Shown: positions 1 to 64,000, counted from the stretch's first letter. The stretch: 64,000 bases of DNA from Capsulimonadaceae bacterium (GCA_965215505.1 OZ244065.1:3264001-3328000), one strand, 5' to 3'. The notes: generated by a model from the sequence alone, not told the origin. Program-made: numbers and translations.

Positions 1-840
1 CTGTGGAGCGGGCTGGTCGGGCTGGTGCTACTGACCGCCTTCCTGACCGTCATCGGCCTGCCTCTGGGGATCGTGCTGGCTTTCTGGGCGATCTACTTCC
101 TGTTTTTGATCGTCCTGACCCGCATCTTCGCCGAGGCCGGGGCGGGCTGGGCCTGGGGGCCGATGGTGAACGTCCACACGGTCGTCATGGACGCGGTCGG
201 CGTCAGCGGCATGGGGGCGCGCACCCTGACCACCTTCGGGTATCTGGACTGGTTTGATAACGAGTTCCGGGACACGGCCATGCCACACCAACTGGAAGCG
301 ATGAAGATGGGGCGTGAGACGGACACGCCGCGCCGCCAGCTCTTCTACGCCCTGCTGCTGGCCGCCGCCGTCTCGGGCGCCGTCGCCTTCTGGGCCTACC
401 TGCACATGTATTATGAGTTCGGGGCGGCCTCGGCCAAGGTCCGCCCCGCCCTGCAAGGGCTTGGCCTGGGGCACCTGAAGGAGATCGCGAGCTGGATCAA
501 AAGCCCCACCCCCGCCGACCCGAACTCCCTGCGCGCGATGTTCGCGGGCGGCGTCCTGGTGCTGGCGCTTGCCGCTCTGCGTCAGGCCTTCGTCTGGTGC
601 CCCTTCCACCCCATCGGCTACGCGCTGGCCGGGACCGCCTCGATGGAGTACATGTGGTGCCCGTTCTTCATCGCCTGGGTCGCCAAGTCCGTGATCCTGC
701 GCTACGGCGGGTACACGCTGTACCGTCAGGCGTTGCCCTTCTTCCTGGGGTTAATTTTGGGTGACTACATCGTGCCGACGTTGTGGGGGCTGTGGGGGAT
801 GGCCGCCCACACGCAGGTCTACATGTCGTTCCCGCACTGA
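1..840 (+). CDS. Multi-pass membrane protein, DUF6785/DUF6784-like (5' truncated by window edge)
   Basis: Frame open from position 1; many TM segments; C-terminal WCPFHPIGY...FIAW..K..ILRYGG...Y....PFFLGLILGD pattern. Confidence 0.7.
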   Translation: MWSGLVGLVLLTAFLTVIGLPLGIVLAFWAIYFLFLIVLTRIFAEAGAGWAWGPMVNVHTVVMDAVGVSGMGARTLTTFGYLDWFDNEFRDTAMPHQLEAMKMGRETDTPRRQLFYALLLAAAVSGAVAFWAYLHMYYEFGAASAKVRPALQGLGLGHLKEIASWIKSPTPADPNSLRAMFAGGVLVLALAALRQAFVWCPFHPIGYALAGTASMEYMWCPFFIAWVAKSVILRYGGYTLYRQALPFFLGLILGDYIVPTLWGLWGMAAHTQVYMSFPH

Positions 841-870
841 GGCGTTCGGAGCAGGAAGAAGGGGGAGGGA

Positions 871-945
871 GTGAGGGCGGGGGGACCCAGCCCCTACACG
901 GACAGGACTATCATCCGTAGGGGTAGGGCTTGCCCCTACCCTTTT
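871..945. repeat. GTAG-type REP-like palindromes
   Basis: cccagcccctac and gtaggggtagggcttgcccctaccc hairpins between convergent genes. Confidence 0.5.
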
Positions 946-1142
946 TCCGGCTCTCTTTCCTGCCAACGACCGGGCCGTGCCGCGATCACGCCGGCCGGTT
1001 CGTCCTGCATCATGTCGGCGGCATTCAGGGCCACCCTAGTTTCCACCATCTCGCTTTCCTCTGGGGTCAGACCGAGAAAGTCAGCGACCGTGCCGACGCG
1101 GAACCCTGCTTGTTCCAGTCGTTCACGCTTGGCTGTGTCCAT
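936..1142 (-). pseudogene. Truncated XRE/HigA-type antitoxin (N-terminal part only, HTH missing)
   Basis: MDTAKRERLEQAGFRVGTVADFLGLTPEE matches the N-terminus of XRE antitoxins; similarity ends before an HTH. Confidence 0.5.
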
Positions 1143-1147
1143 ACAGA

Positions 1148-2521
1148 TTATCCTCCCAATCTGTCAAGCCGCGCCTGAGCGCGGCGGGCATGGATGCTGT
1201 CAATGCCGGGCGCGACGGCCTGCCGGAAGGCTTCGCGGGCGGCGTCAGGCTCGCCTGAACCCAGGAAGGCTTCGCCCAAGCCATAATGCGCCTTCGTCAA
1301 GCCGATGACGTCCGGCTCGCAGTCCAGGTACTTGCGCCACCAGTCTAGGCTTTGGCCATAGTCGCCGAGCGCGGACGCCGCCGGGGCAAGTTCACTGTAA
1401 ACACCCAGCAGGCCGGCGCGGTCCTGATTGAAGCCCGGCAGGCGGCTCTCGACACTTTCCTGCATCCGGCGCGCGTCCTCGGCTTGACCTAATTGGGCGT
1501 AGACGCGCACAGCGGTCGCGTCACTGTAGAGGACCATCTTGTCCTCCCCGTCCGTCGCTGGCGGGGGCAGCGGGAACGTCTCCCGCGAGACGCCAAGCCC
1601 GGCCCATGCTTCCCGGAGGGCCGCCAGCGCCGCCTCGGGCCGATCGTCGTTCGCCTCGATCCAGGCCAGCGTGAGCGAGCAGATGACCTGCGTCCGCTGC
1701 TCCATGTCGGGCCTGTCCCAGCGCGGGCCTTTCTTCATGTCGGCGACCACGGCGCGCGCCTCCTCGTAACGCCCCGTGTCCCGCAGGCACTCTGCCTCCA
1801 GGAGTCGCCCGCCCCGACCGGGGTGAGCGAACGTATCCGTCGCAAGGCGGGCCATGGCGATGGCCGACGCGAACGCCCCGCGCTTGCGCTGGATTGTCGC
1901 CAGCGTTGTCAGGCCTTGCGCGATCTCCTGGGGCTTGCCGCCTGCCTTCGCGAGTTCCAGGGCTTGAATGTAGTGGGTTTCGGCCTTCTCTAGATCGCCC
2001 AGGGTGGAGTAGCCGACGCCGCACATGCGGTGCATAATGAGGCGGATCGTTGGGTCCGGGTAGTTAGCGAGGGAGGCACCAGCCCAGATGATGGTCTTTG
2101 CCGGGCGGCTCGCCTCGTAGTGCGCCAGCGCCAGCTTCGCCATGAGGTACGCGCGGCTCGGCCCCGGTGTGGGAGGCGCTGCGGATATCATAGGCACGGC
2201 GGGCATCAGGCGCAGGGCCTGCTCATAGGCGGCGCAGGCTTCATCATGGCGGTGGTCGCGCTTGAGCAGGTCGCCTTTGGTCATCAGAGCCATCGGATCC
2301 TCTGCCCCGCCTTCCGCGATGTTTGTGGCGAGTTCACGCTCCGCCGCCGCTTCCTCCACTTGCCCCAGGCTGGCTAAGGTGTCTGCCAGGCGTCGGCGCG
2401 TGTCGGCTTCCAGGCCTGCCGGGAGAGGCTGGGCCAGGAGGTGTCGGAACGCTTCGACGGCCTCCGTGTATCGCTTCTCTAAAAAGAGGCGTATGCCTAC
2501 TTCCTGCGTCATCTCATTCAT
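1148..2521 (-). CDS. Tetratricopeptide repeat protein
   Basis: Repeated TPR patterns (LG...EA...Y..AL) over 457 aa. Confidence 0.85.
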   Translation of the reverse strand: MNEMTQEVGIRLFLEKRYTEAVEAFRHLLAQPLPAGLEADTRRRLADTLASLGQVEEAAAERELATNIAEGGAEDPMALMTKGDLLKRDHRHDEACAAYEQALRLMPAVPMISAAPPTPGPSRAYLMAKLALAHYEASRPAKTIIWAGASLANYPDPTIRLIMHRMCGVGYSTLGDLEKAETHYIQALELAKAGGKPQEIAQGLTTLATIQRKRGAFASAIAMARLATDTFAHPGRGGRLLEAECLRDTGRYEEARAVVADMKKGPRWDRPDMEQRTQVICSLTLAWIEANDDRPEAALAALREAWAGLGVSRETFPLPPPATDGEDKMVLYSDATAVRVYAQLGQAEDARRMQESVESRLPGFNQDRAGLLGVYSELAPAASALGDYGQSLDWWRKYLDCEPDVIGLTKAHYGLGEAFLGSGEPDAAREAFRQAVAPGIDSIHARRAQARLDRLGG

Positions 2522-2569
2522 GCCGCCCTATACGCCGGGAACCATTCTTTCTCCTGCCGCATTCTACCT

Positions 2570-2590
2570 ATTGAGTGTGCTAAACTCAAG
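2570..2590. promoter_or_regulatory. HAIR-like (HspR-associated inverted repeat) operator
   Basis: ATTGAGT-N7-ACTCAAG, one mismatch from CTTGAGT-N7-ACTCAAG, upstream of hsp20-lon. Confidence 0.7.
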
Positions 2591-2708
2591 TAAGTTCAGA
2601 AAAATCAACCGTTTGGGAACCTCGGGAGTGGGTACAACGTAGCACTCCCTCAAGGGTTCATCTTTAGAAGCATCACTAGAAGCATCACTTAAGAGCAGGA
2701 GACGCACA

Positions 2709-3254
2709 ATGGCGTTCAATGATTACCGCGACATCATCCGGCAGATGGAGCGCGAAATGCAGCAGTTGTCGGATGAGGCGTTCCGGGGCTTCTTCGCCCT
2801 GCCGACCGGCACGGCGGGCCGCTTCTGGCAGCCGCCGGTGGATGTCCACGAGACGGCCGAGGCCATGCTGATCAAGGTGGAGCTGGCGGGGGTCAAGGCG
2901 GACGACATCCACGTCGCGCTGACGCCCGACGACCGCATCCTCAACATCAGCGGGACGCGGCGGGAGGGGCAGGATTCGCGCGAAGGCCGGGTCCGCAGCC
3001 ACCATCTAGAGATCTACGTCGGCCCGTTCGAGCGCGCCATCGCCCTGCCGAGCGGCTTCCGGCTCAACCGGGACGCCATCAAGGCCACCTACCGGGACGG
3101 CTTCCTGCTGGTGACGCTGCCGAAGCGGGCGCGGGCGGAGATGCCGACGGCGCGCATCATCCCAATCAGCACGGACGACGAGGCGACGCCCCTTGACGAT
3201 CAGTTTGATGCACAGAAGACTGAAACTGACAAGACAGAAAATGAGGACAAGTAA
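2709..3254 (+). CDS. Hsp20/alpha-crystallin small heat shock protein
   Basis: WQPPVDVHET...ELAGV...GPFERAIALP...IKATYRDGFLLVTLPK motif; AGGAG RBS. Confidence 0.93.
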   Translation: MAFNDYRDIIRQMEREMQQLSDEAFRGFFALPTGTAGRFWQPPVDVHETAEAMLIKVELAGVKADDIHVALTPDDRILNISGTRREGQDSREGRVRSHHLEIYVGPFERAIALPSGFRLNRDAIKATYRDGFLLVTLPKRARAEMPTARIIPISTDDEATPLDDQFDAQKTETDKTENEDK

Positions 3255-3259
3255 CATCC

Positions 3260-5851
3260 ATGTCCGATAACAACTATAACGAGGCCGACGACATCCTGGC
3301 CGGGCATACGCCGGCCGAAGAAACCAAGGTAGACGAGATCGCCGAGGACATGCCGATTGACGGCGAGGTCGCCGACCAGATCGTCAAGCAGATCAACAGT
3401 GACGGGACGGGCCATCCCCCGATCCCCGATGAGCTGCCGCTGCTGCCGCTGCGCGACACCGTGATCTTCCCGGTCCTGGTCGCCCCCATCGCGGTGGGGC
3501 GCGAGAACAGCATCAAGCTGGTGGACGAGGCCGTCTCGCGCGGCGACCGCATCATCGGCGTCGTCGCCATGAAGGACTCGTCGGTCGAGAACGCCACCGC
3601 CGCAGACATCCACCCGATGGGCGTCGCGGTCGTCATCCGCATGATGGCGAAGGTGCCCGACGGCGGCATCCGCATGATCGTCCAGGGCATCGCGCGCATC
3701 CAGATCCAGCAGGTGCTGGAGGAAGAGCCGTACCTGCGGGCGCGGGTCAAGGTGCTGGACTCGAAGACCGAGATCGCCGAAGAGGACAAGGTCGAGGTCG
3801 AGGCCCTGAAGCGCGGCATCGGCGATCTGTTCGGCAAGATCGTCTCGCTGTCGGGGAACATGCCGGACGAGCTGGCCGGGCTGTCGTCGTCCATCGACGA
3901 CCCCGCCGTGATGACCGACCTGATCGCCGCCCACATGCCGATCGACGCCGAGGACAAGCAGCGCATTCTGGAGACGGTCAACCTGAAGGACCGCATGAAC
4001 GCCCTGCTGGAACTGATGACCAAGGAGCAGCAGGTGCTGGAGATCGGCTCCAAGCTCCAGTCGCAGGTGTCCGAGGGGATCAACAAGACGCAGCGCGAGT
4101 ACTATCTGCGCGAGCAGCTCAAGGCCATTCAGAAGGAACTGGGCGAGGGCGACGAGCGCGGCGAGGAGCAGGACGAGCTTCGCAAGAAGGTCGAAGAGGC
4201 CCACATGCCCGAGGACGCCTTGAAGGAGGCGAATCGGGAGATGGACCGCTTGCAGCGCATGTCGCCGGGCGCACCCGACTACACCACGACCCGGACCTAC
4301 CTGGACTGGCTGGTGGCGATGCCGTGGGACAAGGCCACGCCGGACAACCTGGACATCCCCAGCGTCAAGGCGCACCTGGACGCCGACCACTACGGGCTGG
4401 AGAAGATCAAGGACCGCATCCTGGAGTACCTGTCGGTCCGCAAGTTCAAGACCGGCGGCGACCTGCGCCAGCCCATCCTGTGCTTCGTCGGCCCGCCCGG
4501 AGTGGGCAAGACCAGCCTGGCGAAGTCCATTGCGGGAGCGATGGGCAAGAAGTTCGTCCGCATCAGCCTGGGCGGCACGCACGACGAGTCGGAGATTCGC
4601 GGCCACCGGCGCACCTACATCGGCGCCCTGCCCGGCCAGATCATCCAGGGCATCAAGCGGGCCGAGACGAACAACCCGCTGTTCGTGCTGGACGAGATAG
4701 ACAAGGTGGGCGCTGACTACCGGGGCGACCCGTCCTCGGCCCTGCTGGAAGCTTTGGACCCGGAGCAGAACACGACGTTCCGGGACAACTACCTGGACGT
4801 GAACTTCGACCTGTCCAAAGTGCTGTTCGTGACCACGGCCAACCAGCTCGACACCATCCAGCCGGCGCTCAGGGACCGCATGGAGATCATCGAGCTGTCC
4901 GGCTACACCGAGGAAGAAAAGACACAGATCGCCGTGCGCCACCTGGTCCCGAAGCAATTGGGCGAGCACGGGCTGACCGAGGTGACCTTCACCGAGGGCG
5001 CGGTCAAGGCCATCGTCCGGGGCTACACCCGCGAGGCGGGCGTCCGGTCTCTGGAGCGCGAGATCGCCGCCGTCTGCCGCAAGGTGACGCGCGAGTTCGC
5101 CGAGGGGCGGACCGAGCCACTGACGATTGATGGCGCGCAGGTGGAGAAGTATCTCGGCTCGCCGCGCTTCGAGTACGAGGAGGTGGCGGAGCGGACCGAG
5201 CAGCCGGGCGTCGTGACCGGCCTGGTCTGGACCCCGGTGGGGGGCGACGTGGTCTTCATCGAGGCGTCCCGGATGGCGGGCGGCAAGGGGTTGCAGCTCA
5301 CGGGCCAATTGGGGGACGTGATGAAGGAGTCGGCGCAGACGGCGCTGTCCTATGTCCGCGCCCACGCGGACGCCCTGCACATCGCGCCGGACTTCTACGA
5401 GACCAGCGACCTGCACATCCACGTCCCCGCCGGGGCCGTGCCGAAGGACGGCCCGAGCGCGGGCGTCACGATGACAAGCGCTATCGCCTCGCTCCTGACG
5501 GGCCGCCCGATCAAGACGGCCCTGGCGATGACCGGCGAGGTGACATTGTCGGGGAAGGTGCTGCCGGTCGGCGGCATCAAGGAGAAGGTGCTGGCGGCCA
5601 AGCGCGCGGGGATCAAGACGATCATCCTGCCCGAGAGGAACCGCAAGGACCTGATGGAAGACATCCCCGCCGAGCTTCGGAAGGGCATGGAGTTCATCTT
5701 CGCCCGCGACGTCCACGAGGTCATCGCCGCCGCCTTGCAGCCGATGGACGCCCCCAAGCCGGCGAAGGCCAAGAACGGCGTCCGCCTGAAGACGATGGAG
5801 GCGGCCCCGCCGTCCGCCGACATCGTCGCGAACGTGCCGGCGAATGCCTGA
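3260..5851 (+). CDS. lon: ATP-dependent protease La (Lon)
   Basis: LPLLPLRD N-domain, Walker [23 protein letters not shown], catalytic PKDGPSAG and GGIKEK. Confidence 0.98.
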
Positions 5852-5864
5852 TGGTAGATGAAGG

Positions 5865-5896
5865 AAAGCCCCCGCCTCGGTTGAGGCGGGGGCTTT
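5865..5896. terminator. Bidirectional intrinsic terminator, repeat copy 1
   Basis: aaagcccccgcctc-ggtt-gaggcgggggcttt hairpin between convergent genes. Confidence 0.85.
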
Positions 5897-5898
5897 TC

Positions 5899-7380
5899 CT
5901 ACAGGTAAGCCAGATCTGAAACTACTATTGGGGAAAAGCCATCCTCGCCAGTAAGGGTTCCCGACCAGACTATATCATTCTGGTTTAGACCTTCTCTCTG
6001 CTTTATCACAGGAATAATCTGCTCAGCCAGCAGGGGTCTAGAACATATCAAACAGACGATGATGTCTGAAAATTCATTCCTGTTTTTCAACCTCTCGCCT
6101 TGTCTAAATACCGACGAAACATCTGCCGCAATCGAGTCGATTGGCCGAAATTCATCCACAAACCGAATCTCGAAGCCAACGAAGCGGCCGGATGGCAGTT
6201 GCACGGACACATCTGGGAAGGAAGAAGGATTGTGATTGATAGCAGCGAAGGGGTACTGAGCGTTAAGCCAATTGGCTAGGTGAACGCCTGCGTTGAGCTT
6301 TTTCAAGGTTCGCTGGCCCTGAAGTTGCTCTCTAAACTCTGGCGAAATTCGGAAGCCTATTTTTCGTCCTTTCACCGTGTCTCTATGATTTCTTTCAGAG
6401 TTTGGGGGTTCTTCCTGCTCCATCTGAGCGCTCTCAACTTCGTCCTGCTCCACGCGGCTTGCATCCGAAATCGAGGTGCTGGAAAACGAGGCTCCTAGGT
6501 ACTTCTTTGCGCCTTCCATGAATTGCGTTAAAGTGTACAGATAGAAGGGAGAATTCGACTCCTTGTACATCTCTTGGACCAGTTCCTTCCGCGCTCTTTT
6601 TGCTCTACCCCAGGACTCAACCCAGTCTGCCTTCTGCTCTTGGTTGACCATCAAGATAGGGCGACTCGCTTCTTTTGCCTTGTCTATAGTCTGATACCAA
6701 ACAAGCAAATCACCATACTTGTCATCGCCATCTTTTTTGCTATCCTCATATCCTGGCGGCACCTGCGGAACACGGCCATAACGTACTGCGCCCTCAGCAT
6801 ATATCTCCTTCAGCCGCTTCTCATCGTACTCATCTCCGACGTTATCACCCAGTAATTCCGTGATCCGCATGAGGATGGAGTCATTCGTGATGAGTGCCTG
6901 CTGTTCATCCCGTACTGCTTCAAGTTGCTGGGTGAGTTGCTTGACACTCTCCGCAATGGAGTCCGTACCCGCAATGATTTTAGAGAATAGGTCTTCAAAA
7001 TTTGAAGCAACCCGCTCGGCAACAGCTTTCACGGCTTCGGGGGCATCCAAGCCTTTTTGCGCTTCTTCCGCGCTCTTTTTCATGTCGGGTAGTAGACGCT
7101 CAAGTCTGCCAAGCGCCTTCCTGTACTTGTTCACTTGTTGCTCTATGACATCGACGCGGTTTCGCTGGAATTCCAAGCCAGCCTGGTGTGGAACCCAGAC
7201 TCGATCTTTTACCGAACCAAGAAATGTGAACAGTTCAGTGCGTGTGGTCTTTTCAAGGCTATAGAAATCAAGAAGGGCATTTGCATCAAACACAAAGATG
7301 CCGGTCTTCCACCACTCGGTAAGATCCTCCTCAGATGGAGGGTAATAGCCAAAAAAGAGTTTTTTGAATTTCATGGTCAT
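5899..7380 (-). CDS. PIN-like domain protein (DUF4935/PIN_8-like) with coiled coil and extra C-terminal domain; AT-rich
   Basis: FVFDANALLDFY, VWVPHQAGLEFQRNR, PPGYEDSKK, GDLLVW, KADW motifs; start taken at MTMKF. Confidence 0.8.
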   Translation of the reverse strand: MTMKFKKLFFGYYPPSEEDLTEWWKTGIFVFDANALLDFYSLEKTTRTELFTFLGSVKDRVWVPHQAGLEFQRNRVDVIEQQVNKYRKALGRLERLLPDMKKSAEEAQKGLDAPEAVKAVAERVASNFEDLFSKIIAGTDSIAESVKQLTQQLEAVRDEQQALITNDSILMRITELLGDNVGDEYDEKRLKEIYAEGAVRYGRVPQVPPGYEDSKKDGDDKYGDLLVWYQTIDKAKEASRPILMVNQEQKADWVESWGRAKRARKELVQEMYKESNSPFYLYTLTQFMEGAKKYLGASFSSTSISDASRVEQDEVESAQMEQEEPPNSERNHRDTVKGRKIGFRISPEFREQLQGQRTLKKLNAGVHLANWLNAQYPFAAINHNPSSFPDVSVQLPSGRFVGFEIRFVDEFRPIDSIAADVSSVFRQGERLKNRNEFSDIIVCLICSRPLLAEQIIPVIKQREGLNQNDIVWSGTLTGEDGFSPIVVSDLAYL

Positions 7381-7489
7381 AGTTTTGGTTAGTTCATCGT
7401 CTTTGTGCTTAAATCCTGCTATATGGTGGAGATAGACGTTGGCGGCATAGTGATGGGTGCTCCAGTAACTTCTGACGGTGAGTGGGGTT

Positions 7490-7522
7490 AGCCCTCGCCT
7501 CAACCGAGGCGCTGGCTTTTTG
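7490..7522. repeat. Inverted copy of the lon-terminator repeat
   Basis: Core CGCCTCAACCGAGGCG is the reverse complement of CGCCTCGGTTGAGGCG. Confidence 0.75.
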
Positions 7523-7558
7523 TTACGCGGAATGGTACACTCTCCGTGAGGCTTATCT

Positions 7559-7993
7559 ATGACAGAGGATCAATGGAATGTGCGCCTTTGCTTTGTCGAT
7601 CCTCCGTGGGCTTACTTCACCACTCAGGACTTTGCAGAACAAACAGGCGAGAGGTGGGAAGATGCTCCCTACCAGGATTTCGCTGGGCCGCCGGAAGAGC
7701 CACCTGTGGGACAAAATCCCCCTGAATGGGAGATCGTCAAGGTCGCCTATGATTGTAGCAACCTCATCACCCCGGCCGTCATGTTGCAGGAGGCGCACTT
7801 GCCGATTCAGTTGAGCGTAAACGATATTAACAATGGCCGGGCACCTTGGCTCTACCAGAGGCCATTCGGAGACCCTGGCATCCAGGTGGCTGCTGGGTGT
7901 TCCCTCCGTAGCTTTGTCACTTGGTATATGCGGTCAATCGGCCAAACGGTTTACGTCCCGCTTGACGAGACAGCCACCCCGCCTCTGGAATAG
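7559..7993 (+). CDS. Hypothetical protein
   Basis: 144-aa ORF with WAYFTTQ...W.D.PY and SVNDINNGRAPWL patterns; no family recognised. Confidence 0.6.
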   Translation: MTEDQWNVRLCFVDPPWAYFTTQDFAEQTGERWEDAPYQDFAGPPEEPPVGQNPPEWEIVKVAYDCSNLITPAVMLQEAHLPIQLSVNDINNGRAPWLYQRPFGDPGIQVAAGCSLRSFVTWYMRSIGQTVYVPLDETATPPLE

Positions 7994-8004
7994 GAGAAAT
8001 CGAG

Positions 8005-8238
8005 ATGACGACTACGATAATGGGGCGCGACGGTCAAGTGACGCTGCCGGACGACGTTCAAGAGCGGTATGGGCTGAGGCCGGAAGTCTCGGTGCGCCTC
8101 ATCGAGACGCGCTCCGGCCTGCTGCTGGTGCCGCTGACGGACGCGCCGATGAGCGCGGAACTGACGCAGGAGCTTCAGGAGTGGCAGGCATTGGGCGCGG
8201 AGGCCTGGGCGCAGTTCCCGTATGAGGACGGGGAATGA
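8005..8238 (+). CDS. AbrB/MazE/SpoVT-family antitoxin
   Basis: MGRDGQVTLPDDVQERYGL...LLLVP swapped-hairpin motif; AGGAG RBS. Confidence 0.8.
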   Translation: MTTTIMGRDGQVTLPDDVQERYGLRPEVSVRLIETRSGLLLVPLTDAPMSAELTQELQEWQALGAEAWAQFPYEDGE

Positions 8239-8310
8239 ATGCGGGAACATATACTGGGCTGAGTTCCCGCCGTCCAGACATCGTGGCGAACATCCCGGCG
8301 CACGCTTGAC
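8235..8310 (+). pseudogene. Remnant of a MazF/PemK toxin 5' end
   Basis: ATGA overlap with the antitoxin stop; one frameshift gives MNAG-NIYWAEFPPSRHRGEHPGAR, resembling GDIYW.......G.E..G.RP. Confidence 0.55.
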
Positions 8311-8317
8311 GACAAGG

Positions 8318-8349
8318 AAGCCCCCACCTCGGTTGAGGCGGGGGCTTTT
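8318..8349. terminator. Intrinsic terminator, repeat copy 3 (direct copy of 5865-5896)
   Basis: aagcccccacctcggttgaggcgggggctttt. Confidence 0.85.
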
Positions 8350-8361
8350 GCCCGTCGGCCT

Positions 8362-11016
8362 TCAGCGGCTTGGCGTGGCGGGCGGCTCTTCCAGGGCGTA
8401 GGCGGCGGCCTGCTCCGGTGTCATGGCCTGGCCCTCCGCCCAGGCGGCGGCGAAGACGGCGGGCGGGAGCGACCGGTGGGCGTCCTCGATGGCGCGGTGC
8501 AGGTTATCTAGGGCGGATGATTTCTCGTGGAAGCCGGCGGCGTCGTTCAGCCTTTTGCCCGCCCCGAGCAGCCGGGCGGCGTGTTCGGGCAGCCCCCGCC
8601 CGAGCGCGAACCGTCCCAGGATCGCCAGGCCATCACTGACCGTCTGGACGTCGCCCACCTCGGCGGCCGCCTCAAAGACCTCCCGGTAGAGTGACTGCGC
8701 CCGCGCGTAGTCCCCCGTCTCGGCGGCGATCTCCGCCTGGATGGAGTGGGAGAGCGCGGCTCCTCTTCGGTCGCCCAGGGTGCGGAAGATAAGCAGGCTC
8801 TCCTCGCAGGCGGCCTGGGCCGCCTTGAAATCCCCGCGCTCGCGCTCCAGGAACGCGATGTTGGTGAGAGTCGAGGCGACATTGCCTTCCTTTCCCAACT
8901 CCCGCCACAAGGCTTTGGCTTCTAACAGCAGCGGCTCCGCCTGCGCGAAATCCCCCATGAGCGCCGCCAATCCCCCCAGGTTGTTGAGCGAGGAGGCGAT
9001 GCCGCGCCCGTCGCCGACCACGCGCCAGATCGCCAGACTCCGCCGCTGCAACTCGCCCGCGCCTGCCATGTCCCCCACACGGCGCGTCAGGACGGCCAGC
9101 CCGCTGAGTGCCCGCGCCTGCGCGACGGTGCCGCCGTCCCCGTCCAAGCCGGACCGCTCCAGGGCGCATTCCAGGCGTCTCCGCCCTTCGCTCAGGGGGC
9201 CGCGGGTGGCCCAGAAACGCCACAAAGCCCCCGCGATACGCAGCCCGCGCGCGGCGTCCCCCTCTTGCGACTCGTCCCAATCCAGGGCGGCCCGCAGGTT
9301 GTCCTGGTCTTCCCCCAGGCGGTTCAGCCAGAGGGCCTGATCGGGGCCGGTCAGCAGCGGCTCCGCCGACTCGGCCAGGCGCAGGAAGTGGGCGGCGTGG
9401 CGGTCGGCGAGGCTGACCCGCTCGCCCTCCGCGAGCTGCGAGGCGGCGAACTCGCGCAGGGATTCGAGCAGGCGGAAGCGCATCCCGTCGTCGGCGTCCT
9501 CGGAAGTCACCAGCGAGTAGGAACGCAGCCGGCCCAGGGCGTCGAGCGCCTGCGGCTCCTCGCAGACCTCGCGCGCGGCGTCCGCCGTCCATCCGCCCCG
9601 GAACACGGACAAGCGCGCCCAGAACCGCGCAAGGTCCGGCGGCAGCAGGTCGTAGCTCCACGCGATGGCCGCGCGCAGCGTCTGGTGGCGCTCCGTCACG
9701 CCCTTGCGCCGGGACCGCAGCAAGGTGAATCGCTCGGCCAGGCGGCCCTGCATCTGGCCGGGCGTCAGCAGGGATGACCAGGCGGCGGCAAGCTCCAGGG
9801 CCAGCGGGATGCCTTCCAGGCCGCGGCAGACGTCGGCCACGGCCCCGGCGTTGCGGGCGGTGACCTGGAAGTCAGGCCGAGCCGCCCGCGCCCGGTCGGC
9901 GAAGAGCTGGATGCCGGGGAACAGCAGCAGGCTTTCGGGCGAAAGCGGGGGCCTGCCCTGGCCTTCCTGTGCCTGCGGCGTCGGCAGCGGCGACAGCGGG
10001 TATTCGTGTTCCCCCGCGACAAACAGGCGCGCGCGCGACGTGGCGAGGACCGTGAGCGACGGGACGCGCGTCAGCAGGGCGAGCAGGGGCGCGGCGGCCC
10101 CCTCCCCCATCTGTTCCAGGTTGTCCAGGACGAGCAGGGCGGGCGCGGCGCACAGGGCGGCGGCGACGCGGTCCAGCGGCTCGCCCGTGGTCGTGCGCGG
10201 CAGGCCCAGGGCGTCGGCGACGGCCTCGGGGATGAGGCGGGGGTCGGTGAGATCGGCGAGGGCCACGAAATGGACCCGGCCGTCCAGGCGGGCGGCGGCC
10301 TGACGGGCGGCTTCCAGGGCCAGGCGGGTTTTGCCGGTCCCGCCCGGCCCGGTCAGTGTCACCAGGCGGACAGACTCGCCGGCGAGCAGGGCGGCGAGGT
10401 CCGCCCGTTCCCGCTCGCGCCCGAAGAAGCGGGTGAAGGTCATCGGCAGGCGCGGCGGCGCGGCGGCGGGGTCGGGCGAGGCGATGACGGGCGGGGCGGC
10501 GGCCCCCGGCGACTCCGCCGTGTCTCCCGAGGCTTCCTCCCAGGCGGCGGTCAGCCGCTCGCGCTCCTCGATCACCCAGTCGTCATAGAGGCCCGGCAGC
10601 AGTTCGCCCCGGTACAGGCTCCGGGCGGCCACCAGGGCCTCGTGCCGCTTTTCGGGCGACCGGGCGGCGTCCCGGAGGGCGGCCTCAAAGTCGCAGACGT
10701 CGGTGGAAACGGCGGCGGGGTTGAGGCGCACCGCCCCCCGGTCGGCGATCAGCACGCCGCCCGCCGGGGTGCCGGGCGGCTCCAGCAGGCGGCGCAGGAT
10801 GGCGAGGCTCTGCTTGAGGTTGTTGCGCCCCGTTTCCTGGTCGGCCTCGGGCCACAGCAGGTCGGCCAACTCCTCGCGCGGGTGGGTGCGTTGGGGGAAC
10901 AGGGCGAGCCGGGCCAGAAGCAGGGCTGTCTTCCGGGTGCGGAAGCGCGTCACCGTCAGGTCGCCGGACTGGGCGCGCATCCAGCCGAGCATCTCGATCC
11001 GCCAGGGTGTGTTCAT
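8362..11016 (-). CDS. SARP/AfsR-type regulator (wHTH-BTAD, STAND ATPase, TPRs)
   Basis: REELADLLWPE, YRGELLPG BTAD motif, Walker A GPGGTGKTRLA, LVLDNLE, GIPLALELAAA, C-terminal TPRs; start at MNTPW. Confidence 0.92.
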   Translation of the reverse strand: MNTPWRIEMLGWMRAQSGDLTVTRFRTRKTALLLARLALFPQRTHPREELADLLWPEADQETGRNNLKQSLAILRRLLEPPGTPAGGVLIADRGAVRLNPAAVSTDVCDFEAALRDAARSPEKRHEALVAARSLYRGELLPGLYDDWVIEERERLTAAWEEASGDTAESPGAAAPPVIASPDPAAAPPRLPMTFTRFFGRERERADLAALLAGESVRLVTLTGPGGTGKTRLALEAARQAAARLDGRVHFVALADLTDPRLIPEAVADALGLPRTTTGEPLDRVAAALCAAPALLVLDNLEQMGEGAAAPLLALLTRVPSLTVLATSRARLFVAGEHEYPLSPLPTPQAQEGQGRPPLSPESLLLFPGIQLFADRARAARPDFQVTARNAGAVADVCRGLEGIPLALELAAAWSSLLTPGQMQGRLAERFTLLRSRRKGVTERHQTLRAAIAWSYDLLPPDLARFWARLSVFRGGWTADAAREVCEEPQALDALGRLRSYSLVTSEDADDGMRFRLLESLREFAASQLAEGERVSLADRHAAHFLRLAESAEPLLTGPDQALWLNRLGEDQDNLRAALDWDESQEGDAARGLRIAGALWRFWATRGPLSEGRRRLECALERSGLDGDGGTVAQARALSGLAVLTRRVGDMAGAGELQRRSLAIWRVVGDGRGIASSLNNLGGLAALMGDFAQAEPLLLEAKALWRELGKEGNVASTLTNIAFLERERGDFKAAQAACEESLLIFRTLGDRRGAALSHSIQAEIAAETGDYARAQSLYREVFEAAAEVGDVQTVSDGLAILGRFALGRGLPEHAARLLGAGKRLNDAAGFHEKSSALDNLHRAIEDAHRSLPPAVFAAAWAEGQAMTPEQAAAYALEEPPATPSR

Positions 11017-11203
11017 GGTTCTTACAACAAAGGGTGCGTGGGATGGTAAGACTTGCTCTTTCCATTGTAACACGAAAGTCAGCGTTTCTCTCTTCCACGC
11101 CCACTTTCCGGTATTGTCACCGGCATTAGCAGACGAAAAAGCCCCCGGCGCGAGGCCAGGGGCGGGATGATGCGGTCCCCGTTTTCGGCGACTTTTTCGG
11201 GCT

Positions 11204-11977
11204 TTAGTGGGCCGCCTTCTTCCGCTTGGCGGCGACCACGACGCCGCCCAGGCCGAGGGCCAGCAGCAGGCCGAACGAAACCGTCGTGGAGGCTTCGGGC
11301 ACGGGACCGGCGGCATTCGTCTTGACGACCACGTTGTCCAAGCCCCAGCTCTCGTTGCTCAGGCTCTCGTCCGGCTGGCCCGTGAAACTCAGGGCCAGGG
11401 CGCTGGAGGCGTCGTTGAACGTGAACGACAGGTGGTAGACTGCGTCCTCAGCATCAGAGCCGAACCCGTTGCCGAAGACGTAGCCCAGCGTCTTCTTTTC
11501 CGCCGCGCCGGTATAAGGGGAGTAAGTGCCCCCCGTCAGGTAGCCCCCGGTCCCGTTGGCACCGCCGAAGGACTGCGTTTCGCCGGCTTGCAGATCATAG
11601 TTCGCGAAGTTTGTGGCGAGGAGCGTGTTGCCGTTTGCCGCGAACGACCACGGATCGGGGGCGCCGCCGAATTCGCCATTGCCGTCCATGGAGTCGATCA
11701 CATAGAGGTCGAAGGTGACGTTGACCGTGCTGTGCGCGGCAAGGCCGGCCAAAGAAAGAGTCGTGGTCTGGTTGCCGAACTGCCCGAGGAACTTGTCGGC
11801 GGCATGCGCGGCCGTGCCGGGCGTGGTGTCCGTGGCACCGCTTGACCACCCGAGGCCGGCACCATTGGTGAAATTGTTGCTGTAAACGGTCGTGTTCTGG
11901 GCCGACGCAGGGTGGGGGGCGGCGAGGCTGACGAGGGCGGCGGCGAGGCCGAGGCCGGAGAGGCGTGAGAAGATCAT
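11204..11977 (-). CDS. Secreted PEP-CTERM surface protein
   Basis: Signal peptide; NESWGLDNV beta-sandwich; C-terminal VPEASTTVSFGLLLALGLGGVVVAAKRKK. Confidence 0.88.
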   Translation of the reverse strand: MIFSRLSGLGLAAALVSLAAPHPASAQNTTVYSNNFTNGAGLGWSSGATDTTPGTAAHAADKFLGQFGNQTTTLSLAGLAAHSTVNVTFDLYVIDSMDGNGEFGGAPDPWSFAANGNTLLATNFANYDLQAGETQSFGGANGTGGYLTGGTYSPYTGAAEKKTLGYVFGNGFGSDAEDAVYHLSFTFNDASSALALSFTGQPDESLSNESWGLDNVVVKTNAAGPVPEASTTVSFGLLLALGLGGVVVAAKRKKAAH

Positions 11978-12079
11978 TGTGGGCGTGCCTTTCTTAGACG
12001 CGGCGGTCGTTGGACCATCAGAATGTTGGGGACGACAAGAAAGCCCTCGGCTGTGCCCCCCAGGGAGGACGCTAGCATT

Positions 12080-12154
12080 AGGGTTGGCTTTGCCACTTTA
12101 CAAGACCGGAGCGGGGCGGCGACCAAGAACGTGCTCCGACAGGACAGCTTCCCT
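12080..12154 (-). ncRNA. c-di-GMP-II-like riboswitch variant (copy 1)
   Basis: AGGGAAGC...CGGAGC..UUGGUCGCC..GCUCCG...AGUGGCAAAGCCAACCCU; class-II layout; near-duplicate at 12760-12833. Confidence 0.6.
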
Positions 12155-12180
12155 GTGCCTGAGTTGATCAGGCAACGGCT

Positions 12181-12222
12181 ATTATACCATGCTGACGTAA
12201 ACACAGCGTAAAACGGTATTGT
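12181..12222 (-). promoter_or_regulatory. Extended -10 (TGGTATAAT) with two TTTACG direct repeats at 11-bp period
   Basis: Same arrangement and spacing at 12860-12902. Confidence 0.65.
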
Positions 12223-12310
12223 AGCAAAGGCTACAGCAGGAGAAGCGGCGGATGGTGAGACTAAAATCCGCACCGAAAAACCGGCAATTTTCTGGGGCAA
12301 GAGGACACAA

Positions 12311-12344
12311 AAGAAGGCCCAGCCGGCAATGGCTGGGCCTTTCC
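12311..12344. terminator. Intrinsic terminator after the PEP-CTERM pseudogene
   Basis: aaggcccagcc-ggcaat-ggctgggcctt hairpin with a U-rich tail on the - strand. Confidence 0.7.
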
Positions 12345-12359
12345 GAGCGGGGCGCTTAC

Positions 12360-12654
12360 TCAGACAGTGCTTTTCTTCCGCTCGGCGGCGACCACGAGAA
12401 CGCCCAAAGCCAGCAGCAGGCCGCAGGAGACGGTCGTGGAGGCCTCCGGCGCGGGTGTGGGTGTGCCGTTCAGCGGCGTGATGGTGACGCCCGGTGCCCC
12501 GCTCATCAGGGTGACAGACCCTGACGGGCTGAACCGGAGGTCGAACAAGGAAGCGTCAGCCTGCCCTGGTGCCTGCAAAGCGAGGCTGAAGTCGCTCGGA
12601 TCGGCGCCCGGCGGCGGCAGCAAGGCCGAGGCCCAGAATGCGAGGGGTGATCGT
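12360..12654 (-). pseudogene. Degraded PEP-CTERM gene
   Basis: ACG replaces ATG before ITPRILGLGLAAA (cf. MIFSRLSGLGLAAA of the neighbour); PAPEASTTVSCGLLLALG tail is in another frame; most of the body is missing. Confidence 0.7.
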
Positions 12655-12759
12655 GGCGTTAGCCTCTTTCTGCTCCACAGCAGTGCTGTCGGGAGACCGG
12701 CGGTTTCGGGCAACGAAAAAGCCCAAGACGAATGCCCTCCACAGAGGGGCAGTGTAATC

Positions 12760-12833
12760 AGGGACCGGTTTCGCCATCCAACAAGCCGGAGCGGACGGCG
12801 GCCAAGAACATGCTCCGGCAGGACTGCTTCCCT
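12760..12833 (-). ncRNA. c-di-GMP-II-like riboswitch variant (copy 2)
   Basis: AGGGAAGC...GCCGGAGC..UUGGCCGCC..GCUCCGGC...UGGCGAAACCGGUCCCU; CGCC/GGCG and UUGG/CCGG pairings. Confidence 0.65.
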
Positions 12834-12859
12834 CACGCGTGGATCATCACGCATGGGGC

Positions 12860-12902
12860 AATATACCAGGCCATCGTAAACGTATCGTAAAACGGTTTTG
12901 TA
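12860..12902 (-). promoter_or_regulatory. Extended -10 (TGGTATATT) with two TTTACG direct repeats at 11-bp period
   Basis: Paralogous to 12181-12222. Confidence 0.65.
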
Positions 12903-13000
12903 ACTGGAGCAACAACAACGGGCAAAAAAGGGGTTTTTCAGGCCGAATCAGCCCGGAGCATGAAAAACCGGTACGAATAAGGGGGGAGCCAGGGGGCGTC

Positions 13001-13029
13001 TTGACAACTGCTCCCGCTTCTGCTAGACT
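13001..13029 (+). promoter_or_regulatory. Sigma70 promoter, probably giving a leaderless mRNA
   Basis: TTGACA-17-TAGACT, ending 7 nt before ATG 13037. Confidence 0.7.
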
Positions 13030-13036
13030 TTGAGTT

Positions 13037-13672
13037 ATGGGCGATACACTCGAAACCAGCCAGCGAGACATGATGACACCTCCCCCGCCGAGCGGCGGCA
13101 TTGACTGGGACGCGCAGCCCGCGTCCCTGACGACGCGCGAGGTGGCGGCCCTTCTGGGCAAGTCGCCCGGCAATGTCCGCGCCCGCGCCTCCAAAGGCGA
13201 CTTCGGGCCGACGGCGACCGGACCAGACGGGCTGCCCCGCTACGACCGCGACCGGGTGCGGATCATCGGGGAGCGCATGGCCGCCCGTCAGGCGCAAGTG
13301 GCGGCGCTGATCGGCCCCGCCGCCCCGCCGGACCCGTCACTGGCCGTCCTGCTGGCGGCCTTGCAGGCGCAGCAGGGGGAACAGGTTGCGCTCTATAAAA
13401 TCTGGGTGGAGGAGTCGCGTGAGGCAGCCCGTTTGGCGAAAGAGGAAGCGAAGGAGTTGCGGGCCGCCCTGCGTGATCGGGAGGAAACGACCCGCGAAAC
13501 CCTGACGCACATGGACATGCTGTGTGAGCAGAGGGTCTCACAGGTGAAGGGAGTCCTGGAGCGGGAGCGCGCGTCTTGGGAGCGGGAGGTTGCGGCCAAG
13601 GACGCCGAGATCGAGCGACTGAGGGCGGCCTCGGTCCCGGAAAAGGGCCGCTCGCAACTTTGGCGCAAGTAG
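13037..13672 (+). CDS. MerR/excisionase-like HTH protein with long coiled coil
   Basis: LTTREVAALLGKSPGNVRAR HTH followed by an E/R/A-rich heptad region. Confidence 0.7.
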   Translation: MGDTLETSQRDMMTPPPPSGGIDWDAQPASLTTREVAALLGKSPGNVRARASKGDFGPTATGPDGLPRYDRDRVRIIGERMAARQAQVAALIGPAAPPDPSLAVLLAALQAQQGEQVALYKIWVEESREAARLAKEEAKELRAALRDREETTRETLTHMDMLCEQRVSQVKGVLERERASWEREVAAKDAEIERLRAASVPEKGRSQLWRK

Positions 13673-13691
13673 GAAAGGGAAAGGGCAGACT

Positions 13692-13958
13692 ATGGCAACA
13701 AGGTATAAGGTCAGCGTCGCGTTCCAGGGGACGGCCGTCGTGGAGATCATCGCGGCCTCGCCCGAGGCGGCCCGCCTGGCGACGGCGGAGCTGACGCTGG
13801 CGGACCTGGCGCGGGAGGGGCATTCGGACGTCCATTCCCTGCGGATCGCCGCCAAGGAGATCACGCCCGCCGCCACCCTCACCGGGGAGGACGAGGCGGG
13901 CGCGGACGAGAACGCGCCGCGCAAGCCGCGGCCGTCAGGGTGGTATCGGCCCGCGTGA
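13692..13958 (+). CDS. Hypothetical protein
   Basis: 88-aa ORF with purine-rich upstream region and typical GC3 bias. Confidence 0.65.
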   Translation: MATRYKVSVAFQGTAVVEIIAASPEAARLATAELTLADLAREGHSDVHSLRIAAKEITPAATLTGEDEAGADENAPRKPRPSGWYRPA

Positions 13959-14060
13959 GTGCGTGGAGGGAACAGTCCTGGCCCGTTAGTCCCCGGCAGC
14001 AGTCCCCGGCCCTGAAGGGCCGGGGGGTTCTTTCCATATCCCCCGCGTGAGAAACCCACA

Positions 14061-15125
14061 ATGCCACCCACCTTCACCCGCCGCAATCTACTCACCGCCG
14101 CGCTCACCGGCCTGGCCGGCGCCTCCCTGCCTGCCGCCCGGTCCGATGCCGACCTGTCCCCACCCCACCCGGACGATATGGCGATTAATGCCGAAACCGC
14201 CCTGCTCTTCCCGCCCCAGGCCCCGCTGACGCCTACGCCCGGCAAGCGCGATGCGCGGGCGGTCTGGGCGCGCGTGCCGACGCGCCCGGACCCGGCCGTC
14301 CTGCTGTTCCTGCACGGCTACGGCAACTACGTCACGGTGGACGACAAGGGCCGCTCCCGTGTCCCCGATTGGGCGGCAGATGACCCGGCCGCCCGCGCGG
14401 GCGCGCGGGCACGGCCCGCCGCGCCGCTGGCCTATGGCCTGGACCGGCTTGGTTTGGCACAGCCGGGGAGAAGCCCAATCGTCCTGGTGCCCGAAGACGG
14501 CGCGCTGGCGCACGGCGCGTTCTGGGCCAGGACGCCGGGCGGCCAGTATCAGGACCCTGCCCGACTCGGCGGCCTCGTCGCGGCTTCCCTCGCCCATCTA
14601 GCCCACCTGCGCCGTCCGGACGGGCCGCCGTATCTGGCCGGGCCGGACAGCGGGGATGTGGAGCGCGTTTACCTCTGCGGCCATTCGGGGGCGGGCCTGC
14701 CGCTCCAGGAGGCGGCGGGGTCGGACCTGGTCCTGCCCCGCGCGGGCGTCCCGACCGACCTGTGGCTGTTCGACTGCACCTACTGGTCGGAGGTGACGAA
14801 CTTCACCCGCTTCTGCGCCCGCTGGCACGGCGCGGGCCGTCTGGCCGCAGGGCGACGGACCGCCGCCCGGTTCGTCTGCGTCTACCGCCCGAAGACGCAA
14901 ACAGAAGCCGTCGCCGATGTCCTGCGCGGGGAGGTCGCACGGGTGCTGGGCGTCGCGCCTGATACTCTGGTTAAAGATCATGTCAAGGCCGGGGCCGGGG
15001 ACAACTACGCCGCCGAGATCCGCCCGGCGCTGCGGGCGAGCGGCGTTCTGTTCGTGCGGACGTACTTGGAACACGACGACATCCCCAACTATTTCATCCC
15101 CCGGCTGCTGGAGACGGCGGCTTAA
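14061..15125 (+). CDS. Tat-exported alpha/beta-hydrolase-like protein
   Basis: TRRNLL twin-arginine signal; LLFLHG and GHSGAG motifs; C-terminal His. Confidence 0.7.
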   Translation: MPPTFTRRNLLTAALTGLAGASLPAARSDADLSPPHPDDMAINAETALLFPPQAPLTPTPGKRDARAVWARVPTRPDPAVLLFLHGYGNYVTVDDKGRSRVPDWAADDPAARAGARARPAAPLAYGLDRLGLAQPGRSPIVLVPEDGALAHGAFWARTPGGQYQDPARLGGLVAASLAHLAHLRRPDGPPYLAGPDSGDVERVYLCGHSGAGLPLQEAAGSDLVLPRAGVPTDLWLFDCTYWSEVTNFTRFCARWHGAGRLAAGRRTAARFVCVYRPKTQTEAVADVLRGEVARVLGVAPDTLVKDHVKAGAGDNYAAEIRPALRASGVLFVRTYLEHDDIPNYFIPRLLETAA

Positions 15126-15149
15126 GAGCAATGCAGAAAGGCCGAGCGG

Positions 15150-15419
15150 ATGCGGAATGAGATCGGTGAGCCGACGGGGATGCGCGTCCGGCGCGAGTCG
15201 GGGGCGGAGGAGACTTTGGAGTTCGCCGCGTTCGTCGCCGCGATCGAGCGCGGCGACATCGGGGCGGACGAGGAGGTCTGTTCCCATATCGTGACGCGGG
15301 ATGCGTGGGTGCGCGTCGGGGAGATGCGGCTGTACCGGGAGATAATGCGCGATGGTGGCGGACCGGAGCGCGAGGCGGAAGAGGAGCGCGTGTGGCCGCC
15401 CGCGCCGCAGTGGGAGTGA
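15150..15419 (+). CDS. Small hypothetical protein ending in VWPPAP
   Basis: 89-aa ORF with host-like codon use. Confidence 0.55.
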   Translation: MRNEIGEPTGMRVRRESGAEETLEFAAFVAAIERGDIGADEEVCSHIVTRDAWVRVGEMRLYREIMRDGGGPEREAEEERVWPPAPQWE

Positions 15420-15446
15420 GAGGGATGGAAATGAGAGGGAGAAGGC

Positions 15447-15574
15447 ACCGGCCATGAATGGCCGGCCTACTCTGGAATGAAAGTCGCTCCGCGACTGAGG
15501 ACAAGCCGATTGGCGCATCTTCAACCCCGGAGGGGTGTTCACTGAACAGTAGGCCGGCCATTCATGGCCGGTGT
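15447..15574. repeat. REP doublet (REPIN/BIME-like)
   Basis: caccggccatgaatggccggcctact ... agtaggccggccattcatggccggtg terminal inverted repeats, each palindromic. Confidence 0.8.
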
Positions 15575-15576
15575 CT

Positions 15577-17844
15577 TTATTCCAGCACCACATACATCGT
15601 CTCGGCGGGCAGCTTCACCGTCAATCTTCCGCCCACGCGGATGATGGGGACAGCGCGGACAGCGTACCCGGCGGCGTCGAGCAGGGTGGCTTTGGTCAGG
15701 GCCGGGTTCGTCACCGTCAGGGTTACGTCGGCGTTGACGATCTGCCAGGGCGCGGCCCCGGTCTTGACGACCTCGTAGCCGTGCAGGGTGGCTTTGCCGT
15801 CTTCCGAGGGGAAGTCGGCTTCCTTCGCCGACCAGCCCGTGGGCCGGGCGGCCGTCCCCACCTGCACCAGAACCCGGTGCGAGCGGCGCAGCGGCAGGTC
15901 GTCCAGGGAGACGACGGCGACGGTGGCGTAGGGGTTACCCGACGTGACGGCGATGTCCGCCAGTGTCACCGTGCCGGCTTTTCTGAGGAAGCCCGTCACG
16001 CCCTGCGCTTTGGGGGCGTTCACCACGCACAGCCCCTTGCCGTAGTTCAGGCGGACCTCACCGGTCTCGCTCTTGACGGTCTTGGCCGGGGCGTCAATGA
16101 AGGGCGTCAGGTCCGTTAGCTTCGTCAAAGCCGGGTCGCCACCGTAGGTGACGCGGACGGGGCCGACCAGGAAGGCCAGGGGGTTCGCGCCCCGCACGAT
16201 GACAGATTGGCCCGCGCCGGTCCCCGCCCGGTTCGGGTCGAAACTCTTGTCTTCGGCGATGAGCGGCTGTTTACGCTCCCACAAGTCGGTCAAGGGCCGC
16301 TGCTCCTGGACGACGGGGGCACCCTGCTTCAGATAGCCTTTCCGGTACATCAGGGCGCAGGCGGGGAACTCGCCCATGATCTCGGGGACGCTGGCCGACC
16401 ACTTGATCAAGGGGTGTGAGCCGGCGATGTTCAGGAACGAGAAGCCCAGGTCGGTCCGGTACTCCGGCGCGTCGGCGCTGAACCAGTAGAAGGTGTTCAC
16501 GCCCGTCAGCGACTGGTAGGCGGCCATCAGGAACGGGCCTTCGGACTGATACCCGAGCGGCGTGACCCAGGAGCTTTCCGTGATGACCGTCGGGTGCCCC
16601 GCCACCTGCTTCAAGTTGGTCGGCAGGTCGCGCGGGTCCAGCAGGGCGGACTGATTGGAAAAGTGGTGGCCGGGGTCAATGCGCCAGCCGTTGTTGCCGC
16701 CCAGATGAACGCCGCCGTTGTAATACTTGTTTACGGCCACCACGTCGGCGGCGGTGTAGGTGTACCGCTCGACATCGTTCAGCTTCACCGGGTCCGCCGT
16801 GAACCAGTTGGACGCATTAACGAGCTGCTTGCAGCCCAAGGTTTTCTTGTAGTAGTCGGTGATGTCGGCGTAAAACCCGCGCTGGGTGTCGGCGAAGAAA
16901 TGGACTTGGTCCGCCACCCGCTTTTGCTTCGGCCCGGTTTCCTCGTGCGTCAGGTTCCAGGTCGGCAGGACGACGACCTGGCCGCTGCTCCAGTCATCCT
17001 TCGGCTCCAATGCCCCCGCCCAGGCGGCTTTTGCCGCATCTAGACTGCCGTACTGCCGGGTCAGCCAGGCGGCGAACCTCTTACCCAGCAAAGCCTGCTG
17101 CTCGGGGTGCATGGCCTGCATGGTCCAGAAGAACATGCCGTCCTCGTTCTGCACCTGGATGATGGCGACTGCCGGATCATTGGCAAGCGCGATGCCCGTG
17201 TACGGGTTGGGCCGGGCGTAGAGCGCCTTGGCCCAGGCCTTGTACCCGGCCTGGAGCTGCGGGTTGAAGAACAGCAGGCCCCAGATGTCGGTCTGGCCGG
17301 TGTAGCCGTTTATCCCCCACCCCGTCACCTTTTTGCCGTTCGCCCAGTAGGGCGAGAGGGTGGTGTAAATCCCCTCTTTTTTCAGGGCGGCCACCATGCG
17401 CCAGATGCCGTCGATCTCCTTCTCGTTGACGGCCGTGATCGGCCCGCCGTCCACGTCCGGCGCGATCTGCGTGTGCAGGCGGACCATGTTGACGCCGAGG
17501 CGGGCCAGGAACCGCGCCTGCCGCGCCATGTCTTCGGGCGAGTTCCGGTAGACGTCCGACCCGCAGGCCCAGAAGCGGACGGGTTTGCCGTCGCCCAGGA
17601 CGAACGATTGGCCGTCGACGCTGAGATGGACAAAACCGGTTTCCCCCGCCGTCTTCTCGTTCAGGGGCCGCAGGTCCAGCACCGCACCGGGCCGCGTGTT
17701 GCCGGGATAGGAAAAGGCCCAGGTGCCGAGTTCCTGCCCTTCCTGCGCGTGTGCGGGGGCGAGCGAGGCGAGGCCAAGCAGAGACGTGAGCAGGGCGAAA
17801 GCGGCAGCGGCGGTGCCGAAGGGGCGGCGTGATTTGGGTGTCAT
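15577..17844 (-). CDS. Secreted clan GH-A glycoside hydrolase-like protein
   Basis: Signal peptide from MTPKS; GKPVRFW, LGVNMVRLH, NPYTG, IQVQNE (acid/base), VITES (nucleophile). Confidence 0.75.
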   Translation of the reverse strand: MTPKSRRPFGTAAAAFALLTSLLGLASLAPAHAQEGQELGTWAFSYPGNTRPGAVLDLRPLNEKTAGETGFVHLSVDGQSFVLGDGKPVRFWACGSDVYRNSPEDMARQARFLARLGVNMVRLHTQIAPDVDGGPITAVNEKEIDGIWRMVAALKKEGIYTTLSPYWANGKKVTGWGINGYTGQTDIWGLLFFNPQLQAGYKAWAKALYARPNPYTGIALANDPAVAIIQVQNEDGMFFWTMQAMHPEQQALLGKRFAAWLTRQYGSLDAAKAAWAGALEPKDDWSSGQVVVLPTWNLTHEETGPKQKRVADQVHFFADTQRGFYADITDYYKKTLGCKQLVNASNWFTADPVKLNDVERYTYTAADVVAVNKYYNGGVHLGGNNGWRIDPGHHFSNQSALLDPRDLPTNLKQVAGHPTVITESSWVTPLGYQSEGPFLMAAYQSLTGVNTFYWFSADAPEYRTDLGFSFLNIAGSHPLIKWSASVPEIMGEFPACALMYRKGYLKQGAPVVQEQRPLTDLWERKQPLIAEDKSFDPNRAGTGAGQSVIVRGANPLAFLVGPVRVTYGGDPALTKLTDLTPFIDAPAKTVKSETGEVRLNYGKGLCVVNAPKAQGVTGFLRKAGTVTLADIAVTSGNPYATVAVVSLDDLPLRRSHRVLVQVGTAARPTGWSAKEADFPSEDGKATLHGYEVVKTGAAPWQIVNADVTLTVTNPALTKATLLDAAGYAVRAVPIIRVGGRLTVKLPAETMYVVLE

Positions 17845-18124
17845 TAGATTGTTCCTGTGGTGCTTGCTGCTGTCATTATACAGGAAACGATGCGGATATG
17901 GGAACCCACCCCGCCGCGAGCGGCTTCCCCTCCGGAAACGGGTGGGGGAGGAGACAGGGGCAGGGGAGCGTGAAATTATCATCAGGTGAGACAAATAGAA
18001 AATGATCAAACCGTGGTCCGCCGAAGTCGCTGTGAATTGCCGGAGGCTCTGATACAATAGGCCGTACCGACGCTGTCAAAGTGGCTGAGGAGCGTCCTAG
18101 AAACGCTCAGGAAGGTTGGACCGG

Positions 18125-19240
18125 ATGAGTGGAGTGCGGGTACTGGTCGGGACGCGCAAAGGCGCTTTTATCCTGACGGCGGACGCCAAGCGCGAGCGCT
18201 GGGACATCAGCGAACCCTATTTTGGGGGCTGGGAGATCTACCACATCAAAGGGTCGCCGGCAGACCCGGACCGGCTCTATGCCTCGCAGTCCAGCGGCTG
18301 GTTCGGGCAGATGATCCAGCGCTCGAACAACGGCGGCAAATCATGGGAACCGGTGGGTAACGAATTCGCCTACGACGGCATCCCCGGAGCGCACCAGTGG
18401 TATGACGGCACGCAGCACCCGTGGGAGTTCAAGCGCGTCTGGCACCTCGAGCCGTCGCCGTCCGATCCCGACATCGTCTACGCTGGGGTGGAGGATGCGG
18501 CCCTGTTCCGCTCGGTGGACGGCGGCGGGTCCTGGCGGGAGATGTCCGGGCTGCGTAGCCACACCTCCGGCCCGCTCTGGCAGCCGGGCGCGGGCGGGAT
18601 GTGCCTGCACACGGTCCTTCTGGACCCCGGCAACCCTGAGCGGATCTACATCGCGATCTCGGCGGCCGGCGTGTTCCGGTCGGATGATGCCGGCGCATCG
18701 TGGCGGCCCATGAACCAAGGCCTGAATTCCGAGTTCCTCCCGGACCCGAAGGCCGAGGTCGGCCACTGCGTCCACCGGATCGCGATGCACCCTGCGCGCC
18801 CGGACGTCCTGTTCATGCAGAAGCACTGGGACGTGATGCGGAGCGATGACGCCGGCGAGTCGTGGCGCGAGGTCAGCGGCAACCTGCCGTCCGATTTTGG
18901 TTTTCCCATTGATGTCCACGCGCACGAGCCGGACACGATCTACGTCGTCCCGATCAAGAGCGACTCCGAGCATTATCCGCCCGAGGGGAAGCTGCGCGTC
19001 TATCGCAGCCGGACGGGCGGGGATGAATGGGAGGCCCTGACAAACGGCCTGCCGCAGAGCGACTGCTATGTCAATGTGCTGCGCGATGCGATGGCCGTGG
19101 ACACGCTCGATTCGTGCGGCGTGTACTTCGGGACCACCGGCGGGCAGGTCTACGCCTCCGCCGACAGCGGCGACACCTGGATGCCCATCGCCCGCGATCT
19201 CCCGGCTGTTCTGTCCGTCGAGGTGCAGACACTCCCATGA
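18125..19240 (+). CDS. BNR/Asp-box beta-propeller protein (YCF48/sialidase-like)
   Basis: Repeated SxDxGxxW boxes; N-terminal LVGTRKGAF. Confidence 0.9.
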
Positions 19241-19557
19241 ACCGAGCCACAGACCCAGCCGTGATCCGGGTCGCCCTGCCCGCCCATTTGCGAACGCTGG
19301 CGCGCGTCGGAGACGAAGTGGAACTCACGCTTGAGGGTCCGGTGACTCAAAGGTCTGTCCTCGATACCCTTGAAGCCCGCTACCCGATGCTGCGCGGGAC
19401 CATCCGCGACCACGCGACCAAGCGCCGCCGTCCGTTCCTGCGGTTCTTCGCCTGCGGGCAGGACCTTTCCCATGAGAGTGCGGATGCCCTGCTGCCCGCT
19501 GCGGTCACGTCTGGGGAGGAGTCTTTTCTTATCGTGGGGGCCATCGCGGGCGGCTAG
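19237..19557 (+). CDS. MoaD/ThiS ubiquitin-like protein
   Basis: [20 protein letters not shown]-terminal IAGG; ATGA overlap with the upstream gene. Confidence 0.9.
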
Positions 19558-19651
19558 TCCGCCGTTACCAGAAGGAAGCCAAGGGTTGAGTCTTGTAGGG
19601 GCGCCGCTTGCCGCGCCCTCCATATGGGATCGCCCTCCTGCCCCCACCCCA

Positions 19652-20497
19652 CTAAAACCGCCAGTCCAGGTCCTCGGTCGGCAGGCGGCGGTGGGTCCAG
19701 TTCAGTTGCCGCTCGGTCAGGCGGCAGTCCACGAACCACCAGGGGTAGGCGACGGGGTCGTGGATTCGGAAGGTGCGGCGGTAGGACTGGATGGCCGGGA
19801 AGGCGGTGCAAAATCCGCACCGGTGCAGAGTGAGGAACAGGGCCAGGAGCCGGACGCGCAGCTTGACGGCGTTGGTGTTTTCTAAAGGGATCGCAAGCGA
19901 CTCGGAGAGGGCGAAGACCTCGCGCTGGGCCAGGTGCAGGCTGACGGTGTCAATGCCTTTCAGGATGCCGATCTTGTCGGGGATCTCCGTCTCACGCATC
20001 CGGGCCGTCAGGGTCAGGACGTACCGCTCCATGCTCTCGGCCCAGCCGTCTTCCACACGCTGTGCGACGGTGACCACCTCTTCGAGCTGCGGGGCGCGGC
20101 CAAGGTAATCCCGCAGGTGGGTCTCGGCCCACTCCCACCGTTTGACCGACTTGCGCGGCAGGAGGCCCATGTCCGAAAGCGGGCACAGACGGCAGATTCC
20201 GCCGCGCGTCCCCAGCAGGCGGCTGTAGGCGAATTCGATGCCGGACGCGCTGGCGCGCGGGTCCAATATCCCTTCTACCAATTTAGCATAGCTCTCGATG
20301 AGAAAATCCAGGGCATCGTGGGACATCTCGAAGGGCGCGGCCTGCGCCCGCAGCCGCCGCGCCATGTCCGCGCACGGCTCGCGCATGGGGTCGCGCGGCG
20401 GCTGGATCGGCTCGGGCGGGGCGGTCAGTATTTCGGAGCGTCTCTGCGGGCGCTTTTCGATCACGAGGGTCATGAGTACGGGGTCTCCCGCCGTCAT
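19652..20497 (-). CDS. Hypothetical protein
   Basis: 281-aa ORF, codirectional with the upstream genes; no family recognised. Confidence 0.55.
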   Translation of the reverse strand: MTAGDPVLMTLVIEKRPQRRSEILTAPPEPIQPPRDPMREPCADMARRLRAQAAPFEMSHDALDFLIESYAKLVEGILDPRASASGIEFAYSRLLGTRGGICRLCPLSDMGLLPRKSVKRWEWAETHLRDYLGRAPQLEEVVTVAQRVEDGWAESMERYVLTLTARMRETEIPDKIGILKGIDTVSLHLAQREVFALSESLAIPLENTNAVKLRVRLLALFLTLHRCGFCTAFPAIQSYRRTFRIHDPVAYPWWFVDCRLTERQLNWTHRRLPTEDLDWRF

Positions 20498-20533
20498 TGT
20501 CGGCAGACGGCAGGCAGACGACGCACCGCAATT

Positions 20534-21169
20534 CTACGGGAGTTGCGGGACATCCTGCGGGGGCGACTTCGGAGGCAGCGCGAAAAAGAGGGCCAGCAAA
20601 ACATCCACGAGGACCGAAGCGGGAGCCGAGACGAACGCTAGGGCGAAGGCCACGAGGTACAGCAGCGGCCCGAAGCGGTACTGCTCGGTGATGCGCCGCA
20701 CCTTGTGCCGGTCGTGGTCGTCCGCCAGCAGCCGTTCCCCGACGGCGGCGTGCCGCCAGAGCGCGTTAAAGCAGAGCGCCATCACGACCGAGAAGGCGGA
20801 GTAGACGGCGGCGGCGATCCGCGCGTTCGGGCCGGGGTGGGCCAGGTACTCGGCCAGCAGGGCGGTCGGGAAGGGGAACAGCGTGATCACCATCAGCAGC
20901 AGGCCGTTATAGACCAGCAGCCCGTGGTCCTTGCGGTAGATCTGCTCGAACAGCCGGTCGTGATTGAGCCACATGATCAGGATAGTGGCGAAGCTCGTGA
21001 CGTAGGCCAGCAGGGCGGGCCACAAAGCCAGCAGGGCAGCCCCCAGCCCACCGGGCGGCAAGGCATCCAGCCGGGGTACATGGATGTCCAGGGCAAGCAG
21101 CGTGATGGCGACGGCGAACACGCCGTCGCTGAACGCCTCCACGCGGGCGGTTTCTTTCTCATTCATCAT
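20534..21169 (-). CDS. TMEM175-family potassium channel (DUF1211)
   Basis: RVEAFSDGVFAVAITLLAL signature; YVTSF..I...W.NH; PFPT. Confidence 0.92.
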   Translation of the reverse strand: MMNEKETARVEAFSDGVFAVAITLLALDIHVPRLDALPPGGLGAALLALWPALLAYVTSFATILIMWLNHDRLFEQIYRKDHGLLVYNGLLLMVITLFPFPTALLAEYLAHPGPNARIAAAVYSAFSVVMALCFNALWRHAAVGERLLADDHDRHKVRRITEQYRFGPLLYLVAFALAFVSAPASVLVDVLLALFFALPPKSPPQDVPQLP

Positions 21170-21531
21170 CGATCTTCACCAGGGCGCGCTTTTTCTATCT
21201 CCAGAGAATGTTCTTTGGCCCAGGCGGAGAGTGCCTGAATCGGGCCACCCAGCGACTCGCCGAGTGGCGTCAGCGAATACTCGACTTTGGGCGGGACGAC
21301 CGCGTACTCCGTCCGCCTGACCAGCCCGTCCCGCTCCAAGCGGCGCAGCGTTTGGGTGAGCATCTTCTGCGTGATGCCGACGAGCTTCTGCTTCAGCACC
21401 CCATGTCTTTTGATGCCGCCCAGGAGGGCCAGCAGGACGAGCAGGCTCCACTTGTCCGCCACAAGTCCGAGCGCCTTGTGTGCCGGGCACTCCGCGTTGA
21501 ACACATCCGGCTCATATGATTTGGTTGGCAT
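21166..21531 (-). CDS. HxlR-family winged-helix regulator
   Basis: CP...L..V.DKW, GITQKMLTQTLRRLERDGLV, VPPKVEYSLTPLG. Confidence 0.95.
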   Translation of the reverse strand: MPTKSYEPDVFNAECPAHKALGLVADKWSLLVLLALLGGIKRHGVLKQKLVGITQKMLTQTLRRLERDGLVRRTEYAVVPPKVEYSLTPLGESLGGPIQALSAWAKEHSLEIEKARPGEDR

Positions 21532-21687
21532 GGCTCTATTATATCTCGTGATGAGGCCGAGTCAGGTATCCGGCAACCTGTCCTTTCGGGTGGGTACAAA
21601 AAAGTGCCTACTTGAAACCGCTTCTTCCTCTGGACATAATGAACGTCATGCAGACCTCTTCAAGAGGCACGAGGAAGGAAACCCGCC

Positions 21688-21987
21688 GTGAAAATCATCA
21701 CCTATGACCGCTTCAAGCCCGGCGTGACGATGGAGACGATCACGCCGCTGCTGCCGGAAGAAGCCGCCCATGCCTGGAAACTCTGGAAGGCGGGCATCAT
21801 CCGCGAGAACTACGCGATCACCGACCGGCCCGGCGTGGTCATCGTGTTCGAATGCGCGGACGCCGCCGAGGCGAAGCGCTACCTCGATGACTTCCCGATG
21901 ACCAAGGCCGGCTACCTGGAATGGGAGTGCATCCCCGTGGGTGCCCCGCTCCCCATCGAGAGCCTTTTCCGTGACCAGACCAACTAG
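21688..21987 (+). CDS. Small dimeric alpha-beta barrel protein (muconolactone isomerase-like)
   Basis: EA..AW.LW..GIIRE.Y...DRPG.V.V.EC....EA...L...P. Confidence 0.7.
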   Translation: MKIITYDRFKPGVTMETITPLLPEEAAHAWKLWKAGIIRENYAITDRPGVVIVFECADAAEAKRYLDDFPMTKAGYLEWECIPVGAPLPIESLFRDQTN

Positions 21988-21999
21988 GGGAGGCTCTTG

Positions 22000-22641
22000 A
22001 TGCAGCACATCTTCGGTCTGGATGTCCCGCAATCGCTGGAAGAGGCCTGTGACCCGCGCACGACGGCGCTCCTGGTCTATGACATGCAGGTGGGGGTGCT
22101 GGGCCAGCTCCCCAATGCCCCGCAGATCATCCCGCAGGTGGTCCGCGTGCTGGAAGCCGCCCGCGCGGCGGGCCTGCGCGTCTTTTTCACCCGGCACATG
22201 TCGCTGCCGAAGGAGGTCATGGGCGTCACCCAGCTACGGACGGCGATGGCCTGGCAGCAGGCATCGGCGGCGGAAGTGACGCCCTGGTTCCTGCCGGGCA
22301 CCCCCGGCTTCGGCCTGGTGCCCGGAGTCGCGCCGCTGCCGCGCGAGGCGGTCGCGGACAAGATCACGATGTCCGCATTCGAGGGGACTTTCCTGAACAT
22401 CGCGTTCCGCGACTGCGGCATCCGGACGGTCATCCTCGTCGGCGTCGCCCTGGAAGTCGGCATTGAGCCGACCGTGCGCCACGCCGCCGACCTGGGCTAC
22501 ATCCCGGTCGTCGTGGCCGACGCCTGCGGGGGCCGGGACGAGGAGGCGCGGCAGCGCTCACTCGCGGGGCTGGCCTTCGCCGGCGACGCGATCATCACCG
22601 ATGTCGCGACGATGTGCCGGGTGCTGAGTGCTGCCGCTTGA
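22000..22641 (+). CDS. Isochorismatase-family hydrolase
   Basis: TALLVYDMQ, K..MSAFEGT, GIEPTVRHAADLGY.PVVV.DAC. Confidence 0.9.
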   Translation: MQHIFGLDVPQSLEEACDPRTTALLVYDMQVGVLGQLPNAPQIIPQVVRVLEAARAAGLRVFFTRHMSLPKEVMGVTQLRTAMAWQQASAAEVTPWFLPGTPGFGLVPGVAPLPREAVADKITMSAFEGTFLNIAFRDCGIRTVILVGVALEVGIEPTVRHAADLGYIPVVVADACGGRDEEARQRSLAGLAFAGDAIITDVATMCRVLSAAA

Positions 22642-22667
22642 CTCGCTTCCCCCTTTCCGGCTATACT
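22638..22667 (+). promoter_or_regulatory. Sigma70 promoter of the T-box/valS transcript
   Basis: TTGACT-18-TATACT just before the T-box stem I. Confidence 0.65.
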
Positions 22668-22679
22668 TCCTTGTCAGCA

Positions 22680-23012
22680 CGGCATTGATGGGGAAGAGTA
22701 GGCGGCGCACAAGCGCCAGAGAGGGGACGCCACCGGCTGCAAGCGTCCCCACGCCCGAGAGCCGCCGAAGGTCGCCCCGGAGCCGCAAGTCGAAGAACGA
22801 GTGTCCGCACCGCCCGTAGGGGCGAACCTTGTGTTCGCCCTTCCGGCGTCTGCCCTTTACAGGACGGTGCGGGAAGCAAGGTGGTATCGCGCGTCGGCCA
22901 CGTCTTGATCTGAGAGTTGTCTTAGGAAAAGACTGGTGAAGCCCTCGCGTCCTTGCGACTGGATTCCTTTGGGAGTCCTGTGTCGCACGGATGCGGGGGC
23001 TTTCGTGTTTCT
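22680..23012 (+). ncRNA. Valine T-box riboswitch with terminator
   Basis: Stem I with AGAGA and GGCUG motifs, specifier GUC (Val) at 22771, T-box AAGGUGGUAUCGCG at 22878, antiterminator partner CGCGUCCUUGC, terminator hairpin with U tail; upstream of valS. Confidence 0.9.
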
Positions 23013-23041
23013 GGCCGCATCGGGCCAGTCAGGAGTACAGC

Positions 23042-23284
23042 ATGAACTTTGTCCCTCTTTTCGTGCCCGCGCTGGCACACCTGCTGCGCGAGGCGGAACT
23101 GGCGAAGGGCAGCCCGTTGACCCGCGCCGAAGCCCTGGGAATCCGCGACCAGGGCGCGTGCATGATGGTGCGCCAGTCGGTGGCGCTGGAGATGGAAGAA
23201 AAGCGCGGCTTCCGGGACATCGACCCGGAGAACTGCTGGGAGGAATGGCAGGCGCTGCGGCAGGCGTTGGCCGGCGAGGGCTGA
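23042..23284 (+). CDS. Small hypothetical protein between the T-box and valS
   Basis: AGGAG RBS; FVPALAHLL..AE..KG.PLT..E...IRD...RGFRDIDPEN.W.EWQ. Confidence 0.7.
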   Translation: MNFVPLFVPALAHLLREAELAKGSPLTRAEALGIRDQGACMMVRQSVALEMEEKRGFRDIDPENCWEEWQALRQALAGEG

Positions 23285-23326
23285 CGCGCGAATTTGCCAG
23301 TATGTATGGAGCAAAGGAAACCAACG

Positions 23327-25993
23327 ATGAAAAAAGCCTATGAACCCCAGGACGTGGAAGCGCGGCTGTATGCCGGGTGGGAGGCCTCGGGCCTGTTCCA
23401 CGCTGCCCCGACGCCGGGCAAGCCGAAGTACAGCATCACCATCCCGCCGCCGAATGTTACGGGCAGCCTGCACATGGGGCACGCCCTGAACCACTCCGTC
23501 CAGGACACGTTGGGCCGCTGGCATCGGATGCGGGGCTTTACGACCCTGATCCTGCCAGGCACCGACCACGCGGGCATCGCGACCCAGACGGTGGTGGAGA
23601 AGGAGATCGCCAAAGAAGGCTTGACCCGGCATGACCTGGGGCGGGAGGCATTCGTCGCCCGCGTCTGGCAGTGGAAGGAGCAGTACGGGGCGCGCATCAT
23701 CTCCCAGCTCAAGCGGCTCGGCTGCTCCTACGACTGGTCGCGCGAGAGGTTCACCATGGACCCTGCCTATGCCGAGGCGGTCGTGGAGGCCTTCGTGCGC
23801 TTCCACGACGCGGGCCTGATCTACCGGGGCAAGCGGCTGGTCAACTGGTGCTGCTTCCACCAGACGGTGATCTCCGACATCGAGGTGGAGGAGGAAGAGC
23901 AGGCGGGGCATCTGTGGCACATCCGCTACCCCTTCGCCGACGGCTCGGGGTCAGTGACGGTGGCGACGACGCGGCCCGAGACGATGCTCGGCGACTCGGC
24001 CGTGGCCGTGAACCCTAAAGACGCCCGGTATGAGGGCCTGATCGGCAAGATGTTCGCCCTGCCGCTCACTGACAGGCAGATTCCCTTGATCGCCGACGAC
24101 TACGCGTCGGCGGAGTTCGGGACGGGCGCGGTCAAGGTGACGCCCGCGCACGACCTGAACGACTACGAGGCGGGCCTGAGACACAGCCTGCCGCAGATCA
24201 CCGTCATCGGCTTCGACGGCACGATGACGCCCGAGGCCGGGGAGCGGTATTCGGGCCTGGACCGCTACGAGGCCCGGAACCTCGTGGTGGCCGACTTGGA
24301 AGAGCTGGGCCTGCTGGAAAAGACCGAGGACTACAAGCACAACGTTCCCACCTGCGAGCGGTGTCACACGACCATCGAGCCGCTGCTGTCAGATCAGTGG
24401 TTCATGCGGATGGCTGGGACCGACCTGGTCAAGCGGGCCATTGACATCGTGGAGGACGACGAAACGACGTTCGTCCCCGCCCGCTATAAGAAGGCCTATC
24501 TCGACTGGATGACCGGCATCCGGGACTGGGCATTGTCCCGTCAACTCTGGTGGGGCCACCGCATCCCCATCTACTACCGCCCCGACGGCACCTCGGTCGC
24601 CGCCCGCAGCTTTGACGAGGCCGTGCAGCGGGCGGGCACGGACGCGCTGACGCAGGACGAGGACGTCCTGGACACCTGGTTCTCGTCGGCCCTGTGGCCG
24701 TTCGCGACGATGGGCTGGCCCGAGGAGACGCCGGACCTTGCCTACTTCTACCCGACCGACATGCTGACCACGGCGGGCGAGATCCTGCGCCTGTGGGTGG
24801 CCCGGATGCTGATGACGGGCCTGGAGTTCCGGGGCGAAAAGCCGTTCGCCGATGTCTATATTCATGCGACGGTCCTGGACAAAAAGGGTCGCCGGATGTC
24901 CAAGAGCAAGGGCAACGGCATTGACCCCGTGGACATGATCGAGAAGTACGGCGCGGACGCCCTGCGCTTCTCCCTGCTCCGGCTGGCTTCCAAAGGCCAG
25001 GACATCCGGTTCAGCGAGGAGCGCGTACCCGAAGCGCGCAACTTCGGCAACAAGATCTGGAACGCCGCCCGGTTCGTGCTGCTGAACATGGGGGAGGGCG
25101 CGGCGCAGGAAGCCGCCGGACCCAAGAGTCTGCCCGAGCGGTGGATACTGTCGCGGCTCCAGCGGACGACCGGGGCGGTGAACGCCGCCCTGGCGGGCTA
25201 CGACATGGACGACGCCTGCGGGGCGCTGTACGAGTTCCTGTGGAACGAGTACTGTGACTGGTTCGTGGAGCTGTGCAAGCCCGCCCTTCAGGGCCAAGAC
25301 GGACCCGCCAAAGACGCGGCGCGGGCGACGCTCTTTACGGTGCTTCAGACGACCCTGCGCCTGCTGCACCCGATCATGCCGTTCGGCACCGAGGAGATCT
25401 GGCAGAACCTACCCGGCACGGAGGGCAGCATCAGCATCGCCCCCTACCCCGTCGCCGACGAGTCCCTTCTTGACCCCGAAGCCGAGGCGGGCATGGACTT
25501 GGTCATCGGCAGCATCACGGCCCTGCGCGGACTGCGGGCCGAGTTCACGCCGGGCGGACCGGAGAACGAGGCCGCACGGGCAGCTATAATCGCGCGGCGC
25601 TTCACCGTGATCGCCGTCCCCGAGGGCGCAACGGCAGCCGCAACATTGCAGGACCAGTTGCCCTCCATCGTCTCGCTCGCCCGGCTGGGCGCGGTGACGG
25701 TGGCCGGGGCCGCGCCGACTGAGGGCAAGTATGTCTCGGCGGGCATGACGGGCGTATCGTTCTATGTCCCGGCGGGTGAGCTGCTGGAAGGCATAGACCC
25801 TGCCCGCGAGTCGGCACGGCTGGCGACCGAGATCGTCAAGCTGGACAAGGAGCTGGCCTCAGTGCAGGGGCGGCTGAACAACCCCGGCTTCGTCCAGAAG
25901 GCCGCGCCGGAGGCGGTGGCGAAGGCGCGCGAGGACGTGGCAGAGCTTGGGCAGCGTCGGGCGAAGCTGGAGGGGCGGCGGGGGCTGCTGTGA
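23327..25993 (+). CDS. valS: Valine--tRNA ligase
   Basis: PPPNVTGSLHMGH, GTDHAGIATQ, SRQLWWGHRIP, RMSKSKGN, C-terminal coiled coil. Confidence 0.98.
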   Translation: MKKAYEPQDVEARLYAGWEASGLFHAAPTPGKPKYSITIPPPNVTGSLHMGHALNHSVQDTLGRWHRMRGFTTLILPGTDHAGIATQTVVEKEIAKEGLTRHDLGREAFVARVWQWKEQYGARIISQLKRLGCSYDWSRERFTMDPAYAEAVVEAFVRFHDAGLIYRGKRLVNWCCFHQTVISDIEVEEEEQAGHLWHIRYPFADGSGSVTVATTRPETMLGDSAVAVNPKDARYEGLIGKMFALPLTDRQIPLIADDYASAEFGTGAVKVTPAHDLNDYEAGLRHSLPQITVIGFDGTMTPEAGERYSGLDRYEARNLVVADLEELGLLEKTEDYKHNVPTCERCHTTIEPLLSDQWFMRMAGTDLVKRAIDIVEDDETTFVPARYKKAYLDWMTGIRDWALSRQLWWGHRIPIYYRPDGTSVAARSFDEAVQRAGTDALTQDEDVLDTWFSSALWPFATMGWPEETPDLAYFYPTDMLTTAGEILRLWVARMLMTGLEFRGEKPFADVYIHATVLDKKGRRMSKSKGNGIDPVDMIEKYGADALRFSLLRLASKGQDIRFSEERVPEARNFGNKIWNAARFVLLNMGEGAAQEAAGPKSLPERWILSRLQRTTGAVNAALAGYDMDDACGALYEFLWNEYCDWFVELCKPALQGQDGPAKDAARATLFTVLQTTLRLLHPIMPFGTEEIWQNLPGTEGSISIAPYPVADESLLDPEAEAGMDLVIGSITALRGLRAEFTPGGPENEAARAAIIARRFTVIAVPEGATAAATLQDQLPSIVSLARLGAVTVAGAAPTEGKYVSAGMTGVSFYVPAGELLEGIDPARESARLATEIVKLDKELASVQGRLNNPGFVQKAAPEAVAKAREDVAELGQRRAKLEGRRGLL

Positions 25994-26073
25994 TCCTGTG
26001 CCGTGGAACCCACCCCGCGACAAGTCGCGGGGTGGGTTCCAACGGCTCGGCTTCTCTGGTACAATAACCTCCG

Positions 26074-27756
26074 ATGCCCAGACTCACCGCTGCTGCTCCT
26101 ACCGCCGCCTCTCTTGCCGCCACCCCTCTCCCCCTCCTTGGCATCCTGCTGCTGGCCCTCGTCCTCCGCACCTGGGGGCTGGCTTGGGGGCTGCCGTCGG
26201 CGACCCACTACTTCTCCTATCACCCGGACGAGAGCCGCGCACTGTTGGTCTGCTCGCCGCCCACTATGAACGTCTTCGCGGGGCGTCTGCTGCCGCACTT
26301 CTACAATTACGGCTCGCTCCAACTCTACCTGGTCTGCTTCGCCAACACGGCGGCGATGCTGGCGGGGGCGGTAGACATCGTACCCAAGGACTACGCCGTC
26401 TGGTATCCGCAGTGGGCGAAAATGTACCTGATCGGGCGCAGTTTGACCGTCGGCATGGGGGTTGGCACTGTTCTTGCAGTATATCGTATCGGGGAGCGGC
26501 TGTGGGGACGGCGAGCGGGCCTGCTCGCCGCACTGACACTGGCCGTGATGCCGCTGCACGCGCAGCACTCGCACTTTTTGACTGTGGACGTGCCGGCGAC
26601 GTTCTGGGCCATGCTGTCCCTGTTGTGGGCGGTCCGGCTGGCGACGGAAGACCCGAAGCCTCTGCGGGCGGCCTTGTGGGCGGGCGTCTTCGCGGGGCTG
26701 GCAGCGGCGACCAAGTACAATCTGGCCCTGGCTGTCCTGCCTCTTGTCGCTGCATGCATCCTGACGCGGCAATGGAAGGGCCTGGCGCTGGGCGTGCCCA
26801 TGTTCGTCCTGGCTTTCCTCGCGGCCTGCCCCGGCGTGGTCCTGGAAAACGCGGCGTTCCTGCGCGACCTACGGTTTGAGGCGGTCCACGTCCAGAACAC
26901 GGAAGACCCGACTTTCCGGGACACCGGCAGCGGGTTCGTCTACCATGTCGCGCGCAACCTAGACGCCGGGCTAGGGTTGCCGCTGCTGCTGCTGGCATTG
27001 GTTTCGGTCGGATACGCGCTGTATCGGCGCGGGCGCGGGGACGGGCTGCTGGCCGCCTTCGCCCTGCCCTACTACGTTTTAATCGGCCTGGCCGCCGTGC
27101 GCTATGCGCGCTACACCCTCCCGCTGCTGCCGGTGCTGGCGCTGTGGGTGGGCCGGATGGCGGCGGACTGGTCGCGGGCGACGGTGCCGGTCCGGCGCGA
27201 AATGGGCCGATGGGCCTCTGCCTTGGTCCTGGGACTGACATTGGTCTGGTGTGTGCGGCTGGTCGGCTTCATGGCGGATCAGGACATGCGCGACTGGGCT
27301 TTGCGCTTCATCAACGCCCCCAAAGACGGGGGCCGGTCGGCGGCCCTGCCGACGGTCGGCTTCGCCGCGCAGCCCTGGTTCGGGACGCCTCCGGTCAGCC
27401 CCTACTTTTCGCTGCCGGGGCCGGGCGGATGGCGACGACTCGTTTCGCCGCAGGAGGCGTCCCGCATCGTCTACGAGGGCAAGGACTGGGACGCGGCCCT
27501 GCTGGAAGCGCGCAAGCCGGACCTGGTGGTCCTCAGCGAGTATGATTATGCCGACGCGCTGCGCCTGAAGGACCCAGCGGCACTGCATTACCTTGAGGTG
27601 CTGCGGCGTGAGTATCAGCGGAGCTATGTCCTGGTGGACAACAACTCGGCGCTTTCCACGCAGTACGCGAGCATCGAAGGGCTGCCAACGCGGGGCTGGC
27701 CCCACGACATGCTCTACGCCTGTCCCATCATTTCACTCTATAAAAGGAAGCCTTGA
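26074..27756 (+). CDS. GT-C (ArnT/PMT, GT39-like) membrane glycosyltransferase
   Basis: YHPDE loop, many TMs, GLAAATKY, RYTLPLLP. Confidence 0.85.
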   Translation: MPRLTAAAPTAASLAATPLPLLGILLLALVLRTWGLAWGLPSATHYFSYHPDESRALLVCSPPTMNVFAGRLLPHFYNYGSLQLYLVCFANTAAMLAGAVDIVPKDYAVWYPQWAKMYLIGRSLTVGMGVGTVLAVYRIGERLWGRRAGLLAALTLAVMPLHAQHSHFLTVDVPATFWAMLSLLWAVRLATEDPKPLRAALWAGVFAGLAAATKYNLALAVLPLVAACILTRQWKGLALGVPMFVLAFLAACPGVVLENAAFLRDLRFEAVHVQNTEDPTFRDTGSGFVYHVARNLDAGLGLPLLLLALVSVGYALYRRGRGDGLLAAFALPYYVLIGLAAVRYARYTLPLLPVLALWVGRMAADWSRATVPVRREMGRWASALVLGLTLVWCVRLVGFMADQDMRDWALRFINAPKDGGRSAALPTVGFAAQPWFGTPPVSPYFSLPGPGGWRRLVSPQEASRIVYEGKDWDAALLEARKPDLVVLSEYDYADALRLKDPAALHYLEVLRREYQRSYVLVDNNSALSTQYASIEGLPTRGWPHDMLYACPIISLYKRKP

Positions 27757-27760
27757 CCCT

Positions 27761-28768
27761 ATGAACACACAGCGCGCACAGGAGATATTAGACGGGTTCG
27801 TCGGCAAGAAGGTCCTCGTCATCGGCGACGTCATGCTCGACGAGTACGTCTGGGGGCGCGTCAGCCGCGTCTCGCCCGAGGCCCCGGTCATGGTCGTGGA
27901 CGCCGACAGCCACACCTTCGTGCCGGGCGGCGCGGCGAACGTCGTCAACAACGTCTGCGCCCTGGGCGGGGTCGCCCTGATCGCCGGGATCATCGGCGAG
28001 GACGGCGCGGCGGCGACCCTGAAGGAAAAGCTGGCCGAGGAGGGCGCGGACGTCGCCGGGCTGGTGGCCGTGGCGGAGCGGCCCACGACCCTGAAGACGC
28101 GCGTCATCGCCCACACCCAGCAGGGGGCGCAGCAGGTGGTGCGCGTGGACCACGAGCGGCGCGACGGCATCGGGGCGGACGTCCAGGCGCGCGTGCAGGA
28201 GTATCTGGACGCGGCCATCCCGACCTGTGACGCCCTGCTGCTGTCGGACTACCAGAAGGGCCTGCTGGTGCGGGACCTGGTCGCGAAGACGGTCGAGGCG
28301 GGCCGGCGGGGCGGCAAGGTGATGACGGGGAACCTCAAGCCCAAGGGCATCGCCGGCCACTGCCGGCTGACGATGATCACGCTCAACGTGTTCGAGGCCA
28401 GCGAGGCGTCGGGCCTGATGCTCGGCGACGGCGGCGGGGCGGACGAGGGGAACCTGCGCGAGGCGGGCCGGATGCTGCTGAAGAAGTCGGGCGCGGAGAA
28501 CGTCCTGATCACGCGCGGGGCGCACGGGCTGACCCTGTTCGGGCCGGAGAACTCCGTCGTCAGCCTGGCCGCCCACCCGGTCGAGGTCTTCGACGGCACG
28601 GGGGCGGGGGACACCACGATCACGACCCTGACATTGGCCCTTGCGGCGGGGGCGACGCCCCTGGAGGCGGTGACTCTGGCGAACGCGGCGGGCGCGGTGG
28701 TGGTGCGGAAATTGGGGGTGGCGACGGCCACGCGGGAGGAGATACTGGCGCAGGTGGCTTTGGATTAG
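27761..28768 (+). CDS. rfaE1: D-glycero-beta-D-manno-heptose-7-phosphate kinase (RfaE domain I, PfkB family)
   Basis: GDVMLDEY, SPEAPV, GGAANV, SDYQKG, DGTGAGDT. Confidence 0.9.
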   Translation: MNTQRAQEILDGFVGKKVLVIGDVMLDEYVWGRVSRVSPEAPVMVVDADSHTFVPGGAANVVNNVCALGGVALIAGIIGEDGAAATLKEKLAEEGADVAGLVAVAERPTTLKTRVIAHTQQGAQQVVRVDHERRDGIGADVQARVQEYLDAAIPTCDALLLSDYQKGLLVRDLVAKTVEAGRRGGKVMTGNLKPKGIAGHCRLTMITLNVFEASEASGLMLGDGGGADEGNLREAGRMLLKKSGAENVLITRGAHGLTLFGPENSVVSLAAHPVEVFDGTGAGDTTITTLTLALAAGATPLEAVTLANAAGAVVVRKLGVATATREEILAQVALD

Positions 28769-28813
28769 GGACCCGCCCCAGGCGGGGCGGGTCCGTTCCG
28801 GCTACTGTTCCGG

Positions 28814-29260
28814 CTACTGCGCGGCGGGCGGCGTCGCCGGGGCGGGAGTCGCCGGGGCGGCGGGCGGGGCGGCACCCTTCGGGGCGCGGAGATGGATCTC
28901 GGTGGCGACCGGCTTGTCGGCGTCGCCGCTGGTGCGGGCCGTGATGCGGGCGTCCACCGTCAGGTCGGCGAAGGTGCCGGTCGGGGACTTGCGGGTGTCG
29001 CCGACCTTGAAGATCTTCGTGCCGTCGGGCACGGACAGGACGGTCGGCGTCTTGCGGACCGTGACCGTGATGGTCTTGGCCGCGCTGTCCACCGACGTGA
29101 TCTTGCCGCTCAGGCGGTTAGGGGTCGTGGTCGGCGGCGGTGCGGGCGTCGCCGGGGCGGCGGGTGCCGGGGGCGTCGCAGGGGCGGGTGCCTGGGCGGA
29201 CGCGGCCAGCGGGGCCAGCAGGACGGCGGCTAGGGTCAGGGGGATGAAATGTCGCAGCAT
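28814..29260 (-). CDS. Secreted OB-fold protein (DUF5666-like) with Pro/Ala-rich flanks
   Basis: Signal peptide; GKITSVD...TITV...TKI...DL.V...A.EI. Confidence 0.7.
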   Translation of the reverse strand: MLRHFIPLTLAAVLLAPLAASAQAPAPATPPAPAAPATPAPPPTTTPNRLSGKITSVDSAAKTITVTVRKTPTVLSVPDGTKIFKVGDTRKSPTGTFADLTVDARITARTSGDADKPVATEIHLRAPKGAAPPAAPATPAPATPPAAQ

Positions 29261-29395
29261 TGGTCGTGTTCCTCCGGGATCGTCGTGGGTTGTTTCGGTT
29301 AATGGACGCAGGAGAATGGGGATTGTTCACGGAATAGCATTCCCCGACGGGAAAAGTACCGGGAAAGTACCAGGGAAAGTAAGGACGAAAAGTTT

Positions 29396-30139
29396 ATGAC
29401 CTATTGTTTAGGCGTCATGACCCGCGAGGGGCTGGTGATGATGTCCGACTCGCGCACGAACTCCGGCTACGACCAGGTGAACGTCTGCCGCAAGATGTAC
29501 ACGTTCGTGCTGCCCGGTGAGCGCGTCTTCGTGCTGCTGGCGAGCGGCAGCCTGTCTTTGACCCAGAGCATCATCACCCTGCTCGGGCGCGACTTCGACC
29601 GGGGCGTGGGGCTTGCCGCCGCGCCGTCGCTGTATGACGCCGCCCGCGTGGTCGGCGACCAGGTGCGCCAGGTGTCGGACCTCGACCGCGCCGCTTTGGA
29701 GCGCGACGACTACCGCTTCAACGTCCACTTCATCCTGGGCGGCCAGATCGGCGACCAGCCGCACGACCTGTACCTGGTCTACCCGCAGGGGAACCCGCTG
29801 CGGGCCACCGAGGACTCGCCGTTTTTGCAGGTCGGCGAGCACAAGTACGGCCGGCCCATCCTGGTGCGCGGCATCCAGTACGGCGAGACGCCGCTGGAGG
29901 AGGCGGCCAAGTACGCCCTGATCTCGATGGACTCGACGATGCGCTCCAACGTCACCGTCGGCCCGCCGATTGATCTGGCCGTCTACAAGGCGGGTGATCT
30001 GGAGATCACCAAGCGCCGCCGCCTGACCGCGAGCGACCCGGACCTCCGCAGCATCCACGTCCAGTGGGAGCTTGCCCTGCGCCGGGGCGTGAGCGAGCTG
30101 CCCAAGATTGACTTCGAGACGTTCGGGCAGAAGATCTAG
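29396..30139 (+). CDS. Proteasome-type protease (Anbu family)
   Basis: N-terminal TYC nucleophile, DSRTN.G.D, YPQGN, QVGEHKYGRPIL, SMDSTMRSNVTVGPPID. Confidence 0.93.
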   Translation: MTYCLGVMTREGLVMMSDSRTNSGYDQVNVCRKMYTFVLPGERVFVLLASGSLSLTQSIITLLGRDFDRGVGLAAAPSLYDAARVVGDQVRQVSDLDRAALERDDYRFNVHFILGGQIGDQPHDLYLVYPQGNPLRATEDSPFLQVGEHKYGRPILVRGIQYGETPLEEAAKYALISMDSTMRSNVTVGPPIDLAVYKAGDLEITKRRRLTASDPDLRSIHVQWELALRRGVSELPKIDFETFGQKI

Positions 30140-30161
30140 CGGCGACACGAGCCCCGAAACC

Positions 30162-30545
30162 ATGAACGCCATAAAAATCGTTGCACTGCCGCCAGGGGAG
30201 GCTCCCCAGGACGTGCGGGAGGCATGGGTCGGCCTGGTGCTACCATTGGCTCTGCCGGGTAGACGGCGAGGGAGGGGAGCGGGCGTTTTGACTGGTCCCA
30301 AGAGCCTTTTTCGCTGGCCCTTGTGGTATTTAGTAAACCGTCAGCCGGTTCAGCAGTGCTACGTCGTAGAGAGCGCGACAGCCATCAACATCCTTGCCTT
30401 CTACAATCCGGAGTCGGCCCGGTGGTGGCAGGAGAATACCCCCGACTTCCTCATCCCCGGCCGCCGCTTCATGTTCGCCGCTCAAGTCTGTGATGAAACA
30501 GAGGAAGCCGTGTGGCCCCCGCCGCCGGAGCGCCCTGCGGTGTGA
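30162..30545 (+). CDS. Hypothetical protein ending in VWPPPP
   Basis: PPGEAP.DVREAWVGL.LPL...ARWWQEN.P pattern. Confidence 0.7.
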   Translation: MNAIKIVALPPGEAPQDVREAWVGLVLPLALPGRRRGRGAGVLTGPKSLFRWPLWYLVNRQPVQQCYVVESATAINILAFYNPESARWWQENTPDFLIPGRRFMFAAQVCDETEEAVWPPPPERPAV

Positions 30546-30603
30546 GCAGCACAGCTGAGGAGCGGAAAATTCAGGATCGACTGAGCAGGGGAGTAGCAGG
30601 AGC

Positions 30604-30819
30604 ATGGTTTTGGAGTGGCTGGTAGGCGTGTTTCTGGCGGCAATGACGCCCGTGGTCATCGTCGGGATCGCAGGCTTCGCCGTCGCGCGCCTTGCGGGCC
30701 GGATCACCGCCCGTCACCAGGACCGGGAGTACCCGACAGCGCAGATGCTTGCCCTGACTTACCAAGAACCGCCCGAACAGTGGCCGCCTGCGCCGATCAT
30801 CGAGGCACCCTTAGACTAG
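30604..30819 (+). CDS. Small single-TM protein with WPPAP tail
   Basis: AGGAG RBS; N-terminal hydrophobic helix. Confidence 0.6.
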   Translation: MVLEWLVGVFLAAMTPVVIVGIAGFAVARLAGRITARHQDREYPTAQMLALTYQEPPEQWPPAPIIEAPLD

Positions 30820-30863
30820 TTCCCCCACCCAATCAGGCACGGCAGATGGAGGGCGGTTCAAAG

Positions 30864-31208
30864 ATGAAGCAAGAGCGACAAGAGGTTTCAGCGGAGGGCT
30901 ACGAGTCAAAGTGGGCCGCGCTCGCAGCCCGACAAAGGGCTGCTAAGGTGACTGTTGCGACGGAACTGTTTTCAGGGCTGTTGCTCGTCGGCCTGTTCCC
31001 ACATCCGATATTTGCTTACTTTTTGGCTTTCATGGCACTCTGCATTGGGGGCAATATCACCCTTTGGAACCGGGTCGCCGGCTTTCGCTGTCCGCGCTGT
31101 CATCAGAAGTTCTTTGACACGGGCCGGCGGCGTGATGTAGGATCGGGACGGTGCTTGCATTGCGGCCTGCCTAAAGGGGCGAAAGAAGAGAAAGGCGGGG
31201 GCAGGTAG
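30864..31208 (+). CDS. Two-TM protein with C-terminal zinc ribbon
   Basis: Two hydrophobic helices, CPRC...CLHCGLP. Confidence 0.65.
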   Translation: MKQERQEVSAEGYESKWAALAARQRAAKVTVATELFSGLLLVGLFPHPIFAYFLAFMALCIGGNITLWNRVAGFRCPRCHQKFFDTGRRRDVGSGRCLHCGLPKGAKEEKGGGR

Positions 31209-31345
31209 GCGGAGCATCCTGACACCGCCCTGCACCTGATGCCGCCTGCTGTTCTGTTTATTATCGGGTGGCGGCATCGCCGGTAAGTTTTACCGCTTGC
31301 CTTTCAACTGAGGTGGCCGCTGGCGGAGGTAATACGAGGCAACGT

Positions 31346-31582
31346 ATGGATGAGCGATTCGCTCGTTACCTTGTACGCGAGCTATGCTGGGAACTCGACC
31401 AGCATGATGTCGCGCCGCAAGAATTGAAGGAAGCCTTGGCGGGGCAAGCCGAAGTTTTATCCCACTCCGGCTATACGTCCTTGCGCGTTCGGGTCGCGTC
31501 TGCTGTCTTTGATGTAGGTCTGTCATGGCGCAAGGATATACCGCCCACTGTTAGAAAGCTGATAGACGGCGTAGTGCCATAG
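31346..31582 (+). CDS. Hypothetical protein
   Basis: Short, AT-richer ORF; no family recognised. Confidence 0.4.
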   Translation: MDERFARYLVRELCWELDQHDVAPQELKEALAGQAEVLSHSGYTSLRVRVASAVFDVGLSWRKDIPPTVRKLIDGVVP

Positions 31583-31683
31583 AACACTCTAATGAGGTCG
31601 TCCGGGTGAGCCTGGTCAAGCGCCTCGGCTGAGACGAAGCCGGGGCGCGGGCGAAAAAAGCGCGAAATAATTTCCGTGTGCCC

Positions 31684-31711
31684 TAAAGAAGCCGGAGACT
31701 TGCGCCTATAA
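31684..31711 (+). promoter_or_regulatory. Sigma28 (FliA/SigD)-type promoter
   Basis: TAAA-N16-GCCTATAA upstream of the flgM leader. Confidence 0.6.
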
Positions 31712-31771
31712 TAGAGGTGTCGCCGGGCAGAGTGTCCGCGACGCCGGGACAAAGACGAGAGAACGAAGACG

Positions 31772-31903
31772 ACTAATGGCAAACCCGCCGGCTGGACCGG
31801 CCCGCCCTGAGGTGGAGTCGAAAGACGGGGACGCAAAGCTAAAGGGTCTAAGGCAGCACCCCGGCTGGGGAAGAAGACGCTGCTATGACAGCCAAGCCGC
31901 CGC
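31772..31903 (+). ncRNA. Cyclic di-GMP-I (GEMM-I) riboswitch with inserted hairpins
   Basis: GGCAAACC...GUCGAAAGAC GGGGACGCAAAGCUAAAGGGUCUAAG...UAUGACAGCCAAGCCGCC. Confidence 0.9.
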
Positions 31904-31993
31904 ACCGCCTGCGTTATCGGGAGCATTCCTTCCGCCTGGGAGAGTCCCAGACGGAAACACCCAACTAGCAAGGCATATCAGGGGGCAACAACC

Positions 31994-32320
31994 ATGAAGA
32001 TTTCAAGCGAAGAGTCACAGCGGGCCGGGCGCATCCAGCCCCTCGCCCCGGCACAGTCCGGGTCGGCCCAGGCGCAGCCGACGGCCAAGGCGGTCCAGAG
32101 TCCCGCGGCCTCGGTCGAGGTGTCCGCCCAGGCGCAGGCCAAGGCGGCAGCGAAGGCAGAGGCGGCGCAGTACCTGCCCGCCGTCAACGCCGCGCCCGAG
32201 ACGCGCGATGATCTGGTTTCGCGGCTGAAATCACAGGTCGCGAGCGGCACCTATCACGTCAGCAGCGCGGACATCGCGGACCAGATCGTCCGCCGCGCCA
32301 AGGCGGATCGCGTCCAATAA
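31994..32320 (+). CDS. flgM: Anti-sigma-28 factor FlgM
   Basis: SVEVS...PETRDDLVSRLKSQVASGTYHVSSADIADQI. Confidence 0.88.
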   Translation: MKISSEESQRAGRIQPLAPAQSGSAQAQPTAKAVQSPAASVEVSAQAQAKAAAKAEAAQYLPAVNAAPETRDDLVSRLKSQVASGTYHVSSADIADQIVRRAKADRVQ

Positions 32321-32345
32321 TCAAAACCGTACAGATGGCCGGGAC

Positions 32346-32359
32346 CGTACATATGTTCG
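32346..32359. promoter_or_regulatory. Candidate LexA (SOS) box upstream of parA
   Basis: CGTAC-ATAT-GTTCG, similar to the boxes upstream of recA. Confidence 0.45.
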
Positions 32360-32514
32360 ATTGATGCAGGGCGAGCGGGAGAGCGCGTGGGCAGTGGCCA
32401 CGCGCTTTTTTGCGTTTCAAATTTGCCCCTCAAAGTGCCGGCAGGCAGGAGGTCAGGCGTCCCGCGTGGAATAAGGCAGCAGCATTCGGCTGTCAACACA
32501 AAGGAAACTCACGC

Positions 32515-33282
32515 ATGGCTTGGACATTGGCGGTCGTCAACCAAAAAGGCGGCGTCGGCAAGACGACCACGGCGGTCAACCTGGCCACCACTCTGGCCCA
32601 GGCGGGCCGCCGGGTGCTGCTGCTGGACTGTGACCCGCAGGGCAACGCGACCAGCGGCCTGGGCCGCAAGGAGACGGTGGAGCAAAGCATCTACGACGCC
32701 CTCACCGGGGGCGTCCCGCTGGCCGACATCATCCTCAAAGACGTCGGGGTGCCGGGCCTGGACCTCGCCCCGTCGTCCATAGACCTGGCGAGCGCCGAAC
32801 TGGAGATGTTCCAGGAGTTGTCTCGCGAAACCATCCTCAAGAAGATACTGAAGCCCGTCGAGAAGAATTACCAGTACGTCTTCATCGACGGCCCGCCCTC
32901 GCTCGGCCTGCTGACCGTGAACATCCTGACGGCCGCCGATGCCGTCCTGGTCCCCGTCCAGGCCGAGTATTATGCCCTGGAAGGCATTCAGCAGCTCATC
33001 AACAGCGTGGAGCGCGTCCGGCAGCACCTCAACCCGAAGCTCGCCATCGCCATGGTCGTCCTGACCATGCACGACGAGCGGATCAACCTGTCGCGTCAGG
33101 TGGTGGCCGAAGTCCGTGAGTTCTTCGGGGACATCGTCGCCAAAACCGTCATTCCCCGCAACGTCCGCCTCAGCGAAGCCCCCTCCTTCGGCCAGCCCAT
33201 CGCGCTGTACGACCCGAAATCCAAGGGGGCGGTCGCGTATGCCGATCTCGCACAGGAGGTAATTGCACTTGGAAAAGAATAA
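32515..33282 (+). CDS. parA: Chromosome partitioning ATPase ParA/Soj
   Basis: NQKGGVGKTTT, DPQGNAT, PPSLGLLT, IPRNVRLSEAPS. Confidence 0.96.
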   Translation: MAWTLAVVNQKGGVGKTTTAVNLATTLAQAGRRVLLLDCDPQGNATSGLGRKETVEQSIYDALTGGVPLADIILKDVGVPGLDLAPSSIDLASAELEMFQELSRETILKKILKPVEKNYQYVFIDGPPSLGLLTVNILTAADAVLVPVQAEYYALEGIQQLINSVERVRQHLNPKLAIAMVVLTMHDERINLSRQVVAEVREFFGDIVAKTVIPRNVRLSEAPSFGQPIALYDPKSKGAVAYADLAQEVIALGKE

Positions 33283-34249
33283 GCCGCTAGACAAGAGCCG
33301 CCTGGGGCGCGGCCTGTCGTCCCTCATCCCGCCGTCCGCCAAAGCGCCCGTGCCGGAGCGCCTGACGCGGACGGAAGCCGCCTCCCCTACTCCCGTGGAG
33401 GCGGCCCCTCCCCCACCCGCTTCCCAAGAAGCGCCGGACGCGGGCGTCCTCAACCTGCCCATCGCGAAGATCGTCGCCAACGCATATCAGCCGCGCACGG
33501 CCTTCGACGAAGCCGCCTTGCTGGAGCTGACCGAGTCGGTACAGGTCCACGGCGTCTTGCAGCCGGTCATGGTCCGCCCGCGCGGCGGGGGCCGGTACGA
33601 GCTGATCGCCGGGGAGCGCCGTTTCCGGGCCGCCCAGCAGGCCGGCCTGACGCAGATCCCCGCCGTCGTCCGCGCGATGACCGATGAGGAGTCGCTGACA
33701 GTGGCCTTGATCGAGAACATCCAGCGCGAGGACCTGAACGCGATGGAAGCCGCACGCGGCTACCGGCAGCTTTTGGACCAGTTCGGCGTGACGCAGACCG
33801 AGCTGGCGCGTCAGATCGGCAAGGCGCAGCCGACGATCGCGAACGCCCTGAGCCTCCTGCGGCTCCCTGCTGAGATGCAGGAGAGCATCGCGGCGGGCCA
33901 GATCACCATGGAGCACGGCAAGGCGCTCCTCACAGTGGCCTCGCCCGAGCGGCGGCAGTCACTGTGGCAGGAGATGGTGTCTGGGGGCCTGACCGTGGCC
34001 GAATCGCGCCGCCGCGCGGCAGAGTCATCGCCCCCGCCCCCCGCACGCCCCGGCAAGAGCGTACCAACAGCAAAAAGCGCCGCCACTCCCGAGGACAACA
34101 TCCACAACAAAGCCATGGAAGACCGTCTTCGCAGTGCCCTGGGGCTGAAAGTGACGATCCGCAGCCAGCCGCAGGGCGGGGGCGAGGTGATCATCGGGTA
34201 CGCTAACTGGGACGACATGGAGACGATCATAGACCGCATCGCGGGCTGA
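33269..34249 (+). CDS. parB: Chromosome partitioning protein ParB/Spo0J
   Basis: LGRGL, QPR..F, AGERRFRAA, ALIENIQREDLN, HTH; TTG start after AGGAGGT. Confidence 0.96.
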   Translation: MEKNKPLDKSRLGRGLSSLIPPSAKAPVPERLTRTEAASPTPVEAAPPPPASQEAPDAGVLNLPIAKIVANAYQPRTAFDEAALLELTESVQVHGVLQPVMVRPRGGGRYELIAGERRFRAAQQAGLTQIPAVVRAMTDEESLTVALIENIQREDLNAMEAARGYRQLLDQFGVTQTELARQIGKAQPTIANALSLLRLPAEMQESIAAGQITMEHGKALLTVASPERRQSLWQEMVSGGLTVAESRRRAAESSPPPPARPGKSVPTAKSAATPEDNIHNKAMEDRLRSALGLKVTIRSQPQGGGEVIIGYANWDDMETIIDRIAG

Positions 34250-34343
34250 ATTATTTGCCGGCAAATAGCATGACTCTAGAGTCACAGTATTTGCCGACGA
34301 ATGAAGCCGCCGATGTAAGTTGCCTATTAGAAAGAAACGCACA

Positions 34344-35639
34344 ATGAACGCCGAAGTCATCTCCGTCGGTACGGAACTCCTGCTGGGGCAGACCGTGGAC
34401 ACCGACGCCGTGTTCCTCGCCCAAATGCTCTCTCGTCTGGGCATCAGCATCCACCACCGCGCGACCGTCGGGGACAACGCGGAGCGGATGAAGGACACGC
34501 TGCGGCTGGCCTTCTCCCGCGCCGACCTCGTTATCACCGTGGGAGGGCTGGGGCCGACGCAGGACGACCTGACGAAAGAAATGGTCGCCGAGGTGCTGGG
34601 CGACACCTTTGTCGAGGACACGGCCCATTCGCAGTGGCTCCGGGATCGGATGAGCCTGCGCGGGTGGCAGAACCTGCCGCCTTCCTTCTGGAAGCAGGCC
34701 CTCGTGCCGGCGAGCGGCGGCGGCATCCCGAACCCGAATGGGACCGCTCTGGGTGCCTTGTTCGAGAAGGACGGCAAGATCGCGATCTGCCTGCCCGGAC
34801 CGCCGAACGAGCTGATCCCGATGGCCGAGGCCAGCGTCGAGCCGTACTTGCAGGAGAAGACTTCAGGCCAGAGGACCGTCCTCCAGTCCCGCATCTTAAG
34901 GATCGTCGGTATGGGCGAGTCGCTCGTGGAGGAGCGGGCGGCCGACCTGATGACAAGCGACAACCCCACTGTCGCCCCCTATGCCAAGACCGGCGAGGTG
35001 CATCTGCGGATCACCGCCCGCGCCGGATCGCCCGAGGAGGCGTCCGCGCTGATCGCGCCGCGCGAGGCGGCCATCCGCGAGCGGCTGGGGGAGGTGGTCT
35101 ACGGCGTGGACGGCGAGAAGCTGGAAAGCGTCGTCGTGGGCATGCTTGCCCTGATGGGCCGCTCCATCGCCCTGGCCGAGTCCTGCACCGGCGGCCTGAT
35201 CGCCAAGCGGCTGACCGACGTGCCGGACGCTTCGCGCGTCTTCGGGCTGGGGCTTGTCACCTACTCTAACGAGGCCAAGACCGAGTTCCTGGGTGTCCCC
35301 GCCGAAACCATCGCGCGCGTCGGTGCCGTCAGCGCGGAAACGGCGCGGGCCATGGCGGTCGGGGCGCGGCGAGCCGGCAAGGCGGACATCGGCGTCAGCG
35401 TAACGGGCATCGCCGGGCCGGGCGGCGGCTCGGAGGCAAAGCCCGTCGGGACGGTCCATATCGGGCTGGCCTGGGAGGGTGGGGCGGTCTCCGAGCATCA
35501 CCACCTGCTCGGCAGCCGGGCGGACATCGCCTACCGCGCCTCGCAGAACGCGCTGGCTCTGGTGCGCCGGTTCCTGATGGACCCCGAAGCGGTGCAGGCG
35601 GGGGCAGGGGACAGCTATGAATCACTTCTTCGCCATTAG
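34344..35639 (+). CDS. cinA: Competence/damage-inducible protein A (NMN deamidase)
   Basis: VGTELLLG, GGLGPTQDDLT, AESCTGG, TYSNEAK, TGIAGP. Confidence 0.95.
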   Translation: MNAEVISVGTELLLGQTVDTDAVFLAQMLSRLGISIHHRATVGDNAERMKDTLRLAFSRADLVITVGGLGPTQDDLTKEMVAEVLGDTFVEDTAHSQWLRDRMSLRGWQNLPPSFWKQALVPASGGGIPNPNGTALGALFEKDGKIAICLPGPPNELIPMAEASVEPYLQEKTSGQRTVLQSRILRIVGMGESLVEERAADLMTSDNPTVAPYAKTGEVHLRITARAGSPEEASALIAPREAAIRERLGEVVYGVDGEKLESVVVGMLALMGRSIALAESCTGGLIAKRLTDVPDASRVFGLGLVTYSNEAKTEFLGVPAETIARVGAVSAETARAMAVGARRAGKADIGVSVTGIAGPGGGSEAKPVGTVHIGLAWEGGAVSEHHHLLGSRADIAYRASQNALALVRRFLMDPEAVQAGAGDSYESLLRH

Positions 35640-36228
35640 GCTTCCACCGGAGGTCCGACAAACGGTTCACCAACTTGCCGAGGAGTGGCGGCCTCTCGTG
35701 ATGCGCTCAAGTTGGTACGATCCTGAAGACTATCACATCACGCTGAAGTTCTTGGGTAACTTGGACGAAACCGCACAGCCACGTTTAATCGAAGCCGCGC
35801 GGCCCGTCGCGGCGGCCACTGGGCCTCTTGTCGTCAAGGCCGCCCCGCCAGGCGGCTTCCCAGATATGCGCGCGCCCAATGTCCTTTGGGCCGGTGTCAG
35901 CGTCAACCCTGAACTGGACACGCTCGCCGCACACCTGAATCATGTCATGGCCGGTCTTGGATTTCGCCCGGAGCGCAGGCGGTATCAGCCGCACATCACG
36001 GTCGCACGGTGTCGCCTCAGAACTACCCACTTCGACAGGAACCAGGACGGCCTGGTGCCGGTGGATTGGCCTCTGCCGAGCGAACGTCTGTTCGTTGAGT
36101 TCACGGCGGACAGGTTTGTCCTCATGCAAACGCGGTCGGGCGAAGGGCGCGCAAACCGGACCGGCATGAGGTACAATACCGTACACACGTTCCCCCTCAC
36201 GGGCGCGCACTCATCAGAAGTATCCTAA
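35617..36228 (+). CDS. thpR: RNA 2',3'-cyclic phosphodiesterase (2H family)
   Basis: HITLKFLG and PHITVAR motifs; cinA-thpR-recA order. Confidence 0.92.
36081..36193 (+). promoter_or_regulatory. Candidate recA promoter inside thpR with two LexA boxes
   Basis: CGAAC-GTCT-GTTCG (36081-36094), -10 TACAAT (36172-36177), CGTAC-ACAC-GTTCC (36180-36193). Confidence 0.6.
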
Positions 36229-36277
36229 GACAGAAACGAAGAAGGAAGCAACCCGCCACGGCGGCAAGGAGAAACCA

Positions 36278-37297
36278 TTGGACAAAGAAAAAGCACTCGA
36301 AATGGCGCTGACGCAGCTCGAAAAACAGTTCGGCAAGGGCAGCGTCATGCGCCTGGGCGAGTCGCCCCGCATGACCGTCGAGGCCATCTCCACTGGGTCG
36401 CTGGCTCTGGACCTCGCCCTCGGCGTGGGCGGGGTGCCGCGCGGGCGCATTACGGAGATCCATGGGGCGGAGTCATCGGGCAAGACCACCATCGCCTACC
36501 ACATCGTCGCCGAGGCCCAGCGCCTGGGCGGTGTGGCGGCCTTCGTGGACGCCGAGCATTCGGTTGACCCGGAGTACGCCCGCAACCTGGGCGTGGACAT
36601 CAACAAGCTGCTCATCTCCCAGCCCTCTACGGGAGAGGAGGCCCTGGAGATCATGGACGCCCTGGTCCGGTCGGGGGCCATCGACGTGGTCGTGCTGGAC
36701 TCGGTCGCCGCCCTGGTGCCGAAGGCGGAGATCGAGGGCGAGATGGGCGACAGCCACATGGGCCTCCAGGCGCGTCTGATGTCCCAGGCCATGCGAAAGC
36801 TCAACGGCTCCATCTCCAAGACCAACACGGCGGCGATCTTCATCAACCAGATCCGCGAGAAGATCGGCGTCATGTTCGGCAACCCGGAGACGACGCCCGG
36901 CGGACGTGCCCTGAAGTTCTACGCCTCAGTCATGCTGGACGTGCGCCGGATCGAGACGCTCAAGCAGGGCACGGACATGGTGGGCAACCGGGTCAAGGTC
37001 AAGGTGGTCAAGAACAAGGTCGCCCCGCCCTTCCGCCAGGCCGAGTTCGACATCATGTTCGGCAAGGGCATCTCGCGCTCGGGCAGCATCATCGACATCG
37101 GCGTCGAGATGGAGCTGATCGCAAAGCGCGGCGCGTTCTTCTCCTACGGCGAGACGCGCATCGGCCAGGGCCGCGAGAACGCCAAGCAGTACCTGGAAGA
37201 GCACGTCGAGATGATGGACGAGCTGGAGAAGACCATCCGGGGCGACAAGAAGGCTGCCGAGATCCTGACCGTGGGCGCGGCGGAGATCGCGGAGTAG
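36278..37297 (+). CDS. recA: Recombinase RecA
   Basis: [45 protein letters not shown]. Confidence 0.99.
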
Positions 37298-37351
37298 GAG
37301 ACATTAGAGGGGGCGGCGTGAAGCCGCCTCCATGCAGCCCGAGAAAGCCGA

Positions 37352-37500
37352 GAGTGGTTGAAAACCACTCGCTAGAGCAAAGCGTCCTGCGGACGGAAGA
37401 CAGACGAAGAAGCCAATCACATCTACCGACAGGGCCTTCCTCCTGCGCCTATCTGTCGTCCGCAAGGACGCTTCTACTAGCGAGTGGTTTTCAACCACTC
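37352..37500. repeat. REP doublet with nested palindromes
   Basis: GAGTGGTTGAAAACCACTCGCTAG ... CTAGCGAGTGGTTTTCAACCACTC, plus inner aagcgtcctgcggacg / cgtccgcaaggacgctt. Confidence 0.85.
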
Positions 37501-37513
37501 ACCCTATGCCATT

Positions 37514-37816
37514 ATGACAACGAGTAAAACAGCCGCAGAACTGGCCGCCGAAGAAGCGCGCGAAGACCTCCGCCACTTCGCCGCTGAGATCGCCTACATG
37601 GAGACCCACGACATAAGCGAGGAACTAGCGAACTCACCGGAGGTCCACTTCGAGATCAACCTGCCGCCCCGCAAGCCCCATTTTGCCATGGAAACAGCGC
37701 TCGCCGCCAAACTGCGCGAAACCGCACGGCAGCGCGGCATCTCCGCCGAGGCCCTGCTGAACGAGTGGGTGCGGGAGAAGGCGGCCGAGAGCGATACGGT
37801 CGGCGCGGCACAGTAG
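37514..37816 (+). CDS. CopG/BrnA-like antitoxin, no adjacent toxin
   Basis: THDISEEL...VHFEI and C-terminal RHH (LRETARQRGISAEALLNEWVREK). Confidence 0.7.
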   Translation: MTTSKTAAELAAEEAREDLRHFAAEIAYMETHDISEELANSPEVHFEINLPPRKPHFAMETALAAKLRETARQRGISAEALLNEWVREKAAESDTVGAAQ

Positions 37817-37844
37817 AACCCATCCCGAAGGAGTGTGAGCGATC

Positions 37845-38213
37845 ATGCCAGCAGAAGATAGGAAAGCAGCAAAGAAGGCCGACGACGAGGCGGCGGTAGT
37901 CGCGGCCATCGCCGCGATGCCCGAACCCTACCGCGCCATGGGCGGGCGTCTCCATGCGATCATCAAAGCCAGCGCGCCGACCCTCCTGCCGAAGACGTGG
38001 TACGGGATGCCGGCGTATGCCGACGAGGACGGGAAAGTCGTCTGCTTCTTCCGCGGCGCGGACAAGTTCAAGGAGAGGTACATGACATTGGGCTTCAACG
38101 ACGCGGCGAAGCTCGATGAAGGCCCCCTGTGGCCAATCGCCTATGCGCTGACGGGGCTGACCGCCGCCGAAGAAGATAAGATCGGCGCAATCGTGAAGAA
38201 GGCTGTGAGCTGA
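37845..38213 (+). CDS. DUF1801/YdhG-like protein
   Basis: [18 protein letters not shown]...RY.TLGF.D.A.LDEG.LWP. Confidence 0.88.
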
Positions 38214-38279
38214 GAGCGCACAGTCGGGTAGGCCCTCATGGGCCGGCCCGCAGCACGGCGAAATTTGCGAGAACGAACT

Positions 38280-38810
38280 ATGCTCCAAGGCCTGCGCTCA
38301 CAAATCTACCAGGTCGCCGATCTGGAAGCGGCGAAAGCCTGGTACGCTACCCTGCTCGGCGAGCCGCCCTACTTCGATGAGCCGTTCTATGTCGGCTTCA
38401 ATGTCGGCGGCTACGAGTTGGGCTTGCAGCCATCCGATGACGCCGACGCGGGGCAGGCGAAGGACGCCCTAACCTATTGGGGCGTCCCCGACGCCGAGGC
38501 GGCCCACGCGCACCTGCTGGCGCTGGGGGCGGCCGAGTATCAGCCCGTGCAGGAGGTCGGCGGCGGCATCAAGCTGGGGGCCGTCCGGGACCCGCAGGGC
38601 GGCATCCTAGGTGTCATCGAGAACCCGCACTTTCTGGCGGCCCATCCGAGTCCCGGCCATGATACCTCCGAGCCGGGCGTGACGTTCTCCTTGCATATTC
38701 CGCAGGGGGCGCTGGAACAGGCGCGTGAAGGGGCATGGTCCGCAAGCACCAGCCTGGAAGAGTATCTGGGCGAATGCGCCCTGGACGGCATCTACCGGGG
38801 GTATCGGTAA
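38280..38810 (+). CDS. VOC/glyoxalase family protein with C-terminal extension
   Basis: V.DLEAAKAWY, GGYELGL, DPQGG.LG.IENP. Confidence 0.85.
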   Translation: MLQGLRSQIYQVADLEAAKAWYATLLGEPPYFDEPFYVGFNVGGYELGLQPSDDADAGQAKDALTYWGVPDAEAAHAHLLALGAAEYQPVQEVGGGIKLGAVRDPQGGILGVIENPHFLAAHPSPGHDTSEPGVTFSLHIPQGALEQAREGAWSASTSLEEYLGECALDGIYRGYR

Positions 38811-38849
38811 GCCACACTCGGATGAACGGAATTAGAGGAGCAGACGCCC

Positions 38850-39488
38850 ATGTCCGCATTGCAGAGAGCTTACTACACGCCGGAGCAGTATCTGGAGATG
38901 GACCGCAAGGCCGAGCATCGGAGCGAGTATGTGGATGGCGAAATCCTGGCGATGGCCGGGGCAAGTCGCGAACACAACCGGATCACGATTAACATAGGCA
39001 CCTCCCTTCTCACTCAGACTCGTGGCGGTTCGTGCGAGCCGTTCACTACCGACCTGCGCGTCAAGGGCCGGACCACCGGCGCTTTTCTCTTCCCGGACGT
39101 CGTGGTCGGGTGCGGCCCGCTTGAATTTGAGGATGCTTCCCTGGACATCCTGCTGAACCCCGTCGTCCTCATGGAAGTGCTTTCGCCGACGACCGAAAGT
39201 AATGATCGGGGCTGGAAGTTCGCGCACTACCGGCGGCTGGCGACGCTGACGGACTACGTCATGCTCTCACAGTATCAGCCGCTCGTGGAACACTACACGC
39301 GCGGTTCGGATGACAAGTGGGTGCTGACGGAACTGCGCGGCCTTTCGTCCGTCCTGCGCCTGCCGTCCATCGGCTGTGAACTGCCGCTGCCGGTGATCTA
39401 TGAGCGCGTCGAGTTCGCAACGGATCTGGTCCTGGCCACGCTGGAGATGTCGGAAGGCGACGCTCAGGACGAAGAGATGATGCCGTGA
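38850..39488 (+). CDS. Uma2-family PD-(D/E)XK endonuclease
   Basis: EYVDGEI.AMAG...H, FPDV.V.C, EVLSPTT...DRG.KF..Y. Confidence 0.92.
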   Translation: MSALQRAYYTPEQYLEMDRKAEHRSEYVDGEILAMAGASREHNRITINIGTSLLTQTRGGSCEPFTTDLRVKGRTTGAFLFPDVVVGCGPLEFEDASLDILLNPVVLMEVLSPTTESNDRGWKFAHYRRLATLTDYVMLSQYQPLVEHYTRGSDDKWVLTELRGLSSVLRLPSIGCELPLPVIYERVEFATDLVLATLEMSEGDAQDEEMMP

Positions 39489-39874
39489 CGACTGACTTGC
39501 GCGAGGCCCTGCGCCGCCGGCTGGTCGCGCTGCCGGGCGCGACCGAAGAGTACCCCTTCACTCTGGCCGTTCGGGTCTTCAAGGTGGGCGGGAAGATGTT
39601 CGCCGTGACCGGGGTAGACGATGACCCGCCCTGCCTGACGCTGAAGGGCACTCCGGACGACAACGAGATCGACCGCGCCGAGTACCCCGCCGTCCGGCCT
39701 GGCTGGCACATGAACAAGCGCCACTGGAACACCATCACCCTGGACGGCTCCGTCCCCGACGAAGTGCTGGCAGAGATGATCTCGGCCTCCCATGCCCTCG
39801 TGGTACATGGACTGCCCCGTGCCCTTCGCCCGGCTCTACTGGAGAAAACCAATGCCGCAGATCACCGCACTTGA
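39485..39874 (+). CDS. MmcQ/YjbR-family DNA-binding protein
   Basis: VFKVGGKMFA, PGWHMNKRHWNT. Confidence 0.92.
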   Translation: MTTDLREALRRRLVALPGATEEYPFTLAVRVFKVGGKMFAVTGVDDDPPCLTLKGTPDDNEIDRAEYPAVRPGWHMNKRHWNTITLDGSVPDEVLAEMISASHALVVHGLPRALRPALLEKTNAADHRT

Positions 39875-40535
39875 ACCCCAGAAGCGCCCCGGCCGACTGA
39901 ACATCTTCGTGGACGGCCAATTCGTCATCGGGGTGGGGGAGACGGTCGCCGCCGACCTCAGCCTGCGCGTCGGGCGCGAGATCACGCCGGACAAGCTGCG
40001 CGAGATCGCCGGGGCCGAGGAGGTCCACAAGGCCACCGAGAACGCCCTGCTCCTGCTGGAAGTCCGGGCGCGGGCGCGGCGCGAGATCGAGACGCGGCTG
40101 ACGCAGAAGGGCTATGAGGAGGGCGTCATCAGCCAGGTCATCGCGAACCTGACGCGGCTCGGCCTGCTCGATGACGCCCAGTTCGCGGCCCAGTGGGTGG
40201 AGGCCAAGACGCGCGAGGGCGGCAGCCGGCCCGTGGGCCGCCGGCGGCTGTCCTCCGAGCTGTACGGCAAAGGGGTCGCTCGGGAGCAGATCGCCGAGGC
40301 CGTCGAGAAGGTCACGAACGCCGACGAACTGGCTTTGGCGCGGGCGGCGGCGGGCAAGAAGGTCCGCACCGTCCCGACCGACCGGGACGCCTTGCAGGCC
40401 GAGCGCCGCAAGCTGATGGGCTTCTTGCAGCGGCGCGGCTTCGGCTGGGAGACCGTCAAGCAGGTGACACGCGAGGCGCTGCCCTCGCCGGGAGACGAGT
40501 CTTTGGAAGAGGCCGAGGAAGAGTACGACGGGTGA
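39852..40535 (+). CDS. recX: Regulatory protein RecX
   Basis: R.NIF.DG.F N-domain, E...RL..KG, LLDD..FA, L..KG, FL.RRGF. Confidence 0.9.
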   Translation: MPQITALEPQKRPGRLNIFVDGQFVIGVGETVAADLSLRVGREITPDKLREIAGAEEVHKATENALLLLEVRARARREIETRLTQKGYEEGVISQVIANLTRLGLLDDAQFAAQWVEAKTREGGSRPVGRRRLSSELYGKGVAREQIAEAVEKVTNADELALARAAAGKKVRTVPTDRDALQAERRKLMGFLQRRGFGWETVKQVTREALPSPGDESLEEAEEEYDG

Positions 40536-40565
40536 TGGACGGGGGAGAAGACGAGGCAGGAAGGA

Positions 40566-40693
40566 CGAGTGACTGGAAATCACTCGCTCCCATCAGACCT
40601 GTCCAGGGGACAGAAGAGGGGAGTTGTCTGCTGCCACTCTGCTCTCTTGTCCCTTGGACAAATCTGGCGTCAGCGAGTGATTTCAATCACTCG
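40566..40693. repeat. REP doublet, same family as 37352-37500
   Basis: CGAGTGACTGGAAATCACTCGCT ... AGCGAGTGATTTCAATCACTCG. Confidence 0.8.
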
Positions 40694-40716
40694 TGTCTGA
40701 TCCTCGATTCCAACGC

Positions 40717-43533
40717 TCACGGCTTCTTCGGCGTCAGGTCGTCCCCGATCCGCCCGTCATCCCCGCCGTCGTGTCCCTCGACCGTGTTGTCCGCACCGAT
40801 GGCCTCACGCGCCCCGGCCGTGGCGAAGGCTTTCGGCGGGGCGTTCGGCGTCCAGTTCCAGAAGTAGGCGAGATCGCGGCGAAGCAACGTCCCCACCGTG
40901 CGCGGGCCTGACTCGTAGCCGACCGGGGCGTCGCGGACGAAATTGAACTCGGCGATGGTCCCCTCGACCGCGAGGTCGGCGGGGTCCTCGGGCCGGGCCG
41001 GGCCAGCCGAGATGGACAGGCCCGCCGTCCGGCTCTGCGTCATGCTGTTGTGCCGCAGGACCGTCCCTAGGGCGCGCGGCCAGTCCACCGAGCGGCTGGC
41101 CTGCGGGTCGTCCTCGATGCCCAGGCGGATGCCCCGGTCCGTCTCACTGATGCGGTTACCCTCGACCGTGTTGTAGAACAGCGGCCCGATGCCCGCGTTC
41201 CAGGTGTTCGGCATCGCCGGCCCCGCCGTACTCATGGCCCCGTAGAGGTAGATGCCCTCTTTCCGCTCCCCGGCGATCTCGTTGTCCGCGAAGATGTTCC
41301 GGTAGCCGCCGATCCAGAGCTGGATGCCGCTCATGCCGTCGGGCAGGCGGTTCCCGACGACGATGTTGTGGGCGAACGAGAGCGCCTCCAGGACGAGCGA
41401 ATGGCCGTCCGGCGGGACCGCCCAGGGCTGGTCCAGCGTCAGTGTCCTTCCCTGCCGTCCCACGACGCGCCGCACCTGGCCCAGCCCTCGGCCCCGGACG
41501 ACGTACACATAATACTCGTCCTGCGGCGGCTCCACGTCATCCGAGACGAGCGGCGGCACGAACGGGCCACTTGGGGGCAGAGTCACGCCCGCCCCAGTTG
41601 CACTCTCAGGCGAGCCGTAATAGGCGACGCGCATGTTGGTTTCAAACAGGATGGTCTCGCCGACGTTCTGATCCGTCCCCGCCACACCCCCGAACCGCGT
41701 CCGGCCCACATTGCCCGCGATATAGTTATCGCTGACCGACCCGGCCCCCGTCGAGAACCAGAGCAGGCGGCGGGCGGTCGGGCCTCCGCCGGCATCGGGA
41801 CTGTCTGCGACGTTGCCCTCGATGACGTTCTGGTGCAGCGCGTGCGTCCGCCCCAGGATGGCGGCCTCGGCGTTGCCGCCGAACCGCGTGACGGCGTGGA
41901 GCTGGTTCCCGCGGATGCGCCCCTGCGTCATCCCCTCGAACCGCAGCGGCGCGCGCCCCGTCAGGTCACAATCCGCGACGGTGACGCCGCGCCCATTGAC
42001 GACGTACACGGCGGAGTTCTCGCCGGTCGTCCCTTCCACACCGGCCACGCGCACGTTCTCGACGCGCGCGTCTTGCAGGACGTGGCCCTGCGGGTGGGCG
42101 ACAAGTACGCCGGTACTGACGCGCGGCGAGCCGAGGACGGTCAGGCCCGCGAGGCTCGCCCCGTCGCCCGCCAGCCAGACGGCGGCGGCGTCGCCGCCAA
42201 GGAACTGCGCCTGCACGGTCCGCGAACCTGAAACGTCCTCGGCCTGTTGCACCAGCAGGGCAGGGGAAGTCTTGATCGCGGCCAGGTCGCCGGGCCGCCA
42301 GGCCGGGTCACGGGCGAAGACGAAGGCGTCCAGGTTGATCCCCCCGCCGCCCTGCGTGGCCCAGCGGACCGTGTTGGTCCCCTGCTTCAGCGTGATTGTC
42401 CCCGCCGAAGCCCAGCGGAATTTACCCCAGTCGCCCGTGTCGGCAAGGTCCTGAAGGGGAGTGGGCGGCCCGCCGCCTTCGACGGCCAGCGTCGTCCGCC
42501 CGCTCATGGGCGTCGCATTGGAGGCGGCATAGCGCACCCAGATAGTCCACGCCCCGGATGCCGGTGCGGCGACTTTGTAGGTCAGCGTGTCCCCAGCGTC
42601 CTGCAAGCCGCCGACCGCCTGACCCCAGCCGGACGCGCCCAGCCGCCGGAGCGGGACGTTGGCCGGGGCAGCAAGCTTCAGCGTCGTCTGCGCCCTCCCA
42701 GCCCCCTCCAGACGGCTCCCAGCCGAGATGACCAGGTTGCACTCCAGCGCATACGTCCCCGGCGCAAGATGCACCACCCCGCCGCGATCCAGCGCCGTCT
42801 GGATTGCGGCCGAGTTGCTCCCCACCTGCATCAAGATTAGTGGCATTCGGGAGAGCGCAACTGGGCGCACTTCCAGCGCAACCGGCCCGCCCCAGCCCCA
42901 CGCCCCGCCCGTCCCGGCGTAGACCCAGACTTCGTACCGGCCTGGCGCGGAGGGCGCGCGCCAGCCGACCCGGTAGCGCGAAACGGTCGCCGGCGTCACC
43001 CACGCGCCCGCCTGCCCGTGCTTCGCGACGTAGACCCAGGCGCGCGCCCGGTCGGGCCGCTCCGCCAATTCATCGCCGAACAGGTCCACCGTCTCACCCG
43101 GCGCGGCGCGGTCGGGCGTACACCACCAGGGCTGGGGCGCGTTCAGCCGGAAGGGGGCGCTGCCCCCGATCTGCCCGACGAACAGCCCATCAGGGATGTT
43201 CTGGGGCAAGGTCGCGATCAGGTGATCCGGCGCGGACGCTCGCACGGTCATGGCCTCCGCCCGCCCCGTGCCCGTTTCGCCCGGCCCCCACAATGTCACC
43301 GTCCGGCCGAGGCCCGCTCCCGCCACGAAGAAGCTGTCATCCGGCCCCGCGCTCGTCGTGCCGCTGTAGACCTGTCCTGCGCCCGAGGCCGGGAACACAG
43401 GCTGATAGGTCGGCGTCGGCAGGACGGGTGCCGGGTCGGGGTGGGGGAACGAGGCCGATGTGACCTGGGCGCGGACGCCGCTTGCGCTCATCGTCAGCGC
43501 CAGAAGCGCGGCGGCCATCAGAGGTCTGTTCAT
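40717..43533 (-). CDS. Secreted right-handed beta-helix (pectin-lyase-like) protein with inserted CBM6/35-like module
   Basis: Signal peptide; AIQ.ALD.GGVV.L.PGTY, W.RYA...TG.W....L..G.N...G.NLD, repeated xxxN ladders. Confidence 0.75.
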   Translation of the reverse strand: MNRPLMAAALLALTMSASGVRAQVTSASFPHPDPAPVLPTPTYQPVFPASGAGQVYSGTTSAGPDDSFFVAGAGLGRTVTLWGPGETGTGRAEAMTVRASAPDHLIATLPQNIPDGLFVGQIGGSAPFRLNAPQPWWCTPDRAAPGETVDLFGDELAERPDRARAWVYVAKHGQAGAWVTPATVSRYRVGWRAPSAPGRYEVWVYAGTGGAWGWGGPVALEVRPVALSRMPLILMQVGSNSAAIQTALDRGGVVHLAPGTYALECNLVISAGSRLEGAGRAQTTLKLAAPANVPLRRLGASGWGQAVGGLQDAGDTLTYKVAAPASGAWTIWVRYAASNATPMSGRTTLAVEGGGPPTPLQDLADTGDWGKFRWASAGTITLKQGTNTVRWATQGGGGINLDAFVFARDPAWRPGDLAAIKTSPALLVQQAEDVSGSRTVQAQFLGGDAAAVWLAGDGASLAGLTVLGSPRVSTGVLVAHPQGHVLQDARVENVRVAGVEGTTGENSAVYVVNGRGVTVADCDLTGRAPLRFEGMTQGRIRGNQLHAVTRFGGNAEAAILGRTHALHQNVIEGNVADSPDAGGGPTARRLLWFSTGAGSVSDNYIAGNVGRTRFGGVAGTDQNVGETILFETNMRVAYYGSPESATGAGVTLPPSGPFVPPLVSDDVEPPQDEYYVYVVRGRGLGQVRRVVGRQGRTLTLDQPWAVPPDGHSLVLEALSFAHNIVVGNRLPDGMSGIQLWIGGYRNIFADNEIAGERKEGIYLYGAMSTAGPAMPNTWNAGIGPLFYNTVEGNRISETDRGIRLGIEDDPQASRSVDWPRALGTVLRHNSMTQSRTAGLSISAGPARPEDPADLAVEGTIAEFNFVRDAPVGYESGPRTVGTLLRRDLAYFWNWTPNAPPKAFATAGAREAIGADNTVEGHDGGDDGRIGDDLTPKKP

Positions 43534-44015
43534 GGGCGTTCATAGCTCCAACTCAGCATCGCCCCGTCTTCATACGGCATGACGCCGTGAAAGGGGCGCG
43601 GGTCGCCATCGAACACGAGGGGCAGAAAACAGTGGTCGCTGGGCCACAGCGGCAGGCCAGGAACCGACGACAGCGGCACCCACTCCAGCGTGCCCTCGTG
43701 GTTGCCTTCATGCGCCGTGCCGTGCCACGCATCTATTAGGAAGATGAACCCGAACCAGTCCGCGCCGCCCTTGCCGAAACCCGGCCAGGAGATCGTCCCG
43801 CGCAGGGTCATCCCCCCGGCGGTCAGCCCCGACTCCTCCCGTATCTCCCGCCGCATCCCCGAAACGATGTCTTCCCCCGGCCCCAATTTCCCGCCCAGGC
43901 CATTGTATTTGCCGAAGTGGAGGTCGTCCGGCCGCTTGTCGCGCCGGATCATCAGGACCGATTGCTGGTCCTGGGAGAGAACGTAACCTAATGTAGCGAG
44001 AATGGGTTGGTACAT
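43530..44015 (-). CDS. NUDIX hydrolase (MutT/MTH1-like)
   Basis: Complete Nudix box GGKLGPGEDIVSGMRREIREESGL; EG.LEW, LWPSD. Confidence 0.92.
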   Translation of the reverse strand: MYQPILATLGYVLSQDQQSVLMIRRDKRPDDLHFGKYNGLGGKLGPGEDIVSGMRREIREESGLTAGGMTLRGTISWPGFGKGGADWFGFIFLIDAWHGTAHEGNHEGTLEWVPLSSVPGLPLWPSDHCFLPLVFDGDPRPFHGVMPYEDGAMLSWSYERP

Positions 44016-44022
44016 GGGCGTC

Positions 44023-45219
44023 CTAAATCAGCATCCGCGCCGGCGCGGGGCGACTCTTGCGCGCGGCGTCGCGCACCTCGCCGGTCAGAAGGTAGCCGAA
44101 GCCGGCCTTTTCCAGCCGCAGGACGAAGTCGTCCCGCGTCACATGGAGGCGCTCCGAGGCCGTATCCAGGTGCCACTCCGCCTCGGACAGCAGTTGGAGC
44201 AGATAGGCCCGCCGCGTCTGAACCGCCGACAGGCGGTACGTCTTCAGATACTCCAAACGGCCGTCGTCCCGGACGATTGCCTCGCCCATGTGGTTGTCCC
44301 CGTTCAGGCTCAGGTCCGTCACGAACCGCTGCAAGGTGAACGGCCCCGCCGTGTAGACCCGCTCCGACCGGACGGTCCGCCCAAGCAGGTCATGGGCCAT
44401 GAAGCCCTGGAACTCGGCCCAATCCGACCGCACACGCGCCAGCGCGGCCCGCAGATCAGACAGGCCGCCGATCTTGCCCGCGTCAATAACGACTTCCAGC
44501 GGCAGGACGTCGTCGTAGAGCAGGCCATACTGATAGATCAGCTCGCCGTAGAAGTCTTGCAGCAGCGACCGATGCAACGCGCGGTAATCGTCGGGGTGGG
44601 GAGTCACGAAGGCGGACGCCAGGGCGTCTGCGACGAACACCAGGACGCCGACTTGGTCCTCGTGCATCTCGAACGTCCGCAGGGCGTCTTCAAAGCCGGC
44701 GATCTGCTCGCCGCCGTAGACCGTTTCGGAGCGCGGGTCCAGGCCCCGGCGGATGGCCCGCCGGGAATACTCGGCCCAGGCGATCTCCGGGCCGGAGAAG
44801 GACAGCGCCAGGAAGCCTTCCATCGCCAGGTGCATCGGCAGGAACCGCAATTGGTTTCCGGCCTCGCGCTTCGCCATGCGCGGCAGCACGCGCAGGCTGG
44901 CGAAGGACCCCGCGAACCGTTTGCCGTCCGCCCCGGCCAGCCCCGCGCCGAAGGCGGCCACGGCGCTCCCGTCGCTGTTCCAGGACATCACCATGCCGTG
45001 CGGGACGTAGGAGACGTACTTGATGCCCGGCGCGAGCAGGGGGCCATCAAGGGACACGACGGCGACGTCATCTTTGTACGCGCGCCTGGCCAGCCGCAGA
45101 TCGCCCGGCGCGTCCCGCCGCAGCAGGGGGACCAGCCGGACCGTCCCGCGCACCTGCGAGGGCGCGATCTCCAGGCCGTTCAGCGTCAGCGTCTCGATCA
45201 GATGGGCGGCATGAGCCAT
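44023..45219 (-). CDS. ARPP-2-like domain protein with C-terminal Fis-type HTH
   Basis: GL...PSQV.G.VRLVPLLR, P.HLAMEGFL, DALR.FE.HE.QVG; C-terminal RAYLL.LL....W.L..AS..L.V.R..F..RL..AG; family call from recall. Confidence 0.6.
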   Translation of the reverse strand: MAHAAHLIETLTLNGLEIAPSQVRGTVRLVPLLRRDAPGDLRLARRAYKDDVAVVSLDGPLLAPGIKYVSYVPHGMVMSWNSDGSAVAAFGAGLAGADGKRFAGSFASLRVLPRMAKREAGNQLRFLPMHLAMEGFLALSFSGPEIAWAEYSRRAIRRGLDPRSETVYGGEQIAGFEDALRTFEMHEDQVGVLVFVADALASAFVTPHPDDYRALHRSLLQDFYGELIYQYGLLYDDVLPLEVVIDAGKIGGLSDLRAALARVRSDWAEFQGFMAHDLLGRTVRSERVYTAGPFTLQRFVTDLSLNGDNHMGEAIVRDDGRLEYLKTYRLSAVQTRRAYLLQLLSEAEWHLDTASERLHVTRDDFVLRLEKAGFGYLLTGEVRDAARKSRPAPARMLI

Positions 45220-46682
45220 CAGTCGGCCTCCTCGCCGGAGTCACTAGCCGTGCCGATCATCCGGGCGGCGCGCGACGCCAGATACGCCTCCAAGTCGGAC
45301 AGCGGCAAGGTGCCCTCGGCGAAGCGGGCGAAGCCGAGCATCGTCGGCAGGTCCTCGGCGTCCCGCAGGCCGACGGTCGGCACGAGCGGGCTGAGGGGCC
45401 GTAGGGTGAAATCGTCCGGGTCGAAGACCGGGTTGCAGTGGACAATGGAGGTCCGCCGGGCCGGGTCCAGACGCAAGCGGAAGACTCGCAGCACTTCGGA
45501 GGCCCCGTGCGGCGGGTCGTTCTCGCAGCCGTCGGAGACGATCACGATCAATTCCGCGCCCCAGTCCAGGGCGTCCAGCAGCGGCGTCGCCAGGTCCGTC
45601 TGCCCGTGCGCCCGCGCCATCGACGGGTCGGCAGTCGGGCAAGTCCAGAAGGCGCGATACTCCTGGGCCGCCGATTGCAGCAGGTAATGAGAAGCCAGGG
45701 CCACGGCCAGTGGCCGGCGGCGCTTCTCGGAAGACCCCGAGCTGGAATAGCTGCCGTCCAGCACGGCGGCCACGCGCCCCAGCCGCAGCGGGGCCTTAAG
45801 GAGCGCCTGCCGCGCCGCCGCTTCCAGGGCCGGATGCAGGACGTCATGCTGCGCCCGCCGCTCGTCGTCGGTCAGAGACAGCGCGTACAGGGCCAGCTTT
45901 GTCAGGGGCAGCCGCTCCCACTCCACGGCCAGCGCAGCATCGCCGACGCGGGCCGCTGTCTTTTGCAGCCGCAGCCGCTCCCCCGCCGTCAAGAGTGGCG
46001 CGATGCGCTCCAGGAAGACGTCGCGCGGGATCTTGTGCTTTGCCGCCAGGCCCTCGGCGACCGTGTAGGGCAGGCGGTAGACCGCCTCGGCGCTGTGGTG
46101 CGCCTGCCGGAAGCTTTCCAAAAGTGGCGTCTGGAAGACCTTGCGCTGCCAGCCCTTAAACAGGAACCCGCCGACCTCGCCGGGCAGGCACAGATGGGCA
46201 TGACGCGCCATGCCATGGACCTTGGTGCGGTACTTGACCGCATCGAACGCCAGGTCGCGACGCCGCGCCCCGTACTCGCGGGCGACCGCCCGTGCCCGCC
46301 GGTTGTTGATGCGACGGTCGCGCAATGCCTCCAAAACCCGCCACGCGCGGGGCGGCGGCAGGGCGTGGAGGGCGGCCGTCAGCAGGCCATTCTCCTCGGC
46401 TTGGTGCGCGCGGGCGGCGTCACGGCCCGTCGCCAGCAGGTTCAGGATGATCTGCGCCTGGTTGAAGTGGTTGATGCCCGCCGCCAGGGTGCGCGCGTAC
46501 AGCAGCCGGTAGTTGCCCAGGATGTAGCGGTGCAGGAAGTCAATCGAGACGCGCTGGTCCGACCCGTCGCTGTAGAACTCGCGCTGCCCGGTGCAGGCGA
46601 AGCAGGCGTTGACGAACATGACCAGGTCCTCGCGGGCGACCTGCTCTTTGCGCTCTCGTTCCAAAACCTCTTTAGCGTTCAT
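45219..46682 (-). CDS. Divergent Ro60/TROVE-like helical protein with C-terminal vWA (MIDAS) domain
   Basis: Helical Arg-rich N-terminus; VLDGSYSS (DxSxS), GQTDL, VIVSDG.EN. Confidence 0.6.
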   Translation of the reverse strand: MNAKEVLERERKEQVAREDLVMFVNACFACTGQREFYSDGSDQRVSIDFLHRYILGNYRLLYARTLAAGINHFNQAQIILNLLATGRDAARAHQAEENGLLTAALHALPPPRAWRVLEALRDRRINNRRARAVAREYGARRRDLAFDAVKYRTKVHGMARHAHLCLPGEVGGFLFKGWQRKVFQTPLLESFRQAHHSAEAVYRLPYTVAEGLAAKHKIPRDVFLERIAPLLTAGERLRLQKTAARVGDAALAVEWERLPLTKLALYALSLTDDERRAQHDVLHPALEAAARQALLKAPLRLGRVAAVLDGSYSSSGSSEKRRRPLAVALASHYLLQSAAQEYRAFWTCPTADPSMARAHGQTDLATPLLDALDWGAELIVIVSDGCENDPPHGASEVLRVFRLRLDPARRTSIVHCNPVFDPDDFTLRPLSPLVPTVGLRDAEDLPTMLGFARFAEGTLPLSDLEAYLASRAARMIGTASDSGEEAD

Positions 46683-46699
46683 GGGCGGCTGCTATACAT

Positions 46700-46791
46700 A
46701 GAAAGGGGCCGACCGGGGAATGGCGGCACGACTGGCATACACTGCTCCATAGGCGGTTTCGGAAGTCGCGCCAGAGTCCCACGGCCGGCCT
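46700..46791 (-). ncRNA. Candidate structured RNA (possibly Y-RNA-like) directly upstream of the TROVE/vWA-like gene
   Basis: Outer stem GGCCGGCCG/CGGUCGGCC, inner 9-bp stem GGCGCGACU/AGUCGUGCC, 30-nt loop, CUUUCU tail; -10 TATACT at 46798-46803. Confidence 0.45.
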
Positions 46792-46862
46792 GTGTCCAGT
46801 ATACCCCAGGCAGGTTGAAGGGCCGCACACGTCGAAGAGGACTGAGAGCGGGAGGAAAGCAG

Positions 46863-49800
46863 ATGGGACAGGACGGCGACAGCGGGCGGCGGGCGGGGCA
46901 GCCGAACCGACGCCTGGCGGTGCGGATGCTCGTGGCGCGTCTGGCATGGCTGGACGGCGTACCCGTTTGGAGCGGCGGGCGCATCGCCTGGGAGGGCGGG
47001 GAGGGCGGCGTGGTGTCGCCGGGACCTTCGGACCTGGCGCGCGCCCAGCGCTGCCTGCACAAGCTCCGCCAGTACCCGCGCGCCGCCCCGCTCGTGCTGG
47101 GCGACAGCCTGGCCTGGCTGGAGGAGCGCCGACAGCGCCTGGAGCATGTCAAGAGGTTGGCCGCCCTCCACGAGCTTGACATCCCCGCCTTGATCGGTCG
47201 GGCCGAGGCGGGCGATGGGGATGCTCTGGGCCGGCTCGCCGCCCTGTCGCCCGCCGAAGCCGTCTGCGTCAACCCGCTCCCCGCGTCCCCCTGCCGCGCC
47301 CTCACCGCACTCGGCCCGCGCGCCGCGCCGTTGCTGACCGCCCAAGCGCAAGATTCCGCCGCCCTGCCGGAGACGCGATGCCTCGCCGCCCTGACCCTCG
47401 GCGCGATCCACGGCCGGGCGGAGGGTGGCAGGCTGCCGCCCTTCACCGGGTCCGGCGGCGAGTCGCGCGCCTATGGCTGGGGGCGGCGTCATGGCCTGCC
47501 GCCCGACCCCGCCCTGGCCGCCGCCCTGCTGGCTGAGGAGGGTGGAAATGCCCTGGTCGCCCGGTGCCTCGCGGCCACCGCACCCGATCTGCCCCTCGCC
47601 CTGATGCCGGAACACCTGCGCCGCCTGGTGCGGCGGGGAGTGTCCCCGGAGCGCGTCACCGCCCTGGCCGAAGCCGTCGCCGAGGCCCGGCCCCTGGCCG
47701 CGCGGCTGGCCCGCTACCGGGAGGAACTGCCGGACAGACGCGCCGCCGAGCGCCGCAAGGCCGCGCGGGCGCTGAACGAGCAGCGTCAGGGGGTGATGAC
47801 GGTCATAGCCGATCTGTACAGGGAATATGCGATGATGTACGGCGACCCCACCGTCGTCTCCTCGCTGACCGCGTTCCTGTTCTCGATGCTAGACCTCGCG
47901 CCACCCTCGGAGCAGTGGACGGCGGCGGTATCGGCCATGCTGGACGACGGCCTGACGCTGCCGCCCGCACTGGCGGCGGCCTATCTAGGGCTGCTGACGG
48001 ACCGGCACGACCGCCAGGAGGGCCGCCCTCCCCTGCCGACGGAGCCGAAGGACGCCGTCAAGCATCTGATCTGGCGGGCGGAGGTGCGGCACAAGTGGCT
48101 CCCCCAGCGCTGCCGGGATGCACGGTCGCTCTGCGTCCTCCTGGGCAGGACCGGCGACGCCGAGATCGCGCGGGAGGCGCTGGCGCTGAGGGTGCATCGC
48201 GTTTTGGACGATTACGACTGGTCCGACCCGGACAAGTACCGCCGGCTTCTGGCACTTCTCGCGTCCCTCCCGCAAGCCGGGCGGGAGACGTACCGCCTGT
48301 GTGACCTGGTGGACGGCCTGGGGGACGCCGGGGCGGTCCGGGCCGCGATAAACCCGGTCATGGCCGCGCTCCACCCGGAGACGCCCGCCGTCCGGGCCGT
48401 GGTCTGGAACGCCCTGCTGGATGAGATCGGCTGGGACAGGTCCGCCCGGCGGAAAGCCTTGCCCCGTCTGGGCCGCTGCGCGCCGTCCCTGGCAGCCTTC
48501 GCCCGGCAAAGCAAACACCCTGACCATCTGGCGGCCTGCCTGGGTGGCCTGATGGCGCTTGACCCGTCGTGGTCCGAGGCGGCATCGGCTTGGCTCGACC
48601 GGATGCTGGCCGACCTGCTCGCGCGGGAGGCGCGCGGCGACGCCGGGCTGAGTGAAGAGGTCGTCCGCACGGCCGCCGTCCTCGCGTCCGCCCTGGGTGC
48701 CGGCGACCCGGACAGGATGATGGATGTCTTCCGGGCGTCCCTGGGACACGCCCTGCACATCGAGGAAGGTCGCTTGGAGCAGGGGCTGTCCCTGCTCGGG
48801 CGCTTCCCCGCTGCGCGGGCACCGCTGGCCGCCCTCTTCCCGCAGCAGCCCCGGCGCTGCGCCGCCCTGCTGGTCCGGCTCGGCCTGACTGCCCGGCTCG
48901 GGGCGGAAGCACTGGCCCCCCTGCGGCGGCTGGCCCCATCGCGCACGGACACGTCCTTTTTCCCCGTCCCCCTCGGCCCCGACGGCGGCTGGTGGCGTCT
49001 GCACCGGGCGTGTCCCGAACTGAGCAGTGAAGCGGCTTCCTACCGACACGCCTGCTGGGTGCATCATCAGAGGCCGGCCCTACCGCCGGGCGTCCGGCAG
49101 GCATTGGCGCAGCCGCAGCGTCGGGCCGAGGAGCTGGCGCACCTGGAACGGAGTGCCGCCGGACGCCCTGAGATCGGCAAGCGCATGGACAGGCTGCGCG
49201 CCCTGCTCGACGCCCCCGAACAGATGCAGGCCGATGTCCGGGCGGCGGTGCGGGAGCGTCTGCCGCGCCTGAACGCGGAAGCACAAATGGCCGCCCTGGA
49301 ACATCAGATGGAGGGCTGCTACCGAGCGCGGCTAGAGGAGCTGACCGGCCCTCTGCCCGCCGGTTTGATCCTCAGCGACGACCTCATCAACGCCGTTCTG
49401 CTGGCCGCCGACCTGACCCAGAACCGACGCCTGCTGCTGCGCCTGCTGCGCGCCCACCTAGCGGGCGAACCGCGCTGGCGCGAGTCGCACCCAGACAACG
49501 TCCGCTTCCTGGACTCGCTGACCGCGCAGGGGGCGGACGTGGGCGTCTGGCTGTCCGCGCGCCCGCGCCGCTACCCGTGTGCGGGCGCGGCGGGCGGGCG
49601 AGTCCGCCTGTGGCTGGAGCGCGACCCGCTGCACGTCTTGCAGATGGGCAACTACTTCGACACCTGTCTCAGCTTCGACGATTTCAACGCCTTCTCGACC
49701 GTCGCCAACGCCTGCGAGCTGAACAAGCGCGTGATCTACGCCCGCGACGGGGCGGGCCACGTCGTCGGGCGCAAGCTCATCGGCGTCTCCGGGGACGGCG

Positions 49801-50030
49801 CGCTGGTCGGCTTCCGCACCTACACGTCGCTGACCGGGAAGGCGGAGAATGCCTCCTTGCAAGCCGTCATCCGGCACTACGCCGCCGCCTTCGCCGCCGA
49901 CTGCGGGCTGCCCCTGGCCGACACTGGCACGGTGCCGACCCTGTTCGCCGAGGCCTGGTACGATGACGGCACGGCGGCATGGGACGGGGAGGGGACGCCG
50001 CCTGCCCGTTCGGGTATACTTAAGGCATGA
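46863..50030 (+). CDS. Large helical protein (~1055 aa) with a motif-rich C-terminal alpha/beta domain (PcfJ/GNAT-like by recall)
   Basis: GGAGG RBS before ATG 46863; Leu/Ala/Arg-rich body; DPLHVLQMGNYFDTCLS...NAFSTVANA.ELNKRVIYARD..G.VVGRKLIG. Confidence 0.7.
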   Translation: MGQDGDSGRRAGQPNRRLAVRMLVARLAWLDGVPVWSGGRIAWEGGEGGVVSPGPSDLARAQRCLHKLRQYPRAAPLVLGDSLAWLEERRQRLEHVKRLAALHELDIPALIGRAEAGDGDALGRLAALSPAEAVCVNPLPASPCRALTALGPRAAPLLTAQAQDSAALPETRCLAALTLGAIHGRAEGGRLPPFTGSGGESRAYGWGRRHGLPPDPALAAALLAEEGGNALVARCLAATAPDLPLALMPEHLRRLVRRGVSPERVTALAEAVAEARPLAARLARYREELPDRRAAERRKAARALNEQRQGVMTVIADLYREYAMMYGDPTVVSSLTAFLFSMLDLAPPSEQWTAAVSAMLDDGLTLPPALAAAYLGLLTDRHDRQEGRPPLPTEPKDAVKHLIWRAEVRHKWLPQRCRDARSLCVLLGRTGDAEIAREALALRVHRVLDDYDWSDPDKYRRLLALLASLPQAGRETYRLCDLVDGLGDAGAVRAAINPVMAALHPETPAVRAVVWNALLDEIGWDRSARRKALPRLGRCAPSLAAFARQSKHPDHLAACLGGLMALDPSWSEAASAWLDRMLADLLAREARGDAGLSEEVVRTAAVLASALGAGDPDRMMDVFRASLGHALHIEEGRLEQGLSLLGRFPAARAPLAALFPQQPRRCAALLVRLGLTARLGAEALAPLRRLAPSRTDTSFFPVPLGPDGGWWRLHRACPELSSEAASYRHACWVHHQRPALPPGVRQALAQPQRRAEELAHLERSAAGRPEIGKRMDRLRALLDAPEQMQADVRAAVRERLPRLNAEAQMAALEHQMEGCYRARLEELTGPLPAGLILSDDLINAVLLAADLTQNRRLLLRLLRAHLAGEPRWRESHPDNVRFLDSLTAQGADVGVWLSARPRRYPCAGAAGGRVRLWLERDPLHVLQMGNYFDTCLSFDDFNAFSTVANACELNKRVIYARDGAGHVVGRKLIGVSGDGALVGFRTYTSLTGKAENASLQAVIRHYAAAFAADCGLPLADTGTVPTLFAEAWYDDGTAAWDGEGTPPARSGILKA

Positions 50031-50073
50031 CGCGGCGCGGGAGCAAGAGTGCGAGTGAGAAGGGGCGCGGCCT

Positions 50074-51297
50074 GTGACGCTCGAACAGATAGACGCGGCC
50101 CTGGCCGAGTGGCAGGGGAAGCTGAACCTCGCCAGCGCCAACCTGCTGGAACTCGACGACCTGTTCACCTACAAGCGGCTCCGGGGGACGGCGGGGGCGG
50201 CCCTCGTCGGCGTCACGCGGGAGCGGGTCGGGCCTGCCCTGGCCGCGATGGACCAGTTGTGGCAGTCGCTCGCGCTGCTGACGGACACCATCGGCCGCGC
50301 GCAGGCTCTGCGTAAGTCGGCCTCCCGGCTGTGGGCCACCGAGCGCACGGGCCGCGAGATCGAGGAGATCTTGTCGGGGCCGTCCGTCCTCATGCCCGCC
50401 CCGCCCGCCCCGCTCGCCCAGCGCGAGCTGCTTTCCACCGCCGACTCCACCCTCTCCATCACCCCGTCGCAGCTCCTCTCGACCATGATGGGGGCCTTCG
50501 ACGCCGCCCGGAACACCATCCTGGCCGTGGACGCCGCCTGGAACCGACTGGAACCGCTGCTGGCCGCCGCCGGGCGCGAGGCCGATGCGCTCCAAACCCT
50601 GGCCGAAGGACTGGGCGAACCCGCGCCGCCCGACCTTGCCACGGGCCGGCAGAAGATCGAGGGGCTGACCGCCCGCGTCGAGACCGACCCGCTGGGCGTG
50701 CAGACCGATTTCGCCGCCGAGCTGTCCCCGCTGCTGGCGCGGGCGCGCGCCTGGCTGGACGACCTGGCCCGGCAGCGCGCCGAAGTGGGGGCAAATCAGG
50801 CCCGCGCGCATTCGCTGCTGCAAGCCCTGTCGGGCGTGACCCAGGACTGCGCGGCGGCCTACGCGGAGTGTCTGGAAAAGGCCGCCGCCGCCTCGGGTCC
50901 GGTCCCACCCCCCGACGCCGCCCAGGCCGCCGACCTCGCCGCCTGGCTCGGGACCCTGGACGCCGCGCTGGCGCAGGGCCGCTGGAAGGCCGCCCGGATC
51001 GGCCTGGACCGCTGGCTGCTGACCGCCGAGGCCGACCTCGCCGCCGCCCGTGCGGCCCTCGCCTCGAACCGGGCCGCGCTGGAAAAGCGGGCCGAGCTGC
51101 GCGGCTGCCTCGCCTCCCTGCGCGTCAAGGCGCAGGCTTACGCCGCGCGCGGCGTCGCCCTCGACCCCGCCCTGGCCGCCGTCGCCGACCAAGCCGACCG
51201 CCTGCTGTCGTCCCGGCCCACGCCGCTGGAAGAGGCCACCCGCCTGGTTTCCGACTATGAGGCGCGGCTTGCGCGGGCGTTGAAGGGCGGGCGCTGA
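50074..51297 (+). CDS. Coiled-coil protein of the PknG-type cluster
   Basis: All-helical; NLLELDD...L.G.T..R and R.ELRG.L....KA, as recalled from Streptomyces kinase-cluster proteins. Confidence 0.75.
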   Translation: MTLEQIDAALAEWQGKLNLASANLLELDDLFTYKRLRGTAGAALVGVTRERVGPALAAMDQLWQSLALLTDTIGRAQALRKSASRLWATERTGREIEEILSGPSVLMPAPPAPLAQRELLSTADSTLSITPSQLLSTMMGAFDAARNTILAVDAAWNRLEPLLAAAGREADALQTLAEGLGEPAPPDLATGRQKIEGLTARVETDPLGVQTDFAAELSPLLARARAWLDDLARQRAEVGANQARAHSLLQALSGVTQDCAAAYAECLEKAAAASGPVPPPDAAQAADLAAWLGTLDAALAQGRWKAARIGLDRWLLTAEADLAAARAALASNRAALEKRAELRGCLASLRVKAQAYAARGVALDPALAAVADQADRLLSSRPTPLEEATRLVSDYEARLARALKGGR

Positions 51298-51386
51298 TCC
51301 TGCCCGAACCCCCCGGCTGTAAAGATTTCATAAAAGTTCCACCCGGCTGCAACCAAGTTGACCGTTCGCGTGTCATAAATACAGTA

Positions 51387-53582
51387 ATGGATATCCTGTG
51401 TCAGAGGCCGGGCTGTTCCGGCAAGATCGTGGACGGAGTCTGCGAAGACTGCGGGCGTCCGCCCGCCGGGAAGTCGCTCGTCCCAGGCCCCGCCGTCAGC
51501 ACCCAGGCGTCGGCGAAGCTGGCCTCGGCGCGGACCTCTTCGGCCGTCTCCACCGCCTCCTCGTCGTCTTCTTCGGCGTTCTCGGGCCGGACCTCGGGGT
51601 CGGCCCGCAGCGGGAGGTCGTCGGGGCGCGGCTCACGCGGCTCCTCGCGCCGCGCGCTTGGCGCGGGCCTGGTCACGCTGCCGCCGCTCCCCTCGCTCGA
51701 CCCGCTGCTCTCCCTGCTGACCGACCCCGTCGTGCCGGAGCGCAAGCGGTACTGCAACAACTGCGGCGCGAAGGTCAACAATGAGAAGGGCTTCTGCCCG
51801 CAGTGCGGCCAGGAATACTCGTTCGTCCCGACCCTGAAGCCGGGCGACGTGGTGGCCGGACAGTATGAGGTCAAAGGGGCCATCGCCTTCGGCGGCCTGG
51901 GCTGGATCTATCTGGGCTGGGACAACATCCTGTCCCGGTGGGTGGTCCTGAAGGGCCTGCTGAACTCCAAGGACGCCGCCTCGGCCCAGGCCGCCGTCAC
52001 CGAGCGGCAGTTCCTGGCCGCCGTCAAGCACCCCAAACTGGTCGGCGTCTACAACTTCGTCACGCGCGGGACCGAAGGCTACATCGTGATGGAGTACGTC
52101 GGCGGCAAGACGCTCAAGGCGATCCGGCAGGAGCGCGGCCCGCTGCCCGCGACCGAGGCCATCGCCTACATCTACGCCATCCTGCCCGCCTTCGCCTACA
52201 TGGAGCGTCAGGGCCTGGTCTACTGCGACTTCAAGCCCGACAACTGCATGCTGGAGGACGACGACGTCAAGCTGATCGACATGGGCGGCGTCCGGCGCGT
52301 GGACGACCTGGGCGGCGACGTCTACGGCACCAAGGGGTACTCCGCGCCCGAAGCCGACGACGCCCCCTCGTTCGCCTCGGACCTCTACACCGTCGGCCGG
52401 ACCCTGGCCCTGCTGCTGATGGACTTCAAGTTCCAGGGCCAGTATCTCACCAGCCTGCCGCCGCGCGAGGAGCAGCCCGTCCTCGCCAAGTACGAGTCGC
52501 TGGACCGCTGGCTGCGGAAGGCGACGCGCGAGAACCCCGACGACCGCTTCCAGACGGCGGACGAGATGGGGGACGACCTGCTGGGCGTCCTGCGCGAGAT
52601 CGTCGCCGAGGACGGCACCCCGCGCCCCGCCGACAGCGCCCTGTTCACCGGCGATGTCAGTGAGGAGAACACGGTTTCCGTCCCCGGCGTCGCCCTGCTG
52701 CCCGCCCTGAAAGTGGACCCGCTGGACCCCGCCGCCAACGCCGTCCTGTCCACGGGCGGCCGGGCCGACCCGAACCAACTGGCGATGGCCTTTGCCAGTG
52801 CCGCCAAGAAGTTCCCCGACTCGTCCGAGGCCCCCCTGCGGCTGGCCCTGGTCCAGATCGGATTGGAGCAGTACGCCAAGGCCGAGCAGACCTTGCACGG
52901 CATCGAGGAGCGTGACCCGTTCGACTGGCGCGTCCACTGGTATCGCGGGCGGATGCGGCTGGGCCAGGGGCAGACCAAGGACGCCTATGCCCTCTTCGAC
53001 CGCGTTTATAGCGAGCTGCCCGGCGAACTCGCCCCCAAGCTCGCCTGTGCCCTGGCCGCCGAGGCGTCGGGCAACCGGGACACGGCGATGCGCCTCTACG
53101 ATGTGGTTTCGCGCACCGACCCGAGCTTCACCGCGGCGGCCTTCGGCCTGGCCCGCTGCCGCGCCGCCGTCGGCGACCGGGCGGGGGCCGTCGCCGCCCT
53201 GGCCCGCGTCCCAGGCACGTCCAGCCTGTACGTCCCGGCCCAGCTCGCGCTGGCCCGCGTCCTGGTCCAGCCGACGCCCACCCCGCCCGGCGCGTCCGAG
53301 ATTCGCCAGGCGTCCGAGGCGATCCAGGCGCTCGCTTTGGACGGCCTGGCCCTGCACCAGTTCTCCGCCGAGCTGTTCCTGACCGCCGTCGCCCAGGTGG
53401 AGGCCAAGGCTTTCCCCGAGAACCCCGCCGACATGGTGCTGGGCCAGTCCCTCCAGCTTCGGTCGTTGCGGGCCGGGGCGGAGCGCGAGCTGCGCGCCTG
53501 CGCCCACCTGTCCAAGACGCCCGAGGAGCGGATCGCCTTCGTGGATCAGGCCAACAAGGTGCGGCCCCGGACGCTGTTCTAA
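51387..53582 (+). CDS. pknG: PknG-like Ser/Thr kinase (Zn ribbon, rubredoxin-like, kinase, TPR)
   Basis: CNNC..CPQC, QYEVKGAIAFGGLGWIYL, WVVLKGLL, YCDFKPDN, IDMG, PGELAPKLA, VDQANKVRP.T. Confidence 0.9.
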   Translation: MDILCQRPGCSGKIVDGVCEDCGRPPAGKSLVPGPAVSTQASAKLASARTSSAVSTASSSSSSAFSGRTSGSARSGRSSGRGSRGSSRRALGAGLVTLPPLPSLDPLLSLLTDPVVPERKRYCNNCGAKVNNEKGFCPQCGQEYSFVPTLKPGDVVAGQYEVKGAIAFGGLGWIYLGWDNILSRWVVLKGLLNSKDAASAQAAVTERQFLAAVKHPKLVGVYNFVTRGTEGYIVMEYVGGKTLKAIRQERGPLPATEAIAYIYAILPAFAYMERQGLVYCDFKPDNCMLEDDDVKLIDMGGVRRVDDLGGDVYGTKGYSAPEADDAPSFASDLYTVGRTLALLLMDFKFQGQYLTSLPPREEQPVLAKYESLDRWLRKATRENPDDRFQTADEMGDDLLGVLREIVAEDGTPRPADSALFTGDVSEENTVSVPGVALLPALKVDPLDPAANAVLSTGGRADPNQLAMAFASAAKKFPDSSEAPLRLALVQIGLEQYAKAEQTLHGIEERDPFDWRVHWYRGRMRLGQGQTKDAYALFDRVYSELPGELAPKLACALAAEASGNRDTAMRLYDVVSRTDPSFTAAAFGLARCRAAVGDRAGAVAALARVPGTSSLYVPAQLALARVLVQPTPTPPGASEIRQASEAIQALALDGLALHQFSAELFLTAVAQVEAKAFPENPADMVLGQSLQLRSLRAGAERELRACAHLSKTPEERIAFVDQANKVRPRTLF

Positions 53583-53623
53583 AGCGCGCAACCCGTACCG
53601 AATTATACGAACCATGTCACGAA

Positions 53624-53761
53624 CCATGTGTTGAAACGCACGGCTAGTCGGCGCGGACGCCATAAAGCCCCGCGAAGCGGGGCTAGGAGCCTCTGATCTG
53701 AGTGCCGCGAAGCGGTACTTCTCGGCGTCCGCGCCGTCTAGCCGTGTGTTTCAACACATGG
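53624..53761. repeat. REP doublet with nested palindromes inside the kinase operon
   Basis: ccatgtgttgaaacgcacggctag ... ctagccgtgtgtttcaacacatgg; inner gccccgcgaagcggggc and gtgccgcgaagcggtac. Confidence 0.85.
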
Positions 53762-53796
53762 ACCTGAATGAAAAAGCCGACGAAAGACCACTCTCC

Positions 53797-54831
53797 ATGC
53801 CCTGTCCGAAGTGCGCCGCCGACGTGTCCCCCGGCGCTAAGTTCTGCGAATCCTGCGGTGCGCCCCTGACCCCGGACGCCGTTCCTGCGGCCAGCAGCGC
53901 CCCCGCCGCCGAAAATACTCCCGCGCCCGCCGCCCGCTGCCGGTGCGGGGCCGCCGCCGAGGAAGTAGACGCGCAGGGATACTGCACCGCCTGCGGCGTC
54001 AAGCGCCACGCGCCCGCCCCGGCCCGGCTCGCCCTGCCGCGCGACCATGTGGAGATCGTGATGACCCCGGCCTTCGCCGCCGTCACCGACCGGGGGAAGC
54101 GCCACGCGAACAACCAGGATGACGTGGCGCTGGCCTGGGAGGCGGGCGGAGGCAGCCCCGCCTCCGTCATCGTCGTCTGCGACGGGGTTTCCAGCGCGCA
54201 GGAGGCCGACCGCGCCTCGGCCCTCGCCGCCGCCGCTGCCCGCGACGCCCTGCTGTCCGCCGTGCGAGGCGGGACGTTCGGCGAGGGGGCGATGGCGTCC
54301 GCCCTGCGGGCCGGACACGAGGCCGCGAAGACGATCCCCTACCGCCGCGACCACGAGACGTTAGGCCCGCCGGGGGCGACCATCGTGGCAGCCGTCGTGT
54401 CGGGCGGGACGCTGACCGTCGGCTGGGTCGGCGACAGCCGGGCCTACCTCTTCACCGAAACCGAGGCCAGGCTGCTGACGCGCGACCATTCGTGGGTCAA
54501 CGAGATGGTGGACGCGGGCGAGATGACCGAGGCCCAGGCCCTGCGCTCCAAGCAGGCCCACGCCATCACCCGCTGCCTCGGCCCGCTGAACGGCGAGCCA
54601 CCGGACGACGTGCCGGTCCCCTCCCTCGTCGCCCTGCCCGCCCCGCCCGGCGGCCTGCTCCTGATCTGCTCCGACGGCCTGTGGAACTACGCCGCCGCGC
54701 CGGACGAGCTGGCCGCCCTGATCAAGCAGCCGCCCGACGGCGACGCGCTGGCCTTGTGCCGGCGATTGGTGGATTTCGCGCTGGCCGAGGGCGGGCGGGA
54801 CAACATCACGGCGGCCGTCGTGGAGATGTAA
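53797..54831 (+). CDS. PP2C phosphatase with N-terminal zinc ribbons
   Basis: CPKC/FCESCG/YCTACG; NQD, VCDGV, VGDSRAY, CSDGL, GGRDNIT. Confidence 0.93.
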   Translation: MPCPKCAADVSPGAKFCESCGAPLTPDAVPAASSAPAAENTPAPAARCRCGAAAEEVDAQGYCTACGVKRHAPAPARLALPRDHVEIVMTPAFAAVTDRGKRHANNQDDVALAWEAGGGSPASVIVVCDGVSSAQEADRASALAAAAARDALLSAVRGGTFGEGAMASALRAGHEAAKTIPYRRDHETLGPPGATIVAAVVSGGTLTVGWVGDSRAYLFTETEARLLTRDHSWVNEMVDAGEMTEAQALRSKQAHAITRCLGPLNGEPPDDVPVPSLVALPAPPGGLLLICSDGLWNYAAAPDELAALIKQPPDGDALALCRRLVDFALAEGGRDNITAAVVEM

Positions 54832-54895
54832 GATGCGCGGGCGGTTGAAACCGCCCGCAAAGGCCGCTTAACGAGACTTCAGGAAAGAGTGACCC

Positions 54896-56170
54896 ATGCA
54901 ATTTCAGGTAGACACGTTTTTCAACCCCTACTTACCCGCCGGGACCAACCGCACCGACGCCGTCGTCACCATCACCGCGTCGGGGGAGGGAACGGCCGCG
55001 CCGGCCGGGGGCGTCGTCGGGCTGATCCTGGACGTCTCCGGCTCGATGCAGGGCGACCGCATGAGCGCCGTCAAGCACGCCACGCGCAAGGCGATAGATC
55101 TGCTGGATGAGGGCGCGTACTTCTTCATCGTCGCCTTCTCCAACTATCCCACCCGCGTCTTCGGGCTGGCCCAGGCGACATCTGCCAACAAGGCCGCCGC
55201 CGACGCCCAGGTGCGGCGGCTGGAGGCGGGCGGCAAGACCGACATGTCCCTGGGCCTGAACATGGCTTTAGAGGAGTTCGCCAAGAAGCCCGACGCCATC
55301 CGCTATGCCCTCTTCCTGACCGACGGCAAGAACGACCAGGAGGACGAGGGGCCGCTCGAACTGGCCCTGCAAAAGTGCGAAGGCGTCTTCCAGTGCGACT
55401 GCCGGGGCGTCGGCACGGACTGGCAGCCGCATCAGCTCCGCAAGATCGCCGGGCGGCTCCTCGGGACGGCCCAGATCATCGCCGAGCCGGCCGGGATGGA
55501 GGCCGATTTCCAGTCCGCCATCCACGGCGCTCTGGGCCGGGCCGTCGGCGACGTCCGCCTGCGGCTGTGGACCCCGAAGAGCGCTCGCATCCTCGCCTGC
55601 AAGCAGATGAGCCCCGAAATCGCCGTCCTGACCGACCGCTTCAGCCAGGTGGACGCCCAGACGCGCGACTACCCCACCGGAGCCTGGGGCGGCGAGTCGC
55701 GTGACTACTATGTCGCCGTCGAGCTGACGGCGGGTGACGTCGGCGACGAGATGCTCGGCTGCCGTGCCTCGGTCGTCCACGGCCCGCCAGGCTCCGAAGT
55801 CAAAGTGACCGGCGCACCCGTTGTCGCGACCTGGACCGACGATGAGACGCTTTCGGCCCGGATCAACTCGCAGGTCGCCCACTACACTGGCCAGGAAGAA
55901 CTCGCCGAGGCGATCCAGACCGGCCTGGAGGCGAACGCGCGGGGCGACGTGGACACGGCGACCAAGATGCTGGGCCGGGCGGCGAAATTGGCGCACGAGT
56001 CGGGCAACGAGGACACGACCCGCCGCCTGTCCAAAGTGGTGGACATCGTGGACGCCGACGGCGGCACGGTCCGCCTGAAGTCGAAGGTGAATAAGGCCGA
56101 CGAGATGGACCTGGACCTGGGTTCCACCCGGACGGCGCGGGCCGGGCGTCGGCCCGCCGGAGGCGCTTGA
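54896..56170 (+). CDS. vWA-domain protein
   Basis: LDVSGSM MIDAS, GG.T, FLTDG, CDCRGVG.DW, VAHYTGQ.ELA. Confidence 0.93.
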   Translation: MQFQVDTFFNPYLPAGTNRTDAVVTITASGEGTAAPAGGVVGLILDVSGSMQGDRMSAVKHATRKAIDLLDEGAYFFIVAFSNYPTRVFGLAQATSANKAAADAQVRRLEAGGKTDMSLGLNMALEEFAKKPDAIRYALFLTDGKNDQEDEGPLELALQKCEGVFQCDCRGVGTDWQPHQLRKIAGRLLGTAQIIAEPAGMEADFQSAIHGALGRAVGDVRLRLWTPKSARILACKQMSPEIAVLTDRFSQVDAQTRDYPTGAWGGESRDYYVAVELTAGDVGDEMLGCRASVVHGPPGSEVKVTGAPVVATWTDDETLSARINSQVAHYTGQEELAEAIQTGLEANARGDVDTATKMLGRAAKLAHESGNEDTTRRLSKVVDIVDADGGTVRLKSKVNKADEMDLDLGSTRTARAGRRPAGGA

Positions 56171-56172
56171 AG

Positions 56173-56910
56173 ATGACCTACCCCTGCCCGAAGGACCCGA
56201 CGCACCAGTCCGACGACCCCGACTACTGCTCGGTCTGCGGCGCGAAGATCGCCGGAACTCCGTTGGCCCCGCCCGCCGCGCCAATGCCCACGCCCGCAAC
56301 AGCACTCGCCGCAGACAGCAGCCGGGTCTGCCCGGACTGCGGCACGCCGCGCGCCGGCGGCGCGCGCTTCTGCGAGGTCTGCCGCCACGACTTCGGGGCG
56401 GGGACGCCGGGCATCGCCGCCGCCGCGCCCCCCGCCACGACGCCGACACGGCGCGACCTGACGCCCGCGCCCGACCCCATCGTCGCCGCCCCAGTGCCGG
56501 TTCCCGCCGTCCCGGTCCTGGCCACCCTCGCGCCGACCCTGGAAGCCGTCGCCGTCGTAGACCCGTCGCTCTATGTGGACCCCGACCCGAGCATGGTCCT
56601 CCCCGCGAATGAGCCGCCGCGCACCTTCCCCCTGGACCTGGCCGAGAACCTGATCGGGCGGCGCAGCGACAAGCGCGACATCCACCCCGAGGTGCCGCTG
56701 ACCGACCCCGGCGTCTCCCACCGCCACGCCAAACTCCTGCGCGGGCCGGACGGCGGCTTCGTCCTGCTGGATGTCGGCTCCTCCAACGGGACCCAGCTCA
56801 ACGGCAACGATGTCCCCGCCGGGGTCCGCACCCCCGTCAAGGCGGGCGACGAGATCACCCTGGGCTGCTGGACCCGCATCACCCTGCGGGACGCGGGGGC
56901 GCAGCCATGA
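56173..56910 (+). CDS. FHA-domain protein with zinc ribbons
   Basis: YCSVCG, CPDCG..FCEVC; IGRRS, D.GVSHRHA, SSNGT. Confidence 0.92.
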   Translation: MTYPCPKDPTHQSDDPDYCSVCGAKIAGTPLAPPAAPMPTPATALAADSSRVCPDCGTPRAGGARFCEVCRHDFGAGTPGIAAAAPPATTPTRRDLTPAPDPIVAAPVPVPAVPVLATLAPTLEAVAVVDPSLYVDPDPSMVLPANEPPRTFPLDLAENLIGRRSDKRDIHPEVPLTDPGVSHRHAKLLRGPDGGFVLLDVGSSNGTQLNGNDVPAGVRTPVKAGDEITLGCWTRITLRDAGAQP

Positions 56911-58322
56911 GCGTCGCCACCCAGCCCCCGCCCACGGTCGTCGCCCTGCCGGTCGCCCATGCCCCGGCCCCCTGGTCCACGCCCAGGCGGCTCCGGGCCG
57001 CCGTCGCGGCGGTCTGCTTTGCCTCCTTCCTGCTGTTCCTGGCCGTGTCCTTCGGCGCGAGGCAGCACGCCGGGGCCGTCAAGACCATCGGCAAAGACTC
57101 CGCCCCCAGCATCGTCGCCGCCGAAAGGATCAAGGCCGCGCTGTCGGACATGGACGCCAACGTCGCCAACGAGCTGATTGCCAAGCCCGGCCAGGGCGAG
57201 GGGTCAAGGGAGGCCTACGACCGGCGGCGTCAGGAACTCGGCCTGGGCCTCATCGCGGCGGCAGAGAACATCACCTACGGCGACTCCGAGCGAGTCCCGC
57301 TCCAGACGATCAACTACAACTTGGGCGCCTACGAGGCGGACGTGGCGGAGGCGCGGCTGCTGCACGGGCGCGGCGGGGACCGGGCCGTGCTGACCACCTA
57401 TTCCCGAGCCAGTCGGCTGATGCAGGGGACCATCCTGCCCGCCGCCGACGCCCTGGACAAAGCCAACGATGACGTCCTGGAAAGCACCTATAGCCGCCAG
57501 TCGGCCCTGTCCGGCGTCACCCTCACCCTCGTCTGGGCGACCGGCCTGCTCCTGCTGGCCGTCCTTCTGGGGACGCAGGTCTTCCTCAGCCGCCGCACCA
57601 ACCGGGTCTTCAACCTCCCCCTGCTGGCCGCGACCGGACTGGCATTGCTGTTCCTGCTGTTCGTCTTCGATAAGATGGGGGCGGCCTCCGAAGACCTCCG
57701 GGCGGCCAAGAAGGACTCGTTCGACTCCGTCTACGCCCTGTGGCACGCCCGCGCGGTCGCCTTCAACGCCAACGCCGACGAGAGCCGGTGGCTGATCGAC
57801 CGCGCCCACGCGGCGGACTACGAGAACGATTTCCGCCTGGAAGCCGGCCAGATCGCGACGCTGCCGCCGGACGGAAGCTTCACCTATGACGCGATCGCCG
57901 CGAAGTGTCAGGCCAAAGACGTCAAGGATGTGCCGGCGAGCTTCACCGGCTACCTCGCGAACGAGCTTCGCAACATCACGTTCTCCGGCGAGCAGGAGGC
58001 CGCCGACGAGACGCTGACCGCCTGGGGCAAGTACGTCGGCATTGACGGCCAGATCCGCGCCCTCGAAAACGCGGGGCGGCACGCCGACGCCGTCGCCCTC
58101 TGCACCGGCCCCGGCCCGGACCAGTCCAACGGCGCCTACCAGGCCTTCGACGACGGCCTGGGCCGGACCCTGGCGATCAACGAGAGAGAGCTGGCGAAAG
58201 ACGTGGCCCAAGGCTCCGCCGACGTCGCCGCGCTGCCCGTCCTCGCGCCGCTCGCCATGCTCGCCGTCGCCCTGCTGGCCTGGCTCGGCATCCGCCCCCG
58301 GCTGCGCGAGTACGGCCAATGA
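56907..58322 (+). CDS. GlnX-like membrane protein (extracytoplasmic four-helix bundles)
   Basis: TP.RL TM1, ALSDMDA..AN, RR..N.PLL.AT, C-terminal G.RPRLREY. Confidence 0.8.
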   Translation: MSVATQPPPTVVALPVAHAPAPWSTPRRLRAAVAAVCFASFLLFLAVSFGARQHAGAVKTIGKDSAPSIVAAERIKAALSDMDANVANELIAKPGQGEGSREAYDRRRQELGLGLIAAAENITYGDSERVPLQTINYNLGAYEADVAEARLLHGRGGDRAVLTTYSRASRLMQGTILPAADALDKANDDVLESTYSRQSALSGVTLTLVWATGLLLLAVLLGTQVFLSRRTNRVFNLPLLAATGLALLFLLFVFDKMGAASEDLRAAKKDSFDSVYALWHARAVAFNANADESRWLIDRAHAADYENDFRLEAGQIATLPPDGSFTYDAIAAKCQAKDVKDVPASFTGYLANELRNITFSGEQEAADETLTAWGKYVGIDGQIRALENAGRHADAVALCTGPGPDQSNGAYQAFDDGLGRTLAINERELAKDVAQGSADVAALPVLAPLAMLAVALLAWLGIRPRLREYGQ

Positions 58323-59107
58323 CAGCCTCCCCAACTATCTGGGTCATCACCTTCAACGTCCGCTGGGACGCGCCCAGCGACGAGTACAAGTGGGAGGAGC
58401 GGCGGGCGCGCTCCGTGCGGCTCCTGCAAAGCTGGTCCCCAGACCTGCTCGGCCTCCAGGAGCCGCTGCACGCACAGCTCGAAGACATCGCCGCCGCCCT
58501 GCCCGCCTACACCGTGCTGGGCGTCGGGCGGGAAGACGGCAAAGCGGCGGGCGAGTTCTGCCCCATCCTCTACCGGACCGCCCGCTTTGATCTCCAGGAC
58601 AGCGGCACGTTCTGGCTCTCCGGCACGCCCGCCGTCCCCGGCTCGGCGGGCTGGGGCAACCGCATCCCGCGCCTCTGCACCTGGGCGCATCTGCGGGACC
58701 GGGAGACGGGGGGCGACCTCTCCCTCTACAACGTCCACCTGGACCACGAATCCCAGCCCGCCCGCGAGAGGAGCGCGCAGCTCCTGGTAGACACCCTGCG
58801 TCAGCGCGCCGCCGACGGCCCGGTCATATTGACCGGCGACTTCAACGCCGAGCCGGGCAACCTAGCCATCAAGCGCCTGCAAGCCGAAGACTCGCCCGTC
58901 CCGATAAGCGCCCTGGACATCGCATCGCCCGCGCCGCCCGGCACGTTCCATGACTTCACGGGCCGAGCGTCAGGCGGCCCGATAGACTACATCTTCCTCT
59001 CGCCCGAATGGCAAGTCCTAGAGGCCGAAGTCTTGACCGGGGACGGCGCGCGGCCCTTCCCCTCCGACCACTTCCCCGTCGCCGCAACACTCCGGCTCCA
59101 AACCTGA
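58319..59107 (+). CDS. Endonuclease/exonuclease/phosphatase family protein
   Basis: TFNVR, DLLGLQE, N.HLDH, TGDFNA, IDYIF, PSDHFPV. Confidence 0.93.
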   Translation: MTASPTIWVITFNVRWDAPSDEYKWEERRARSVRLLQSWSPDLLGLQEPLHAQLEDIAAALPAYTVLGVGREDGKAAGEFCPILYRTARFDLQDSGTFWLSGTPAVPGSAGWGNRIPRLCTWAHLRDRETGGDLSLYNVHLDHESQPARERSAQLLVDTLRQRAADGPVILTGDFNAEPGNLAIKRLQAEDSPVPISALDIASPAPPGTFHDFTGRASGGPIDYIFLSPEWQVLEAEVLTGDGARPFPSDHFPVAATLRLQT

Positions 59108-59193
59108 CCGCCGACGGGTGACGTTTTAGGCGCGCGCCGCGCGGGAAGAAATCCCCCGTCGGGAGCGGACACTCCCGGCGGAAAGGGGGCGAG

Positions 59194-59757
59194 ATGGTCC
59201 CTTACCCTCCCCCGCACGATAGCCGGCACCCGTCCGGCATGGCGCGCGTCGTGGCGCGCAACATCCAGGCTCTGCTCGCGCGGCGGCGCGACGAGGACAA
59301 GGCCCGGCGGCTGCCGGACCGGCTGGCCGATGCTATCACCCGGTTCACGGGCAGCATGGCGTTCATCGCCATCCACCTGACCGTCTACGGCCTCTGGATC
59401 GCGGCCAGCCTCGGCTGGCTCTCCCGCCTTCATGTCCCGCGCTTCGACCCGTCCTTCGTGATCCTCGCGACCGAGGCCTCGGTCGAGGCCATTTTCCTGT
59501 CCACCTTCGTGCTGATCAGCCAGAACCGGATGAACGCACTCGCCGACAAGCGGGCCGACCTGGATTTGCAGGTCAGCCTGCTCGCCGAGCATGAGGTGAC
59601 GCGCCTGATCTCCCTCGTGACCGCGATGGCGCAGAAGATGGGAGTCGAGGGGGCGGGCGACCCGGAGCTTGCGGAACTGGCCCAGGATGTCGCCCCGGAG
59701 CGCGTCCTGGACGAGATGGAGACGAGCGCCCGGAATGCCTCCGAGGGCGGGCCGTGA
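59194..59757 (+). CDS. DUF1003 membrane protein
   Basis: RLAD.IT.F.GS, FDP.F, S.EAIFLSTFVLISQNR. Confidence 0.9.
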   Translation: MVPYPPPHDSRHPSGMARVVARNIQALLARRRDEDKARRLPDRLADAITRFTGSMAFIAIHLTVYGLWIAASLGWLSRLHVPRFDPSFVILATEASVEAIFLSTFVLISQNRMNALADKRADLDLQVSLLAEHEVTRLISLVTAMAQKMGVEGAGDPELAELAQDVAPERVLDEMETSARNASEGGP

Positions 59758-61241
59758 TGCCCTCCGAAAAGTCCCATGCCCCGGCATCCCATGTCCTCGT
59801 CCGCTGGGCGTTCCTGCGCGCCCTGGGCCTGGTCTACTTCTGCGCCTTCGCCTCCCTGTGGCCGCAGATATTGGGGCTGGTCGGCAGCCGGGGCATCCTC
59901 CCGGCGCATGATTTCTTGGAGGCCCTCACCGATCAGGCCGGGCCGGACCGATTCCGGCTCGCGCCGACCCTGCTCTGGCTGGACCCGAGCGACCACGCCC
60001 TGCGCGGGCTGTGCGTTGCGGGGATGCTGCTGTCCCTGCTGCTGGTCGTCAATGTCCTGCCCGTCCCGACTCTGGCGGGCCTCTGGCTCCTGTACCTGTC
60101 CGTCGTCAGCGTCGGACAGGACTTTTTGGGGTTCCAGTGGGACACGCTGCTGCTCGAAACGGGCTTCCTCGCCATCTTCTTCGCTCCGGGGCGCGTTCTG
60201 CCGAGTTTCATCAACGAAACGCCTCCCTCGCGGCTGGCGCTCTGGCTCCTGCGCTGGCTGCTGTTCCGCCTGATGTTCGCCTCGGGCGTCGTCAAGCTCG
60301 CCTCGGGCGACCCGACGTGGCGGAGCGGCACGGCGCTCGCCTTCCACTACGAGACGCAGCCGCTGCCGACACCACTGGCCTGGCTCCTGCACCTGCTCCC
60401 GCTGTCCTTGCAGCGCTTCTCCACCCTGTCCGTCCTGGCCCTGGAACTGGCCGCGCCCTTCCTGATCTTCGGCCCGCGCCGCCTGCGCCTGGCCGGGGCG
60501 GGCCTGCTGGCCGCTTTGCAGGTCCTGATCCTGCTGACCGGCAGCTTCGCCTTCTTCAACTATCTGACACTGGCCCTGTGCGTCCTATTGCTGGATGACG
60601 CCGCCCTGCGGCGGCTCGTGCCCGGCCGCCTGCGCCGCCGCCTCCCCGCCGGACCGGAAGCCCGCCCCGCGCCGCCGCGCGCCCGGCGCTGGGTCCTCGC
60701 CCCCGTCGCGGCCTTCGTCCTGGCCCTCAGCCTGGGGCGGCTCGCCGGCGACTTCGGCCTGCCCTCTCCCGTTCAGCCTCTGGCCGCTTGGTCGGAGCCG
60801 CTGCACCTAGTCAACCCGTATGGCCTGTTCGCCGTCATGACCACCTCCCACCCGGTCATCGCCGTCGAGGGCAGCGAAGACGGCCGGACGTGGGTTCCCT
60901 ATCGCTTCCGCCATCAGCCGCAGGACCCGGACCGGGCACCCCGGTGGGTCGCGCCGTTCCAGCCGCGCCTGGACTGGCAGCTCTGGTTCGCCGCCCTCGG
61001 CAGTGCCGATCAAGCCCCCTGGTTCCAGGCCTTCCTGGTACGCCTGCTGCAAGGCTCCCCCGACGTGCTGGGCCTGCTCCAGACGAAGCCCTCCCCCCAC
61101 GCGCCCCCGCGCTTCGTCCGGGCGACGCTCTATGACTACCGCTTCACGGACTTCCCCACACATCGGGCGACCGGGGCGTGGTGGCGACGCCGCCCGCTCG
61201 GGCTTTACTTCCCGCCCGCCTCGCTGCGCCCTTCCCCCTGA
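59757..61241 (+). CDS. Lipase maturation factor family protein
   Basis: FQWDTLLLETGFL, FRLMF.SG.VKL, HYETQPLP, YGLFAVMT, QPRLDWQ.WFAA. Confidence 0.93.
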   Translation: MPSEKSHAPASHVLVRWAFLRALGLVYFCAFASLWPQILGLVGSRGILPAHDFLEALTDQAGPDRFRLAPTLLWLDPSDHALRGLCVAGMLLSLLLVVNVLPVPTLAGLWLLYLSVVSVGQDFLGFQWDTLLLETGFLAIFFAPGRVLPSFINETPPSRLALWLLRWLLFRLMFASGVVKLASGDPTWRSGTALAFHYETQPLPTPLAWLLHLLPLSLQRFSTLSVLALELAAPFLIFGPRRLRLAGAGLLAALQVLILLTGSFAFFNYLTLALCVLLLDDAALRRLVPGRLRRRLPAGPEARPAPPRARRWVLAPVAAFVLALSLGRLAGDFGLPSPVQPLAAWSEPLHLVNPYGLFAVMTTSHPVIAVEGSEDGRTWVPYRFRHQPQDPDRAPRWVAPFQPRLDWQLWFAALGSADQAPWFQAFLVRLLQGSPDVLGLLQTKPSPHAPPRFVRATLYDYRFTDFPTHRATGAWWRRRPLGLYFPPASLRPSP

Positions 61242-61335
61242 TCGCCTCCGGGGAGCCAGTCTGTGGCCCGGCCCGCCGCCTGTTCCACAGTAGGCGAATG
61301 GGTACGCACAAGCCGGGCCTGGGTAAGAAGGCCGC

Positions 61336-63069
61336 GTGTTCAAAGCCTGCCTTCCCTGCCTTTTTCCCTTTGCCGCCCTGTGCCTCCTCGCCCCGGCGGC
61401 GTCAGCCCAGCGGCCAGCCCGGACCGTGCTGGACATCGAGAACCTGCGCGCCGTGCCGGCGGGGCGACTGCCGAATGATGTCCCCACCTGCCAGGTGCTT
61501 GTCGTCGGCGGCGGGCTGGGCGGCGTGGCCGCCGCCGAGGACCTGGCCCGCGCGGGCGTCTCCGTCATCCTGACCGAGCCGACCTCGCACCTCGGCGGGC
61601 AGCTCACCGCCCAGGGGCTGGGGACGCCCGACGAGAACAGCTTCATCGAGGACGCCCCCGGACCCGGCACGCCTCACTACCGCGCGCTGCGCGACCAGGT
61701 GCGCGACGCCTACGCGCGGACGCCTAATGTCGTGCCCAGCCGGGCGCGCAACGTCGGCGTCTGCTGGGTCAGCCGCGTCTCGGGCGAGCCGGCCGTCTGG
61801 GAGCAGGCGATCAAGGACCGGCTCGCGCCGCTGGCCGGGCCGTCCGGCATCCGCGCCATCCTCACGCGCAATCAGCTACTTGCCGTCGCCCGCTACCGCG
61901 GCAATGGTCAGGTCTCTTATGCCGACTTCCTGGACCTGGACACGGGCCGCATCACCCGCATCGGCGCGCAGTTCGTCCTGGACGCCACCGAGACCGGCGA
62001 CGTGCTGCCGCTCGCCGGGTCGCCCTGGACGGTGGGCCAGGAGGCGCGTTCGCTCTACGGCGAGCCGGACGCGCCGCCCGCCCCGCACCCAGAATGGGTA
62101 CAGAGCCTCACCTACTGCTTCGCCGTCCGCTGGACGCCGCAGGGCGTCCTCCCCCTCGTTGACAGGCCCGCAGAGTACGACCGCTTCAACGCGACCGGCG
62201 CTTACTCGCTCGCCTATGACCCGGACGGGCAGGGACCGACCGATTACCGGATGTTCGGCTACGCGCCCGGCGCAGGCGGCCCGTTCTGGAGCTACCGGCG
62301 GCTCGTCGCTGCGTCTTCTTTTGTCAACGACCCGCGCTACGCGCAGGACGTGTCGCTGATCAACTGGAGCGGCAACGACTTCCGCGGCGAAAGCTTTATC
62401 GGCAAGTCGGCGGAAGAGCAGGTCCGCATCCTGACGCGCGCCAAAGCGTTCGCGCAGGGGTTCTTGTACTGGCTCCAGACCGAGTGCCCGCGCGACGAGG
62501 GCGGGGCGGGCTACCCCGAAATGCAGCCCGCCCCGGACGTGCTGGGGGCGGACGGCTTCGCATCGCACCCCTACATCCGCGAGTCGCGTCGCCTGCTGGG
62601 ACAGGCCACACTGACCGAGAACGCCATGCTCCCGGACCCCGCCGCCCCCGGCGATACTGCCGGCCCGGCACCCTTCGACGCGGCGGGGATCGCCTTCTAC
62701 CCGATTGACATCCACCCCGCGCTCGGGGAGCCGCCGCTGCTGGCGCGGACGCTGCCCTACCACCTGCCTTTGGGGGCGTTCGTGGCGCGCTCCGGCCCGA
62801 CGAACGTCCTGCCCGCCGGCAAAGACCTCGGGGCCAGCCGCCTTGCGGCGGCTTCCGCCCGGATCCACCCGGCCGAGTGGCTGTGCGGGGAGATCGCCGC
62901 CCACCTCGCCGCCTTCTGCCTGGTGCATGACATCCAGCCGGCCCAGGTGCGGGACACGCCCGCGCTGCTGGCGGCCTTCCAGGCCGGCCTGGAAGCGGAC
63001 GGCATCCCGACGCGCTGGGCGGAAGTGTCGGCAGGAAACCGCGCCCCCCCCGGCGAAACAGCGCCGTGA
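61336..63069 (+). CDS. FAD-dependent oxidoreductase with N-terminal signal-like segment
   Basis: VVGGGLGGVAAA, LGGQLT.QG, DATETGD, PYIRESRR. Confidence 0.88.
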   Translation: MFKACLPCLFPFAALCLLAPAASAQRPARTVLDIENLRAVPAGRLPNDVPTCQVLVVGGGLGGVAAAEDLARAGVSVILTEPTSHLGGQLTAQGLGTPDENSFIEDAPGPGTPHYRALRDQVRDAYARTPNVVPSRARNVGVCWVSRVSGEPAVWEQAIKDRLAPLAGPSGIRAILTRNQLLAVARYRGNGQVSYADFLDLDTGRITRIGAQFVLDATETGDVLPLAGSPWTVGQEARSLYGEPDAPPAPHPEWVQSLTYCFAVRWTPQGVLPLVDRPAEYDRFNATGAYSLAYDPDGQGPTDYRMFGYAPGAGGPFWSYRRLVAASSFVNDPRYAQDVSLINWSGNDFRGESFIGKSAEEQVRILTRAKAFAQGFLYWLQTECPRDEGGAGYPEMQPAPDVLGADGFASHPYIRESRRLLGQATLTENAMLPDPAAPGDTAGPAPFDAAGIAFYPIDIHPALGEPPLLARTLPYHLPLGAFVARSGPTNVLPAGKDLGASRLAAASARIHPAEWLCGEIAAHLAAFCLVHDIQPAQVRDTPALLAAFQAGLEADGIPTRWAEVSAGNRAPPGETAP

Positions 63070-63092
63070 CGGGAGAAAGGTGGAGGACACTC

Positions 63093-64000
63093 ATGGACCA
63101 GGCGAGACAGAATGCGCCGGGGCAACGCCCAGAAGGACAGCGCTCGGACCAGGTGAAGACCTGTCAGATCGGCTACCTGCCCCACGAAACCAAGTTCGCC
63201 ATGCTCACCGATGCCCCGGCGGGCGCGGCCGTCGTGCGGCGGGCAGCAGACGGCGGGGCCGTTCTTACGGTGAAGGCGGCCCCGCCGGTCCAGGACGCCG
63301 ACTCGGGCGACGCCGTCAGCGCCATAGACTTCTCCGCGCTGGCCGAGCCGGGGGCCTACTTCCTGGAAGTCCCCGGCGTCGGCCTCAGCGACGAGTTCCA
63401 GGTCGGGCCGGACATCTTCGCCCGCCCCTTCCGGCTGGCGATGCGGATGTTCACCGGCCAGCGCTGCGGCACGCCCGTCAGCCTCGCGCCCGACTTCCCC
63501 GAGTACCACTACCCCGTCTGCCACACCGCGCCCGCCGAGTTCCACCCGTCCAGCGGGCAGCACGGGCAGTGGGACTGTCAAGGGGGCTGGCACGACGCCG
63601 GGGACTATGGCCGCTACACCGTCAACTCGGGCATCACGACGGGGACGCTGCTGTGGGCCCACGAGCTGAACCAGGACAAGCTGCGCGCCGTCGATCTTGA
63701 CCTGCCCGAGTCGGGAGGGCCGACGCCGGACGTGCTGGCCGAGATCCGCTGGAACGTCGCATGGATGCTGCGGATGCAGGACGGGGACGGCGGCGCGTGG
63801 CACAAGGCGACGACCGCCCGGTTCCCCGGCTTCGTCATGCCGCAGGACGATGCAGACCCGGTCCTGATCATCGGGCACGGCGAAGCGCCCTACAAGACGA
63901 CGGCGGCGACTGCCGACCTCGCCGCCGTCTGCGCCATCGCCGCCCGGCTGTACCGGCCCTTCGATGCGGCCTTCGCCGGCACCTGCCTCCGCACCGCCGA
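63093..64000 (+). CDS. Glycoside hydrolase family 9 with N-terminal Ig-like domain (3' truncated by window edge)
   Basis: Read by hand from ATG 63093 (GGAGG RBS): QIGYLP..K, QRCG, GGWHDAGDYGRY, MQD.DG. Confidence 0.9.
   Translation, partial: MDQARQNAPGQRPEGQRSDQVKTCQIGYLPHETKFAMLTDAPAGAAVVRRAADGGAVLTVKAAPPVQDADSGDAVSAIDFSALAEPGAYFLEVPGVGLSDEFQVGPDIFARPFRLAMRMFTGQRCGTPVSLAPDFPEYHYPVCHTAPAEFHPSSGQHGQWDCQGGWHDAGDYGRYTVNSGITTGTLLWAHELNQDKLRAVDLDLPESGGPTPDVLAEIRWNVAWMLRMQDGDGGAWHKATTARFPGFVMPQDDADPVLIIGHGEAPYKTTAATADLAAVCAIAARLYRPFDAAFAGTCLRTA

Follow-up and report, generated by a model that had tools for sequence, protein, structure and literature searches.

Our analysis of the window, by which we mean the whole 64,000-nucleotide stretch of Capsulimonadaceae DNA, revealed a conserved unit of three parts, which stand in the order structured RNA, TROVE-like/vWA gene and ARPP-2-HTH gene and are found together in Armatimonadota, Cyanobacteria and Myxococcota. 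The trio appears to be a bacterial RNA-protein particle not described before, and we regard it as probably a ribonucleoprotein of the Ro60/Y-RNA type that incorporates its own enzyme, whose likeliest role would be RNA surveillance or repair under stress. This core is narrower than the one proposed in a preliminary description of the locus, where all genes and the hairpin were expected to co-occur: the RNA, the TROVE-like gene and ARPP-2 indeed do so, while the NUDIX gene and the 1055-aa gene do not and are local additions only. The locus is laid out as follows.

40717..43533, minus strand: CBM6/beta-helix ORF, a further ORF downstream of the NUDIX gene
43530..44015, minus strand: NUDIX gene, 161-aa ORF
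44023..45219, minus strand: ARPP-2-HTH gene, 398-aa ORF
45219..46682, minus strand: TROVE-like/vWA gene, 487-aa ORF
46707..46790, minus strand: stem-bulge RNA of about 84 nt, just upstream of the TROVE-like gene
46798..46803, minus strand: -10-like hexamer TATACT, a putative promoter element read from the sequence
46863 (ATG) to 50030 (end), plus strand: divergent gene, 1055 aa

The minus-strand genes form the tightly packed run that had been claimed: the stop of the TROVE-like gene and the start of ARPP-2 share one base (45219), a gap of 7 nt (44016-44022) comes before the NUDIX gene, and the NUDIX stop in turn overlaps the start of the CBM6/beta-helix ORF by 4 nt. The large divergent gene likewise exists, with an in-frame ATG at 46863 that comes after GGGAGGAAAG.

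The TROVE-like/vWA protein

In the 487-aa protein, a predicted helical ring of the TROVE type takes up about residues 1-296 and precedes a vWA domain with an intact MIDAS made up of D309-x-S311-x-S313, T362 and D384; none of D309, S311, S313 and D384 varies among 18 homologues, which have either T or S at position 362. With its AF2 model (pLDDT 80.6), the 12 best Foldseek matches in the PDB are all Ro60/Rsr/TROVE structures (E 1.4e-6 to 1.4e-4). VIA alignments to Ro60 cover residues ~18-476, ring included, with Z 17.3 to 9kop (401 residues aligned, rmsd 4.3) and Z 12.8-15.2 for the remaining Ro60/Rsr entries, the aligned length being 395-408 residues over the whole range of Z 12.8-17.3. The TROVE/vWA-like fold suspected earlier is thus matched over its full length by Ro60 structures, and from the model the protein is a divergent Ro60-like one, with a predicted TROVE ring plus vWA fold.

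At the level of sequence comparison, the protein has no significant similarity to Ro60. It has no match in Pfam (E<=0.01), NCBIfam, PADLOC or PHROGs; a six-frame search of the genome with PF05731 (E<=1) finds only a canonical rsr and not the TROVE-like gene; BLASTP against the Rsr of the same genome gives a best E of 0.19, and hhalign covers the vWA part only (E 0.0018, probability 15%). Some homologue records in UniRef are nonetheless titled 'TROVE domain-containing'. As for the canonical rsr itself (Pfam TROVE plus vWA_Ro60), tRNA-like and sbRNA-like RNA matches lie upstream of it on its own strand, which provides a precedent within the same genome.

The ARPP-2 protein and its predicted complex

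The 398-aa protein matches PF22549 (ARPP-2) along the entire profile (1-278 of 278) at residues 11-292, with E 2e-115 and 385 bits against a cut-off of 27, and ARPP-1 weakly as well (E 0.0048). Its C-terminal part (about residues 329-375) is a predicted Fis/NtrC-type helix-turn-helix, which has no Pfam HTH match at E<=0.01; the five best fold matches there are the DNA-binding domains of NtrC1, NtrX, Fis, Fis and NtrC4, at Z 5.4-6.0 with 46-64 residues aligned, and these results support the ARPP-2-Fis architecture proposed in the preliminary description. With an overall pLDDT of 59.7, falling below 50 for residues 43-131, the N-terminal, putatively catalytic part is poorly modelled, so that its fold and active site are only putative. 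Conserved Gln, His and Glu suggest catalysis, and the alignment contains no invariant Cys, unlike what is reported for ARPP. The helix-turn-helix could also mean that the protein is simply a DNA-binding regulator.

The two genes are paired. In 77 of 80 loci ARPP-2 is the gene immediately following the TROVE-like gene, and 36 of these loci have a spacer between -28 and +10 nt; stop and start usually overlap; one locus (L025) has no ARPP-2 although downstream room is present. Moreover, one natural fusion of the two proteins was found (P0179, 828 aa). Complex prediction docked ARPP-2 on the MIDAS face of the vWA domain with an ipSAE of 0.66, a mark that 116 of 157 solved complexes and 2 of 215 mismatched pairs attain; the best of 3 controls had 0.01. 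The counts are approximate here as the complex run used its own alignments. Three runs have at least 81% of contacts in common, with a partner pLDDT of at least 66, and the predicted interface joins MIDAS residues 311-313, 359-362 and 384 to ARPP-2 residues 180-187 around the invariant E184.

The structured RNA

The hairpin noted earlier beside the genes turned out to be a genuine RNA tied to the TROVE-like/ARPP-2 loci, with covariation across phyla. The segment 46705-46792 on the minus strand folds with an MFE of -45.3 kcal/mol (z -3.96), and none of 200 shuffles is equally stable, while the entire 180-nt intergenic region folded alone gives a z of only -1.97. In the consensus, the 5' and 3' ends form a long stem with conserved bulges, divided into P1, which is variable and covaries, P2, whose GGGA/UCCC is nearly invariant, P3, which has 9 bp with conserved G-U pairs, and P4, a variable apical hairpin; the sequence of the bulges and internal loops is highly conserved. 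The copy in the window (46701-46793, minus strand) matches the covariance model with 93.1 bits and E 1.5e-20, and it is the single match in the whole 6.18-Mb genome.

In an alignment of 24 sequences, 94.3% of cells are paired versus 77.4% in shuffles, the covariation score is 0.509 versus 0.185 (0/500 shuffles reach 0.509), and partners slid out of register pair at 35-52%. A set of 91 distinct sequences gives 96.2% paired cells, with changes on both sides in 18 of 26 pairs and 337 compensatory cells versus 75.7 in shuffles; the same structure is kept, with compensatory changes, in other phyla. Read from the opposite strand, the conserved G-U pairs of P3 would turn into A-C mismatches, so only the minus-strand reading, that of the genes, fits. 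No Rfam 15 family matches the RNA at E<=10 (window 46500-47000; L027:9400-10100), neither do the Y_RNA, YrlA and sbRNA models, and the RNA is without a tRNA-like module.

These observations bear on the idea that ARPP-2-HTH is a transcription factor, the inverted repeat its DNA operator or an attenuator, and the TROVE-like/vWA protein a protein-binding sensor unrelated to RNA. The Fis/NtrC-like C-terminal domain and the location of the element, downstream of the -10-like hexamer and ahead of the start codon, would suit it. Nevertheless we hold it to be highly improbable, since 26 paired positions with compensatory changes and the conserved G-U wobbles, mismatched on the other strand, are expected of an RNA and not of a protein-binding DNA palindrome, and since the Ro60 fold match is full-length with the ring included.

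The RNA is present in 81 of 87 loci searched, in 1-3 copies (two in 15 loci and three in one); all 98 matches lie upstream of the TROVE-like gene on the same strand. Among the 83 loci having at least 500 nt of upstream sequence it is present in 81, being absent from L024 and L033 despite their full upstream sequence. In the order of the window's organism, 11 of 71 genomes carry it, with one copy each, and these take in all 8 genomes with a strong ARPP-2 match. As to the promoter, TATACT precedes the first paired base of the RNA by 7 nt, and TAnnnT occurs 4-11 nt before the first stem in 13/13 myxobacterial, 7/8 Armatimonadota and 37/60 cyanobacterial loci, against a background of 12% at 4050 random positions; a consensus promoter scan gives no full -35/-10 site at this spot.

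The ~84-nt RNA is a candidate for either a Y-RNA-like partner or an operon leader. In most loci only 11-40 nt separate the end of the proximal copy from the start codon, and a T-run of at least 5 follows only 9 of the 98 copies, which indicates that it is usually a 5' leader; from this position, a purely cis-regulatory element fits equally well. The RNA could then be a cis-acting leader only, an autoregulatory site or a metabolite riboswitch that governs expression of the TROVE-like gene and ARPP-2, with no stable partner RNA, as in the parallel case of autoregulation by ribosomal-protein leaders, and the highly conserved bulges and internal loops are aptamer-like. For example in L021, RNA-library contigs from 3 studies span both RNA copies, the TROVE-like gene and ARPP-2 and pass uninterrupted from the RNA into the gene, although neither the ends of the RNA nor a discrete small RNA can be read from them and DNA may have been carried over. 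Even so we think this explanation rather unlikely: tandem pairs or a triplet occur in 16 loci, as is often the case for Y RNA genes, the RNA is exclusive to a gene with an RNA-binding-ring fold, no evident alternative pairing or anti-SD platform is seen by eye, and the canonical rsr of this genome likewise has RNAs upstream on the same strand. Besides, the RNA could be both a protein-bound leader and a Y-like partner.

Local additions to the core

The NUDIX gene is a genus-specific operon accessory outside the conserved core. Its Pfam match is clear (E 1.2e-13, 51.6 bits against a cut-off of 21.1), and GX5EX7REUXEEXGU, which we take to be the Nudix box motif, is visible by eye in the 161-aa translation. 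Among the 35 solved matches listed, the 26 best are the oxidised-purine NTPases MTH1/NUDT1 (down to E 8.9e-15), followed by MutT and NUDT18, with no ADPRase; NCBIfam matches are weak and MutT-like. We therefore rejected an ADP-ribose-type NUDIX, as had been suggested for this gene, the closest solved relatives among the matches listed being MTH1-type oxidised-nucleotide hydrolases. Nor is it a general component as formerly thought, because its link with the trio is confined to the window's genus: it occurs in 4 of 24 genus genomes, every time at this locus, and the 80 loci of other genomes yield a single case. One genome retains it without ARPP-2 and most of the TROVE-like gene.

The 1055-aa gene, earlier taken for an effector, is a local indel and unrelated cargo. 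It is found in 0 of 80 related loci, 0 of the 20 other loci returned for its family have TROVE or ARPP-2 within 1.5 kb, and in a genome of the same genus it is missing between the same flanking genes.

Such accessories matter for the view, close to that of the preliminary description, that the trio is an anti-phage or other conflict system. In it the ribonucleoprotein would detect RNA that is foreign or damaged and ARPP-2 would act as effector, while the accessories would vary between hosts: NUDIX in this locus, an EAD4-NACHT-HEAT NTPase in Nostocales. The distribution is patchy, with ARPP-2 in 14/401 genomes of the phylum and 2/17 further same-genus genomes of the sample; an identity of 63-69% between TROVE-like homologues from three phyla points to horizontal transfer; two loci (L044, L049) are on plasmids; and an EAD4+NACHT+HEAT+NCC-H protein is encoded divergently from the module by a full-length gene in 15/61 cyanobacterial loci, with fragments or downstream copies in 2 more. 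Conflict contexts involving ADP-ribose have also been described for ARPP (PMC9503650, section 3.8). Against this stand the very high sequence conservation, unlike that of fast-evolving defence genes, a core without a recognisable toxic effector domain, the failure of the large gene and NUDIX to co-occur, and the fact that EAD4 is not found on the TROVE-like protein, ARPP-2 or the upstream 122-aa protein. Moreover, 0 families of PADLOC-DB 2.0 match the TROVE-like, ARPP-2 and 1055-aa proteins, and NUDIX gives only a weak PDC-S07 match (E 5.1e-5). ARPP-2 has 0 matches in 50,697 phage records, which speaks neither for nor against defence. On balance, we consider a defence system unlikely.

Proposed mechanism

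For the Ro60/Y-RNA-type particle that we favour, the following course is conceivable. The operon would be transcribed from the -10-type promoter, and the first ~85 nt, counted from an inferred 5' end, would fold into the stem-bulge RNA. The TROVE-like ring may then bind this RNA in the manner of Ro60, which holds Y RNAs by their conserved stem, as is suggested by its fold and by the exclusive co-occurrence; the RNA bound may be the leader, a processed or terminated fragment, or both. The MIDAS face would hold ARPP-2, a predicted contact supported by the complex prediction, the natural fusion and translational coupling. More speculatively, ARPP-2, whose relatives are proposed to act on ribose moieties, might act on the RNA captured by the ring, with damaged or modified 3' ends as candidate substrates. 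In the window's genus, the MTH1-like NUDIX gene would have joined the operon.

Comparison with known systems

Ro60/Rsr systems include the Rsr-Yrn1-PNPase 'RYPER' of D. radiodurans and rsr-yrlBA-rtcBA of Salmonella, and bacterial Y RNA/YrlA consist of a Ro-binding stem plus a tRNA-like module. The present trio resembles them in the predicted helical ring with a C-terminal vWA and MIDAS, in an end-paired stem-bulge RNA beside the gene, on the same strand and sometimes in several copies, and in the link of the RNP to an effector enzyme, which here is a predicted link to ARPP-2. It differs in that similarity to Pfam TROVE (PF05731) or vWA_Ro60 (PF25045) is not detectable, the RNA is mostly an operon 5' leader lacking the tRNA-like module, the predicted ARPP-2 effector would sit on the MIDAS face directly instead of being tethered by RNA, and besides this locus the host genome has a canonical rsr that comes with RNAs of its own. 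The Ro60 of Thermus phage phiLo with Yrl1/2 also enters this comparison (see PMC12135203 and PMC4201824); in the latter paper, Chen et al. 2014 report a relatively small number of YrlA RNAs from cyanobacteria and from delta-proteobacteria.

For ARPP, partners described by Iyer, Burroughs, Anand and Aravind 2022 (PMC9503650) include ARG, Macro, NADAR, REases, HIRAN, WYL and a deacetylase, and TROVE is not named in the main text of that paper or in the part of its supplement that was covered. Like those systems, ours has a full-length ARPP-2 member in a tight, conserved two-gene neighbourhood; unlike the absolutely conserved Cys and Gln described for ARPP in that source, no Cys is invariant in ARPP-2, and a predicted Fis-like HTH is fused here.

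Finally, the vWA domain of the TROVE-like protein aligns to the MIDAS domains of Rea1/MDN1 with Z 11.0. Adaptor pairs of this vWA-MIDAS kind are known in ligand binding by the integrin I-domain and in Rea1/MDN1 MIDAS-UBL. In our case the partner is the enzyme-like ARPP-2 rather than a UBL or an extracellular ligand and the contact is predicted only, while the likeness lies in the predicted interface, which as in those pairs brings the MIDAS loops together with a conserved acidic segment of the partner.

Gene organization of the locus

The genes considered here lie in a part of the window where the G+C content is about 70%, and are arranged as follows.

Genes of the locus (window coordinates)
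40717..43533: CBM6/beta-helix ORF of 938 aa, its start overlapped by 4 nt by the NUDIX stop
43530..44015, minus strand: NUDIX gene, 161 aa, separated by 7 nt from the ARPP-2 ORF
44023..45219, minus strand: ARPP-2 gene, 398 aa, sharing one base with the 487-aa ORF
45219..46682, minus strand: TROVE-like/vWA gene, 487 aa, from the ORF listing
46863 (ATG) to 50030, plus strand: 1055-aa gene, within the long frame 45438..50030

The ORF coordinates reproduce the one-base overlap and the 7-nt gap of the preliminary description. The in-frame ATG of the 1055-aa gene at 46863 is preceded by GGGAGGAAAG, and this gene and the 487-aa gene stand head-to-head, 180 nt apart. Pfam assigns the 161-aa protein to NUDIX (E 1.2e-13) and the 398-aa protein to ARPP-2 over the whole profile (E 2e-115) and gives no match for the 487-aa or the 1055-aa protein, while NCBIfam, PADLOC and PHROGs return nothing for the TROVE-like protein, ARPP-2 and the 1055-aa protein. 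The region is flanked by a RecX homologue (39792-40535, plus strand) and by a PknG-like Ser/Thr kinase with rubredoxin and TPR domains (51387-53582, plus strand).

Pattern-scanning of 185,579 species, each represented by a single genome, yielded 387 loci encoding a relative of the TROVE-like protein, and the best 80 of these were taken further with flanks of up to 10 kb on either side. In 77 of these best 80 loci, tBLASTn places ARPP-2 directly downstream on the same strand; of the three others, L019 and L060 stop at a contig edge, and L025 has room for the gene but carries none. Intergenic distances fall between -28 and +10 nt for 36 of the 77 pairs, and longer spacers, up to 2 kb, are found mainly in Nostocales. 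All-against-all clustering of the flanking ORFs revealed no third protein conserved across phyla, and in 48 of 78 loci the 400 nt 3' of ARPP-2 are free of same-strand ORFs of at least 100 aa. Taken with the RNA described below, the structured RNA, the Ro-like ring/vWA protein and the ARPP-2-HTH protein form a conserved trio, and comparison of the sequences suggests that it has spread horizontally. Thus from the five-part "ADP-ribose conflict system" proposed earlier, the RNA, the TROVE-like gene and ARPP-2 do occur together, whereas the NUDIX gene (1 of the 80 loci) and the 1055-aa gene (none of the 80) drop out as components.

Several variants of the pair were seen as well. In locus L104 (G389:C37) ARPP-2 matches just residues 1-59 and 236-390, an apparent internal deletion, beside an intact TROVE-like gene and RNA. 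In Chlorogloeopsis fritschii PCC 6912 (L021) a short dispersed repeat lies within the spacer at 11397-11452, where many RNA-library contigs with unrelated flanks stop and the summed depth is very high; variable spacers similar to this one, up to 2 kb, are present in other Nostocales loci.

A divergent Ro60-like protein

The 487-aa protein is unusually conserved, with 63-69% identity to its homologues in Nostocales cyanobacteria, Myxococcota and Capsulimonas, among which the MIDAS residues (the metal site of the vWA domain) D309, S311, S313 and D384 are invariant. A profile search of 1.84 billion representatives gives 680 family members at E<=1e-3 and 234 at E<=1e-30, and some UniRef records of homologues already bear the name "TROVE domain-containing protein". 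Nevertheless none of the seven scanned representatives without an ARPP-2 part gives any match in Pfam, and a six-frame search of the whole genome with Pfam TROVE at E<=1 matches solely another gene, the canonical Rsr P0160. BLASTP between the 487-aa protein and this Rsr reaches at best E 0.19, and with hhalign the vWA part only aligns. PDB searches with the TROVE-like sequence profile, the ARPP-2 profile and the 1055-aa protein all gave chance matches only (E 0.15-0.8 across the three queries). The kinship of the 487-aa protein to Ro60 is therefore invisible by sequence.

The kinship emerges from the predicted structure. An AlphaFold2 model built on an alignment of 18 homologues (pLDDT 80.6) was compared with the PDB by Foldseek, and the 12 best matches are Ro60, Rsr, a "Trove domain" entry and the Ro60 of Thermus phage phiLo (E 1.4e-6 to 1.4e-4). 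VIA-align gives Z 17.3 against 9kop (401 residues, rmsd 4.3), 16.6 against 9l5y and 12.8-15.2 against the remaining Ro60/Rsr entries, covering residues ~18-476; vWA-only structures rank below, with Z 11 or less. The resemblance to Ro60 noticed earlier for 45219-46682 thus holds at the level of the model, by which the protein is predicted to be a divergent Ro60-like ring plus vWA.

Predicted docking of ARPP-2 at the MIDAS site

In ARPP-2, the residues Q22, H74, H130, E134, E184, Q189, H216 and D222 are invariant, and no invariant Cys is present among the homologues aligned. The AF2 model of this protein has an overall pLDDT of 59.7; its N-terminal half is poor, and no fold match covers the poorly modelled catalytic domain. 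Residues ~280-390 are modelled well, and their five best structural matches are the DNA-binding domains of NtrC1, NtrX, Fis (two entries) and NtrC4 (Z 5.4-6.0), the best covering 46 residues with an rmsd of 1.7, so that the "Fis" label given earlier to this C-terminus is upheld at modest strength.

When the two proteins are predicted as a complex, the ipSAE is 0.66 (runs 0.69, 0.66 and 0.65) versus 0.01 for the best of three controls; the mark used is attained by 116 of 157 solved complexes and by 2 of 215 mismatched pairs, and these counts are rough because the alignments were our own. At least 81% of contacts are common to the runs, with a partner pLDDT of at least 66. The confidently predicted interface is formed on the vWA side by the MIDAS loops 311-313, 359-362 and 384-393, and on the ARPP-2 side by residues 22, 178-187 and 241-267, including the invariant Q22 and E184. 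A complex of the TROVE-like protein with ARPP-2 through the MIDAS is thus supported in silico. We know of no solved complex of a Ro60 vWA with a partner which the prediction model could have memorised, and of no ligand of the Ro60 vWA MIDAS site. Moreover, a representative search found P0179, an 828-aa in-frame fusion of the two proteins (Pfam ARPP-2 at 452-721, E 1.4e-80), which we regard as supportive and nothing stronger because genes that often overlap could fuse by a single indel. Longer ARPP-2 fusions were not found among proteins of 698-2000 aa, which is weak evidence, and ARPP-2 had no match in 50,697 phage records.

ARPP has been proposed to act on ribose moieties (PMC9503650, section 3.8), and the partners named there are ARG, Macro, NADAR, REases, HIRAN, WYL and a deacetylase; the term "TROVE" is absent from the main text and from part of the supplement text of that paper.

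A conserved structured RNA upstream of the gene pair

An alignment of 400 nt upstream of the TROVE-like gene shows a shared block in all 8 Armatimonadota loci, a few bases 3' of a -10-like hexamer, and a loose motif search recovered the same block in cyanobacterial loci. The resulting alignment of 24 sequences describes one extended hairpin with four helices: P1 of 8-9 bp is variable, P2 (GGGA/UCCC) is almost invariant, P3 of 9 bp has conserved G-U pairs, and P4 is a variable apical stem. Both sides change at 14 of the 26 pairs, and 94.3% of cells pair versus 77.4% in shuffles; for covariation the score reaches 0.509 versus 0.185, with none of 500 shuffles as high, and sliding the 3' partners by 1-3 columns lowers the pairing to 35-52%.

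A covariance model searched over 87 sources (1.54 Mb) gives 98 matches at E<=0.01 in 81 of them, including all 13 myxobacterial loci, and every match is upstream of a TROVE-like gene and on its strand, with one copy in 65 loci, two in 15 and three in one. With the cmsearch filters off, six sources still gave no RNA, of which L056, L065, L089 and L103 are short of upstream sequence, while L024 and L033 are truly without it within the locus. For the 91 distinct matches, pairing extends to 96.2% of cells, both sides change at 18 of 26 pairs and compensatory cells number 337 versus 75.7 in shuffles, in an alignment that is fitted to the model and hence biased towards it. The copy in the window (46701-46793, minus strand, 93.1 bits) is the sole match in the 6.18-Mb genome and folds alone into the consensus shape (-45.3 kcal/mol, z -3.96). 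The hairpin noticed earlier is accordingly a conserved structured RNA. In the order to which the window belongs, 11 of 71 genomes carry it in one copy each, comprising all 8 with a strong ARPP-2 match, one with a decayed module (G402) and two outside the ARPP-2 test. Rfam 15 at E<=10 returns only chance-level matches for the RNA region, and at gathering score the whole window holds nothing more than a c-di-GMP-I riboswitch aptamer elsewhere (31768-31904, plus strand, 47 bits versus a gathering score of 35).

A DNA operator was considered as another reading of the element, and is countered by the conserved G-U pairs, which would be A-C mismatches on the opposite strand and hence point to an RNA on this strand. 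As to whether this RNA is free or part of a leader, a TAnnnT hexamer lies 4-11 nt 5' of P1 in every one of the 13 myxobacterial loci (TGn-extended in each), in 7 of 8 Armatimonadota loci and in 37 of 60 cyanobacterial loci, versus 12% at random positions. Judging from this conserved hexamer just 5' of P1, the structured RNA probably starts the transcript. Scans for consensus promoters and terminators over 46600-46950 and 43300-44100 found nothing, and because the simple -35/-10 scan was empty, the -10 element is assigned by its conserved placement. At the other end, 11-40 nt separate the proximal copy from the start codon in most loci, and a T-run of at least 5 follows only 9 of the 98 copies. 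At L021, RNA-library contigs from three studies start at 9372-9387 and span both RNA copies and the TROVE-like gene, with further contigs covering ARPP-2 and the break between the two sets falling at the dispersed repeat; neither ends nor strand nor level can be read from such contigs, and they may include DNA carry-over. The RNA is usually part of the 5' leader of the operon. In two cyanobacterial loci the RNA is far from the gene, by 7.3 kb (L040:2584-2677) and 1.2 kb (L038:8646-8739), which suggests insertions between them.

Neighbouring genes and the possible role of the trio

The NUDIX gene had been taken as part of the system and as a link to ADP-ribose, and neither role is supported. 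Its single occurrence among the best 80 loci is in an Armatimonadales MAG (86% identity), and orthologues are found in 4 of 24 genomes of the genus, each at the module locus. The closest of the 35 solved relatives listed are MTH1/NUDT1 oxidised-purine nucleotide hydrolases (E 8.9e-15), and no ADP-ribose pyrophosphatase is among the 35. One of these four genomes, G402, has a decayed module (L129/L134, G402:C15), in which only the RNA and the part coding for residues 1-99 of the TROVE-like protein are left; an intact NUDIX gene comes directly after them, and ARPP-2 is deleted.

Nor does the 1055-aa gene, earlier proposed as the effector, behave as a partner. Its family is rare, with 36 matches including the query in 5.8 billion proteins, and within the phylum 33 of 401 genomes carry it; its C-terminal ~300 residues recur there in shorter paralogues, one of them in the genome of the window (G000:C1:3203966-3204880). 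In the 20 other loci of the family returned (19 from other genomes and one paralogue in the genome of the window), none has the TROVE-like, ARPP-2 or NUDIX gene within 1.5 kb. At L100, a locus of the same genus, the orthologue of the 407-aa gene at 50074..51297 stands immediately head-to-head with the TROVE-like gene, and no gene intervenes. This gene and the adjoining PknG-like kinase form a resident pair, found in 12 of the 24 genus genomes, and in the window the 1055-aa gene is inserted between the module and that pair. From these observations the 1055-aa gene is an insertion or deletion difference rather than a partner. As a caveat, P0125 (a 77%-identical 1055-aa homologue) and P0006 (an 87%-identical TROVE-like protein) each come from a 7682-bp contig, which may be one contig of a close relative. 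For P0130, another homologue, HEAT/adaptin-type leads were obtained, all below 0.9. Neither the NUDIX nor the large gene should be carried forward as a system component.

Among other neighbours, 26 loci (L021, L023, L027, L030, L037 and other Nostocales) carry, upstream and on the same strand, a 120-134-aa ORF without Pfam match, and 17 cyanobacterial loci have a divergent STAND NTPase of ~970-1030 aa with EAD4, NACHT, HEAT and NCC-H parts (15 full-length, 2 fragments or downstream copies). No similarity was seen between the 122-aa protein encoded upstream in Nostocales and the EAD4 N-terminus of the NACHT protein nearby.

A conflict role for the trio itself is possible, and is spoken for by the patchy distribution of the module, by two plasmid-borne copies and by the EAD4-NACHT-HEAT-NCC-H neighbour. 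A stress-linked role in RNA surveillance is favoured because of the high conservation, the MTH1-like accessory gene in the genus and the parallel with Rsr.

Comparison with known Ro-type systems

Ro60 with its Y RNAs is a classic RNA-surveillance particle and a human autoantigen, and to our knowledge the Rsr/Y RNA/PNPase machine is the only bacterial Ro system that is understood. The genome of the window also encodes a canonical Rsr (P0160; Pfam TROVE, 1e-46, and vWA_Ro60, 1.7e-66) outside the window at G000:C1:1682163-1686053 (L144), and by having this gene besides the separate 487-aa family it is a genome with two Ro-type systems. On the same strand 5' of this rsr, Rfam reports a tRNA-like match (44.5 bits, 109 nt) and a tmRNA-like fragment as well as, below threshold, three matches to nematode stem-bulge RNA (sbRNA); together these fit YrlA-type Y RNAs and provide a precedent for the placement of the RNA at the TROVE-like gene. 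Chen et al. 2014 (PMC4201824) reported that the number of YrlA RNAs recovered from cyanobacteria and delta-proteobacteria was comparatively low, and these are two of the three groups where the module is common.

ARPP-2 as a Pfam family and the TROVE-like names of UniRef records are already known. The RNA, the pairing and the predicted MIDAS docking have no description in Rfam 15 or in the literature searched, though the Pfam entry text for ARPP-2 may mention the neighbourhood; this literature (ARPP with TROVE, vWA or RNA repair; TROVE in anti-phage context or with RNA motifs; cyanobacterial Y RNA) describes neither the trio nor the RNA. A study of RNA structures in 202 cyanobacterial genomes (PMC12873609) mentions Y RNA, Ro60, vWA and Rsr 0 times in its main text, and its supplements could list the element anonymously.

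By analogy, we infer that the module is a Ro/Y-RNA-type RNP, in which the ring protein would bind the structured RNA as Ro60 binds Y RNA; more speculatively, the ring would deliver RNA ends or ribose adducts for processing by ARPP-2. The module would add a new structured RNA family, absent from Rfam 15 and widespread in Nostocales, Myxococcota and Armatimonadota, a divergent Ro paralogue, and a specific protein that can be tested as the ligand of a Ro-type MIDAS site, while the uncharacterised ARPP-2 family would gain its first physical context, an RNA-binding ring, by which the search for its substrate is narrowed. Set against the known systems, a bolder reading, which we hold rather doubtful, is that of a third, unrecognised bacterial Ro-type RNP class, which would possess its own "Y-like" RNA for the YrlA-poor cyanobacterial and myxobacterial lineages and whose MIDAS would dock the ribose-acting ARPP-2, the ring threading damaged or ADP-ribosylated RNA ends into the enzyme as a new RNA repair or de-modification machine.
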